A DNA stretch of 39,948 nt from a virus. Shown piece by piece: positions 1 through 39,948 of the stretch (position 1 is the first letter of the stretch; each line of letters starts with the position of its first letter). The translations under genes were made by a program, and so were the position numbers. The stretch lies in UHGV virus genome UHGV-0205111. One strand, 5' to 3'. The notes below the pieces were generated by a model. That model was not told the origin of the DNA. It did no database searches and worked only from the letters and a program-made list of their open reading frames with translations.

Positions 1-255
1 ATGCAAGAAAAAGCACGTAAAGTTGTAATGGATTATTTTAATAAACATGTTGATGTAACAGATAAGAAGCAGATTACCATGGATGATGTATTTGTTGTAT
101 GGTGGTGCAAGACTTTGCAGAATTGGAAAGCCTTAGTATCTACAACTGTCCCTGATGGCATATACTATGAAGTCACCCACAATGGGGATAAAAATGAAAC
201 ATACGTTGATGTATATAAAAAGTGGGAAAACTACACAGTAAAGGAAGAGGAGTAA
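1..255 (+). CDS. Conserved phage protein, DUF6275-like
   Basis: Motif DVFVVWWCKTLQNWKALVST...YYEVTHNGDKNETYVDVYKKWEN matches my recollection of DUF6275; RBS lies across the circular junction. Confidence 0.75.
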   Translation: MQEKARKVVMDYFNKHVDVTDKKQITMDDVFVVWWCKTLQNWKALVSTTVPDGIYYEVTHNGDKNETYVDVYKKWENYTVKEEE

Positions 256-305
256 TTGATTGTGTAACTTATGGCAGTTACTGAAAGTGAGGCGAGTGAT
301 GAATA

Positions 306-623
306 ATGGAACCAATTATTAGTCCATGGGCTATATATTTAGTCAACACACTAGATAGCATCAACGCAGCAGTGTTTATGTTTACAATTATTTTTGGGAT
401 GTGTTCAATACCACTCTATGATGAAAATGCGGAAAAACAACCAACCTGTTTTAAAGTTACTGTTAGTATATTTATTATTTGTCTACTATTGACAATATTT
501 TTACCAAGTAAACAAACAGTATGGATGATGATAGGAGCATCGCATGCAACACCAGATAATATTCAAGCTTTTCAGAACAATCTAATTGATTTTGCTAAAC
601 AGATATCACAAGCAATTAAATAA
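306..623 (+). CDS. Small membrane protein (2 TM), phage hypothetical
   Basis: Two hydrophobic segments; MEPIISPW N-terminus and TPDNI motif. Confidence 0.7.
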   Translation: MEPIISPWAIYLVNTLDSINAAVFMFTIIFGMCSIPLYDENAEKQPTCFKVTVSIFIICLLLTIFLPSKQTVWMMIGASHATPDNIQAFQNNLIDFAKQISQAIK

Positions 624-636
624 AGGAGAGAGTTAT

Positions 637-1080
637 ATGAAATACAAAAAAAAACCAGTTATTGTTGATGCATATCAGACTAAGAAAGAAATTGTTTGTC
701 ACACTCATAACGGAGATGTATATGCTGAACCGGGGGATTATGTTATTACTCAGATTGATGGGGAAAAATATCCATGTAAACCAGAAATTTTTGAGAAGAC
801 ATACGAAGAAGAAAAAGGTAATGGAATGACTATTGGTCAAGCCATTGAAGCAATAAAACAAGGCAGACGTTGTGCAAGAAAATGCTGGAACGGTAAGGGA
901 CAATATATTGAACTGGCAAAAAATGTAAGCTACATTAGCCCGAACGGCGAAATAGTAAATGTAAATCGCGAAGCAATGGGAAATAAAGCAGTGGCCTTTG
1001 TTGGTACATCGGGTATACAGCTTGGATGGTTGGCGTCGCAGGCTGATTTATTGTCTGAGGATTGGTATATTGTAGAATAA
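637..1080 (+). CDS. Fusion: N-terminal PGDYG-like domain plus C-terminal DUF2829 / Tad2-like anti-Thoeris sponge domain
   Basis: RBS AAGGAGAG precedes ATG 637 (the ORF-track start at 586 is unlikely). The C-terminal half MTIGQAIEAIKQGRRCARKCWNGKGQYI...GWLASQADLLSEDW is the DUF2829/Tad2 signature. The N-terminal half is KKKPVIVDAYQ...PGDYVI...YPCKPEIFEKTY. Confidence 0.8.
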   Translation: MKYKKKPVIVDAYQTKKEIVCHTHNGDVYAEPGDYVITQIDGEKYPCKPEIFEKTYEEEKGNGMTIGQAIEAIKQGRRCARKCWNGKGQYIELAKNVSYISPNGEIVNVNREAMGNKAVAFVGTSGIQLGWLASQADLLSEDWYIVE

Positions 1081-1101
1081 AAAAAGCGAGGAGAGAATAA
1101 T

Positions 1102-1521
1102 ATGGAAAAAGACATAAAAGAAGTTAAAATGCACAAATATATTGGAACAAAAGTAGTAAAAGCCTATCCATGCCCAGCTTGGAAAAATGCAGGCGGACAC
1201 AAGGTTGGAGATGAAGGATATAAAGTGATCTATGAAGATGGCTATGTGAGCTGGAGCCCAAAAGACGTATTTGAAAAACATTATAAAAAAAGTGATACGT
1301 ATATTGACAGAATGAAAATAGAATATGAAGAACTACAAGATAGACGAATGAAGCTAATAGATTTTCTCGAATATCATCGTGATTTGATAAATGACAATGA
1401 ATACTATCAAATGACAGACCAATTAGCGGTGATGAGTGAGTACGCTAGTGTTTTAAGACAACGAATTGACTATGCAAAGTTGAAGGCGGAAATGATTATG
1501 GAAAAGAAAAATGAAGAATAA
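1102..1521 (+). CDS. Fusion: KYIGTK/SWSPK domain plus Acb2-like (anti-CBASS sponge) helical domain
   Basis: C-terminal TYIDRMKIEYEELQDRRMKLIDFL...QLAVMSEYASVLRQRI resembles Acb2 / T4 Vs.4. N-terminal domain is KYIGTKVVKA...GYKVIYEDGYVSWSPKDVFEKHY. Confidence 0.72.
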   Translation: MEKDIKEVKMHKYIGTKVVKAYPCPAWKNAGGHKVGDEGYKVIYEDGYVSWSPKDVFEKHYKKSDTYIDRMKIEYEELQDRRMKLIDFLEYHRDLINDNEYYQMTDQLAVMSEYASVLRQRIDYAKLKAEMIMEKKNEE

Positions 1522-1831
1522 ATTATTGAAATTTGGCCGCTGGGCAGAAAAAAACTGGATACAGATTGTAGTAATCGTAGGGCTATTTCTCATGCTTGAA
1601 TTGGCATTGGTTTTTTTCTCATGGCTTGCTGGATACTGGTGCAATGCGCTGTTTGGCACGCACTTTGAATTATCGTCGTGCTGGGCTGGAATAGGTGCCA
1701 TAGGTACTGCACTAGGGGTCGTTGTTGGTTTGGGAAAAGCGGCGTGGACAAAATATAGTACAAATACTGCACATACAGAGAACGGTTTGATTAAAAGCGT
1801 AACAGATAAAATAGGAGGGATAGGAAAATGA
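1511..1831 (+). CDS. Holin-like membrane protein
   Basis: Two to three hydrophobic segments; overlaps the endolysin start (ATGA). Confidence 0.6.
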   Translation: MKNKLLKFGRWAEKNWIQIVVIVGLFLMLELALVFFSWLAGYWCNALFGTHFELSSCWAGIGAIGTALGVVVGLGKAAWTKYSTNTAHTENGLIKSVTDKIGGIGK

Positions 1832-2409
1832 CGCGTGAGCAGCTAGCAAGAGAAATTGCAAAAGGAATTGTAAATACCGGCGTAGAAGGAAGTTTTGACA
1901 CCATTACATGCAGCACGGCCGGTGATTATCCGTCTATTGGCATTAGCCAGTGGGAAGGACCGCGGGCAGATCGACTGTTGGCGATGATTCCGGGAGGGGA
2001 TCAATTTAGCAGCCGGACATTTAGCGACATCAAAGCAGCCGGAGAATTAGATGATTTGCAGAATCTGTTATCAAGTGATGCCGGAGAAACGGCGCAACTT
2101 GAGCAATTAACAAATGATTGCTTATCTTATGTAGATGCACTGTGGGAAGTATCAGACTTAGATCAAGCCCGTCCGCTGATTTATTGTGGGATTTGGTGCC
2201 CGACGTCAACATATGTCGTACAGCAGTTTTGCCTGCGCCGCCAGGAACGAGGGTATGATTTAAGAAGCTTAGAATGCGTGTATGAAATGTTTCGCGATGA
2301 ATATGCCAATGCGGCGGGTTGCGGCGAATATCAAGAAGGATATGCGAACCGGGCATATGCGACATATGAATATGTTGAAACATTGGATTTGAGCGAATAC
2401 GGAGAGTAA
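1828..2409 (+). CDS. Endolysin (lysozyme-like fold, no evident cell-wall binding domain)
   Basis: VEGSFD...PSIGISQW and terminal GYANRA motifs typical of lysozyme-like muramidases; lies between holin and spanin-like genes. Confidence 0.65.
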   Translation: MTREQLAREIAKGIVNTGVEGSFDTITCSTAGDYPSIGISQWEGPRADRLLAMIPGGDQFSSRTFSDIKAAGELDDLQNLLSSDAGETAQLEQLTNDCLSYVDALWEVSDLDQARPLIYCGIWCPTSTYVVQQFCLRRQERGYDLRSLECVYEMFRDEYANAAGCGEYQEGYANRAYATYEYVETLDLSEYGE

Positions 2410-2418
2410 GGAGGCATC

Positions 2419-2796
2419 ATGATTGCTGAGAGTATTGAGAAACATAAAAATAAAATATATTTTGTTGTCTGTATTTTGCTTGTTGTGTTTGTCTTTGCCG
2501 CGGGATGGATGGTGTGCAGATATTACGAACAAACAAATGATACACCTATCGCCGGAACAGTGGACAATGTACGAGCGGACGCTGACAGAGCTGGATATGA
2601 AATTGATACAGCTGGAAAAGAACTCGAAAGCGGACAAAAGCGACTTAGCGATGCTACGGCAACAACTGACAGAATCGCAGAACGCAATACAGAAAGCGCA
2701 AGCCTCATTGAAGATTGCAGAAAACTCATTGACAAACTTGCAAAACAATGTACAGATATTGAAAACGCAAATAAAACAGAAAGAGCAGGAGAATAA
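2419..2796 (+). CDS. i-spanin-like (Rz-like) protein
   Basis: N-terminal TM anchor followed by a helical/coiled-coil region, immediately after the endolysin. Confidence 0.55.
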   Translation: MIAESIEKHKNKIYFVVCILLVVFVFAAGWMVCRYYEQTNDTPIAGTVDNVRADADRAGYEIDTAGKELESGQKRLSDATATTDRIAERNTESASLIEDCRKLIDKLAKQCTDIENANKTERAGE

Positions 2797-2869
2797 AAGG
2801 CTGCAGCGACAAAGAGATACATATGCTGTTATCGCTGCTATATTTGCAATAACAACCATAGCTAAATAA
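2423..2869 (+). CDS. Overlapping spanin-like coiled-coil protein (signal peptide, C-terminal hydrophobic tail)
   Basis: TTG start 8 nt after AAGGAGG; long heptad coiled coil; ends just before the terminator. Confidence 0.6.
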   Translation: MLRVLRNIKIKYILLSVFCLLCLSLPRDGWCADITNKQMIHLSPEQWTMYERTLTELDMKLIQLEKNSKADKSDLAMLRQQLTESQNAIQKAQASLKIAENSLTNLQNNVQILKTQIKQKEQENKRLQRQRDTYAVIAAIFAITTIAK

Positions 2870-2880
2870 TTTTTTTAAAG

Positions 2881-2919
2881 CGTCATAAATGCGATAGTGT
2901 GTTTATGACGTTTTTTTTT
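2881..2919 (+). terminator. Rho-independent terminator of the late/lysis operon
   Basis: CGTCATAAA...TTTATGACG stem followed by T9. Confidence 0.75.
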
Positions 2920-2940
2920 ATAAGGAGATGTTATATGTAA

Positions 2941-3177
2941 ATGAAGGAAAGCAGAAAACAAGCTAAAGCGTGGATAGATGGATTAACCAAAAGCAGATTT
3001 AATGCAGTCGTAGATGAACTGAAATTGACGCCATTTCAGCGTGAAATAGTAATGATGCGGCATGTAAACGGATTTGACAATAGCCGTATAGCTATTGAAA
3101 CCATGCGCTGCAAAGAACAAATTAGTGCAGAATTATCAAAAATATATGAAAGAATCGCGACTAATTTTTTACAATAA
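2941..3177 (+). CDS. Small sigma-70 region 4 / LuxR-like HTH protein
   Basis: LTPFQREIVMMRHVNGFDNSRIAIETMRCKEQISAELSKI pattern. Confidence 0.6.
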   Translation: MKESRKQAKAWIDGLTKSRFNAVVDELKLTPFQREIVMMRHVNGFDNSRIAIETMRCKEQISAELSKIYERIATNFLQ

Positions 3178-3248
3178 TTTAGCTATTTTCTGATTAATTA
3201 TTATTTATTTTAGCGAATAAATTTAAACTATAATATAGTCAAAGAGAG

Positions 3249-3569
3249 GTGCTGAATATGTATTACAACCCAATGATGCAGCAGGTACAAGGATATAGAG
3301 TAGGCAGTATGCAAGATGTTGTACAAGCGCAGATACCGTTTGATGGCTCAACAACATACTACCCTTGCCAGAATCAGAATTGCATATATACAAAAGCACT
3401 TGATTTGAATACAGGGCGAGCAATAATCCTTGAATATCGTTTGGTACAGCAAGAACAAAGCAAAACAAATGTAAGTGATTTAGAAAAACGAATTGAAAAA
3501 ATAGAACAATTATTACAAGGAGGAAACGAAAATGCAATTAATGCAAATGTGGCAAATGATGCAAGGTAG
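3249..3569 (+). CDS. Hypothetical protein, gene 1 of the Q/N-rich module
   Basis: Coherent ORF with IPFDGSTTYY...IYTK motif and C-terminal coiled coil; GTG start or the ATG at 3258. Confidence 0.7.
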   Translation: MLNMYYNPMMQQVQGYRVGSMQDVVQAQIPFDGSTTYYPCQNQNCIYTKALDLNTGRAIILEYRLVQQEQSKTNVSDLEKRIEKIEQLLQGGNENAINANVANDAR

Positions 3570-3747
3570 TCAAAACCCAATGGGAATGCTAAAAAACATG
3601 TGTGGAAATAATCCGGCATTCGCAAATTTACAACAGCTTATAAATGGGAAAGGCCCGCAGCAGCTGGAACAAATTGCAAGAAATATGGCAAAAGAACGAG
3701 GTGTTAACATTGATGCTATGATGGCACAAATGGGGCTGAAAAAATAA
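3532..3747 (+). CDS. Met/Gln-rich small protein, gene 2 of the module
   Basis: RBS AGGAGG; MQLMQMWQMMQGSQNPMGML...QIARNMAKERGV. Confidence 0.75.
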   Translation: MQLMQMWQMMQGSQNPMGMLKNMCGNNPAFANLQQLINGKGPQQLEQIARNMAKERGVNIDAMMAQMGLKK

Positions 3748-3801
3748 CGGTTATAAACTAATTAGTTTATTTATAAAAAAATAAAAAAGGAGGAAAAAGA
3801 A

Positions 3802-4482
3802 ATGATGGAAAACGCAGGTATTCCGGTAACGTATGACTTGAACAATAGAAATACTGATATGTGGAGTTCTAGCGGCAGTTTTATTTGGGTATTTTTAATT
3901 TTTGCTATGATGATGTGGGGCGGTAATGGTATGTGGGGAGGAAATCACAGCGGCTTAAACCAGGTCACCAATGATTTCTTATATACTAATCTCAACAGCC
4001 GCTTGGGAGATGGAATTACGCAGCTCACACAGCAAAATTTCGAGGCCCAAAAAGACGGCTGGCAGCAGTCGCAGGCAGTGCAGATGGCATTAGCTCAAAA
4101 CGGATTTATTACGCAAAACAACACGAAAGACTTACAAATGCAGCTGGCGCAGAATGCGTTTCAATCGCAGCAGTGTTGTTGTGAAACGCAAAAGGCTATT
4201 GCAGCAGTACAAGCAGAAAACTATAAAAATACGTGCGAAATCACGACAGCAATACATGCAGAAGGAGAAGCAACACGCGCCCTGATCACACAGAATGTAA
4301 TGCAGGATTTGCGGGATAAATTAGCAGATCGTGACAGAGAGTTGCAAACCGCAAATTTACATTTGTCGCAGCAAGCACAGAACGCAACGCTGATCGGAGC
4401 CCTGCGGCCAACACCGATTCCGGCATATGTAACAAACAGCCCGTATCAATCGGTAAGTGCATGCAGTGGATGCAATAATTAA
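3802..4482 (+). CDS. Gln/Asn-rich protein with hydrophobic Gly/Trp N-terminus, QCCCE motif and coiled coil, gene 3 of the module
   Basis: RBS AAGGAGG; WVFLIFAMMMWGGNGMWGG, QQCCCETQKAI, PTPIPAY and C-terminal CSGC. Confidence 0.85.
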   Translation: MMENAGIPVTYDLNNRNTDMWSSSGSFIWVFLIFAMMMWGGNGMWGGNHSGLNQVTNDFLYTNLNSRLGDGITQLTQQNFEAQKDGWQQSQAVQMALAQNGFITQNNTKDLQMQLAQNAFQSQQCCCETQKAIAAVQAENYKNTCEITTAIHAEGEATRALITQNVMQDLRDKLADRDRELQTANLHLSQQAQNATLIGALRPTPIPAYVTNSPYQSVSACSGCNN

Positions 4483-4501
4483 TAACAGTGTATGTCTACA
4501 C

Positions 4502-4532
4502 AAAAAGGGACGGCATGCACCGTCCCTTTTTT
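4502..4532 (+). terminator. Intra-operon hairpin / terminator
   Basis: AAAAAGGGACGG-loop-CCGTCCCTTTTTT. Confidence 0.7.
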
Positions 4533-4548
4533 ATAGGAGGAGTAAAAA

Positions 4549-4974
4549 ATGACGTGCTATAAAAAATCATCATGTATGGCAATTAACACAGCATCTCAAG
4601 CCGTCGCAGCCAACGGCATGGCTAATTTTGCAACTAGTAATACGACGGGGTGCAGCATAAGCTATATTAACGGGAGCAATACGGTTACGCTAAAAAATAA
4701 AGGTCTGTACTATGTAAATGTATCAGCCGAATTAATCGGGACCACTGCTGGAACAGGCACGATACAATTATTGAAAAATAATACAGCTGTTCCGGGTGCG
4801 CAAGCAGCGGCAACACTTAGCAGCGGTGATACGGCAAACCTAAGCTTTGCAGCAATTATTGATGTTTTGAAATCATGCGATTGTATCAATAATAAAGCCG
4901 CACTGCAAGTGCAGCTATCCGGAGTTGGTGCAACTGTAAATAACATAACAATGACCGTTATAAAAATTGCATAG
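4549..4974 (+). CDS. BclA C-terminal / C1q-TNF-like beta-sandwich protein, gene 4 of the module
   Basis: NTVTLKNKGLYYVNVSA...IQLLKNNTAVPGA...NITMTVIKIA pattern; several Cys residues. Confidence 0.65.
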   Translation: MTCYKKSSCMAINTASQAVAANGMANFATSNTTGCSISYINGSNTVTLKNKGLYYVNVSAELIGTTAGTGTIQLLKNNTAVPGAQAAATLSSGDTANLSFAAIIDVLKSCDCINNKAALQVQLSGVGATVNNITMTVIKIA

Positions 4975-4985
4975 GAGAGATATAC

Positions 4986-5441
4986 ATGGAAATGATATTA
5001 GACATATATAAAAAAGTATCGAAAGATGCATCTAAAGAACAAATTATAGATAACATGATTGCGTCACTAGCTCAAAAAGTAAAAAAAGATTGCCCGGAAG
5101 AATACAAAAAGATTTTTTTAATAATGCACAACGAAATATACGATGGGCATTTTTGCGAATGTTTGGCCAAGAAAGCAGTATCAGAAATGGAAAATGCCGA
5201 TGGAACACATGGCGGCCATTGGACGAAAGAACAGACTATGTCTGTCATGAATCAATATAACGTCAAAGCAGATATAAACGACTGGCACTATGTCATGAAT
5301 ATGATGTACAGTGATTACTGTAAAATCATTGGCGAAGACATCGGCATGTATGCTCATTTAGCTGATGCATATATTAATGATATTGATGCGCCAAAGGACA
5401 AAGCGTTTAGAATTTATTTGGCCACGCATGAAATTGATTAG
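4986..5441 (+). CDS. Hypothetical helical protein, gene 5 of the module
   Basis: ENADGTHGGHWTKEQT and DWHYVMNMMYSDY motifs; RBS GGAGAG. Confidence 0.75.
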   Translation: MEMILDIYKKVSKDASKEQIIDNMIASLAQKVKKDCPEEYKKIFLIMHNEIYDGHFCECLAKKAVSEMENADGTHGGHWTKEQTMSVMNQYNVKADINDWHYVMNMMYSDYCKIIGEDIGMYAHLADAYINDIDAPKDKAFRIYLATHEID

Positions 5442-5463
5442 CTATAATTAATCAATTTCATGC
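5426..5463. repeat. Perfect 15-bp inverted repeat
   Basis: GCATGAAATTGATTA-N8-TAATCAATTTCATGC overlapping the stop codon of 4986..5441. Confidence 0.85.
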
Positions 5464-5478
5464 ATATAAAATAAAAGA

Positions 5479-5522
5479 CCTCAATTAGTATTGTATGGAA
5501 GACTAGAAGATACTAATTGAGG
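5479..5522. other. Candidate attP for the serine integrase
   Basis: CCTCAATTAGTAT-N18-ATACTAATTGAGG, 44 bp, directly downstream of the integrase; symmetry centre at AG 5500-5501. Confidence 0.55.
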
Positions 5523-5598
5523 GCGTGCATAAAACAGCGTGGTTGAGCCATTTTATAAAATGCATATTCGATTAACATGTGATGAAAAAACAGTGATA

Positions 5599-5638
5599 AC
5601 AGAAAGAGCCGTCTTAAAGAAAAGACGGCTCTTTCTGT
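5599..5638. terminator. Bidirectional terminator at the integrase 3' end
   Basis: ACAGAAAGAGCCGTCTT-N6-AAGACGGCTCTTTCTGT perfect 17-bp stem. Confidence 0.8.
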
Positions 5639-5641
5639 ATA

Positions 5642-7282
5642 TTAATGAGTAGTGTATATAAATTCGTGAGTTATACCATTTTTAAAAGTAATCGACTGAA
5701 TACGCCTGTTTTTTATATTGATTTTTGAAATAATGGCGTGTACAAAGTCGAACGCTATTTTTTCCCCGACGGTTGCCATGAGTGTATCATATGTAATGGG
5801 TGCGGAGTCAGTGAGCAACTTTTTTAGATTATCGTTTTGCATTGCTACAGAAATGGACGGAGACGGCACCGTAGGTTTTGCCGGATATTCCAACGCCTGC
5901 AGCTGTGCAAGCAGCCGTTTCTTTTCGGTAACGTATTCATCGCGGCTGATGCTTTCATCATCATATAGATACAAGTCTTTTAAACGCTGTAAGGCTCGTT
6001 CGATGCGGCTGCGCTTTGCGTCGTTGTTGATGCGGAATGGCTGTAAAGGGGTATCTGTCGGTGGTTGATAGTCTACACGGTGTGATTTTTTTATACTGTC
6101 AAAGATGATCTGCAGGTTTATAATATGAGAAATAGCAGCAAGCTCATTACCTTGAAGCAGTAGCGGTTCTAACTGTGACGGCGACTGTAGCATATCGATG
6201 CAAGATTGAACATATAGCATATTTTGTATATATCGAAAAATAAATGGCGTCAATTTTACGTCACTAGGCGTATATGACTCTTTACAACCTCGGTTTAAAA
6301 CATGACTTAAACAAGTGTATAAGCTCGAGTCAATAGGATGGCATGCTCTTGGTTTATCTTTACGTGCAGTAAAACAACTACCGCAAGGGCAATAAAGAAG
6401 TTTAGCGTATAAATGAATATGTCTGGAAAGCTTTTTAGGCTTAGGTCGAATAATCAAATATTTTTGAATAGCGTCAAATTCAGCTTGTGGAATAATAGCT
6501 GGAAATATATTCTCAACAACTACCCATTCTGCTGGCGGCAAACGCCGCCATTTTCCGCGCTTGGATGTACGATTATATACCAAATCACCTTTATATACGG
6601 GATTTGTTAATATAGCACGAATTTTTTTTACAGACCATACATGACCGGATTTTGTTAAAATATGCTGATTATTGCAAGCAAGCATAACTTGATACATGAC
6701 ATGCGTCTTTTTAAAACAACTAAATATGTAACGCACTGTCTGGGCTTCTTCATCGTTGATTACAAGCGTCTTGCGTGTCTTATCCCAATTGTAGCCCAGG
6801 GGAATAGCACCACCGACGCGGATTCCCTTTTTTGATCGAGCAAGCATGACATTCCCTACACGTTCGCTAGTGACTTCTCGTTCCATTTGCGCGAACGTCA
6901 AAGAAATCGTAAGCATGGCACGGCCCATGGGCGTAGACGTATCGAACTGGTCATTGAGCGAAATAAAAGTCACGCCTAGCGATTGCAACTCATTGTACAT
7001 GAGAGAAAAGTCTAATACGCTGCGGCTGATACGGTCTAGCTTGTATACTAAAATATGCGTAAATTCACCGGCTCGACAACGAGAAATCATATCTTGATAT
7101 GCCGGCCGTTTTGTGTTTTTGCCGGAAAAGCCGGCATCTTGAAAAATCTCATATGCTGAAATATGCAATACATGCTGAGCATACGAAATAAGAGCTTCCT
7201 TTTGCACCGGAAGACTGTATTTATCTACTTGGTGTATCGTAGATACGCGGCAGTAGATGGCCGCTTTTTGTTGTTTTTTCAT
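5642..7282 (-). CDS. int: Large serine recombinase (phage integrase)
   Basis: AIYCRVST catalytic Ser motif, D.GFSGKNTKRPAYQ, VYKLDRISRS, recombinase domain PLGY...NPVYKG, zinc ribbon LLYCPCG. Confidence 0.96.
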   Translation of the reverse strand: MKKQQKAAIYCRVSTIHQVDKYSLPVQKEALISYAQHVLHISAYEIFQDAGFSGKNTKRPAYQDMISRCRAGEFTHILVYKLDRISRSVLDFSLMYNELQSLGVTFISLNDQFDTSTPMGRAMLTISLTFAQMEREVTSERVGNVMLARSKKGIRVGGAIPLGYNWDKTRKTLVINDEEAQTVRYIFSCFKKTHVMYQVMLACNNQHILTKSGHVWSVKKIRAILTNPVYKGDLVYNRTSKRGKWRRLPPAEWVVVENIFPAIIPQAEFDAIQKYLIIRPKPKKLSRHIHLYAKLLYCPCGSCFTARKDKPRACHPIDSSLYTCLSHVLNRGCKESYTPSDVKLTPFIFRYIQNMLYVQSCIDMLQSPSQLEPLLLQGNELAAISHIINLQIIFDSIKKSHRVDYQPPTDTPLQPFRINNDAKRSRIERALQRLKDLYLYDDESISRDEYVTEKKRLLAQLQALEYPAKPTVPSPSISVAMQNDNLKKLLTDSAPITYDTLMATVGEKIAFDFVHAIISKINIKNRRIQSITFKNGITHEFIYTTH

Positions 7283-7380
7283 AGCAATCCTTCCTTTTAG
7301 GCGTGCGGTTGCCGATCATAAAGGAATTTGCTATAATGATGTAATCATAGCAATCCTTTCTGTAGGCGTGCGGTCTTTGA
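7281..7380 (-). promoter_or_regulatory. Integrase leader: duplicated RBS cassette, 5-codon uORF (7331..7348, MITSL) and anti-RBS hairpin
   Basis: Direct repeat ATAGCAATCCTT..TAGGCGTGCGGT at 7281 and 7347; minus-strand ATAGCAAATTCCTT can pair with AAGGATTGCTAT over the int RBS and ATG. Confidence 0.55.
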
Positions 7381-7399
7381 AACGGCTTGCTTTGATGCG

Positions 7400-7436
7400 G
7401 CCGTCCGTGTTGGTAGCGCGGGCGGCTTTTTATTTT
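7400..7436. terminator. GC-rich hairpin upstream of the integrase
   Basis: GCCGTCCGTG-TTGGTAG-CGCGGGCGGC followed by a T run on the + strand. Confidence 0.55.
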
Positions 7437-7566
7437 ATCAAAGTGTGAAGCCAAACGGAGTTTTAGATGTAGTATAATAAACGTGTAGAAGGGTTTTCGC
7501 CAAATTACCCCTATACAACACAACTGAATATTGAAGAGAGTTCTTTGCGATAGCGAACTCATGACT

Positions 7567-7598
7567 GCCCCGGACATGCTGCTATGTTCGGGGTTCTT
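7567..7598. terminator. Hairpin downstream of the immunity operon
   Basis: GCCCCGGACAT-GCTGCT-ATGTTCGGGGT. Confidence 0.5.
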
Positions 7599-7616
7599 CC
7601 ATTTATGGATGACAAA

Positions 7617-8135
7617 TTAATAAAAGTCATAATGTGAAACTGTATCAAATAAATACATTCCCATATCCAATGTAGAATCAAAATCTTTCGGACCTAAACA
7701 TGTAATAGAAAAACAATAGTCATCTTTAATAAAATCACACCAAATATAATACCGACCTTCTTCGGGCTTTAAGATAAACAGTACACCATTTTTGGAAGGC
7801 ACTATTTTGGAATATATAATACTATTATTTTTAGAGATGATGTTTTCTTTCCATGAGGTTAAAAAAGATTCACCATATTTAGGATATGTAGAAGGAATTG
7901 CTAAAAAAGAAATACCTTGATTAGTGGATTTTGATTCCAAATGGGACATAGTATAAACCAGTAACCTATGCTGTGTCAAAATGCTAATGGAATTAGGATT
8001 CATGACGGTGACATTTTTAATAATAAATGATGGCAATTTTATTTTCATGTGATTAGACATGATTTCCATAGCAAATACAGGGTAGCTAATAAATGTAATA
8101 AGTATTAGTGTAAACAGAAATTTTCTTATTTTCAT
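7617..8135 (-). CDS. Secreted/periplasmic protein of the immunity region (AT-rich moron; possible superinfection exclusion)
   Basis: Sec signal MKIRKFLFTLILITFISYPVFA; RBS AGGAGGTG; co-oriented with the repressor. Confidence 0.7.
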   Translation of the reverse strand: MKIRKFLFTLILITFISYPVFAMEIMSNHMKIKLPSFIIKNVTVMNPNSISILTQHRLLVYTMSHLESKSTNQGISFLAIPSTYPKYGESFLTSWKENIISKNNSIIYSKIVPSKNGVLFILKPEEGRYYIWCDFIKDDYCFSITCLGPKDFDSTLDMGMYLFDTVSHYDFY

Positions 8136-8150
8136 AAAAGCACCTCCTGT

Positions 8151-8513
8151 TTAATATCCATACTTTAAGTAATCAATGTCCAATTCGCAGTCATCTATAC
8201 GTGACCTAAGATAATCGACTTCGGATTCTAAAGAATCTACTTTATAGTCAATATCCAATGATGTTGTAGAAGATTCTATTTCTTGCACTTTTTGTGTTAA
8301 ATTTTTTATTTGCCATTCTTGATAGCCGATAAAACACAATAAAAGAATAATGACTGCCGGTAAGATGTATTTACGAATATGAATATGTAATGAAACGTGG
8401 ACATTCATCCGTATAGATTTAAATATGTCAGAGAATAAAGTAAAAAATGCGTAAGCCAAACCTATAAAAAAGAGGGTGGCTATTATATAAAGAAATATAT
8501 TCACAATGACCAC
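8151..8513 (-). CDS. Membrane protein (2 TM plus acidic coiled coil) of the immunity region
   Basis: Two hydrophobic helices and a C-terminal heptad repeat; exact start uncertain. Confidence 0.65.
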   Translation of the reverse strand: MVIVNIFLYIIATLFFIGLAYAFFTLFSDIFKSIRMNVHVSLHIHIRKYILPAVIILLLCFIGYQEWQIKNLTQKVQEIESSTTSLDIDYKVDSLESEVDYLRSRIDDCELDIDYLKYGY

Positions 8514-8721
8514 TCCTTATAAAAGATATAGCCCCGCCCACGATTGGACGGGGCTATTACATTACGTTCGACATATTATGCGATATGCCGGACTACCTTT
8601 CGATAGTCTCCATGTCACGCTGCTTGCATCGTAAGTATGCGATGTAGTGTAGTGGAGTGTAGTGGAGTAGGACTATATAATTTTGCATCCTTACGATGCA
8701 AAAAGACTCAGCGCCGTCGCT

Positions 8722-9225
8722 TTAATGACGACCGGTGCCAGTGATGGGTTCGCTTCCACCGACGCATGGAGACGACACCGCGTTTCTTTCGGCTTGCAGT
8801 TCTAGTCTGTACCGCTCAACCTCTGCGTCTATGTCGTCATCAACGGATTTTTGCATAAACTTATTGGCGGCATTAATAACATTAAAAAATGTTTCTGCCA
8901 ACGCTTCCTGCTTATCGTCATCCATAGATAGAAAAATCTCCATCACACGGCGCCGAGCCGGTGACATATTGTACCGTTTGCACAGCTCATCGACAATAGA
9001 TGATTCTGTCTCACGGTACATCGGCCCGCTGCCGGTTCGCAGCCAGGCTTCTGAAACATTAAAACACTCACAAATCATTTTAATGGTGCGATCTGTAATA
9101 GTAACTGCACCAGTTTCAATTCCGGCAAAATTAGACTGACTCATCTGGATTTGCTTAGCAAATTCGGCTTGAGTCATTTTTTTTTCTTTTTTTCTAAAAT
9201 CCCGGATTCGTTCATTCACAGTCAT
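8722..9225 (-). CDS. CI-like XRE-family HTH repressor
   Basis: RIRDFRKKEKKMTQAEFAKQIQMSQSNFAGIETG...FNVSEAWLRTGSGPM; RBS AAAGGAGG; divergent from the early operon. Confidence 0.9.
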   Translation of the reverse strand: MTVNERIRDFRKKEKKMTQAEFAKQIQMSQSNFAGIETGAVTITDRTIKMICECFNVSEAWLRTGSGPMYRETESSIVDELCKRYNMSPARRRVMEIFLSMDDDKQEALAETFFNVINAANKFMQKSVDDDIDAEVERYRLELQAERNAVSSPCVGGSEPITGTGRH

Positions 9226-9266
9226 AAGAACTATCCTCCTTTCATGTTAATAATAACATTTTATCT

Positions 9267-9295
9267 ATTATAAGTAAATAGCAAAATATCTACAA
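9267..9295 (-). promoter_or_regulatory. Leftward promoter for the repressor operon
   Basis: Minus-strand TTGTAG-17 nt-TATAAT. Confidence 0.55.
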
Positions 9296-9363
9296 TAGAT
9301 AAAATATAATATAAAATTTATTGACATAGATAAAAATACCTGTTAAAATATCTATAACGGATA
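9287..9363. promoter_or_regulatory. Putative repressor operators TATCTA-N3-TAGATA
   Basis: Perfect site at 9287-9301, half site at 9327-9332, near-perfect site at 9349-9363, in 31-bp register; extra half site at 9262. Confidence 0.6.
9321..9349 (+). promoter_or_regulatory. Early lytic promoter (PR-like)
   Basis: TTGACA-17 nt-TAAAAT with extended -10 TG. Confidence 0.85.
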
Positions 9364-9390
9364 AACAAAAAGCAGGGAGGAAACAAGAAA

Positions 9391-9474
9391 ATGGAAATTA
9401 TCTATACCATAACAGGGGCAGCCATAGCCTATATTAGTGTAGCGTTGGCCTTTTATTTGTTTAAAAAAGATTGA
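9391..9474 (+). CDS. 27-aa single-TM micropeptide (MEIIYTITGAAIAYISVALAFYLFKKD)
   Basis: RBS GGGAGG; first ORF after PR; below the ORF-track cutoff. Confidence 0.6.
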   Translation: MEIIYTITGAAIAYISVALAFYLFKKD

Positions 9475-9490
9475 TAGGAGAAACAAAGAA

Positions 9491-9577
9491 ATGGAAATCA
9501 TGCAAATACAAGCATTAAAAATTTTAGTGGGATGCATGATAGGGTATTGCTTGGCAAAGATAGTGAATTGGCCATGA
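9491..9577 (+). CDS. 28-aa hydrophobic micropeptide (MEIMQIQALKILVGCMIGYCLAKIVNWP)
   Basis: RBS AGGAG; leader duplicated from the 9391 ORF. Confidence 0.5.
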   Translation: MEIMQIQALKILVGCMIGYCLAKIVNWP

Positions 9578-9675
9578 TAGATGAAATGAGTTTTAACTTA
9601 GGGTTAAGCATGGGGCTAGGGATAGCCGCAATACTGATCATTATCTTTATCATAAAAGACTATTTTAGTGATTGA
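9574..9675 (+). CDS. 33-aa single-TM micropeptide (MIDEMSFNLGLSMGLGIAAILIIIFIIKDYFSD)
   Basis: ATGA overlap with the preceding ORF; strongly hydrophobic core. Confidence 0.5.
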   Translation: MIDEMSFNLGLSMGLGIAAILIIIFIIKDYFSD

Positions 9676-9799
9676 AGAAGATTTTGCAGTTTTTAGTGAA
9701 TTAGACCGCATCGAGGAAGCGGATGAGCTGCCGAACAGAATCGAAGCGGAAAAGCTGGCACCTAACATGGCCGCGGCAATTATGTACAGAAAGGATTAG
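9668..9799 (+). CDS. 43-aa acidic peptide
   Basis: GTG start overlapping the previous stop; EEDFAVFSELDRIEEADELP; no clear RBS. Confidence 0.3.
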   Translation: MIEEDFAVFSELDRIEEADELPNRIEAEKLAPNMAAAIMYRKD

Positions 9800-9854
9800 A
9801 AAATATTCCTGATTTTTTGTAAAAAAATATTCCCAATGAAAGGTGGTGGGAACG

Positions 9855-10007
9855 ATGAAAAAAGAAAAATGGGAAGAAGTAGCAAAGCGTATCAGCGAAA
9901 TGCCGATCGGTGATTTCGAAGCCGGATTGCTGTATGGCATGTCTATTAGCTATGACAGCTGGAAGGCAGAAGCGGCGAAAGAACAGAAAGAAGGGAAAAG
10001 TGCATGA
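9855..10007 (+). CDS. 50-aa hypothetical early protein
   Basis: RBS AAAGGTGG; MKKEKWEEVAKRISEMPIGDFEAGLLYGMS...; ATGA overlap with the next gene. Confidence 0.65.
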   Translation: MKKEKWEEVAKRISEMPIGDFEAGLLYGMSISYDSWKAEAAKEQKEGKSA

Positions 10008-10276
10008 GAAAGAGGGAAAAGAATGGTAATGGAAAGTTAATTGCCGCAGTGGTTGCGGTGGCGATGGTGTTGGGCATATATGTCGGACAGGCCGACAAGC
10101 CACAGCCAACTATTACATACTACACAGTAGAAGAAGGGGATACGCTGTGGGGAATTGCTGGTCGGTATACGTCCGATAAGGAAGACGTCCGGCAGACAAT
10201 CGCCAAAATCATAGAAGATAATCAGCTTGGACAAGATAGCATTCAGCCGGGGATGCGGCTAAAAATCAGTAAGTAA
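10004..10276 (+). CDS. YneA-like TM plus LysM protein (putative cell-division inhibitor)
   Basis: N-terminal TM then YTVEEGDTLWGIA...IIEDNQL..SIQPGMRLKI LysM domain. Confidence 0.8.
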   Translation: MRKREKNGNGKLIAAVVAVAMVLGIYVGQADKPQPTITYYTVEEGDTLWGIAGRYTSDKEDVRQTIAKIIEDNQLGQDSIQPGMRLKISK

Positions 10277-10331
10277 CTACGATGGGTATTCATGAAAGAA
10301 AGGAAAGGTGCATGAGCTATAACGAAAAGAA

Positions 10332-10361
10332 AAAAGAGTACAGCTGCAACTGTACTCTTTT
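10332..10361 (+). terminator. Hairpin / terminator in the early operon
   Basis: AAAAGAGTACAG-CTGCAA-CTGTACTCTTTT. Confidence 0.65.
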
Positions 10362-10444
10362 GGGTAGAAACGTCAATAGTATTCATTAAAATTTAGACAT
10401 TTCTATGGCTATTATACCATGAAAAGGCTTTAGGAGGGATAGCT

Positions 10445-10681
10445 ATGATAAACGATTTAGAAATTCGTAAATTTGAAAAAGCATATAAAAAAGAATTTAA
10501 AGAATGGGCAGTCATGAAAGAACATGAAATCGGATCCTTGGCGGAATGCATGCAATTTGGAAAACTGGTGGGAATGCGAAAAGCATTTGCAATCATGCTC
10601 GCGGCGCAGGGATATGATAAATCATTTTCGTACGGATTGTGTGAAAAGTGGGAATTAGAATGGAGCGTATTCCATGAATAA
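10445..10681 (+). CDS. Hypothetical protein
   Basis: RBS AGGAGG; operonic. Confidence 0.65.
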   Translation: MINDLEIRKFEKAYKKEFKEWAVMKEHEIGSLAECMQFGKLVGMRKAFAIMLAAQGYDKSFSYGLCEKWELEWSVFHE

Positions 10682-10889
10682 AACGATAGAAGCGGTAAAA
10701 AAAGAAGTCGTTAAGCAAGAACATATACGCAAAAGTTTGTTAAAAAAAGATGAATTTAATGGTCATCAATGTGAAATGCAAGAATCGCTCATGCTTGGCC
10801 TAAGAATGGCGGCTCGTATTGTTGTAGAACATGAAATGAATATGAATCAGGTAGATGCCTGGATTGAAGTAAATAGTTGGTTAAAATAG
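10674..10889 (+). CDS. Hypothetical protein
   Basis: Overlaps the previous stop; helical protein. Confidence 0.6.
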   Translation: MNKTIEAVKKEVVKQEHIRKSLLKKDEFNGHQCEMQESLMLGLRMAARIVVEHEMNMNQVDAWIEVNSWLK

Positions 10890-10961
10890 GCGTGCGGTGC
10901 CGAAAGGAATTAGCTATGGAAACGATTAATATAGGAATTTTTGTGACAGGAGGACCAGCAG

Positions 10962-11162
10962 ATGAAGTGCTGGTATTGCAAGAAAAAATTACTTCCCTAT
11001 GAATGGGTATATGTGATCACCCAGAATGGAGAACGGCGGCCAGTATGTAAAGATGACCGCCGTTGCCGTCCGGGCGGCATACAATGCCATGGCGATAAGC
11101 CCAAACGGCAAAGAGCAGGGAAAAATAAGGCATTGAATAAAGCAAGGGAGAAAAAGATATGA
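10962..11162 (+). CDS. Small Cys-rich (zinc-finger-like) basic protein
   Basis: RBS AGGAGG; KCWYC...VCKDDRRC. Confidence 0.6.
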   Translation: MKCWYCKKKLLPYEWVYVITQNGERRPVCKDDRRCRPGGIQCHGDKPKRQRAGKNKALNKAREKKI

Positions 11163-11398
11163 AATGTCCTGTATGCGGGCAAGAAACCAACAGTTTTGTA
11201 TCTTGCGATAAATACGGAAAATTCATTTGCTTTAATCATTGTAAACAATGTCTATGGTTTGGCGGGACGATGCTTTGGAACTGCCTTTTTCGTAAAAGAC
11301 AGCAAAAAGCCGAAAGCTTTGGCGAGAAAGCAGTAGAAACATTTAGAAATAAGCTGACAGCCATAGATAAAAAGATAGCTGATAAAAAGCGTATATAA
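11159..11398 (+). CDS. Small zinc-finger protein
   Basis: CPVC...C...CFNHCKQC; ATGA overlap. Confidence 0.6.
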   Translation: MKCPVCGQETNSFVSCDKYGKFICFNHCKQCLWFGGTMLWNCLFRKRQQKAESFGEKAVETFRNKLTAIDKKIADKKRI

Positions 11399-11422
11399 AT
11401 ATATACATTATAAACGTGAAAA

Positions 11423-11457
11423 AAACGGGGTGAGATTCCCCGTTTCCACTTGATTAA
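11423..11457 (+). other. Candidate rolling-circle origin (hairpin plus CTTGAT nick-like motif)
   Basis: AAACGGGG-TGAGATT-CCCCGTTT followed by CCACTTGATT directly upstream of the HUH Rep; resembles the CTTG^AT nick core of phiX174/pC194 origins. Confidence 0.5.
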
Positions 11458-11490
11458 GTCTATTAAATATACAGACAAGGCGGAACATCT

Positions 11491-12420
11491 ATGTATTTGA
11501 AAAGAACAGTAACGGCAGGGAATGTTGTCGAGATAACAAAATATCATACGTCAAGATATAAGCCACCCTTTCAAGCAAGACGGGGCAGTCAGAAAAAGAC
11601 GAATGAACAACAATGGAAAATCAACGAAAAAAATTCCATTGACGGATTACGGCTGCTGATACTGAACAATTTCAAAAAAGAGGACGTACGCCTTGATCTG
11701 ACATATGCTGGTGAAGAACCGGACGAAAAAGAAGCAACAAGGAGAATCAACAATTTCTTGACAAAGCTACGACGCCACTACAGAAAAGAAGGAAAAGAAC
11801 TAAGGTGGATAATCACAACGGAACTGGACGGACACCGAATCCACCATCATTTATTGGTCAATAACATTGGCTGGGGACGGTCGACATATAACGAACTTTG
11901 GCCATGGGCGAACATGACGTATAAGTCGTTTCGTTACTATGATGGCGGTGTAGAAGATGCGGCACGAGTTGCAGCGTACTTTGTTAAAGAGACGAGAAAG
12001 ACATTTGTACAAAAAGACCGCTTGCAAAAGAGCCGATACAGAGCCAGCCGCAACTTGAAAAAACCAAGTGTAGAAAAAGAGGTTATTCAGTCCAAAACAT
12101 GGCGAGAACCAAAAGCCCCGAAAGGGTACTATATTGAAAAGCCGATTATCTACGGCAATACAGCCTTTGGGTATCCGTATATGTTTTACCGACTGATAAA
12201 ACTAGGAGGTGTGGGAAATTCGCTATCTCATTCAAAAAAGTCCGGCAGCATATCGACCGATTGCCGCCGGAATCGTAAACACGCTGCTGGTACGAAAGAA
12301 TCGGTGCATGGCAGCGGGCGAAGAAATCAATTTTGTAGAAGTGTACGAAAAGAAGCGGACGGGACAAGAATGCCTGTGCGTCATCGAAAGAGTGTACGAA
12401 AAAAAGCTGATCAAGTTTAG
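11491..12420 (+). CDS. HUH-family rolling-circle replication initiator-like protein
   Basis: Motif I LDLTY, motif II RIHHHLLV, motif III AAYFVKE. Confidence 0.8.
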   Translation: MYLKRTVTAGNVVEITKYHTSRYKPPFQARRGSQKKTNEQQWKINEKNSIDGLRLLILNNFKKEDVRLDLTYAGEEPDEKEATRRINNFLTKLRRHYRKEGKELRWIITTELDGHRIHHHLLVNNIGWGRSTYNELWPWANMTYKSFRYYDGGVEDAARVAAYFVKETRKTFVQKDRLQKSRYRASRNLKKPSVEKEVIQSKTWREPKAPKGYYIEKPIIYGNTAFGYPYMFYRLIKLGGVGNSLSHSKKSGSISTDCRRNRKHAAGTKESVHGSGRRNQFCRSVRKEADGTRMPVRHRKSVRKKADQV

Positions 12421-12502
12421 GATAAAAAGGAGGGAACGTAATGCTCGTAAAAAGAAAACGGGTACATCTCACCGGGAAAAAAGCAAGAAAACTGCACGAT
12501 GA
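12209..12502 (+). CDS. Possible hypothetical protein overlapping the Rep C-terminus
   Basis: The frame looks protein-like and AGGAGG is present but abuts the GTG; start uncertain. Confidence 0.3.
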   Translation: MWEIRYLIQKSPAAYRPIAAGIVNTLLVRKNRCMAAGEEINFVEVYEKKRTGQECLCVIERVYEKKLIKFRIKRRERNARKKKTGTSHREKSKKTAR

Positions 12503-12743
12503 TTGTTTTGAACGAGACGGACATGTATGCGTGTGTTGCGGTGCCTGGGTGCCGGACGGCCAAAAAGAACATCATGAACCATGTGGCGTATACAAAAGCG
12601 ATGAAATAGAAAAGGTCGTCACGCTATGCTATAGCTGTCACCAGAAGCGGCACAACGCAGGAAGCGAAAGTGCTACAGTGCGTGACGCCTGCGTATCGTA
12701 CCTGCGTGGATTATATGGTGCAAAGGGGGCGGCGAGAGAATGA
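12441..12743 (+). CDS. HNH endonuclease
   Basis: RDGHVCVCCG...EHHEP...VVTLCYSCHQKRH. Confidence 0.8.
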   Translation: MLVKRKRVHLTGKKARKLHDDCFERDGHVCVCCGAWVPDGQKEHHEPCGVYKSDEIEKVVTLCYSCHQKRHNAGSESATVRDACVSYLRGLYGAKGAARE

Positions 12744-13195
12744 AGAAACAATGCATTTGCTGTGGTGAAGAAATGGAAATCAAACACGGCGGCATGCTGA
12801 TTTGTGCTGCCTGTTATACCAAACTGCTGCCGAACGTACTAAAAAAAAGAGAGAATAAAACATGCCCAGTGTGTGGCATGGAAAAACCAGGCAAGAAAAC
12901 ATATTGCTGTGATACGTGCAAGCATATCGGGCAAGTCATTTTAAAACGCTGGCGGTATGCGAAAAACGAAAAAAAGCAAAATACCAGAGAACTAGTGAAA
13001 AAAGCACATAAAAAAGCGATGATGAAACACTACAAGCATACTATCCTGCCGTCTTCCGGGGAGAGAAAAGCGGAACCGGCCATGCATTACGGGAAAAATC
13101 GTACAAAGCTGGACGACGATGCATTAGCCGCAAAAGAGGCGGGCATGACATATGGAGAATGGATGTATTTCAAAAGGAGACATAACCTTGAATAA
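12740..13195 (+). CDS. Multi-CxxC zinc-binding protein
   Basis: CICC, CAAC, CPVC, YCCDTC and C-terminal AKEAGMTYGEW. Confidence 0.7.
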   Translation: MKKQCICCGEEMEIKHGGMLICAACYTKLLPNVLKKRENKTCPVCGMEKPGKKTYCCDTCKHIGQVILKRWRYAKNEKKQNTRELVKKAHKKAMMKHYKHTILPSSGERKAEPAMHYGKNRTKLDDDALAAKEAGMTYGEWMYFKRRHNLE

Positions 13196-13292
13196 AAATA
13201 TAAGGGTCATTGTATGGCGAGGTGTATTAGTGTATTGCCTAGTTTTTTGGGGTGTAGTTGTGGCTGCAATCTTACATGTAGCGGGGATGTAA
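13188..13292 (+). CDS. 34-aa single-TM peptide
   Basis: RBS AAGGAGA and TTG start; MNKNIRVIVWRGVLVYCLVFWGVVVAAILHVAGM fills the gap between genes. Confidence 0.5.
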   Translation: MNKNIRVIVWRGVLVYCLVFWGVVVAAILHVAGM

Positions 13293-13295
13293 ACC

Positions 13296-13787
13296 ATGAA
13301 ACGGATAAAAAAAATCAAAGTAAAAGACGGAAAAATTTTTTTAGAATGGCATGTTGATAAGAACGGCGGTTTTGATAACTACGATACATACACGATGGAA
13401 TGCCGAGAACAAGCACGGCCGGAATTATACGAAGCATTGTGCAAGCTGGCAGATGAAATGCGAAAGATATGCGAATTGCCGAATACAGACGAAGAAAGAA
13501 AACGGCTATGCGTTAAAGGCGTATCGTATGCGTACAATGACCAAGAGGGCATCATGGGTGCCGTGCTGATCGGCAGTCGTGAATTGTACGATTGCGTTGC
13601 ACCGCTGAATATCAACACGCCGTGCTTATGGGAAGCGGCAAAAGACGAAAAGCAGGAAATGACGCAAGATATGTACGACTTGTTGTACGAATTGCAGGAA
13701 GAATGCCAAAAATATATCAGCGGAGACAGAGCACAAATGAGTTTATTCAAAAAGGAGGAGGACCATGAAAATAAAACAACGGCTTGA
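13296..13787 (+). CDS. Conserved phage hypothetical protein
   Basis: Long ORF with PLNINTP and YISGDRAQMSLF; the C-terminal QMSLF resembles a beta-clamp binding motif. Confidence 0.75.
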   Translation: MKRIKKIKVKDGKIFLEWHVDKNGGFDNYDTYTMECREQARPELYEALCKLADEMRKICELPNTDEERKRLCVKGVSYAYNDQEGIMGAVLIGSRELYDCVAPLNINTPCLWEAAKDEKQEMTQDMYDLLYELQEECQKYISGDRAQMSLFKKEEDHENKTTA

Positions 13788-14142
13788 ACAATGCCGACAG
13801 CAGGCTAAATTATTGGATGAATTAAACTATGATAATTATTTATTGGATAAACTAGGGGATATGAGAAACGCGCCGCGGAAGCGGCTATTGCAGGAGCGGA
13901 AAAAATACAGCGATATGCGCGAACGCATGCGTCAGGAAATCCGTAAAATTAAATACCCGAGGGAATGTTACTCGGACGTACAATGCGTTTTGCTGTATCG
14001 GTATGTAGATAACCTCGGTTGGGGCGATATATGCCGAAAATTAAACCTATCGCAGTCCACGTGTTTTAAATATCAACGGCGTGGGATTGAAGAAATAGAA
14101 AAACAACATAAAGTTAGAAGTCAAAAAGAGTTTAAGGTATGA
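13765..14142 (+). CDS. Late transcriptional activator (ArpU/RinA/DUF1492-like, sigma-4 HTH)
   Basis: VLLYRYVDNLGWGDICRKLNLSQSTCFKYQRRGI; last gene before the packaging module. Confidence 0.75.
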   Translation: MKIKQRLEQCRQQAKLLDELNYDNYLLDKLGDMRNAPRKRLLQERKKYSDMRERMRQEIRKIKYPRECYSDVQCVLLYRYVDNLGWGDICRKLNLSQSTCFKYQRRGIEEIEKQHKVRSQKEFKV

Positions 14143-14159
14143 TAAACTATACTCATAGC

Positions 14160-14199
14160 AGCCACTTGTGATACGTGTATGTATTACGGGTGGCTTTGT
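14160..14199 (+). terminator. Hairpin between the early and late regions
   Basis: AGCCACTTGTGATAC-GTGTAT-GTATTACGGGTGGCT followed by T residues. Confidence 0.5.
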
Positions 14200-14218
14200 T
14201 GTACCAAGGAGAAAAAAC

Positions 14219-14854
14219 ATGAAAACAGAAAAGAAGACAAGAGAACCGCCGATCCAGCGGAGCAAAGTATTTTTAAACAAAACAGATTTTCGCGCAAATA
14301 ACGCGCGCAAAATAAATACTAAAAGGCGTCGGGCTGTAACATGGCGTCAATTTCATACGGAACGCAATTTACAGATAGTCAAGTCCTGGGCGCGTAAAGG
14401 TTGGACGAACGAAGAAATTGCCGACAAAATCGGTATCGTGATGTCAACATTTTATGAGTGGCAGAAAAAACACCCGGAGTTTTCGGAGGCCCTCAGCGAG
14501 TCCAGGGAATACTGCGTGGCTGTCGTGGAAAATGCGGTGTATGAGCGCAGTAAAGGCATACGCACGACGACAAAATCTAGCCGTACGATTACGATTTTGA
14601 CGAAAGATGCGGATGGCAATACGAAAGGCGTGCAAAGAACGACGATTGAAGACGAAAATGAAGTATTTGTGCCGCCCAACCCGACGGCGCAAAAATTCTT
14701 TTTGACGAACAGGGCACCGGATGACTGGAGCAACAAGCAACAGACGGAGCTTGCCGGAAATCTCAATATTGATACCAAAACAACTGCAGCCGACAAGCTG
14801 AAAGAAGCAATACGTAGAAAGGAAGCAAGCCATGACGGAAAAGGAAGCATTTGA
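14219..14854 (+). CDS. Terminase small subunit (HTH)
   Basis: RBS AAGGAG at ATG 14219; GWTNEEIADKIGI..STFYEWQKKHPEFSEAL and PPNPTAQKFFLTNRAPDDW; overlaps terL. Confidence 0.8.
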   Translation: MKTEKKTREPPIQRSKVFLNKTDFRANNARKINTKRRRAVTWRQFHTERNLQIVKSWARKGWTNEEIADKIGIVMSTFYEWQKKHPEFSEALSESREYCVAVVENAVYERSKGIRTTTKSSRTITILTKDADGNTKGVQRTTIEDENEVFVPPNPTAQKFFLTNRAPDDWSNKQQTELAGNLNIDTKTTAADKLKEAIRRKEASHDGKGSI

Positions 14855-16265
14855 AATCATCGAATGCCTGGGCAAATGTACGAATGATCCGGAAACATTC
14901 GTGTGGTTTGCGTTTGACTGGGATAACAATCCGGAACTACAAGGAAAGCAGCCGCAGGAATGGCAGCTAAAACAGTTGCGGAAAATTAGCAACGGCCTAA
15001 AAACACCGGACGAGGTCATTCGCCAGGCTGTATCATCAGGACATGGAATTGGCAAGTCGGCACTTGTATCTTGGATTATTTTATGGGCTATTTCTACGTA
15101 TCCGGATACGCGCGGCGTCGTCACGGCAAACACGGAAGCTCAGTTGCGGACGAAAACGTGGCCGGAACTGGCTAAATGGTATCATCGATTTATTGCTAAA
15201 GACCTGTTTTGCATGACGGCGACGTCGATATTCTCGATAGAACAGGGGCATGAACGCACGTGGCGTATAGATGCTATCCCGTGGAGCGATACCAATACCG
15301 AAGCATTCGCCGGATTGCACAACCAAGGCAGTAGAATCTTACTGATTTTTGACGAAGCGTCGGCGATTAATGACAGAATATGGGAAGTAGCCGAAGGAGC
15401 ATTGACCGACCGGGAAACGCAAATTATTTGGTGCGCATATGGCAACCCAACGAGAAACACAGGCAGGTTTTATCAATGCTTCCACAAAGACCGCGCCTAT
15501 TGGAATACAGTTAAAATAGATTCGCGTACGGTGGCTATCACGAACAAAAAACAATTAACCCAATGGGCCAACCAGTACGGCGAAGATTCGGACTTTTTCA
15601 AGGTGCGTGTGCGTGGCGAATTTCCGGCAACGTCAGAAAACCAGTTTATATCAACAGCACTCGTGGATGCGGCACAACAACGCACTATCAGACCGTCGCA
15701 ATACACGTTTGCACCAGCGATTATCGGCGTAGATATGGCGTGGAGCGGCGGTGATGCGACAGTTATCTATTTGCGTCAGGGTTTATACAGCAAGAAGCTG
15801 GGAAGCTATGAAAAGAATGACAATGACGGTGTAATGGCGGCAAAACTGGCGGCTTTTGAAGATCAGTATAATGCTGACGCTGTATTCATTGACCAAGGAT
15901 ACGGCACCGGCATTTACAGCTTTGGCTTGACGATGGGGCGTAAATGGCGGCTTGTATCTTTTGCGGCAAAGCCAGGAAAAACAGGCTACGCAAATAAACG
16001 CGCCGAAATGTGGGGCGATATGCGCGAATGGCTTAAAGACGGCGGCGTACTAGAAGACGGCGAAGTAATACATGATGACCTGGTAGGCCCGGAAGCTATG
16101 ATAAATAGCAAAGGCGAAATCCTGCTTGAGAAAAAAGAAGACATGAAACGGCGTGGCCTGCCGTCACCGAATGAAGCGGATGCACTGGCATTGACATTTG
16201 CGTATCCGGTCGTACGTAAAAGCAGCATAAAAGACAAAGCGAATACATCGTATAAATTATTTTGA
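14832..16265 (+). CDS. terL: Terminase large subunit
   Basis: Walker A SSGHGIGKS, Walker B LLIFDEAS, GNPTRNTG, nuclease GVDMA...SPNEADALALT. Confidence 0.96.
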   Translation: MTEKEAFEIIECLGKCTNDPETFVWFAFDWDNNPELQGKQPQEWQLKQLRKISNGLKTPDEVIRQAVSSGHGIGKSALVSWIILWAISTYPDTRGVVTANTEAQLRTKTWPELAKWYHRFIAKDLFCMTATSIFSIEQGHERTWRIDAIPWSDTNTEAFAGLHNQGSRILLIFDEASAINDRIWEVAEGALTDRETQIIWCAYGNPTRNTGRFYQCFHKDRAYWNTVKIDSRTVAITNKKQLTQWANQYGEDSDFFKVRVRGEFPATSENQFISTALVDAAQQRTIRPSQYTFAPAIIGVDMAWSGGDATVIYLRQGLYSKKLGSYEKNDNDGVMAAKLAAFEDQYNADAVFIDQGYGTGIYSFGLTMGRKWRLVSFAAKPGKTGYANKRAEMWGDMREWLKDGGVLEDGEVIHDDLVGPEAMINSKGEILLEKKEDMKRRGLPSPNEADALALTFAYPVVRKSSIKDKANTSYKLF

Positions 16266-16279
16266 GGAGTGATAAAAGG

Positions 16280-16549
16280 ATGTGTGGAGCAGTAGGGAAA
16301 GTAATCAATAAAGTAACAGGCGGCTTGCTGGGTGGCGGCAGTCAAGATGTATCTGTACCTAAAACGGAACCGGTCACGACACAGCAAGACGTAACCGATA
16401 GTGGAAATTTAACAGGCGATGAAGAAGCAACAAAGAAAGCAAAACGCAAACGTGGTTTTAGCTCAACGCAGCTACGGGATTGGCGGTCAAATATGAATAC
16501 GGCGCTTGGAAGCGGCAACAGTGACGGCGGCAAAAGTACGCTGGGATAG
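16280..16549 (+). CDS. Small virion-associated protein preceding the portal
   Basis: MCG N-terminus, KRGFSST and terminal KSTLG typical of pre-portal genes in this phage group. Confidence 0.65.
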   Translation: MCGAVGKVINKVTGGLLGGGSQDVSVPKTEPVTTQQDVTDSGNLTGDEEATKKAKRKRGFSSTQLRDWRSNMNTALGSGNSDGGKSTLG

Positions 16550-16557
16550 GAGAAGCT

Positions 16558-18297
16558 ATGAGAAAAGAAGTAAAAACAGCACTGGCAAGAAGCCCAACTA
16601 AGACAATTAACACGAGGCAAAACACGTACCAGGGAAAACACGGCTTAGAGATGCGGCTGGATGCACTGTACCGGGAACGGTTGCGTTGGGAAAATATCTG
16701 GAAAGAAATCCGGGACTACGAATTACCGTATGATGGACAGTTTAGTGATGACCAACCGGGCAAACCGAATCTACATGACGACAAAGTATACAGCAATATC
16801 ATAGCGCAGTGTCGAGATATATTTGCGGCCGGTATTATGAGTGGATTAACGCCGCCGTCTCGAAAATGGTTCAGGTATACACTGGCAGATGCAACGCTCA
16901 ACGATAACATGAACGTAAAACGCGTACTTGATCAACGGTGCGATATTACAGAGTATGTGCTGGGACGCAGCAACTTTTATAACGCTGTCCATGTTGTATA
17001 CCGCGAATTGCCATTTGGACAATCGCCCATGGGAATATTTTCGCAAGACAACGGTATTACCTTTGTACCGTACCCTATCGGTACGTATGCTTTGGGGACA
17101 AATCATAAAGGCGAAGTAAATACCTTTGCCCGCAAGGTAAAAATGACGGCAGCACAAATTATATCACAATTCGGTATAGAGAACTGCCCGCAGCACATCA
17201 GAGAAAACTATGTACGCAATGGCGGCTATACAGAATGGTATACCGTATGCTGGCTGGTAGAGCCGAATAAAGACTGCAACCCGGAAGAACTAGGAAACCG
17301 AAAAATGGCGTATACGTCGGCGTATTGGGTGGACGGCAGCAGTCAAGACGAAATGCTGGCAGTATCGGGCTTTGAAGAATGGCCCGTGCCGGTAGCACGT
17401 TACAACGTCAAAGGGTTGGAATCCTACGCAACTGCACCCGCTTGGGATGCGCTGCCGGAAGCCAAGATGCTGCAGAAAATGGAATATGACAGCGCCGTAG
17501 CTGTAGAGCTGGGAATCAAACCGCCGATGCAGGGGCCATCAAACATTGCACGAAATATCAATCTATTCCCAGGCGGTTATACGCCGAATGACAACCCAAA
17601 CGAACTAATACAGCCGATTTTTCACGGACAGCTGGATATAGGCTCACTGGATAATAAAATCATGCGTATAGAAGACCGTATAAAGCGTATCTATTCGACG
17701 GATTTATTCTTGATGCTGGATCAGCTCGACCGCGGGCAAATGACAGCCCAAGAGGTAATTGCGCGCAATCAAGAAAAGCTGCAGCAAATTGGGCCGGTTG
17801 TCGAACGATTACAGAGTGAATTTCTAAATCACGTCATCGAACGCATTTATAATATTCTAGACAGGAATCAGGTATTCCCACAGCTGCCGGATGATGTAGC
17901 AGAGCTGATGAACGGGCAGGAAATCAAGATAGAGTACTTGTCACCGCTGGCACAGGCACAGAAAATGAGCGGCTTGACGGCCATAGAACAGGGGATAGCG
18001 TTTGTTGGCCAAGTGGCACAGCTCGATCCCAATGTGCTGCAGCGTGTCGATTTATCAGATGCCGTAGCGAAATATTTGGACCGTGTAGGCGTACCGGCTA
18101 CGATGGTACGCAGCGAAGATGAATACAAAGAAATTATGCAACAACAAGCAGAACAACAGCAGGCAGAACAGCAACAGGTAATGGAAGCCCAGCAGATGCA
18201 ACAAGCAGCACCACTGGCGCAAGCAGCTAAAAATCTGACAGATGCTGCTAATGACGGCAACCCGGCATTACAGCAAATAATGGGGATGAATACATGA
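16558..18297 (+). CDS. Portal / head-to-tail connector (T7 gp8 / BPP-1 type)
   Basis: AAGIMSGLTPPSRKWF, MTAQEVIARNQEKLQQIGPVVERL, IEYLSPLAQAQK. Confidence 0.93.
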   Translation: MRKEVKTALARSPTKTINTRQNTYQGKHGLEMRLDALYRERLRWENIWKEIRDYELPYDGQFSDDQPGKPNLHDDKVYSNIIAQCRDIFAAGIMSGLTPPSRKWFRYTLADATLNDNMNVKRVLDQRCDITEYVLGRSNFYNAVHVVYRELPFGQSPMGIFSQDNGITFVPYPIGTYALGTNHKGEVNTFARKVKMTAAQIISQFGIENCPQHIRENYVRNGGYTEWYTVCWLVEPNKDCNPEELGNRKMAYTSAYWVDGSSQDEMLAVSGFEEWPVPVARYNVKGLESYATAPAWDALPEAKMLQKMEYDSAVAVELGIKPPMQGPSNIARNINLFPGGYTPNDNPNELIQPIFHGQLDIGSLDNKIMRIEDRIKRIYSTDLFLMLDQLDRGQMTAQEVIARNQEKLQQIGPVVERLQSEFLNHVIERIYNILDRNQVFPQLPDDVAELMNGQEIKIEYLSPLAQAQKMSGLTAIEQGIAFVGQVAQLDPNVLQRVDLSDAVAKYLDRVGVPATMVRSEDEYKEIMQQQAEQQQAEQQQVMEAQQMQQAAPLAQAAKNLTDAANDGNPALQQIMGMNT

Positions 18298-18611
18298 TGA
18301 ACTGGTACGAAGAAGAAATGAAACGCCGTGATGATGAATCCTTGCGCTATGTCATGGCAGATAAAAAAGGACGCTGGTTTATGATGCGGCTGCTGGATGC
18401 GGCACGTATCAATGAACCGACCTTTGCTAAATCCGCATTATTTAGCGCATATAACGAAGGACGCCGGGCAGTAGGTATCGAGTATGTTAAAAAATTGACA
18501 CAGGACACGGCGCATATCGAACTGAAACAGCTGGCAGAAAAAGAATACACAGAAATAAAAGAAAGACTAATCGAAGAAGAAAGGAGCATGCACTATGGAA
18601 AACACATTTGA
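18294..18611 (+). CDS. Bbp19-like protein
   Basis: GRWFMMRLL...AYNEGRRAVG; position after the portal. Confidence 0.75.
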   Translation: MMNWYEEEMKRRDDESLRYVMADKKGRWFMMRLLDAARINEPTFAKSALFSAYNEGRRAVGIEYVKKLTQDTAHIELKQLAEKEYTEIKERLIEEERSMHYGKHI

Positions 18612-19275
18612 TGTAAACCTGCAGTTGTTTGCTGATGGCGGCGACGCAGGAGGTACTCCGCCAGAAGGCGGTACAGAAACGCAGGATACAGGAGGTACTC
18701 CACCGGAAGGCGGCACACCAGCCCATCCGGATACAGGGGAAAGTTTATTAGGAGGCGGAGAAAATAAAAACGATACACAACCCAATGCGACGCCGGAATC
18801 GTACGATTTTAGCGGGGCTTTGACGGATGTATTTGGTGAAGGCTCCGAGCTGGATGAAACCGTTTCCGGTAAATTCTCGGAACTACTGCAAGGTGTACAT
18901 GCGAATCAGGAACAGGCTGCAGCTTTGGCAAAGTTCGGTTTAGAATTTGGCCGTGATATTGGCCAGTCCGTTGCCAAACAAATCCAAGAAGGATATGTAG
19001 AGGAGGTGCGCGGCTGGGGTGAAGCGGCTAAACAAGAATTGGGCGGCGACTATGAAAGCACATTGGCAAAAGGCGTGCAGGCTGTCAATTATATTGAAAC
19101 TAAAGTACCAGGCTTTACAAAAATGCTGAATATTACCGGCGCAGGAAATCACGTCGCTATGATTAAAGCTTTATCGCTGCTAAATGGCGTATTGGGAGAA
19201 GATACCGGACATAATGGCAGCAGCGGCACACCGGGCGGCGGCATATATGATAACACTGATTGGGCAAAATATTAG
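18595..19275 (+). CDS. Capsid scaffolding protein
   Basis: Acidic Gly/Pro-rich N-terminus with NLQLFA motif, PESYDF, TGAGNH; precedes the capsid gene. Confidence 0.75.
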   Translation: MENTFDVNLQLFADGGDAGGTPPEGGTETQDTGGTPPEGGTPAHPDTGESLLGGGENKNDTQPNATPESYDFSGALTDVFGEGSELDETVSGKFSELLQGVHANQEQAAALAKFGLEFGRDIGQSVAKQIQEGYVEEVRGWGEAAKQELGGDYESTLAKGVQAVNYIETKVPGFTKMLNITGAGNHVAMIKALSLLNGVLGEDTGHNGSSGTPGGGIYDNTDWAKY

Positions 19276-19298
19276 TCAAATAGTAGGAGGAAATGAAC

Positions 19299-20306
19299 AT
19301 GGCAACAGTAGGAACAACAGCACTAACATTTACAGACTTACGAAAACGGATGGCACCGGATAATAAAATTGATTGGATTATGGAAATTATGGCACAGTCC
19401 AACCCGATTATGCAGCATATTCCGTGGAAAGAAGGGAACCTGCCGACAGGCAACCAGACAACGCTGCGTACATCATACCCACATCCACAGCTGAGACGAA
19501 TTAACCGCGGCGTTAAGCCAGGCAAATCGACGACACGACAGATTGTCGATACATGCTGCATTATGGAAGCCTATTCCATGGTAGACCGCCGTTTGGCACA
19601 GTTGGCACCCAGTCCGGAAGCCTTCCGGCGCTCCGAGGATTCGGCGTTTGTCGAAGGTTTTACACAAGACTTAGCTAAGTACATGTTTTACGGCGATACT
19701 GACACCAACCCGGATCAGTTTAACGGCTTTGGCGTGCGGTACGATACATTCACCGGGGAAAAAGGGACATTTGGCTATCAAACCATCAATGCCGGTGGCA
19801 CGACAGAAAATAAACAGACCTCTATCTATATCGTAGACTGGGGCGACAATGCCGTTACGGGCATTTATCCCAAAGGTTCTAAAGCAGGATTGCAAATGGA
19901 AGACAAAGGAGAGCAGATTGTAGACGACGCAGAAGGCGGCAAGTATCCGGCTCTGATGACATGGTTTGCTTGGGATGCGGGACTGGCTGTACAAAACCTG
20001 CGGAAAGTAGCGGCGCTGCGAAATGTAGAATGGAGTAAAGCCGTTACGGCACAAACAGCAGCGGAACGAAAAGCCATTGTGGATAAATTCATTGTAGCTA
20101 AAAACCGTATTACCAATCCAAAACGGCCTATTGCGTATGTAGCGGATGATATTTATACCATGCTTGAATTACATTTGAATGATAAAAACAACGTCTATGT
20201 TACGCGGCAGGAACTCATGAACGAAATGCCAAAGATTTATATTTCTGGCATTGAAATTTCCAAGTGTGACGCACTGAAAACGACAGAAGCAGTTATTTCT
20301 GAATAG
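19299..20306 (+). CDS. Major capsid protein (BPP-1 Bbp17-like)
   Basis: EGNLPTGNQTT.RT, FRRSEDSAFVEG, FYGD....P..FNG; RBS AGGAGG favours ATG 19299. Confidence 0.9.
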   Translation: MATVGTTALTFTDLRKRMAPDNKIDWIMEIMAQSNPIMQHIPWKEGNLPTGNQTTLRTSYPHPQLRRINRGVKPGKSTTRQIVDTCCIMEAYSMVDRRLAQLAPSPEAFRRSEDSAFVEGFTQDLAKYMFYGDTDTNPDQFNGFGVRYDTFTGEKGTFGYQTINAGGTTENKQTSIYIVDWGDNAVTGIYPKGSKAGLQMEDKGEQIVDDAEGGKYPALMTWFAWDAGLAVQNLRKVAALRNVEWSKAVTAQTAAERKAIVDKFIVAKNRITNPKRPIAYVADDIYTMLELHLNDKNNVYVTRQELMNEMPKIYISGIEISKCDALKTTEAVISE

Positions 20307-20317
20307 GAGGGAACACC

Positions 20318-20671
20318 ATGATTTATGATGCAGAGAATACGTTTTTTTGGCATAAAGCACTCAAATCAACAACAACGGCGTCTAGTGATGTTGTGAAAAC
20401 CGGTACAGGGGATGCGGCGTGCCCACTGGATTTATATATCCAGGTTACCGGTGCCAGTGGCGGTATGACGGTAAAATTGGAAACATCTAAAACGGAAGGC
20501 ATGGACAGCCCAGTTACGCTAGGAACGTATACTGTAGCAAAAGATGGAGTAGTAAAAGCCAAACTGCCATATGGGGATTTAGGCTATTTGCGATTGAGCT
20601 ATACCGGCGATGCGGCCCTTACGTCCGGTGAAATCTCGGCAGCTCTTGTGATGGATGTAGATTTACAGTGA
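20318..20671 (+). CDS. Capsid cement protein (Bbp16-like)
   Basis: MIYDAENTF...YLRLSY...GEISAALVMD; follows the capsid gene. Confidence 0.75.
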   Translation: MIYDAENTFFWHKALKSTTTASSDVVKTGTGDAACPLDLYIQVTGASGGMTVKLETSKTEGMDSPVTLGTYTVAKDGVVKAKLPYGDLGYLRLSYTGDAALTSGEISAALVMDVDLQ

Positions 20672-20829
20672 TGCAGGCTATCTCGTTTAAAGATGCCGGG
20701 CCGAAACGACGATATGAAGATTTAAGCGCGAATGAATTGCGGATGAAATTAGAACTTGCTGGCATACCATATTGCAACGACGCAAGTAAAATCGAATTAG
20801 TGGCACTCGTGCGTAAACATAAACTGTAG
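20668..20829 (+). CDS. 53-aa HeH/SAP-like small protein
   Basis: GTGA overlap; YEDLSANELRMKLELAGIPYCNDASKIELVALV pattern; absent from the ORF track. Confidence 0.6.
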   Translation: MMQAISFKDAGPKRRYEDLSANELRMKLELAGIPYCNDASKIELVALVRKHKL

Positions 20830-20858
20830 GGGGAGCGAGTGCTCTCCCTACTTTTTTT
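20826..20858 (+). terminator. Terminator after the capsid genes
   Basis: GTAGGGGGAGC-GAGT-GCTCTCCCTAC followed by T7. Confidence 0.75.
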
Positions 20859-20871
20859 AGGAGGTGAGCAT

Positions 20872-21474
20872 ATGACAGACACGGATGTATGCAACATGGC
20901 ACTATCCTATATTGGGAAAGGTGTTATTTCAAATATGGAAGAAGAACAGGAAAATGCTAGGGCATGTAAGTTGTATTACGAAACGACAAGAAGACAAATT
21001 TTGCGGGAATGTATTTGGGGCTTTGCCCATCGTATAGAACGATTGGCCAAAATGGATATAGACATACCCGGCTGGGAATACGTGTATGGTTATCCGGCGG
21101 AATGCCTTAAAATCAATAAGCTGACCGAAGAGGTGCCGGACTATCAAACACGGCAGTACTGGGATATATATAACGTAGGCAGCAGTACGAAAGTAGTAGC
21201 GGCACATTTAGAAAACGCATATATAGATTATACGTGGGACGTAAAAGACCCGAATTTATGGGATGATATTTTTGTACAAGCATTTGCTCATTTGCTGGCG
21301 TCAAGGCTGGCACAGCGGCTTGTAGGGAATCCACAGCTGGTACAACAGGAGTATCAATTTTACCAAGCAACGATTATGACAGCCAAGACACAAGACGCAC
21401 GGGAGGAAGAACCACGTGTTGACTTTAGAAGCAGTTATATTGAAGCCAGGAAAGGAGGTTTTATAAATGGCTAA
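20872..21474 (+). CDS. Tail tubular protein A / adaptor (gp11-like)
   Basis: TDVCNMALSYIG...WGFA...W.YVYGYPAECL; RBS AGGAGG at ATG 20872. Confidence 0.8.
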   Translation: MTDTDVCNMALSYIGKGVISNMEEEQENARACKLYYETTRRQILRECIWGFAHRIERLAKMDIDIPGWEYVYGYPAECLKINKLTEEVPDYQTRQYWDIYNVGSSTKVVAAHLENAYIDYTWDVKDPNLWDDIFVQAFAHLLASRLAQRLVGNPQLVQQEYQFYQATIMTAKTQDAREEEPRVDFRSSYIEARKGGFING

Positions 21475-23755
21475 TATCTACATGCTGCAGGCAGCGTTTA
21501 CGACGGGCGAAATATCACCGGCCGTCGGAAACCGCGTTGATTTAGACAAATACAAGTCGGCCCTGCTAAATGCGGAAAACACAGTTATTCGACCGTATGG
21601 CGGCTGTTATAGACGGCAGGGGAGCAAGTATATAGGCGAATTGAAATACAGCGATAAAGACGCCGTATTGGTGAATTTCTATGATACAGAAAATTCAGCG
21701 TATTTATTGGAAGTAGGCGTGCAGTATATACGAATATGGAAAGATGGCGTATATACAGGTACTGAACTGGCAACGCCGTACCAGTATCCTAAACAATTGC
21801 AGTTTACCCAATCGGCGGATGTGATGTTTATATGCTCCGGTATTTATCCTGTAAAACAGTTGCGGCACTTGCAAAACGGGTGGGATGTTATTGACTTTGC
21901 AATTGATGACCAGTACTATGACTTGCTATTGGAAAAAAACTCGTCAGAAAATAAAATCAGAACATCCGGCACCAGTGGGAATATTACTATCACGTCCAAT
22001 CAAGCTATTTTTCAATCCGGGATGGAAGGCGGCTATTTAAAAATATCGCATGATATGCCGTCACAAACGGAAAGCTGGGAATGCAAAGGCGATACGAACG
22101 GCTCAACGACCAGCGCAAGCATTTTTGTTGGTGAAAAGTGGAAATTTGTTACACATGGAACCCATCATTACAAAGTAGTTATACAGAAATCAAAAGACAA
22201 TGTGACGTGGCACGACTTCCGGACATATACATCAAACGACGATACCAATTACACGGAATCAGGAGCAGAAACGGAACCATGCTATATGCGATTTGTGGCA
22301 CAGGCGTGGAATGATGATGAAGCAAGTAAGAGTCACGTAACCGTTGATCTAACACGATTATCTTATGTACATACAGGGTGTGTAAAAATAACCGGCATTA
22401 CATCGGCGACAGTAGCAAGCGGAACCGTGGTAGCCGGGGCGACAATCGGAAAACACGGTATTGGAAGCACAGAAAGTACGGCAGATTATGCGTTTTCCAG
22501 TTGGTCAAACTATTTCGGCTACCCGACACAATCATGCTTTTTTCAAGACAGATTATGCTTTGCGGCAACAGCTAGACAGCCGTACTCTATCTGGATGAGC
22601 CGTACGGGAGATTACGGTAATTTCAGCGTGGAAAAAGTAGATGGTACATTAACGGATGACAGCGCCGTCAAGTTAGATTTAATCGTCCGCAATGCATATC
22701 AGATACGGCATATGATACCGTCTAATGATTTAGTGATTCTCACAAGCGGCAATGAATGGGTAATCAGCGGCGATAGTGCCATTACACCAAGTAAAGTTTT
22801 CCCGAAAGCACAGACCATGCGCGGCTCGTCAACGTGCCTGCCGCAGCATATCGGCAACCGTATCATTCACGTGCAGCGGTCTGGATCGACGGTGCGTGAT
22901 TTGGGATACCAGTACGAATCAGACAACTACAACGGCGATGAATTAGACATATTAGCAACACATCTAGTAAAAGATCATCGGCTCATATCATCGGCATATT
23001 GCCAAGAACCGGATTCGACGCTATTTTTTGTGCGAGATGACGGCGTGCTGCTGGCATTCACGATTATTCGCGAACAGCAGGTATTCGCTTGGTCCCGTTT
23101 TATAACCGATGGGAAATATAAGTGGATATGCACGATACCGGCAGATGAAAACGACGAACTGTACGCTATTGTAGAACGTACAATAAACGGTACGCAAAAA
23201 CGCTACATTGAACGGTTTAAAGCCATGCATGACGATACAGACGAATATGTAGACAGCTACGCAACGGGAAGCGGTAATAGCATTTCGCTGCCGCACCTAG
23301 CGGGAAAAACAATAGCAGTTGTTGGCGATGGCATACAGCAGCGTAACGAAATAGTGCCGGGAAACGGCGTTGTACAACTGCAGGAAACATATAAGAAAAT
23401 TATAGCCGGATTGCCGTATATGACCAAAATAGAACAGCCGGGCGCAGAAATCAGTTTGCAGGAAGGAACGCTGCAGGCGCGAGTAAATAAAATCAATGCC
23501 GTAACGTTACGCGTAGAAAATACGTACGGTGGCCGTATTGGGTTGAACTTTAAAAGGATGGATGAATTGAAATATGACGATGAATATAAACTATTTACCG
23601 GGGATATTGTGCAAAGTGTGCCGCTGTATGACGTCGGCGCAAATACACGCAATCATTTATGTATTATGAGTGATGAACCATATCCTTTTCAATTAAACGC
23701 AATTATCAAGGAGGTATCTGTAGATGGCGGTATGGTCAAGAGCTATACGGGTTAA
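21467..23755 (+). CDS. Tail tubular protein B / nozzle (gp12-like)
   Basis: AFTTGEISP, GGCYRRQG, YPTQSCFFQDRLCFA, WMSRTGDYGNF. Confidence 0.88.
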   Translation: MANIYMLQAAFTTGEISPAVGNRVDLDKYKSALLNAENTVIRPYGGCYRRQGSKYIGELKYSDKDAVLVNFYDTENSAYLLEVGVQYIRIWKDGVYTGTELATPYQYPKQLQFTQSADVMFICSGIYPVKQLRHLQNGWDVIDFAIDDQYYDLLLEKNSSENKIRTSGTSGNITITSNQAIFQSGMEGGYLKISHDMPSQTESWECKGDTNGSTTSASIFVGEKWKFVTHGTHHYKVVIQKSKDNVTWHDFRTYTSNDDTNYTESGAETEPCYMRFVAQAWNDDEASKSHVTVDLTRLSYVHTGCVKITGITSATVASGTVVAGATIGKHGIGSTESTADYAFSSWSNYFGYPTQSCFFQDRLCFAATARQPYSIWMSRTGDYGNFSVEKVDGTLTDDSAVKLDLIVRNAYQIRHMIPSNDLVILTSGNEWVISGDSAITPSKVFPKAQTMRGSSTCLPQHIGNRIIHVQRSGSTVRDLGYQYESDNYNGDELDILATHLVKDHRLISSAYCQEPDSTLFFVRDDGVLLAFTIIREQQVFAWSRFITDGKYKWICTIPADENDELYAIVERTINGTQKRYIERFKAMHDDTDEYVDSYATGSGNSISLPHLAGKTIAVVGDGIQQRNEIVPGNGVVQLQETYKKIIAGLPYMTKIEQPGAEISLQEGTLQARVNKINAVTLRVENTYGGRIGLNFKRMDELKYDDEYKLFTGDIVQSVPLYDVGANTRNHLCIMSDEPYPFQLNAIIKEVSVDGGMVKSYTG

Positions 23756-24188
23756 ACAAATCACAAAAAATGAATGGCAGGATGTGCGATGGCTGCTAAA
23801 CCATTTACGGCAAACAGATAACATGGAGCTGTCACTCACAGAAACCGACGTAGAAAAAGATTTATTCAACGATGAGTTTTGCAATTACATAGCCTACTTG
23901 GGAGATAGACCGCTTTTTATCGGCGGCATATCGAGAAAAACATATACCGGCTATGGGCACATGATATGGGCCGTATGCCGGTACGATACGTATGATAAAT
24001 ACAAACGGGAATGGGTGCGCGTCAGTAATGCACTGATGGCAAACTGGAAACATCAGTACGGCCAGCTATGGAACATGATATTAGAACGCAACGATGTGTC
24101 CAAACGCTGGTTGAAACGAATGGGTGCGACATTTTCTGATCCATTTATATACAACGGCGCAAACTGGCAGTTATTTAGAATTGGTTAA
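23724..24188 (+). CDS. GNAT-like / T7 gp13-like protein
   Basis: LRQTDNMEL...N.VSKRWLKRMGATF; position after the nozzle. Confidence 0.7.
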   Translation: MAVWSRAIRVKQITKNEWQDVRWLLNHLRQTDNMELSLTETDVEKDLFNDEFCNYIAYLGDRPLFIGGISRKTYTGYGHMIWAVCRYDTYDKYKREWVRVSNALMANWKHQYGQLWNMILERNDVSKRWLKRMGATFSDPFIYNGANWQLFRIG

Positions 24189-24198
24189 AATTATTTAA

Positions 24199-24228
24199 GT
24201 CGCATCGTGTGGGTGCGAGGATTGAAAT
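24199..24228 (+). CRISPR. Solitary type I-C CRISPR-like repeat (no array, no cas genes)
   Basis: GTCGCATCGTGTGGGTGCGAGGATTGAAAT has the I-C 5' GTCGC, TCGCA/TGCGA stem and 3' GGATTGAAAT; single copy in a 59-bp intergenic gap. Confidence 0.65.
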
Positions 24229-24247
24229 AGAATTGAGGTGAATCATA

Positions 24248-25045
24248 ATGTGCAGTCCGGCATGGATGATAGGATTACAAGCAGTACAAGGGTTAAACCA
24301 ATACAATCAAACCAAACAGCAGTATAACGCAAACATTGCCATGGCGAATCAGCAGGCACAAACAGCAGAGCAAAATGCAAAAATACAAGAAAAGAAAGAA
24401 GAACAAACGGCGGAACAATACGCCAGTAAACAAGCACAGCTCAATGCGCGCATGAAACTAGCGGCAGGGCAAGCAACGGCACAGGCAGGAGCCAATGGTG
24501 TAATGCTGTCCGGCTCACCGCTAGATTCATTATCATCAAGCTATCAGGCGTGGAATGATGACAGCGCAACACTGCTGCAGAATCAACGGAATGATATATG
24601 GGGCCAAGAAATAAACAGGAAAAACTATATCAATCAAGCGAACGCATACAGAGCTAGTGCGGCAAATTTAAATGCACAAAAACAAGATGCATTGTGGGGT
24701 ACGCTGCTTACAACAGCGGCCGGCATATACGGTATCAAAAGAGCCTATGGCAGTGCGTCTAAAGCAACGGCAGGAGATAATACGATGAAGCTGGGACCAC
24801 AAGCGACTATTACAAGCCCGGCAGCATATCAGGCGTATACATTTGGCAGCAGTTCAAATGGTATCAAAACCACTTTAAACAGTGGGCTGTTTGGTAGTAA
24901 AGCAGGGAAAAACTATACTCTTAAATACCCGTGGAGCAGGAAATTCAGGTGGCAGTCTACGGCAATACGGCCGGTTAACTTGGATGCGGCAAGCTTAAAA
25001 TATGATGGGCCAATTCGCCCGGTTAATTTAGACAAATGGATGTAA
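24248..25045 (+). CDS. Internal virion (ejection) protein, gp14-like
   Basis: MC N-terminus, Ala/Gln-rich, GANGVMLSGSPLD motif. Confidence 0.75.
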   Translation: MCSPAWMIGLQAVQGLNQYNQTKQQYNANIAMANQQAQTAEQNAKIQEKKEEQTAEQYASKQAQLNARMKLAAGQATAQAGANGVMLSGSPLDSLSSSYQAWNDDSATLLQNQRNDIWGQEINRKNYINQANAYRASAANLNAQKQDALWGTLLTTAAGIYGIKRAYGSASKATAGDNTMKLGPQATITSPAAYQAYTFGSSSNGIKTTLNSGLFGSKAGKNYTLKYPWSRKFRWQSTAIRPVNLDAASLKYDGPIRPVNLDKWM

Positions 25046-25057
25046 GGAGAGAAACCC

Positions 25058-27877
25058 ATGGCGATTACGATAAAAGCATATAACAGAGCCGTAGAGCCGA
25101 ACACCATACAAGGACAGGTGCAAACATCGAGCAATCCGACAGCATACGGCGAAAACACAAACGGCAGTCAAGCTATTATAGCAGGACTGGGAGAAGCACA
25201 GAAACAGCTGCAGGGCTATGTAGATGATCAGATTAATTTAAGTGTCATTGATGCAAAAAATCAGTATGAAGCCGGGATGAATGATTTATTGAATAATCCC
25301 AAAACAGGATTGCTCAATCAGCAAGATATGAATGCGTTGGATGTCGTACAGAAATATCAAGAGGGAGAGTCAAAACTGCGCAATGAAGTATTGGCAGGAC
25401 TGCCGAATTATAAAAAAGCGCAGGATACGTTTTTAAACATGGCCAACGAAGTTAACAACCGAAATACGGGGCAGATGATGAAATATCAGTATGCCAAAGA
25501 CATGGAACACCGGGAATTGACATGGAATACATTTGTAGATAACGAAACGGATAATTTAGTCCAAACAAATAATGCGGAAGGGTTATTTACTGGTTTTAAC
25601 AGAATAACGGCAACGGCATATGCACTGTACGGCAATATATATGGTAAAGATAAAATAGATGTCATGATAAAAGAACGTAATACAGAAATGGCTAACAATG
25701 TATTGAATAATCTTGTAGCCAGCAGTAATGCAAGCGACTATGATAAAGCACTCAATATATTAGAAAAAATATCGCCGTTTATTAATGATGCCAAATTAAC
25801 GACTATGCGTAGCATGCTGCAGAAACGGAAGCATGATAATTATTTACTGCAAATCGCGAAAACCGCAAGGATAAACCACCCGAATGACCCTAAAGCACAG
25901 GAAAAAGAAATTAGGGAAAAAGCACAAAAAACGATTATGGTAGGCGGTAGTAATTCCGGAAACAGCACTGTAGATCAATTTATCGATGCGGCACACGAAT
26001 TTGGCGTGGATCCGCGAAAGCTTTTATCTGTCGGCATGCGAGAAACGGGTGGCGACACTATAGACGGTATGAACATGGCAGCAGGTGGCGGTTTTGGACA
26101 AATCACGGACGAAACCGCCCAGGCATACGGGTTGGATGAAAAATTCCCGAATTGGCAAACAGATAGCCGGCAAAACATTCGCGCAGCAGCATTTATTTTA
26201 AAGAAAAAAACAGAAGAACATGGCGGCGATGAATGGGCAGGCGTGCGAGCATATAACGGAGATGGCCCCATGGCAGACGAATATTTATCGCAAGTGCAGA
26301 CCAATTATGCGGGCTTGGAAAATATGGACTTTTCCGGCGGCAATGGTGCTGCCAGCTTTGAAAACAATCTTATACAAGGATTTCAGAACGCGGCAGATAT
26401 TCCGCAAAATGGTCCTAATGGATGCGCAGAAGAAGCCCTATCATCACTTTCATGGGCAAATCCATGGGCAGCCAATGCGTATCAAAAGGGACTGTTTAAT
26501 GTAGAAGCAATGGCAAATGATGCCAAAGCAAACGGCATAAAAGAAATAGAGTACGACCCCAATCAATTAGCAATAGGCGACTTAGTCATCTATACAACAA
26601 AAGAGGGCGAGTACGGACATACCGTAGTCTATGATGGGCACGGAGGATTTTATGGGAATTCCAGTTCGGCAAATGGTGGTGCAGGCGGCAAAGTACATGG
26701 TACAGATATTAATATTCCCGGTATGACGCCAGCTAAAATATTAAAAACAGGTGCAAGTGATACAGGTGGTGCGATGCGAGAGGAAACGATTCAAGTATAT
26801 GATGAGTCAGAAATACAGAAAGCCCTGTCATTGGCGGCACAATTCGATGCGCAAGAAGCCAGAGCTACAAAAATGGCAAATGATTCACTAGTGCGGCAAG
26901 GATTGCTAGAAATGCAGCAGTTACATGACAGCGGCAACTTAGACATAACAAGTTACCAAGCAATAGCTGATAAGTACGGCGCGAATAACCCGGATGTATA
27001 CAGCACGCTGAAAAGCAGCATTAGTACGTACGTATCTGTTAGAGCGTCGGGCGGCATATACGGCGGAGGAAGCGGAAGAGGCGGCAGAAGTGGCGGCGGA
27101 TATGCTGGTGCAGGCAAAGCCGATATGCTGGTTCTTAAATCGTTATTTGGACAAAACGGTATAGAAACATTGTCTGATATACAGAATTATTGCGCGAATA
27201 AGGGGATTGTTCTTACACCGTCCCAAGTTAATACATTAGCTAAAGCAGCAGAGCAGTATCAAACGGGAACCGGCGAATATAAACCTATGTATGAAGTTAC
27301 GGCGGAGCAAATACAAAATGCCAGTGGAATTAGTGCCGGGGAATTTAAGGGAAATATGGCAGTTATTCAACAACTAATTAGAACGGCAGCGGTTCAGTAC
27401 AGGACACAGCATAATGGGGAAGAACCGTCACTCAATCAATTGATACAATTTGGTGTAAATGCAGTAACGAAAGATGCGGCAGGATATTCGCAGGCACAAA
27501 TGCGCGCAGCAGGTATTTTGAGCGTTACGCCTTTGAATGATGGGTACAATATCGTGAAAGACTGGAACCATAATACATACTATATCTATACCGACCATTT
27601 GCAAGATATATTAACGGGACAGACTACATTGGCTGATGTAGTAGAACAAGCGGAAGAAGCCCAAGCAAATGGTACTGAAAATGATACAGATAAAGATACT
27701 GCTAATACATCAGATACAGGAGCGTATCGCGCTGTCTATGATACAAGTTCAGATACAATTAATAATTATCAATCGAGTGAAGAAGAAAACAAAGAAATAG
27801 CAGAATCTGATACGATTGGAGAAGTTATTGAAAACAGACTTGAGGATTTAAAAGAGACAATAACATCATGGTGGTAA
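25058..27877 (+). CDS. Internal virion protein with lytic transglycosylase (SLT) and NlpC/P60-like peptidase domains
   Basis: AAHEFGVDP..LLSVGMRETGG...GFGQI...NIRAAAFILK...AYNG; NGCAE...GDLVIY...GHTVVYDG. Confidence 0.8.
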   Translation: MAITIKAYNRAVEPNTIQGQVQTSSNPTAYGENTNGSQAIIAGLGEAQKQLQGYVDDQINLSVIDAKNQYEAGMNDLLNNPKTGLLNQQDMNALDVVQKYQEGESKLRNEVLAGLPNYKKAQDTFLNMANEVNNRNTGQMMKYQYAKDMEHRELTWNTFVDNETDNLVQTNNAEGLFTGFNRITATAYALYGNIYGKDKIDVMIKERNTEMANNVLNNLVASSNASDYDKALNILEKISPFINDAKLTTMRSMLQKRKHDNYLLQIAKTARINHPNDPKAQEKEIREKAQKTIMVGGSNSGNSTVDQFIDAAHEFGVDPRKLLSVGMRETGGDTIDGMNMAAGGGFGQITDETAQAYGLDEKFPNWQTDSRQNIRAAAFILKKKTEEHGGDEWAGVRAYNGDGPMADEYLSQVQTNYAGLENMDFSGGNGAASFENNLIQGFQNAADIPQNGPNGCAEEALSSLSWANPWAANAYQKGLFNVEAMANDAKANGIKEIEYDPNQLAIGDLVIYTTKEGEYGHTVVYDGHGGFYGNSSSANGGAGGKVHGTDINIPGMTPAKILKTGASDTGGAMREETIQVYDESEIQKALSLAAQFDAQEARATKMANDSLVRQGLLEMQQLHDSGNLDITSYQAIADKYGANNPDVYSTLKSSISTYVSVRASGGIYGGGSGRGGRSGGGYAGAGKADMLVLKSLFGQNGIETLSDIQNYCANKGIVLTPSQVNTLAKAAEQYQTGTGEYKPMYEVTAEQIQNASGISAGEFKGNMAVIQQLIRTAAVQYRTQHNGEEPSLNQLIQFGVNAVTKDAAGYSQAQMRAAGILSVTPLNDGYNIVKDWNHNTYYIYTDHLQDILTGQTTLADVVEQAEEAQANGTENDTDKDTANTSDTGAYRAVYDTSSDTINNYQSSEEENKEIAESDTIGEVIENRLEDLKETITSWW

Positions 27878-27889
27878 GGAGATAAAGAC

Positions 27890-30800
27890 ATGGCAGAATA
27901 TGAATTTAAACCAGGTAATATTGAAGATGCTATTAATAAAAACGGAGAAACATTTTCGAATCCCATTAATATATTACCGACAGAAGAAGAAAAAGAGCAA
28001 ATAGCAGCAGACGTACAGCAGGAACAAGAAGAAAACTATGCTAAGCTGGATGCTATTATGGCTTCCGGCCAGCCGGTCCGGCGTAAAATGCCAGATTTAG
28101 TAACGATACCGAAAATATACGGAAAATCACTGAGCATGCCGGAAGCAACACGGGGCTGGGATGATTTAGGTATAGGTGAGAAACTGCTTTACGGTACGCA
28201 AGAAAAACTATGGGATGTGTACCGAAATGTAACAAATGACCAAGCACATATATTAAGTGATGCAAGACGATATGCACCGTCTATTGGCGTAACGCCGCAG
28301 TATTTAGTAGATAATCCGGATGAAATGGAACGGGCACGACTGGAATATGATAGAAAACAAAAATTAGGCTTTATGCCGGTCGATGAAAACTATTCATCTG
28401 GTATGCTGGATGCAAATTACCCGGAACTCAAAGATATACGGCTGTCAGACCCCGTGGGAGCCGCACAAGCATTGCAAAACTATCAAGACGTACACGGCAT
28501 GCGGAATATTTTTGACAGTATTCACGACACTATTTTTGGTGTGAAAGAATTGCTTTTGGATGCCTATAACAGCGGCTCGGATATGGTAAAACTGTACGAT
28601 GCACAAATGAAAGCTGTTAAAACTGGCGACGTAGAAGCGGCACGCCCGGAAGTAGACGAAATTACACAGCGGCTCAAAGAATATCACGAACAAGATGAGC
28701 CGACTACACCGCTGGGCAAAGTAGTGTATGATACGATTCAGCAGCTAACGATTTACGGTACGCAGGGATTGAGAGCCTTACAGTATGTGCCAAAAGGTAT
28801 GGCTATGGCGATGGCAGCAGCAGCCCCTGCCGCTGCGGCAGCAGGGCCGGAAACATTAGGGGCAGGAACAGCGGCGATATTGACAGGCGCGGGCATAACC
28901 GGTGCGGCTTGGGGATTCCGCACGGGCATGTTTAAAGAAATACAAAATCAATCCATGGCAGAACGGTACTGGCAGATGGCAAACGCTAAAGACAAAAACG
29001 GCAAACCTATGTACAGCCGAAACAACATGCTACTGGATTCGATAGGAACGGGAACCATCAATGGGGCTATAGAACTGGGGTTGCTGGAACTGGGATATAA
29101 ACCGATAAAAGCCGCCTGGGGAAAAGATGCAGCCAAAGCGATATTGACAAACGGTGCAGCACAACGGGACATCGCCGAAGCCGGAAAAGGGGCGATTGCT
29201 CGTATTGCCTTGACACAGGGAGCTTTGCAGTATGCCCGCGGTGTAGCGTCTGAACTGGCAGAAGAAGGCGCGCAGTCTGTCGTAGGCAGCATGGCAGAAA
29301 ATATTGAATACGGTATCCATGGGCAAGGGAAATGGAACACCGTAGGCGATGTACTAAACGATGCAATAGATTCTATGGTGCAAGCTGTACCGGCAGCTCT
29401 CGGTATGGGCGGCATGGGTGCTGCAGTGCATACAGCTGGAAACTATAAAGCTATGAATAACATAGCTAGTATCAAACTGAATGAATGGAAAGAAGAATAT
29501 AAACGCAACGTGGAGAAACAGACTATTGATCAGCTGATAGCGCAGAAAAAAGAAAATAACTTGGCAAAAGAAGCACCGGACGTATACCAAAAAGTCGTCG
29601 ATGCGCAAGCAAAACAAGTCGGTATGGATACGATGTATGTAGACGCACAAGAGCTGGCACGGACAGAAGCAGGCGTAAACGTGTTAAATGACATGGTCAA
29701 TAAAGGCATAGTAAGCGGCGAACAAGTAGATAATGCCGTATCAAACGGCACAGACTTGGAAATCAAAACCGGCGTATTTGCACAGCTGGCAGACGAAACG
29801 ACAGATACTCAAACGCTGATGGATGCTACAACCATGAATAAAGGCGGCGTTCATATGGCAGCATTGCGCGAACGGGCAAAACGCATTGAAGCGATGCGGC
29901 AGGAATTGTCACAACTGGCTAACGATAAATCGGATAAGCTGGCAGAAGAAATCGTGCAGGAACATTTTAAAGATGCAGACGAACCGATGCAGGAAGCGGC
30001 GCGCGATGTCGTATATAGAAATCCGTATGATATAGAAAAAAGCTATAAAGATGCGGTCAAAGAAGCACGAAACGAATATGAAAACGCTGTAAATTATACA
30101 TATTACAGCACGTATAAACCGCAAGGCGTATCGATTGTTACAGCAGATGCAAACGGATACAACAACACCCAGACAGGCCGCGGCTATCGCATGAGCGAAA
30201 ATGAACCATGGTACAGCGATATGTATAAAGAATATGGCGGCAAAGCGACGAAAGAGCAACTGCTGGATGTAGCGTATAAAAATGAACGCAAAGAAATTGC
30301 CGCGTCGTCTCCGGAACTGTTGCAGGAATGGGAAAACAACGTGGCAGAAAAGAAAGCACGATATGAAACACTAAAAGGGATGGAAGAAAAATTTTCGGCT
30401 CTAGCTAAAAGCGACTATGCCCTTAGAAACACATTTACAAAAGACGGCGCAAGCGTGTATACGCAGGCATTGCACACTCTATCTAATGCCAGTGAACAAG
30501 CAAGCCAAGCAGCAAAAGAAAACGCATTTATCTATGCCCGCATGGCCGAACGCTGGACTAATATCATGAACGAATACGGCGATACAGCGTATACACCGAA
30601 AAAATTTATGGAACAGCATCCGATTGTGGCAGGCAATAAAAAAGCCGGCACCTATGGCCAGCCAATTACAAATATGGATATTCAACTAGATAAGCCTGCT
30701 CCGGTAATTACTATCAAAGAAAAATATGCGGGGATGGATTGGAAGGACTTACGAAAACAACTGCCTGGAACCGTAGAAAACGATATTGTTTCCAAGATAA

Positions 30801-33800
30801 ATGAAAAAGGGGAATATATCCCGTATGTTAATGAAGCGACGAAAAATAAAGTTATTGTCACGAAAAAAGGTTCTTTGAGCCATTTTAAATCAGATAAGAC
30901 AAGTAGCCCGGACTCGACAAAAAAACGACAGAACACGTTGCATTATGAAATGATAGAAGCTGTTCCGGAAATCATTAAGAGAGGAATATGGATTGAAGAC
31001 CATATAGATCGACATCAAAAAGCCATATACGTTTCACGGATTATTGCGCCGGTACAAATTGGCGCACATATATATGCTGTTAAATTAACCGTAAAAAAAG
31101 ACGAAAATAAATATTTATTAGAAAGCGGAGAATACACACACTTTAGAGCATATGATATAGAAACAGAAGAAGAACCCAAAAGTGGCAGTACCTCTACCAA
31201 CTCCGACGCAAGGCCTGATCATCAGCAGCCAATACCACTTTTGAGTTCTTCTAATTTAAGTATACGTGAGCTGCTAAAGAATGTCAATGATGGACTAAAA
31301 CACGGTCCTTATGTTAATAATGACGGCACCCCAAACTATGGCATTTATTTCGGGGACAATGAAACAGGCGGGGTAATGTATATTACGCCGAAAGATACCA
31401 CATACGAGCAGCGCGCATGGCACGGATCACCACATGATTTTAATAAATTTGATTTGGGATATATTGGAACGGGAGAAGGTTTTAATAATCATGGGTATGG
31501 ATTGTATTTTAGTAAATCGAAAAAGATAGCACAAGAATATAAAAAGAGACTGGGAAAAAATATTGGGAAATTATATGAGGCAGAAATACCAGACGAAAAG
31601 GACATGCTAAATGAAGATGTGCTATATAAACGTTTACCACAAAGCATAAAAAACGGCATAAAAAAAGTATACCAAGAACTGGATGCCACACAGAAAAATA
31701 TTTTCACATCCCAAATTATAGAAGAAGACAGACCAACAGCAGAAGAAAATAAAATCCTTAGTCAGTTAAAAGAAATCCAAAAAGTAAGAGAAAATTTAGA
31801 AATGCTGTCAAAGGGAGAACCAATTAAAGGGCTGCGTAAGGCGAGAATAAAAAAAGAATTACTAAAAGCAAATTTTAAAGAAGAACAAATAGAACAATTA
31901 TTTAATGATTTTGGGTATGCTGAACAAATAAAAGGATCCTATTTAAATGAAAACGCACAGCTGGAAAGCAAGTTAAGAAAAAAGCAGCAGCTAATAGAAA
32001 ATAGAATACAAATACATAACAATGAATTAAAAAACAATCTATTCGACTATTTAGAGAAGACTGCAAGCGGCTATGCTTCTGGACGCGGTATTTATCATGC
32101 ATTATCAGAGGCACTCGATGGAGATGCAAGAAAAGCAAGTGCGTTATTAAATAAAAATGGGATAAAAGGAATAATTTATGATGGACGAGGAGAGGGACGT
32201 TGCTATGTTGTCTTTGATGATAAAGCGATTTCTATCATTGATAAGCACAACCAAGATGGGGCAATATACGAGCAGCGTGCATGGCATGGCAGCCCGTATA
32301 ATTTTGACACATTTGATTTAGGTGCGATGGGCAAGGGGGAAGGACATCAGGCCCATGGCTGGGGACTGTATTTTGCTAAAGATCGAAACGTATCAGAAGC
32401 CTATAAAAAAGTTTTGGGAGATAAAAACACCTCGATAGAAGTAAACCAGACTATATATCGGCTTAATGAAGATGGCGATTGGGCAGTGCCATGGGGAAAC
32501 GTAATCAAATACGGCAGTGCCATGGGGTACGTATTGGATTCAATGCACGAAAAGGGAAGCAGAGAAAAAGCGATTGCTGATTTAAAAGACGCATTGAAAA
32601 GAAATAGAATCAGAGGAGTTTATGCAGATGAGGCTAGAAAAGCAATTGGAATTTTAAAAGAGGGAAATATAAAACTGAATAAAACCGACCGGCTGTATGA
32701 AGTAGAAATTCCTGAAAACGATGTGCTGCTTGATGAACAAAAAACAATAGGGGAACAACCGCAAAAAGTACAAGATGCGATTATGGATATGTTGTTTGGC
32801 AGGAATGTCAACGCAGCATTGCGGGAAGCAGAGAAAAAAGGCGGCGTAGAGGGAAAATTTGCAGTGGAAAAAGCACTGCGGTATATCAGTGAAGACGAAG
32901 ATGAATTGAAAGCTCGCGGCATTTCTGAGGAAGAAGTGGAACATGCGTATAACAAAGCATTAGAATACGTCGATGAAGAGTTACTCTTGAAAGCACAGGA
33001 AGAAAAGTTAAGCTATGAAGACCCCGAAAAGCCGCATTTGGAAGAAGGACATAAGGACAAATATAAAGTAAAAGAATTAACTGGTGAAGAATTTTATAAT
33101 GAGTTAGCAATGTCTACGCCAGGATATGATGAAGCGGCGTCAAAATTGTTAAATGAATACGGTATTAAAGGCATAACGTATGAAGGAGAAAGAGATGGCC
33201 GCTGTTATGTCGTTTTTGATGACCAAGCGATTTCTATTATAGACAAGTATAATCAGCAGCTAAACGGCGTCAAAGCGGCCTATAATGCTAATACCGGGGC
33301 GATCCATCTATTTGATGCGGCCGACCAGTCCTCATTTATCCATGAGGCTGGGCATATGTGGCTGTCTGAAATGAAAAACATGGCCATGCAGGAAGGTGCA
33401 CCGGAACAATTAATCAAGGACTTGGATGTTTTGACTGCATGGGGTACATACAGCCCGGAAAAAATGAACGACTATGCCGGTACAAATCGTGAAAAAGAAT
33501 TTGCGGAATACGCTAAAGCCATAGAAGATGCCCGCAAAAGCGGCGATGCCATTGCAATTAAAGCAGCAGAAGAACGCTGGATGCAGGAACGATTCGCAAG
33601 AGCCTTTGAAAGGTATATAGCAGACGGCAAAGCACCGGTACGGGAATTGCAAGGGCCGTTCCGGAAATTTAAGAAATGGCTGATTGGTATCTATCAAGAC
33701 CTTAAAAACTTGGGAAAAGAACCGCCGGAAGACGTAAAACGCGTTATGGACAGAATGCTTGCAACGGATGAAGAAATAGAAACATGGGCAAAGCTGCGGG

Positions 33801-36800
33801 AAATAAACGCATGGGACAGAAAAGGATTTAGCGGCGATTTATCCGGCAGTGAAGGGAACATGATAAAGAAATGGGCCGAAAAAATCAGAGAAACAGCCAA
33901 AGAAAAGCTGATGCAGAAATATATGGAAGACATCAAAAAACAAGATGAAGCGGATCGACAGCGCGGACTGGAAGAAGAAAAAATAGCGTATCAAAAACAG
34001 CTGTGCGAAGAAAACGAACTCTATAAATATGAAAACCTGTATAATACCATGCCGGAAGCCAGAGCAGGTATTTTGGCAAAATTGAATATTGCGGATGAAA
34101 AAGAATTTAGAAAAGCCATGCAAGAAGCGGGCGGCACATTGGAAGAACGTACCCATGAATATATGAAAGCCAAACAAGAAGAATATGATGCGCTGATGTA
34201 TTCGCCGGAACAAATCAGAACGATGGCCGATGAGCAGCTGGCGTCTACCAATGGCCAAATAGCACTCAATGAATTAGAAGCCCATGCGATGCGGCGAAAA
34301 CTAAACAGCTATATTGCTGAATGCGTAAAAGCTATGCGAGAAGTAGGAAATGTATCCGGCACGGATGCGGAAGTAGCCGCACAACTGCGTAACATATTGC
34401 ATGTGGAAGATATAGCGGATAAAGAAAAAGCCGCTAAAGGGGCCATGAAAGACAGTATACTGGCCAAAAGTAAAGAAATAGCAGACCTCAAAAAACGGCT
34501 GGCAGAAACAAAAGAAAAAGGAAAAGAAACAAAAGAACAAAATGAACGGACGATTGCCCAATTAAAAGCCGGGCTGAATGAAGTCATTAAAGGATTAAAC
34601 GATGCACGCGACATGGGCAGAAGTAACTATCAATCGGTATTGCGACTGACACGGGAAGAAATGAATGATATGACCGTCGGTGATGCGACGACGTGGAGGC
34701 ATTATGAAATTAAAGCAAAATCAGCAAGCCGCCGGGCTGATGTACAGATGTCGGCAGGCAACTTTACAGAAGCTATCATAGAAAAAAACAACGCACAAAA
34801 ATTTTACTGTATGTCGCGCGTAGCTAAAGAAAATGAAGACTTCTTAAGAAAAGCCCTTGGCCATGATTACGAAGACGCTGCTACTGGAGAAGAACGGACA
34901 GGGATTGCTGGTATTATTAATCGTATCAAGAGACAAAAGAACCCTGTACGGATGGGACCAAACGAACGCTATTTTATTGAACACTTGGCGTATATCTTGG
35001 GACTTGATAATCGGGACGGCCGTATGCCACTTGATGATAAAGGCAACCCCATCGGCATAAATTGGGAATACTTGTATCGCGACTTATCACCAGATAACGC
35101 AACAGAACAGAAATCAAAATTAAATCCGGATGATTTAATTGCACCTTGGGTACGAGCCATGGTAGAGCGCAAAGACCGGATAGAAGATTATCAGAAAAAC
35201 ATCGCTATGGCACAAATGAAAGATATTTACCAAGCTATACAGGCAATTTACCGCGTAGGGAAACGGGACTATGAAGCAACAACACTAATGAATGACGGTA
35301 AAACAGTAAGTATCATCGATGCCGTAACCGAAATGCTGGCAGAACGCGATTATTCTGTAGATACAATAGAGCAAAAACTGTGGAGTGCAGAGCAGGAAGA
35401 AAATGACAAAACAGCTACGGGACGCTTAAAAGATACATTAAGCGATGCGTTGCTGTCGTTAACAAAGCCGGAAATCGTGCTAAACGACATGGGTAAATCT
35501 TTTATCAAATATATCTACAAACCAATAGATACAGCGTCACGAAATGAAATGAGTATGCTGCAGCAAGCTTATAAAGAATTCGGCGAAATTTATAATATGT
35601 ATAGCAAAACAGAATGGCGGCATATCCGGCAGGATAAGTTATACAACCTCGGAAGAATCAGCAATTACACTAAGGAACAAGTAATGACTATTGCTTTGAA
35701 CTGGGGAAATAAAGAAGGACGGCAGCGTATTTTAGACAATCTCAACGAAGGCATACAGCATGAGCATGAAAAATACACGCAGACAGATGTAGAAAATTTA
35801 TTTGCGAAAGTATTTACAGAAAAGGACTTGGACTTTTTAGAATCCGTGTGGAAACAAATAGACCAGTACTGGCCGGAACGAAATAAAGTACAAGAACGAC
35901 TGTACGGCGTAGGTCTTGGCAGAGTGCAAGCAACACCGTATACAATCAATGGTAGAAAAGTAAGCGGTGGATATTATCCAATCGTCTACGATCCGAAAAT
36001 CTCTACAAGAACAACGGATATGGAATTAGATGATATAGTTAAATCTCAATTATCGGGTAACGCGGCAATGTCCATTGGCATGGGAAGCACTAAAAAACGA
36101 GTAAAAGTAGTAAAAGGGCAAGTGGTAATGAAAAGCTTAAATATATGGCCGCAAGCAGTCAATGAAGCAATACACCATATTTGTATGCGTGAGGCCGTCA
36201 CAGACGTATACAAATTGCTAAATAGAAAAGAAATGGAAGCGGTCATAGTGCAGGACTACGGCATAGAAACGTATCAAATGCTGAAACAATGGGCGCGGGA
36301 CTGCTGGAAAACAGATATAGCCAAAACAGATAAAATATCTAGAATGTTGGAAACGCTTAGAAGAAATACCTCATATAGCGTCATGGCATATCGTGCAAGT
36401 ACAGCCATTTTGAATGTGTTAAATATATTCCCTATGATGCGTGAAATCGGATTTGCAAATACATGGATGGCATTAAAAGACGTCTATATTACAGGAAACT
36501 ATAAAAAGAACCGACAATTTGTCATGGAACACTCGCCGTTTATGGCAGAACGAATCAATACATTGGATAAGGATTTCCGGCAACACATGACCTTTGATGT
36601 TGATAAAAACGCAAGTATCATAAGTGTGAAGTCAAACGGAGTGGGAAACAAGGTACAATATATAGGGGGCATAAAAGATGGCATAAACCGGTTTGCGTAC
36701 CTTGCAATAGCCGAAACAGACTTAATGCTGTCTATGCCGCTTTGGAAATGGCAATACGAAGAATCGTTGCGGCGACAGATTGAAGAAGGAAAAACGGACG

Positions 36801-37531
36801 AACTGGTGATGCGTGACCGAGCAACCTTTGAAGCAGATAGGGCCGTACGAAATGTATTAGGGTCCGGCATGACAAAAGACCAAGCGCAAGTACAGCGAAC
36901 CCAAGGATTAGTATCTCAAATCATCCCATTTTATTCATACTGCAGCACGGTAATGAACGCGCTCATCCAAGAAGGGTACAACATTAGCGCAGGAAAAAGC
37001 AAAGTAGGCATGTGGAATGCCATGTTGTACTGGATTGTGCTTCCTACAATTTTTGAGCAGCTATTCCGATCGGCAGTAGCCGGTGACGATTGGGAAACCT
37101 TAATGAAAAAGATGGGCGTTAAAATGATTACCAATACAACGCAAGGTGTACCAGTAGTACGGGATGCGGTTGAATTTGCGGCCAATGCAGCGTTTGATTT
37201 ACCAAACTACGATAGCGGCAATGTACTGGCGATTTCCATCTTTGACGAACTGCAAAAAAGCATACAGTCGGCTGGCTCAAAAAATCAAGATGCAACCGAC
37301 GTGGCAAGACATCTGACCAGAGCTTTGAACAGATACACAGGCTTTTCTGATACCCTCACAGATGGATTCTGGTCACTGATGCGGTTTAGCTTAGTCGATA
37401 CAGATAGAAGCGTCATTGACTTGGCAAACAGCGCCATTTTTGATAGACGCTATAAAACAGCAAAAGAGAGAGAAAAAGCAGAAAAACAAAAAGAAAAGAA
37501 AAATACAAAACAGAAGGACGATAAAAAATGA
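27890..37531 (+). CDS. Giant (3213 aa) polyvalent internal virion protein with LPD-like domain, two ART-PolyVal-like domains and a zincin HExxH motif
   Basis: Two AWHGSP..F..FD...G.GEG....G.GLYF units, SFIHEAGH, and ERFARAFERY..G.AP typical of large polyvalent/ejection proteins; position before the tail fibre. Confidence 0.8.
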   Translation: MAEYEFKPGNIEDAINKNGETFSNPINILPTEEEKEQIAADVQQEQEENYAKLDAIMASGQPVRRKMPDLVTIPKIYGKSLSMPEATRGWDDLGIGEKLLYGTQEKLWDVYRNVTNDQAHILSDARRYAPSIGVTPQYLVDNPDEMERARLEYDRKQKLGFMPVDENYSSGMLDANYPELKDIRLSDPVGAAQALQNYQDVHGMRNIFDSIHDTIFGVKELLLDAYNSGSDMVKLYDAQMKAVKTGDVEAARPEVDEITQRLKEYHEQDEPTTPLGKVVYDTIQQLTIYGTQGLRALQYVPKGMAMAMAAAAPAAAAAGPETLGAGTAAILTGAGITGAAWGFRTGMFKEIQNQSMAERYWQMANAKDKNGKPMYSRNNMLLDSIGTGTINGAIELGLLELGYKPIKAAWGKDAAKAILTNGAAQRDIAEAGKGAIARIALTQGALQYARGVASELAEEGAQSVVGSMAENIEYGIHGQGKWNTVGDVLNDAIDSMVQAVPAALGMGGMGAAVHTAGNYKAMNNIASIKLNEWKEEYKRNVEKQTIDQLIAQKKENNLAKEAPDVYQKVVDAQAKQVGMDTMYVDAQELARTEAGVNVLNDMVNKGIVSGEQVDNAVSNGTDLEIKTGVFAQLADETTDTQTLMDATTMNKGGVHMAALRERAKRIEAMRQELSQLANDKSDKLAEEIVQEHFKDADEPMQEAARDVVYRNPYDIEKSYKDAVKEARNEYENAVNYTYYSTYKPQGVSIVTADANGYNNTQTGRGYRMSENEPWYSDMYKEYGGKATKEQLLDVAYKNERKEIAASSPELLQEWENNVAEKKARYETLKGMEEKFSALAKSDYALRNTFTKDGASVYTQALHTLSNASEQASQAAKENAFIYARMAERWTNIMNEYGDTAYTPKKFMEQHPIVAGNKKAGTYGQPITNMDIQLDKPAPVITIKEKYAGMDWKDLRKQLPGTVENDIVSKINEKGEYIPYVNEATKNKVIVTKKGSLSHFKSDKTSSPDSTKKRQNTLHYEMIEAVPEIIKRGIWIEDHIDRHQKAIYVSRIIAPVQIGAHIYAVKLTVKKDENKYLLESGEYTHFRAYDIETEEEPKSGSTSTNSDARPDHQQPIPLLSSSNLSIRELLKNVNDGLKHGPYVNNDGTPNYGIYFGDNETGGVMYITPKDTTYEQRAWHGSPHDFNKFDLGYIGTGEGFNNHGYGLYFSKSKKIAQEYKKRLGKNIGKLYEAEIPDEKDMLNEDVLYKRLPQSIKNGIKKVYQELDATQKNIFTSQIIEEDRPTAEENKILSQLKEIQKVRENLEMLSKGEPIKGLRKARIKKELLKANFKEEQIEQLFNDFGYAEQIKGSYLNENAQLESKLRKKQQLIENRIQIHNNELKNNLFDYLEKTASGYASGRGIYHALSEALDGDARKASALLNKNGIKGIIYDGRGEGRCYVVFDDKAISIIDKHNQDGAIYEQRAWHGSPYNFDTFDLGAMGKGEGHQAHGWGLYFAKDRNVSEAYKKVLGDKNTSIEVNQTIYRLNEDGDWAVPWGNVIKYGSAMGYVLDSMHEKGSREKAIADLKDALKRNRIRGVYADEARKAIGILKEGNIKLNKTDRLYEVEIPENDVLLDEQKTIGEQPQKVQDAIMDMLFGRNVNAALREAEKKGGVEGKFAVEKALRYISEDEDELKARGISEEEVEHAYNKALEYVDEELLLKAQEEKLSYEDPEKPHLEEGHKDKYKVKELTGEEFYNELAMSTPGYDEAASKLLNEYGIKGITYEGERDGRCYVVFDDQAISIIDKYNQQLNGVKAAYNANTGAIHLFDAADQSSFIHEAGHMWLSEMKNMAMQEGAPEQLIKDLDVLTAWGTYSPEKMNDYAGTNREKEFAEYAKAIEDARKSGDAIAIKAAEERWMQERFARAFERYIADGKAPVRELQGPFRKFKKWLIGIYQDLKNLGKEPPEDVKRVMDRMLATDEEIETWAKLREINAWDRKGFSGDLSGSEGNMIKKWAEKIRETAKEKLMQKYMEDIKKQDEADRQRGLEEEKIAYQKQLCEENELYKYENLYNTMPEARAGILAKLNIADEKEFRKAMQEAGGTLEERTHEYMKAKQEEYDALMYSPEQIRTMADEQLASTNGQIALNELEAHAMRRKLNSYIAECVKAMREVGNVSGTDAEVAAQLRNILHVEDIADKEKAAKGAMKDSILAKSKEIADLKKRLAETKEKGKETKEQNERTIAQLKAGLNEVIKGLNDARDMGRSNYQSVLRLTREEMNDMTVGDATTWRHYEIKAKSASRRADVQMSAGNFTEAIIEKNNAQKFYCMSRVAKENEDFLRKALGHDYEDAATGEERTGIAGIINRIKRQKNPVRMGPNERYFIEHLAYILGLDNRDGRMPLDDKGNPIGINWEYLYRDLSPDNATEQKSKLNPDDLIAPWVRAMVERKDRIEDYQKNIAMAQMKDIYQAIQAIYRVGKRDYEATTLMNDGKTVSIIDAVTEMLAERDYSVDTIEQKLWSAEQEENDKTATGRLKDTLSDALLSLTKPEIVLNDMGKSFIKYIYKPIDTASRNEMSMLQQAYKEFGEIYNMYSKTEWRHIRQDKLYNLGRISNYTKEQVMTIALNWGNKEGRQRILDNLNEGIQHEHEKYTQTDVENLFAKVFTEKDLDFLESVWKQIDQYWPERNKVQERLYGVGLGRVQATPYTINGRKVSGGYYPIVYDPKISTRTTDMELDDIVKSQLSGNAAMSIGMGSTKKRVKVVKGQVVMKSLNIWPQAVNEAIHHICMREAVTDVYKLLNRKEMEAVIVQDYGIETYQMLKQWARDCWKTDIAKTDKISRMLETLRRNTSYSVMAYRASTAILNVLNIFPMMREIGFANTWMALKDVYITGNYKKNRQFVMEHSPFMAERINTLDKDFRQHMTFDVDKNASIISVKSNGVGNKVQYIGGIKDGINRFAYLAIAETDLMLSMPLWKWQYEESLRRQIEEGKTDELVMRDRATFEADRAVRNVLGSGMTKDQAQVQRTQGLVSQIIPFYSYCSTVMNALIQEGYNISAGKSKVGMWNAMLYWIVLPTIFEQLFRSAVAGDDWETLMKKMGVKMITNTTQGVPVVRDAVEFAANAAFDLPNYDSGNVLAISIFDELQKSIQSAGSKNQDATDVARHLTRALNRYTGFSDTLTDGFWSLMRFSLVDTDRSVIDLANSAIFDRRYKTAKEREKAEKQKEKKNTKQKDDKK
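31165..31252 (-). ncRNA. Putative antisense small RNA inside the giant gene
   Basis: 18-bp terminal stem (31168-31185 / 31235-31252, one G-U on the minus strand) beginning at the predicted TSS of the promoter at 31259-31287. Confidence 0.5.
31259..31287 (-). promoter_or_regulatory. Near-consensus sigma-70/sigma-A promoter, antisense within the CDS
   Basis: Minus-strand TTGACA-17 nt-TATACT. Confidence 0.65.
31403..33256 (+). repeat. Tandem domain duplication (two ART-like units)
   Basis: Units ~31403-32254 and ~32267-33256 both start YEQRAWHGSP and end RCYVVFDD.AISIIDK.NQ, with divergent middles. Confidence 0.85.
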
Positions 37532-39252
37532 TTCAAACTGCCGAAGTAAGTATTACATACAAAGGAGACGGCGTGCAAACGTCGTTTCCGTACCCGTACC
37601 CGTATCGTAATAGTGCTGATATAATTGGCTATATTATTAATGATATAGGCTATGAAACACGTATTACGACGAATTTTAAATATGACGAGGTAAGCAATAC
37701 CTATCAATATCCATTGAGCGGAGAACCGCTTTCGTCATCATACTCTATTAAACTTATTCGAGAAACACCGCAACAACAAAACGCTGCTCTGCCCAGTAAA
37801 CTGCCGTTTTCACTCATTGAAAAAAGCCTGGACTGGATTATCATGATTCTACAAGAAATCGGAAGCCGCAGTAATAACTTGTGGAATACCAGAAACGATT
37901 GCAAACTAAGTGAAACCAATGCTAGAAATAGTGCCAGTGCTGCAGCTAATAGTGAAGACAAAGCGAGACTCAGTGAAAATAATGCTAAAAGCAGCGCTAA
38001 TGCTGCAGCTAATAGTGAAAACATGGCGAAAAAATGGGCGATTGATACGACAAGCCCCGATGGAGCTACAGATAATGACAGTTATACAGGTAAAACACAA
38101 AGCAGTCGCATATGGGCTTTGTATAGTAAAGAACAGGCGCAAGCTGCTAAAGTATCAGAAACTAATTCTAAGCTTTCAGAAACCAATGCAAAATCTTCAG
38201 AAACAAAAGCAGCTGTGTCGGCAACCAATGCGAAAACATCAGAAACTAATGCTAAAACATCAGAAAGAACTGCTAGTGACAGTGCTTCTGCTAGTGCGTC
38301 TAGTGCAAGTGCGTCGACTATGAGTGCCACTAATGCTAAGACTTCCGAAACAAAAGCACTTGCATCTGAAAACAATGCAAAGACTTCTGAAACAAAAGCC
38401 CTTGCATCTGAGCAGAATGCTAAAGATTCAGAAACTAATGCTAGTGCATCAGCTGAAGCTGCTTCTTCGTCTGAAACAAATGCTTTGGCATCTGAAGTCC
38501 ATGCAAGAACTTATGCAACAAATGCGGCTAACAGTGCAAAACAAGCGGCAGAATCAGCAGGTGTCTTTCAGGATTTTACAGGGGCTACAGCTACTACTGA
38601 TGGTACGGGTGGTAAAGTTCCTAAACCATTAGCAGGTCAACAGAATAAAGTATTAAAAGCGGATGGCACATGGGGTGATGGTGTAACGCCTAAGACACTT
38701 TGGGATGGTATGCACTCTTATCCAGTAAACTATGTGCCTGCTGATTTGTCTAATGTTGGGTGGAATCAGTTAGGTTTTTGTTCTATTTATTACACTCAGA
38801 ATAAAATTAATAATCAGCCTACACAATATGGACAGCTTATTAATATTCCTGCTGATGCAAATAATGAAAGTACACAACTATGGATAGAACAGAATGGTGG
38901 TACTATTTTTTCTCGTGGTGGTAATGGTAACATCAGAGTAAATGATACCTCATTTAAAAGATTTGCTACACTAGATGATGTTAATTCCGCCGAAAAAGTG
39001 GATAGTCAAGGGAATAACTGGATTCGCTATAAAAGTGGATTACAAATGTGTTGGAATAATAAACTTAAAGCTACGATAACGTGGACATTCCCTGTTCCTT
39101 TTTCTTCATCACCTGCTGCTGTATCGACAAGTCACCCTGATTCTGAATATGGTATTAGCGGTTTTTCTCAACTTAGTAACACATCTTGTAAGGTAGTTGA
39201 GGAAGGAGATGGTGTCTATGTATGTGCTATAGTAATAGGAAGGTGGAAATAA
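37528..39252 (+). CDS. Tail fibre protein
   Basis: T7 gp17-like N-terminal anchor (YKGDGVQTSFPYPY), Ser/Ala/Thr heptad repeats, C-terminal gp53-like WIRYKSGLQMCW...TFPVPF. Confidence 0.85.
   Translation: MIQTAEVSITYKGDGVQTSFPYPYPYRNSADIIGYIINDIGYETRITTNFKYDEVSNTYQYPLSGEPLSSSYSIKLIRETPQQQNAALPSKLPFSLIEKSLDWIIMILQEIGSRSNNLWNTRNDCKLSETNARNSASAAANSEDKARLSENNAKSSANAAANSENMAKKWAIDTTSPDGATDNDSYTGKTQSSRIWALYSKEQAQAAKVSETNSKLSETNAKSSETKAAVSATNAKTSETNAKTSERTASDSASASASSASASTMSATNAKTSETKALASENNAKTSETKALASEQNAKDSETNASASAEAASSSETNALASEVHARTYATNAANSAKQAAESAGVFQDFTGATATTDGTGGKVPKPLAGQQNKVLKADGTWGDGVTPKTLWDGMHSYPVNYVPADLSNVGWNQLGFCSIYYTQNKINNQPTQYGQLINIPADANNESTQLWIEQNGGTIFSRGGNGNIRVNDTSFKRFATLDDVNSAEKVDSQGNNWIRYKSGLQMCWNNKLKATITWTFPVPFSSSPAAVSTSHPDSEYGISGFSQLSNTSCKVVEEGDGVYVCAIVIGRWK
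37909..38560 (+). repeat. SETNAK / SETKAL heptad repeats in the tail fibre shaft
   Basis: Many imperfect 7-aa repeats (21-nt units such as TCAGAAACTAATGC). Confidence 0.8.
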
Positions 39253-39253
39253 A

Positions 39254-39481
39254 ATGATAGGAACTAAATTATACAAACAAGATTTAAAAATCATTGAATA
39301 TGAAAATATTTCAACATGGTGCAACAAAAATAATGCTATGATAGTTGACAAGGGAGAATATTTTGAAGTAACTCCTTGTCCAGCCTTTACAAAAGAAAAG
39401 ATACCCTCTTTGTCTGAACGCATAGCTGTTCTTGAGGATGCTGTAAACACCTTGATGGAAGGAGAGGTTACAAATGGCTAA
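39254..39481 (+). CDS. Small tail-associated hypothetical protein
   Basis: WCNKNNAMIVDKGEYFEV...SLSERIAVLEDAV; follows the tail fibre. Confidence 0.7.
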   Translation: MIGTKLYKQDLKIIEYENISTWCNKNNAMIVDKGEYFEVTPCPAFTKEKIPSLSERIAVLEDAVNTLMEGEVTNG

Positions 39482-39635
39482 ATATTTGGCGTACCAGATT
39501 ATTTTGCAGAAACTAAAGTACGATACAGTTATCACAAGATTCCCAAAGTACAAAGAAGGTATTGATAGGGTGCTTGATGATATGGGTTGGATGATTGACA
39601 CAGAAGGAAATTGTGTAGGGAAGAAAAAAGGATAG
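39474..39635 (+). CDS. 53-aa XkdX/CD1375-like small protein
   Basis: RBS GGAGAGG; MAKYLAYQIILQKLKYDTVITRFPKYKEGIDRVL; absent from the ORF track. Confidence 0.6.
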   Translation: MAKYLAYQIILQKLKYDTVITRFPKYKEGIDRVLDDMGWMIDTEGNCVGKKKG

Positions 39636-39703
39636 AAGGAAGGAAGATACATGAAGAAAATGTTATATACACTTAGTACATTATGGACACCACTTGAAAA
39701 AAC

Positions 39704-39943
39704 ATGAGCGAACAAGAATATAAAGAAGAAATTGTGCAGCGTCTCGCAGCCATTGAAGCAAGACTGGAATTGATGCAAAAAAACATGGAAGTATTGACGG
39801 AAAAGCTAGATAAAACAAATCAAACGGCAATTATTGCAAGTCAGTCCAGCAAATCAGCACATCACAGGATATCTACGATGTACTGCATAGCAGGAGCGAT
39901 TGGCGCAGTTGTATCTTTTGTAGTTGATTTTTTTAGGAGGTAG
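39704..39943 (+). CDS. XhlA-like holin / hemolysin-family membrane protein
   Basis: Coiled coil, SKSAHHRI motif and C-terminal TM. Confidence 0.7.
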   Translation: MSEQEYKEEIVQRLAAIEARLELMQKNMEVLTEKLDKTNQTAIIASQSSKSAHHRISTMYCIAGAIGAVVSFVVDFFRR

Positions 39944-39948
39944 CAAAA

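What the first reader, a model, noticed from the sequence alone, without database searches (positions are those of the whole stretch)
24199..24247. Solitary type I-C CRISPR repeat inside the late virion operon (Racr-like RNA anti-CRISPR or Cas5c processing site)
Seen: the gap between the gp13-like and gp14-like genes contains GTCGCATCGTGTGGGTGCGAGGATTGAAAT (30 nt), with a 7-bp stem (TCGCATC/GGTGCGA, one G-U) and the 3' GGATTGAAAT end. I saw no second copy and no cas genes. Known: type I-C repeats are ~32 nt of the form GTCGC-stem-GGATTGAAA(C/T) and are cut by Cas5c at the stem base, and phage solitary repeat units can act as RNA anti-CRISPRs (Racrs). Inference: this copy has no obvious promoter of its own and would ride on the abundant late mRNA. 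Cas5c cleavage would give a crRNA-like 5' handle followed by the RBS and start of an ejection gene. It could therefore be a mRNA-embedded Cascade decoy, or a way of linking ejection-protein expression to host Cas activity.
Basis: partly seen in the sequence, partly recalled or inferred. Interest (0 to 1): 0.8.

Follow-up and report, generated by a model that had tools for sequence, protein, structure and literature searches.

The report
CRISPR repeat wedged behind its PAM
A Megasphaera phage carries one worn copy of a host type I-C CRISPR repeat as a 52-base insertion that close relatives lack, sitting just after a CRISPR target motif (PAM), so it likely records the phage escaping immunity by capturing the host's repeat-plus-spacer, and it would make a guide RNA against sibling phages if it is still cut.

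Summary
The repeat is real: 24199-24228, single copy, hairpin z -3.3, 28/32 identical to the I-C repeat of a Megasphaera in the phage's host clade that has cas5c-cas8c. New: it lies in a 52-bp insertion with an 8-bp direct repeat; five fetched loci and one run hold the empty site. The geometry is PAM (TTT), first 7 target bases, 15-nt filler, repeat, full target. The same PAM-anchored bracket surrounds 11 of 134 other solitary I-C repeats in viral contigs (controls 0.1-0.2; only TTC/TTT). This points to capture of a host repeat-spacer unit at its own protospacer, which parts PAM from target without altering the gp14 ribosome site. The 35 nt after the repeat match an empty sibling 35/35 behind TTT, while the carrier's copy is flanked by repeat: a possible one-repeat guide against siblings. 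Against present activity: U-to-A at the base Cas5c reads (0 of 35 array consensus repeats), shorter stem, handle predicted paired, no acr neighbour or second repeat, minority allele, no RNA data. Verdict: most likely a CRISPR-escape scar of fading activity; a plain Racr decoy is less well supported. New variant of a known kind; interest 0.6.

The parts
23724..24188 (+). gp13-like internal virion gene; the insertion supplies an early stop (154 aa ending LFRIG; empty alleles 156 or 183 aa)
   Evidence: (phrog_308)
24164..24191 (+). weak sigma70-like site, CTGGCA-16-TAAAAT (9 of 12); the -10 lies inside the inserted filler and would start RNA near 24198; untested
   Evidence: 4 sites found, 3.2 expected in 1.2 kb
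24174..24176 (+). TTT, a type I-C PAM, which is also the Phe codon of gp13; present in filled and empty alleles
   Evidence: TTT is the second-best I-C PAM in PMC5602111
24176..24183 (+). left copy of the 8-bp direct repeat; 24177-24183 is the 7-nt remnant of the target's seed
   Evidence: (joint skips 52, 8 letters fit both sides)
24184..24198 (+). 15-nt AT-rich filler, inserted; holds the gp13 stop and the -10-like hexamer; origin not found
24199..24228 (+). solitary type I-C repeat, 30 nt: 2-nt deletion, T-to-A at handle position 1, and C-to-T (window only) against the 32-nt G033/G019 repeat
24218..24228 (+). predicted 11-nt 5' handle after Cas5c cleavage
   Evidence: inference from PMC5965381 and PMC8524198
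24229..24263 (+). spacer-position sequence, native to the phage; covers the gp14 ribosome site (24235-24240) and start codon; 35/35 identical to the empty allele L169 behind TTT
24248..25045 (+). gp14-like internal virion (ejection) gene, intact

Best explanation
The element is a 52-bp insertion of a Megasphaera-type I-C repeat between a PAM-plus-seed remnant and an intact copy of the phage sequence that follows, and it likely arose when the phage recombined with a host array spacer made from this very site, which would free the phage from that spacer; today it is probably a scar of fading activity. Inferred steps: (1) a host acquired a spacer from the site after the TTT. (2) Crossing over in the spacer, then out through the flanking repeats (or uptake of an excised repeat-spacer unit), left PAM, target copy 1, repeat, target copy 2. 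(3) Copy 1, still a target, eroded to 7 nt plus filler. (4) Copy 2 now has the repeat's 3' end where the PAM should be and would read as self, so the gp14 ribosome site and start are kept unchanged. This route is favoured here because the PAM is a Phe codon whose only synonym, TTC, is a better PAM. (5) Cutting of the late mRNA would cost gp14-16 expression, and the repeat has since changed at the base Cas5c reads.
For: Shown: filled alleles in the window, L121 and runs X1 and X3; empty alleles in L122, L166-L169 and run X5 (L122, L167 and L168 look like one allele). More distant phages (54-55% gp14 identity) also lack it. Shown: nearest repeat is in G033, which has cas5c-cas8c-cas7 and rpoB 91-94% identical to G002, G021, G029 and G032, whose genomes hold this prophage or spacers against it. 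Shown: Megasphaera I-C spacers use TTC (4 of 5 matches with at most 5 mismatches, from 306 spacers). Shown: 11 of 134 unique solitary I-C repeats have TTC or TTT plus at least 7 nt of the sequence after the repeat within 70 nt upstream; shift control mean 0.12, swap control 0.23; TTC 7, TTT 4, every other triplet at most 1. PAM-to-repeat distances are 6-34 nt, never longer than a spacer, and L264 and L041 keep a near-full 34-nt copy. Literature: spacer-phage recombination is reported (PMC8616872 citing Varble 2019), and phage mini-arrays are thought to come by recombination with host arrays. Decay: A at handle position 1 in 0 of 35 array consensus repeats; U22G almost abolishes B. halodurans Cas5c cutting.
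Against: No host spacer from this site was found (0 of 306 I-C spacers; pattern search of 39 family genomes hit only the prophage itself). TTT was not seen among the five Megasphaera PAMs. The filler matches neither target nor any fetched host locus, so step 3 is not shown for this copy. The filler has changed far more than the repeat (28-29 of 32 kept), which simple neutral decay does not predict. S. mutans Cas5c tolerates U22G. The 7-nt duplication alone is short; its weight comes from the empty alleles and the class statistic. The bracket was not seen in 17 I-F or 16 I-E solitary repeats (p about 0.06 at the I-C rate). G001, which carries the filled prophage, shows no cas8c, cas5c or I-C array (incomplete assembly).
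Confidence: 0.5

Rival explanations
1. Same origin, but the element is an active one-repeat guide. Host Cas5c would cut it and Cascade would load the 35 nt that follow, directing Cas3 at sibling phages with the empty allele while the carrier is protected. This gives superinfection exclusion and, if the cut sibling is repaired from the filled genome, homing of the insertion.
For: 35/35 match behind TTT in L169; the carrier's own full copy is preceded by AAT. 6 of 12 listed empty gp13 variants read RIEVNHNV, compatible with a match (protein level only). L122, L166, L167 and L168 carry 4-5 mismatches including seed position 2, as escapers would. I-C crRNA lacks a 3' stem-loop in the Cascade structure, so one upstream repeat could suffice (PMC7684278). 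A -10-like hexamer in the filler ends 7 nt before the repeat. The window and G001 prophages are about 91% identical overall but differ at only 3 of 535 positions around the element. The filled allele sits on three gp13 backgrounds.
Against: Changed handle base and extra U-A pair over the cut site; handle predicted paired with 24253-24258 (mean unpaired 0.24-0.25). No second repeat and no terminator on the + strand in 23500-24700. The promoter is weak, and 0 of 13 class members have one before the repeat. 8-9% of windows are as similar between the two phages, so the shared block is unremarkable. Filled is the minority: 3 of 15 listed variants, 34 of 228 contigs, with the window's own protein listed by construction. 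The variable bases lie between ribosome site and start, where variation is expected anyway.
Confidence: 0.2
2. RNA anti-CRISPR decoy: the repeat on the late mRNA titrates Cas5c and Cas7 away from host crRNAs, whatever follows it.
For: Hairpin and the last 10 nt are intact. RacrIC1 works from a bicistronic mRNA, and even a non-targeting crRNA reduced interference (PMC10651486). The subtype matches a member of the host clade.
Against: Neighbours are virion genes, not acr genes. Late transcription would come after CRISPR attack on incoming DNA (inference). Loading would cover the gp14 ribosome site. Most siblings lack it. The spacers seen against this phage come from I-E-like, I-F-like and 36-nt-repeat arrays (subtype labels recalled from repeat shape), none from I-C arrays.
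Confidence: 0.15
3. Cascade-dependent switch: the guide binds the PAM-plus-7-nt site 22 nt upstream, inside the candidate promoter, or Cas5c cutting changes gp14 translation, tying ejection-protein output to host Cas.
For: The PAM-seed site lies between the predicted -35 and -10. In the class the PAM-proximal part is the part kept: 10 of 13 shared stretches of 9 nt or more start at guide position 1-2. crRNA-like repressors work with partial matches.
Against: Only 7 contiguous nt match here, below the 9 PAM-proximal pairs used to call Cracr RNAs. Ribosome-site accessibility is similar in filled, cleaved and empty RNA (0.66, 0.67, 0.55). No benefit of lowering virion proteins is evident, and siblings lack it.
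Confidence: 0.08
4. PAM-independent accident: a repeat fragment inserted by microhomology repair at a random AT-rich site, or a chance look-alike.
For: Seven bases and an AT-rich triplet are little information; TTY makes up 5.9% of triplets upstream of solitary repeats.
Against: 28-29 of 32 identity to a host-clade repeat; the repeat's 3' end meets exactly the base after the PAM, as in 11 unrelated phages (Poisson p about 2e-15 against 0.23).
Confidence: 0.07

Closest known systems
Viral solitary repeat units and Racrs, especially RacrIC1 (Camara-Wilpert et al. 2023, PMC10651486)
   Same: One cas-less I-C repeat in a prophage intergenic position, host-subtype match, possibly carried on a polycistronic mRNA.
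   Different: No acr neighbour; inside the virion operon; 87.5% to the best repeat held; a polymorphic insertion with an empty allele and a PAM-anchored duplication. The parts of the paper read do not describe such a bracket.
Virus-borne CRISPR mini-arrays used against related viruses (Medvedeva et al. 2019, PMC6858448; Iranzo et al. 2020, PMC7099407; Faure et al. 2019 as cited there)
   Same: Host-type repeat followed by a sequence that matches a close relative but spares the carrier; target close to the array, a proximity Medvedeva et al. call unexplained.
   Different: Only one repeat, no leader; the spacer is the phage's own in-place sequence and the insertion site is the target itself.
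Cracr, CreR and CreA crRNA-like regulators (bioRxiv 10.1101/2024.10.29.618823; 10.1101/2023.03.03.530964)
   Same: Single repeat plus guide with a PAM-flanked partial match.
   Different: The partial match is 7 nt and lies in the phage 22 nt upstream, not in a cas or toxin promoter; the guide pre-existed as phage sequence.
Spacer-mediated phage-CRISPR recombination (Varble et al. 2019; seen only as cited in PMC8616872 and PMC7099407)
   Same: Crossing over between a host spacer and its phage target moves CRISPR DNA into phage genomes.
   Different: Here the product is a viable phage allele with one repeat, persisting in natural populations, not a transducing particle.

Membership tests
Solitary repeat unit (SRUFinder definition) | Intergenic, with no full or partial second repeat within 100 bp | tested here: met
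   definition read
Solitary repeat unit (SRUFinder definition) | At least 90% identity to a known repeat, bit score at least 41.1 | tested here: inconclusive
   28/32 (87.5%) for the window and 29/32 (90.6%) for L121 against 35 array consensus repeats held; the 17,823-repeat library was not available; bit score not computed
Solitary repeat unit (SRUFinder definition) | Subtype matches a host CRISPR system | tested here: inconclusive
   cas8c in 12 of 36 Megasphaera genomes, among them host-clade G033; none found in G001 or G002, which carry the prophage
Racr (RNA anti-CRISPR) | Transcribed and processed by the host Cas endoribonuclease | not testable with these tools
   no RNA holder on record; handle base changed
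Racr (RNA anti-CRISPR) | Inhibits interference | not testable with these tools
   needs an I-C assay
Racr (RNA anti-CRISPR) | Often within 1 kb of an acr gene (typical, not required) | tested here: not met
   genes within 1 kb are tail and internal virion genes
Viral CRISPR mini-array | Spacer flanked by two repeats | tested here: not met
   single copy
Viral CRISPR mini-array | Spacer matches a related virus next to a PAM and spares the carrier | tested here: met
   L169 35/35 behind TTT; carrier's copy behind AAT
Cracr / CreR regulator | At least 9 PAM-proximal pairs with a cas or toxin promoter | tested here: not met
   no TTY-plus-seed site beyond 7 nt in the window or 27 fetched Megasphaera loci; whole host genomes not scanned
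Repeat-like attP for integration into host arrays | Element is split when the phage integrates | tested here: not met
   intact inside the G001 prophage; the alignment to G001 breaks near window 5440-5495, beside the serine integrase

The most novel reading that the evidence does not exclude
A 52-bp, protein-free, RNA-guided selfish element: a CRISPR repeat inserted between a PAM and its target turns the phage's own downstream sequence into a guide, borrows host I-C Cascade-Cas3 to destroy sibling genomes with the empty site, is immune because the insertion breaks its own target, and spreads by repair from the filled copy, as homing introns do. About 8% of solitary I-C repeats in viral contigs have this layout, so it may be how one-repeat guides, decoys and mini-arrays are born.
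Probability: 0.13. Interest if true: 0.88.

Novelty: new variant of a known kind. Interest (0 to 1): 0.6.

Why it matters
Lone CRISPR repeats in phages are usually read as RNA decoys, and how phages get them is open. This locus gives a before-and-after pair in close relatives, and the PAM-anchored bracket recurs in about 8% of solitary I-C repeats, so a share of Racr candidates may be escape products or guides and not decoys. It also suggests an escape route that leaves the target sequence untouched, useful where PAM and seed lie in constrained sequence, and it may explain why mini-array spacers target sites close to the array. All the readings can be told apart with short synthetic constructs and a cloned I-C system.

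Tried and rejected
No whole genome is held for the window; it aligns end to end as a permuted phage genome. Exact element in viral contigs: 0 hits; gp13 query there: no relative. GenBank phage collection: no match for the window stretch, L398 or L227, so empty alleles of other class members were not found; only 2 of 11 were tried. Sequencing runs: no RNA holder listed, which says nothing on expression. Variation inside the repeat is known from two full copies only (window, L121); the one difference keeps pairing (C-G to U-G) but 1 of 3 differences in 535 bp is not significant. An array with A at handle position 1: only single odd repeats in G016 and G031 among 221 genomes of the order. Donor spacer: not found. 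Mirror control for the duplication gave 6 of 134, but 5 of the 6 were loci with the same kind of duplication. Promoter, start-codon and upstream-stop enrichment in the class: none significant (0 of 13 vs 8 of 121; p 0.20 and 0.11). I-F and I-E solitary repeats: 0 of 17 and 0 of 16, inconclusive; the search motifs for these two subtypes were recalled. attP role rejected (see membership test). Supplements of PMC10651486: 9 files held as text had no hit for the repeat's 3' part or 'Megasphaera'; I did not list the files, so the SRU table may not be among them. bioRxiv supplements were not seen; the Cracr tables could bear on this. No structure or complex prediction was run: no protein claim depends on it.

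Full report
Observation. It lies between a gp13-like gene (23724-24188) and a gp14-like gene (24248-25045) in the virion cluster of a temperate phage with a serine integrase. The window aligns as a circularly permuted genome to a prophage in Megasphaera assembly G001 at about 91% identity.

Host and repeat. Fourteen of 36 Megasphaera genomes hold I-C-type repeats and 12 of 36 hold cas8c. G033 has cas5c-cas8c-cas7 (the break in cas8c is at an assembly gap) and its rpoB is 91-94% identical to G002, G021, G029 and G032 (no rpoB was found in G001). G002 holds the prophage, and G001, G021, G029 and G032 hold spacers against this phage group. Those spacers come from non-I-C arrays; none of 306 I-C spacers matches the window. 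Five matches of I-C spacers to more distant prophages give TTC four times and GTC once. G001 and G002 themselves show no cas8c or cas5c, but they are incomplete assemblies of single strains.

It is an insertion. L122, L166, L167, L168 and L169 lack 52 bp at this junction; L122, L167 and L168 look like one allele. Run X5 shows the same joint, with 8 letters fitting on either side. L121 and runs X1 and X3 hold the filled form. At protein level the filled form ends gp13 at LFRIG: 3 of 15 listed cluster members (34 contigs) against 12 empty-type members (194 contigs); the cluster has 47 members, 15 were listed, and the window's own protein is among them by construction. Phages at 54-55% gp14 identity have overlapping genes and no insertion, so empty is likely ancestral.

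Geometry. The empty site reads TTT followed by AGAATTG and on into the gp14 ribosome site. The filled site reads TTT, AGAATTG, 15 nt of filler, the repeat, then AGAATTG and the unchanged continuation. The repeat's 3' end therefore meets exactly the base after a TTT, which is how a spacer sits behind a repeat in a host array. TTT was the second PAM for both acquisition and interference in one I-C system (PMC5602111, passages). The TTT is the Phe codon of gp13, whose synonym TTC is the best PAM (inference from the code).

Is the geometry chance? I dropped 91 arrays or non-matches, 12 with short flanks and 29 with a degenerate second copy; 227 solitary repeats collapsed to 134 contexts. In 11 of 134, TTC or TTT is followed by at least 7 nt identical to the sequence right after the repeat (shift control 0.12, maximum 2; swap control 0.23, maximum 1). 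TTC scored 7, TTT 4, all other triplets at most 1. Distances from PAM to repeat were 6-34 nt, and two loci keep a near-full spacer-length copy. Ten of 13 shared stretches of 9 nt or more begin at guide position 1-2 (control 2.2). The bracket was absent from 17 I-F and 16 I-E solitary repeats, a small sample (p 0.06). Earlier AI notes of this scan report the same bracket in other phages (e1-5974168, e1-3358483, e1-8013038). I read them after my own count; they draw on similar collections and are not independent support.

Mechanism. The simplest path to PAM, target, repeat, target is a crossover between phage and host array in a cognate spacer followed by exit through the repeats, or uptake of an excised repeat-spacer unit. 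These give the same product and cannot be told apart here. Spacer-phage recombination is reported (PMC8616872, passages), and recombination is the proposed source of phage mini-arrays (PMC6858448, Discussion; PMC7099407, passages). The upstream copy remains a target and erodes; the downstream copy has repeat sequence in the PAM position. Full R-loop formation is tied to Cas3 recruitment in I-C (bioRxiv 10.1101/2022.06.15.496202, passages), so a 7-nt remnant would not be cut. The insertion and its junctions are shown; the donor spacer, the recombination and the escape are inferred.

Present function. Cas5c cuts at the stem base, leaves an 11-nt handle and reads the bases just after the cut (PMC5965381 and PMC8524198, passages). 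Here the first handle base is A, found in 0 of 35 array consensus repeats and 6 of 134 solitary ones; it can pair with U2 and close the cut site, the stem is otherwise one pair shorter, and the handle is predicted to pair with 24253-24258. One Cas5c loses almost all activity on U22G and another tolerates it, so cutting is uncertain. This, the minority frequency and the cost of cutting virion mRNA favour a scar (0.5). Yet the 35 nt after the repeat match L169 at 35 of 35 behind TTT, other empty alleles have 4-5 mismatches including the seed, and the carrier's own copy follows AAT. I-C Cascade has no Cas6 cap and its crRNA lacks a 3' stem-loop (PMC7684278, passages), so one repeat might be enough. 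A -10-like hexamer inside the filler would start RNA at the repeat, but the site is weak and other class members lack one. The block around the element is nearly identical between the window and G001 (3 differences in 535 bp), as are 8-9% of windows. I give the sibling-guide reading 0.2, a plain decoy 0.15, a regulatory switch 0.08 and accident 0.07. Guide and decoy are not exclusive (PMC10651486).

Comparison and novelty. It works like the product of spacer-guided repeat capture and resembles a one-repeat mini-array. It meets the position criteria of a solitary repeat unit, sits at the identity threshold, and cannot be filed as a Racr, a Cracr (7 nt, below 9) or a mini-array (one repeat). I read PMC10651486 from abstract through discussion plus the SRUFinder method, the first two of nine parts and passages of the Cracr preprint, and passages of 10.1101/2023.03.03.530964 and PMC11656645. 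Faure 2019, Varble 2019, Nam 2012 and Leenay 2016 were seen only as cited. Seven full-text searches (listings and abstract starts) showed no description of a PAM-anchored duplication around solitary repeats; the library lacks most subscription papers, and supplements I could not see may list this locus. Verdict: new variant of a known kind, interest 0.6; the boldest reading not excluded is a protein-free homing element that borrows host Cascade (probability 0.13).

Noticed in passing
L004-L120 (for example L005, L010, L089): A large family of 27-nt shortened I-C repeats (tetraloop stem) in viral contigs, about 70 of the 117 loci, in two conserved flank types; in one type the flanks look complementary to each other. 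No PAM bracket. A likely conserved Racr-like RNA.
   Followed up: no
G001:C4:1-2500 (L724) and G001:C1:59000-72500: Eight spacers of an I-E-like array in G001 match the same assembly perfectly, at the end of the resident prophage and just beyond it; the cas1 beside the array is in two pieces. Possible self-targeting held in check by a prophage anti-CRISPR, or strain mixing in the assembly.
   Followed up: partly
L264, L041, L229, L184: Other states of the bracket: near-full 34-nt copies (L264 with two central mismatches, L041 with a first-base lesion) and TTC-flanked copies with seed mismatches (L229, L184).
   Followed up: partly
L227 and L255: In L227 the duplicated seed contains a TTGACA hexamer; in L255 a tRNA-like sequence follows the repeat. 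Candidates for Cascade-dependent self-regulation.
   Followed up: no
G015:C11 (L134), G012:C4 (L156), G008:C8 (L131): Lone I-C repeats in Megasphaera chromosomes; L156 follows a TATAAT hexamer, and L134 and L156 are followed by GC-rich hairpin-like sequence. Possible crRNA-like regulators.
   Followed up: no
window 27890-37531: 3213-aa ejection-type protein with an LPD3 domain and a weak ART-PolyVal hit below the Pfam cut-off.
   Followed up: no
window 11491-12420: The replication gene is a rolling-circle-type initiator family (phrog_3584, PF23343) in a tailed temperate phage with a serine integrase.
   Followed up: no
window 8624-8701: A 30-nt inverted repeat between divergent genes next to the repressor, a likely operator.
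   Followed up: no

Follow-up and report, generated by a model that had tools for sequence, protein, structure and literature searches.

What could a promoter and a hairpin on the opposite strand be doing in the middle of a gene for a giant phage protein? The question is raised by the virus genome UHGV-0205111, whose 39,948 nucleotides were analysed as a whole (the window). A first-pass annotation had proposed that a polyvalent protein gene in this genome also encodes, on its minus strand, a small hairpin RNA that may act as an antitoxin or silencer of the adjacent domain and travel with it as a cassette. The existence of such a dual-coded antisense promoter-hairpin unit is supported by the evidence set out below.

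The gene in question (27890..37531, plus strand) is an ORF for a 3213-aa polyvalent protein, P0001, assigned from its domain matches and gene neighbours. LPD3 (PF18798) is matched at residues 978–1073 with 46.5 and 50.9 bits against a gathering cut-off of 27, and the domain extends over 30677..31168 on the plus strand (Pfam core 30821–31108). An LPD-like domain followed by ART-like repeats had been proposed here; the first part holds, and the ART-PolyVal match is weak and stays under its cut-off (23.6 vs 31.2 bits). Two ART-PolyVal-like repeats, also under the Pfam cut-off, are visible between 31400 and 33260 as a 110-nt direct repeat, 75% identical and 1002 nt apart. Close relatives are often 2540–2580 aa long, which suggests that such modules come and go. 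Those relatives of the region that carry a name are proteins of Megasphaera elsdenii with 52–62% identity. The phage is likely temperate and podovirus-like, since neighbouring genes match the T7 gp14 family, SLT, GP7 capsid and head-tail connector proteins and a resolvase/recombinase gene is found at 5642–7282. The giant protein itself probably resides inside the virion and is ejected from it. The genes on either side of it encode 939 and 574 aa, and neither is a small immunity ORF. Elsewhere in the window, the ORF at 11491–12420 matches REP_ORF2-G2P (PF23343), here in a tailed-phage setting, and a strong intrinsic terminator-like hairpin (20826–20851, plus strand; 11 pairs, T7 tail) is located 3′ of the gene next after the major capsid gene.

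An alpha/beta fold, likely of an RNase-like kind, is predicted for LPD3. In an alignment-based structure model with a mean pLDDT of 87.2, helices are followed by a four-strand meander; H69 is placed in helix 63–70 and T138 in strand 131–148, and the histidine varies in the alignment. A Foldseek search with this model returned no match at E ≤ 0.001, the best row being the CDI toxin-immunity entry 6cp9_A (E 0.061), and LPD3 had neither a PDB sequence match nor a profile match to MuF_C. On the model, it is plausible that LPD3 is a BECR-type RNase; LPD3 is listed separately from the PBECR families in the consulted part of Iyer et al. (PMC5512222). In the accessible text of PMC10910872, the domain called “LPD3” is actually LPD39. 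The peptide behind the domain had been described as a low-complexity linker, which is correct for the residues over the hairpin, where the model confines disorder, and incorrect for the promoter-coded SIRELLKNVN, a predicted helix (block pLDDT 84).

Directly behind LPD3, 3.3 kb into the 9.6-kb ORF, the minus strand reads TTGACA (−35 box, 31287–31282, i.e., 31282..31287, the plus-strand codons of N-V-N), a 17-nt spacer and TATACT (−10 box, 31264–31259, i.e., 31259..31264, the plus-strand codons AGT ATA for S-I), exactly as first annotated. This is the best match and the sole 11/12 match among 46 promoter-like sites in a scan of 20000–39948, where the total number of sites is at chance level (49.1 ± 6.7 expected). 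TTGAC or TTTAC is found at the −35 position in 13/13 aligned LPD3 units. When the codons were replaced by synonymous ones with the peptide of the window kept, the promoter score, which is based on approximate tables, was equalled in 1/200 trials.

Six bases separate TATACT from a stem that begins at 31252, the first base of a predicted 85-nt hairpin RNA (31168..31252, minus strand). The putative +1 is placed at this base because the mapped start of a counterpart in Escherichia coli Sakai, described below, is the 7th base after its −10 box. Folding of the minus strand (31252–31168) gives a 20-bp closing stem with G-U pairs, a 4 × 6 internal loop and an inner helix; the 5′ arm (31233..31252) and 3′ arm (31168..31187) are supported by folding and covariation, and their segments 31252–31235 and 31185–31168 form an 18-nt inverted repeat that is 94% complementary. 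The pairing of the arms is thus as first described; the distance of about 85 nt given for it is the whole span, and the gap between the arms is 49 nt. The folding energy of −39.4 kcal/mol (z −4.98) was reached by 0/200 shuffles, and the plus-strand fold of the same segment is weaker (−27.4 kcal/mol, z −4.51). Synonymous recoding with the same peptide yielded −23.1 ± 3.3 vs −38.9 observed, with 0/200 recoded sequences reaching the observed folding energy. Together with the recoding of the promoter, this supports a constraint by promoter and RNA on the overlapping sequence: codon choice follows the DNA/RNA signal and not the peptide.

In the ensemble fold, the stem seals off both RNA ends, and short loops are all that stays open. 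A candidate recognition element is GAGGUAC (31188..31194, minus strand), which forms the 3′ side of the 4 × 6 internal loop opposite UUGG (31232–31229) and is unpaired in the ensemble. It occurs in 9/9 loci hand-picked for checking, from the clade of the window and some Desulfobacterota, and is missing from other LPD3 units (L100, L101 and L044). Its GAGGU looks like a Shine-Dalgarno sequence. The tail that follows the stem, UCUGUUUC (31160..31167, minus strand), is U-rich as had been noted, to the moderate extent of 6 U per 10 nt (9 per 10 in the tail of the related locus L009), and likely acts as a weak intrinsic terminator, judging from its sequence. When the two strands of the window were scanned from end to end with a promoter-stem-U-tail detector, 14 sites passed, of which the LPD3-linked unit ranks first in promoter score (16.0; next 10.6) and in stem length (22 pairs if one mismatch is tolerated; 15 in the runner-up). 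Two weaker minus-strand candidates, at 27238–27154 inside the SLT protein gene (score 9.6, stem 15) and at 24326–24193 where the gp14-like gene starts (score 7.0, stem 14), may be due to chance, given that 14 sites pass. Rfam contained nothing above threshold, the only hit being to the mir-290 hairpin (21.7 vs 51 bits needed). The longest complement to the RNA elsewhere in the window is a single 12-nt match, to the purine-rich partner of the tail, and the RNA showed no variable, guide-like stretch that has a target there.

Conservation of the stem in homologous domains had been suggested as a check, and the stem is indeed kept through compensatory changes. Across an alignment of eight sequences from the clade of the window, several of them near-identical and representing about five lineages, 97.4% of cells pair, against 36–56% in slid controls; 11/24 pairs are changed on both sides, which 0/500 shuffles reach. 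A second LPD3 subfamily (nine sequences) has a different sequence with a similar stem and loops, and 13/21 of its pairs show two-sided changes. Promoter spacing and the promoter-to-stem offset are conserved among the units.

The same arrangement was sought around LPD3, MuF_C and PBECR1 domains in other proteins. Of 151 domain hits, 91 (the window among them) were left once near-duplicates and hits with less than 260 nt of downstream sequence had been taken out. A loose test was positive for 73/91, and also for 17/91 and 147/558 controls. Under a stricter test, fixed after the output of the loose test had been inspected, an antisense promoter-stem-U-tail unit is found behind 55/91 domains (LPD3 29/46, MuF_C 22/29, PBECR1 4/16), vs 0/91 at the corresponding position of the sense strand; shifted windows gave 17/558 (antisense) and 5/558 (sense). 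The remaining 36/91 domains, 12/16 PBECR1 among them, fail it. One pattern used to fetch MuF_C viral loci covers promoter codons; one LPD3 retrieval pattern touches the terminator side, and the patterns used in two other retrievals lie within the domain core. Upon synonymous recoding of the 55 positives, 51 promoters and 40 folds reached p ≤ 0.05, values that are conditional on their selection. At the protein level, the peptide signature linked to the unit recurs behind every one of the four tandem LPD3 copies of protein P0119 and, by eye, behind examples of PBECR1/2/3 and MuF_C; among the ART (two), SLT, LPD38, LPD23 and PBECR5 (one each) examples inspected in the same way, it was not seen. 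Reverse promoters with stems thus recur in the linkers of other polyvalent proteins as the first-pass annotation had envisaged, and the strict-test counts, the tandem LPD3 copies and the other PBECR-type domains couple the unit to the adjacent domain.

Several individual loci extend this picture. In a Burkholderia phage, a stand-alone LPD3 gene behind a MuF gene has its antisense promoter and hairpin beyond the stop codon (L107:1318-1950). Two tandem antisense promoter-hairpin units, TTGTCA-17-TATAAT and TTGACA-17-TATACT, are found behind one LPD3 domain at L015:1750-1968. In Helicobacter prophages, PBECR2, PBECR3 and LPD3 domains are followed by an antisense extended −10 element and hairpin (approximately L104:7900-8150 and L105:1200-1320, 3336-3530 and 3969-4060); these units have TGnTATAAT or TGnTAGAAT with poor −35 boxes, and were seen by eye, the detector having mostly missed them.

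The predicted RNAs carry motifs that differ between domain families, vary among LPD3 subfamilies and are fixed at silent positions. The MuF_C units share a GGGC-AAUUGNA-GCCC hairpin, with two-sided changes in 3/4 pairs (19 sequences). Where the MuF_C peptide is GLQLP (16/29 domains), its codons are GGG in 16/16 (4.4 expected), CAA in 15/16 (5.0), TTG in 16/16 (2.4) and CCC in 16/16 (4.3), CAA-TTG corresponding to the unpaired loop; the expected counts derive from local codon use, and the observed ones are interdependent, since these domains have a common ancestry. The PBECR1 units have CCT in 9/9 (1.7 expected) and CGT in 9/9 (2.0 expected).

A MuF_C domain also provides a transcription start. 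In ECs1242 of prophage Sp5 of E. coli Sakai, a script placed a TTGCGA-17-TATTTT promoter and hairpin behind MuF_C, this promoter being the third of five minus-strand matches that score at least 8 in the part of the gene examined. Dataset S1 of PMC7547250 lists an antisense start at 1301472 whose enrichment, 24.07, exceeds that of the three further starts given for the gene. The sequence upstream of this position is the predicted promoter; the start coincides with the 7th base past the −10 box, where the stem has its first base; the other antisense start of ECs1242 coincides with none of the five predicted promoters. An Hfq-CRAC peak on the minus strand at 1301433–1301515, EcOnc36, was found in five datasets and is given without a Northern size in supplement 1 of PMC4104026. 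If the assembly versions are the same, as assumed here, EcOnc36 straddles the start and overlaps the predicted MuF_C unit. Its target is given as unknown in the consulted text of a review (PMC7873438). DNA resembling the Sakai region was found in 437/5426 E. coli genomes. The antisense unit is a real and conserved element that is likely transcribed.

Our leading reading, to which we give an even chance, is that the ~85-nt RNA is a type III-like inhibitor that binds its cognate predicted RNase domain, LPD3, in the phage-producing cell. Host RNA polymerase would transcribe it from the sigma-70-type promoter in the lysogen and during induction, the cognate domain would read the family-specific loop as a substrate mimic, and the producer cell would be shielded during synthesis and packaging of the giant protein. 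Once injected, the domain would act in a recipient cell that does not contain the RNA, and the RNA of a lysogen would neutralise a related incoming domain as well. With the RNA gene written into the linker, every domain that is shuffled would bring its own inhibitor along. A protein-binding inhibitor is favoured because the unit tracks the domain, the loops are family-specific at silent sites, the RNA ends are sealed, the unit persists past the stop of a stand-alone LPD3 gene, and the giant gene is not flanked by a small immunity ORF. Among 191 muf toxin genes, 89.4% have such an ORF next downstream (PMC5576092). A precedent is RCd22, which neutralises the prophage protein AbiF through direct RNA-protein contact (10.1101/2025.04.15.648962). 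Counting against the inhibitor are the lack of significant Foldseek, PDB or MuF_C matches for LPD3 and its separate listing from PBECR, the Hfq peak over the Sakai counterpart, which fits base-pairing sRNAs, the 36/91 strict-test failures, the different RNA motifs of LPD3 subfamilies, and the fact that the only start-site evidence comes from MuF_C, not LPD3.

A cis-antisense silencer is a less probable, though serious, alternative: the RNA, or convergent transcription, would pair with or interrupt the late mRNA immediately downstream of the toxic domain, and so damp leaky expression in the lysogen or block superinfecting relatives. By position the RNA is fully complementary to this mRNA, a weak terminator would permit read-through over the coding sequence of the domain, EcOnc36 shows Hfq at the Sakai counterpart, and Salmonella phage BTP1 has an RNA, STnc6030, that is antisense to a DNA-injection gene and excludes superinfecting BTP1 (PMC7067206). 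Yet the ends of the RNA are locked by the 20-bp stem, the site is distant from any start codon, and a single copy per gene would do, whereas the signature recurs after each domain. Loop motifs conserved by family at silent sites would be superfluous for such an RNA, which is complementary to its target automatically. The escape mutants of STnc6030 are single changes, all non-synonymous, in the DNA-injection protein (PMC7067206), a pattern that could fit protein-level recognition instead of antisense pairing.

A rather unlikely alternative to an inhibitor is an RNA that works together with its domain, being bound to it as cofactor, guide or decoy and possibly packaged along with it, or that acts in trans on host targets as an Hfq-type sRNA. 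Any specific RNA-domain partnership would suit the data on coupling and motifs, the five-dataset EcOnc36 peak and the Shine-Dalgarno-like GAGGU fit an sRNA, and the PBECR domain of the Mu MuF protein has been suggested to be inactive and RNA-binding (Iyer et al., PMC5512222). Against this stands the window itself, where no guide-like segment has a target and outside complementarity ends at 12 nt. Hfq, moreover, generally binds terminator U-tails too. Very improbable is a DNA- or mRNA-level element without a functional antisense RNA (a recombination mark for domain shuffling, a sense hairpin or a conserved-peptide by-product): polyvalent proteins are mosaic (PMC5512222), the sense strand folds as well and the promoter-coded peptide is predicted helical, but the G-U pairs speak for the minus strand, the promoter keeps its spacing and offset, the fold weakens upon same-peptide recoding, stem sequences diverge while pairing stays, and the Sakai counterpart has a mapped start.

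Type III toxin-antitoxin systems (ToxIN, CptIN, TenpIN) have an antitoxin that is a tandem repeat array upstream of the toxin and on its strand. The LPD3-linked RNA resembles them in its proposed inhibition of an endoribonuclease; its unit is single, downstream, on the opposite strand and under its own promoter, with no repeat array or Rfam match. In type I systems, an antisense RNA lies over the 5′ or 3′ end of a small toxin gene; this class was rejected, as the target here would be the interior of a 3213-aa ORF. Lambda OOP is a prophage RNA antisense to phage genes, and an own promoter antisense to a phage gene, as in OOP and STnc6030, is present here by sequence and has a mapped start in the MuF_C counterpart. 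STnc6030 is likewise a prophage RNA antisense to a DNA-injection gene and expressed in the lysogen; at 500–786 nt it spans a gene junction (PMC7067206), whereas the LPD3 unit is a closed hairpin of 85 nt that goes with a domain family. The AbiF-RCd22 pair of a Clostridioides difficile prophage combines a protein with an adjacent structured ncRNA bearing family-specific motifs, and its neutralisation by direct binding is the mechanism suggested for LPD3 (10.1101/2025.04.15.648962); P0001 has no Abi_2/AbiD/F Pfam match. In its proposed mode of action, the LPD3 unit would be akin to type III antitoxins or to AbiF-RCd22, yet it fails their defining layout. A further likeness is EcOnc36, a minus-strand RNA signal within a giant gene and over a predicted promoter-hairpin unit, which differs in following MuF_C rather than LPD3, in its loop motif and in being published, in the sources consulted, only as an Hfq peak, with no mention there of a link to the domain.

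The giant protein, with PF18798 above cut-off, belongs to the LPD3/PBECR polyvalent proteins of PMC5512222, the consulted part of which describes no RNA partner or producer self-protection for these domains; the available portion of 10.64898/2026.08.28.747851 does not mention antisense RNAs or RNA antitoxins. Searches of the openly accessible literature found no description of a domain-linked antisense RNA class, and the class of domain-linked antisense promoter-hairpin units is apparently undescribed. We tentatively propose, at somewhat less than even confidence, that LPD3, MuF_C and PBECR domains each carry an antisense RNA immunity gene in the next linker codons. This would be a widespread, undescribed type of toxin-antitoxin system in which virion-delivered nucleases are checked by domain-specific structured RNAs, nuclease and inhibitor being shuffled as one in-frame cassette. 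Up to 26% of polyvalent proteins contain PBECR domains (PMC5512222). If the proposal is true, an RNA partner for each domain would explain how the producer escapes the predicted RNases that its multidomain protein contains, EcOnc36 and other orphan prophage RNAs would gain a likely function, and the recurring peptide motif would be the spelling of a promoter, not a matter of protein function.
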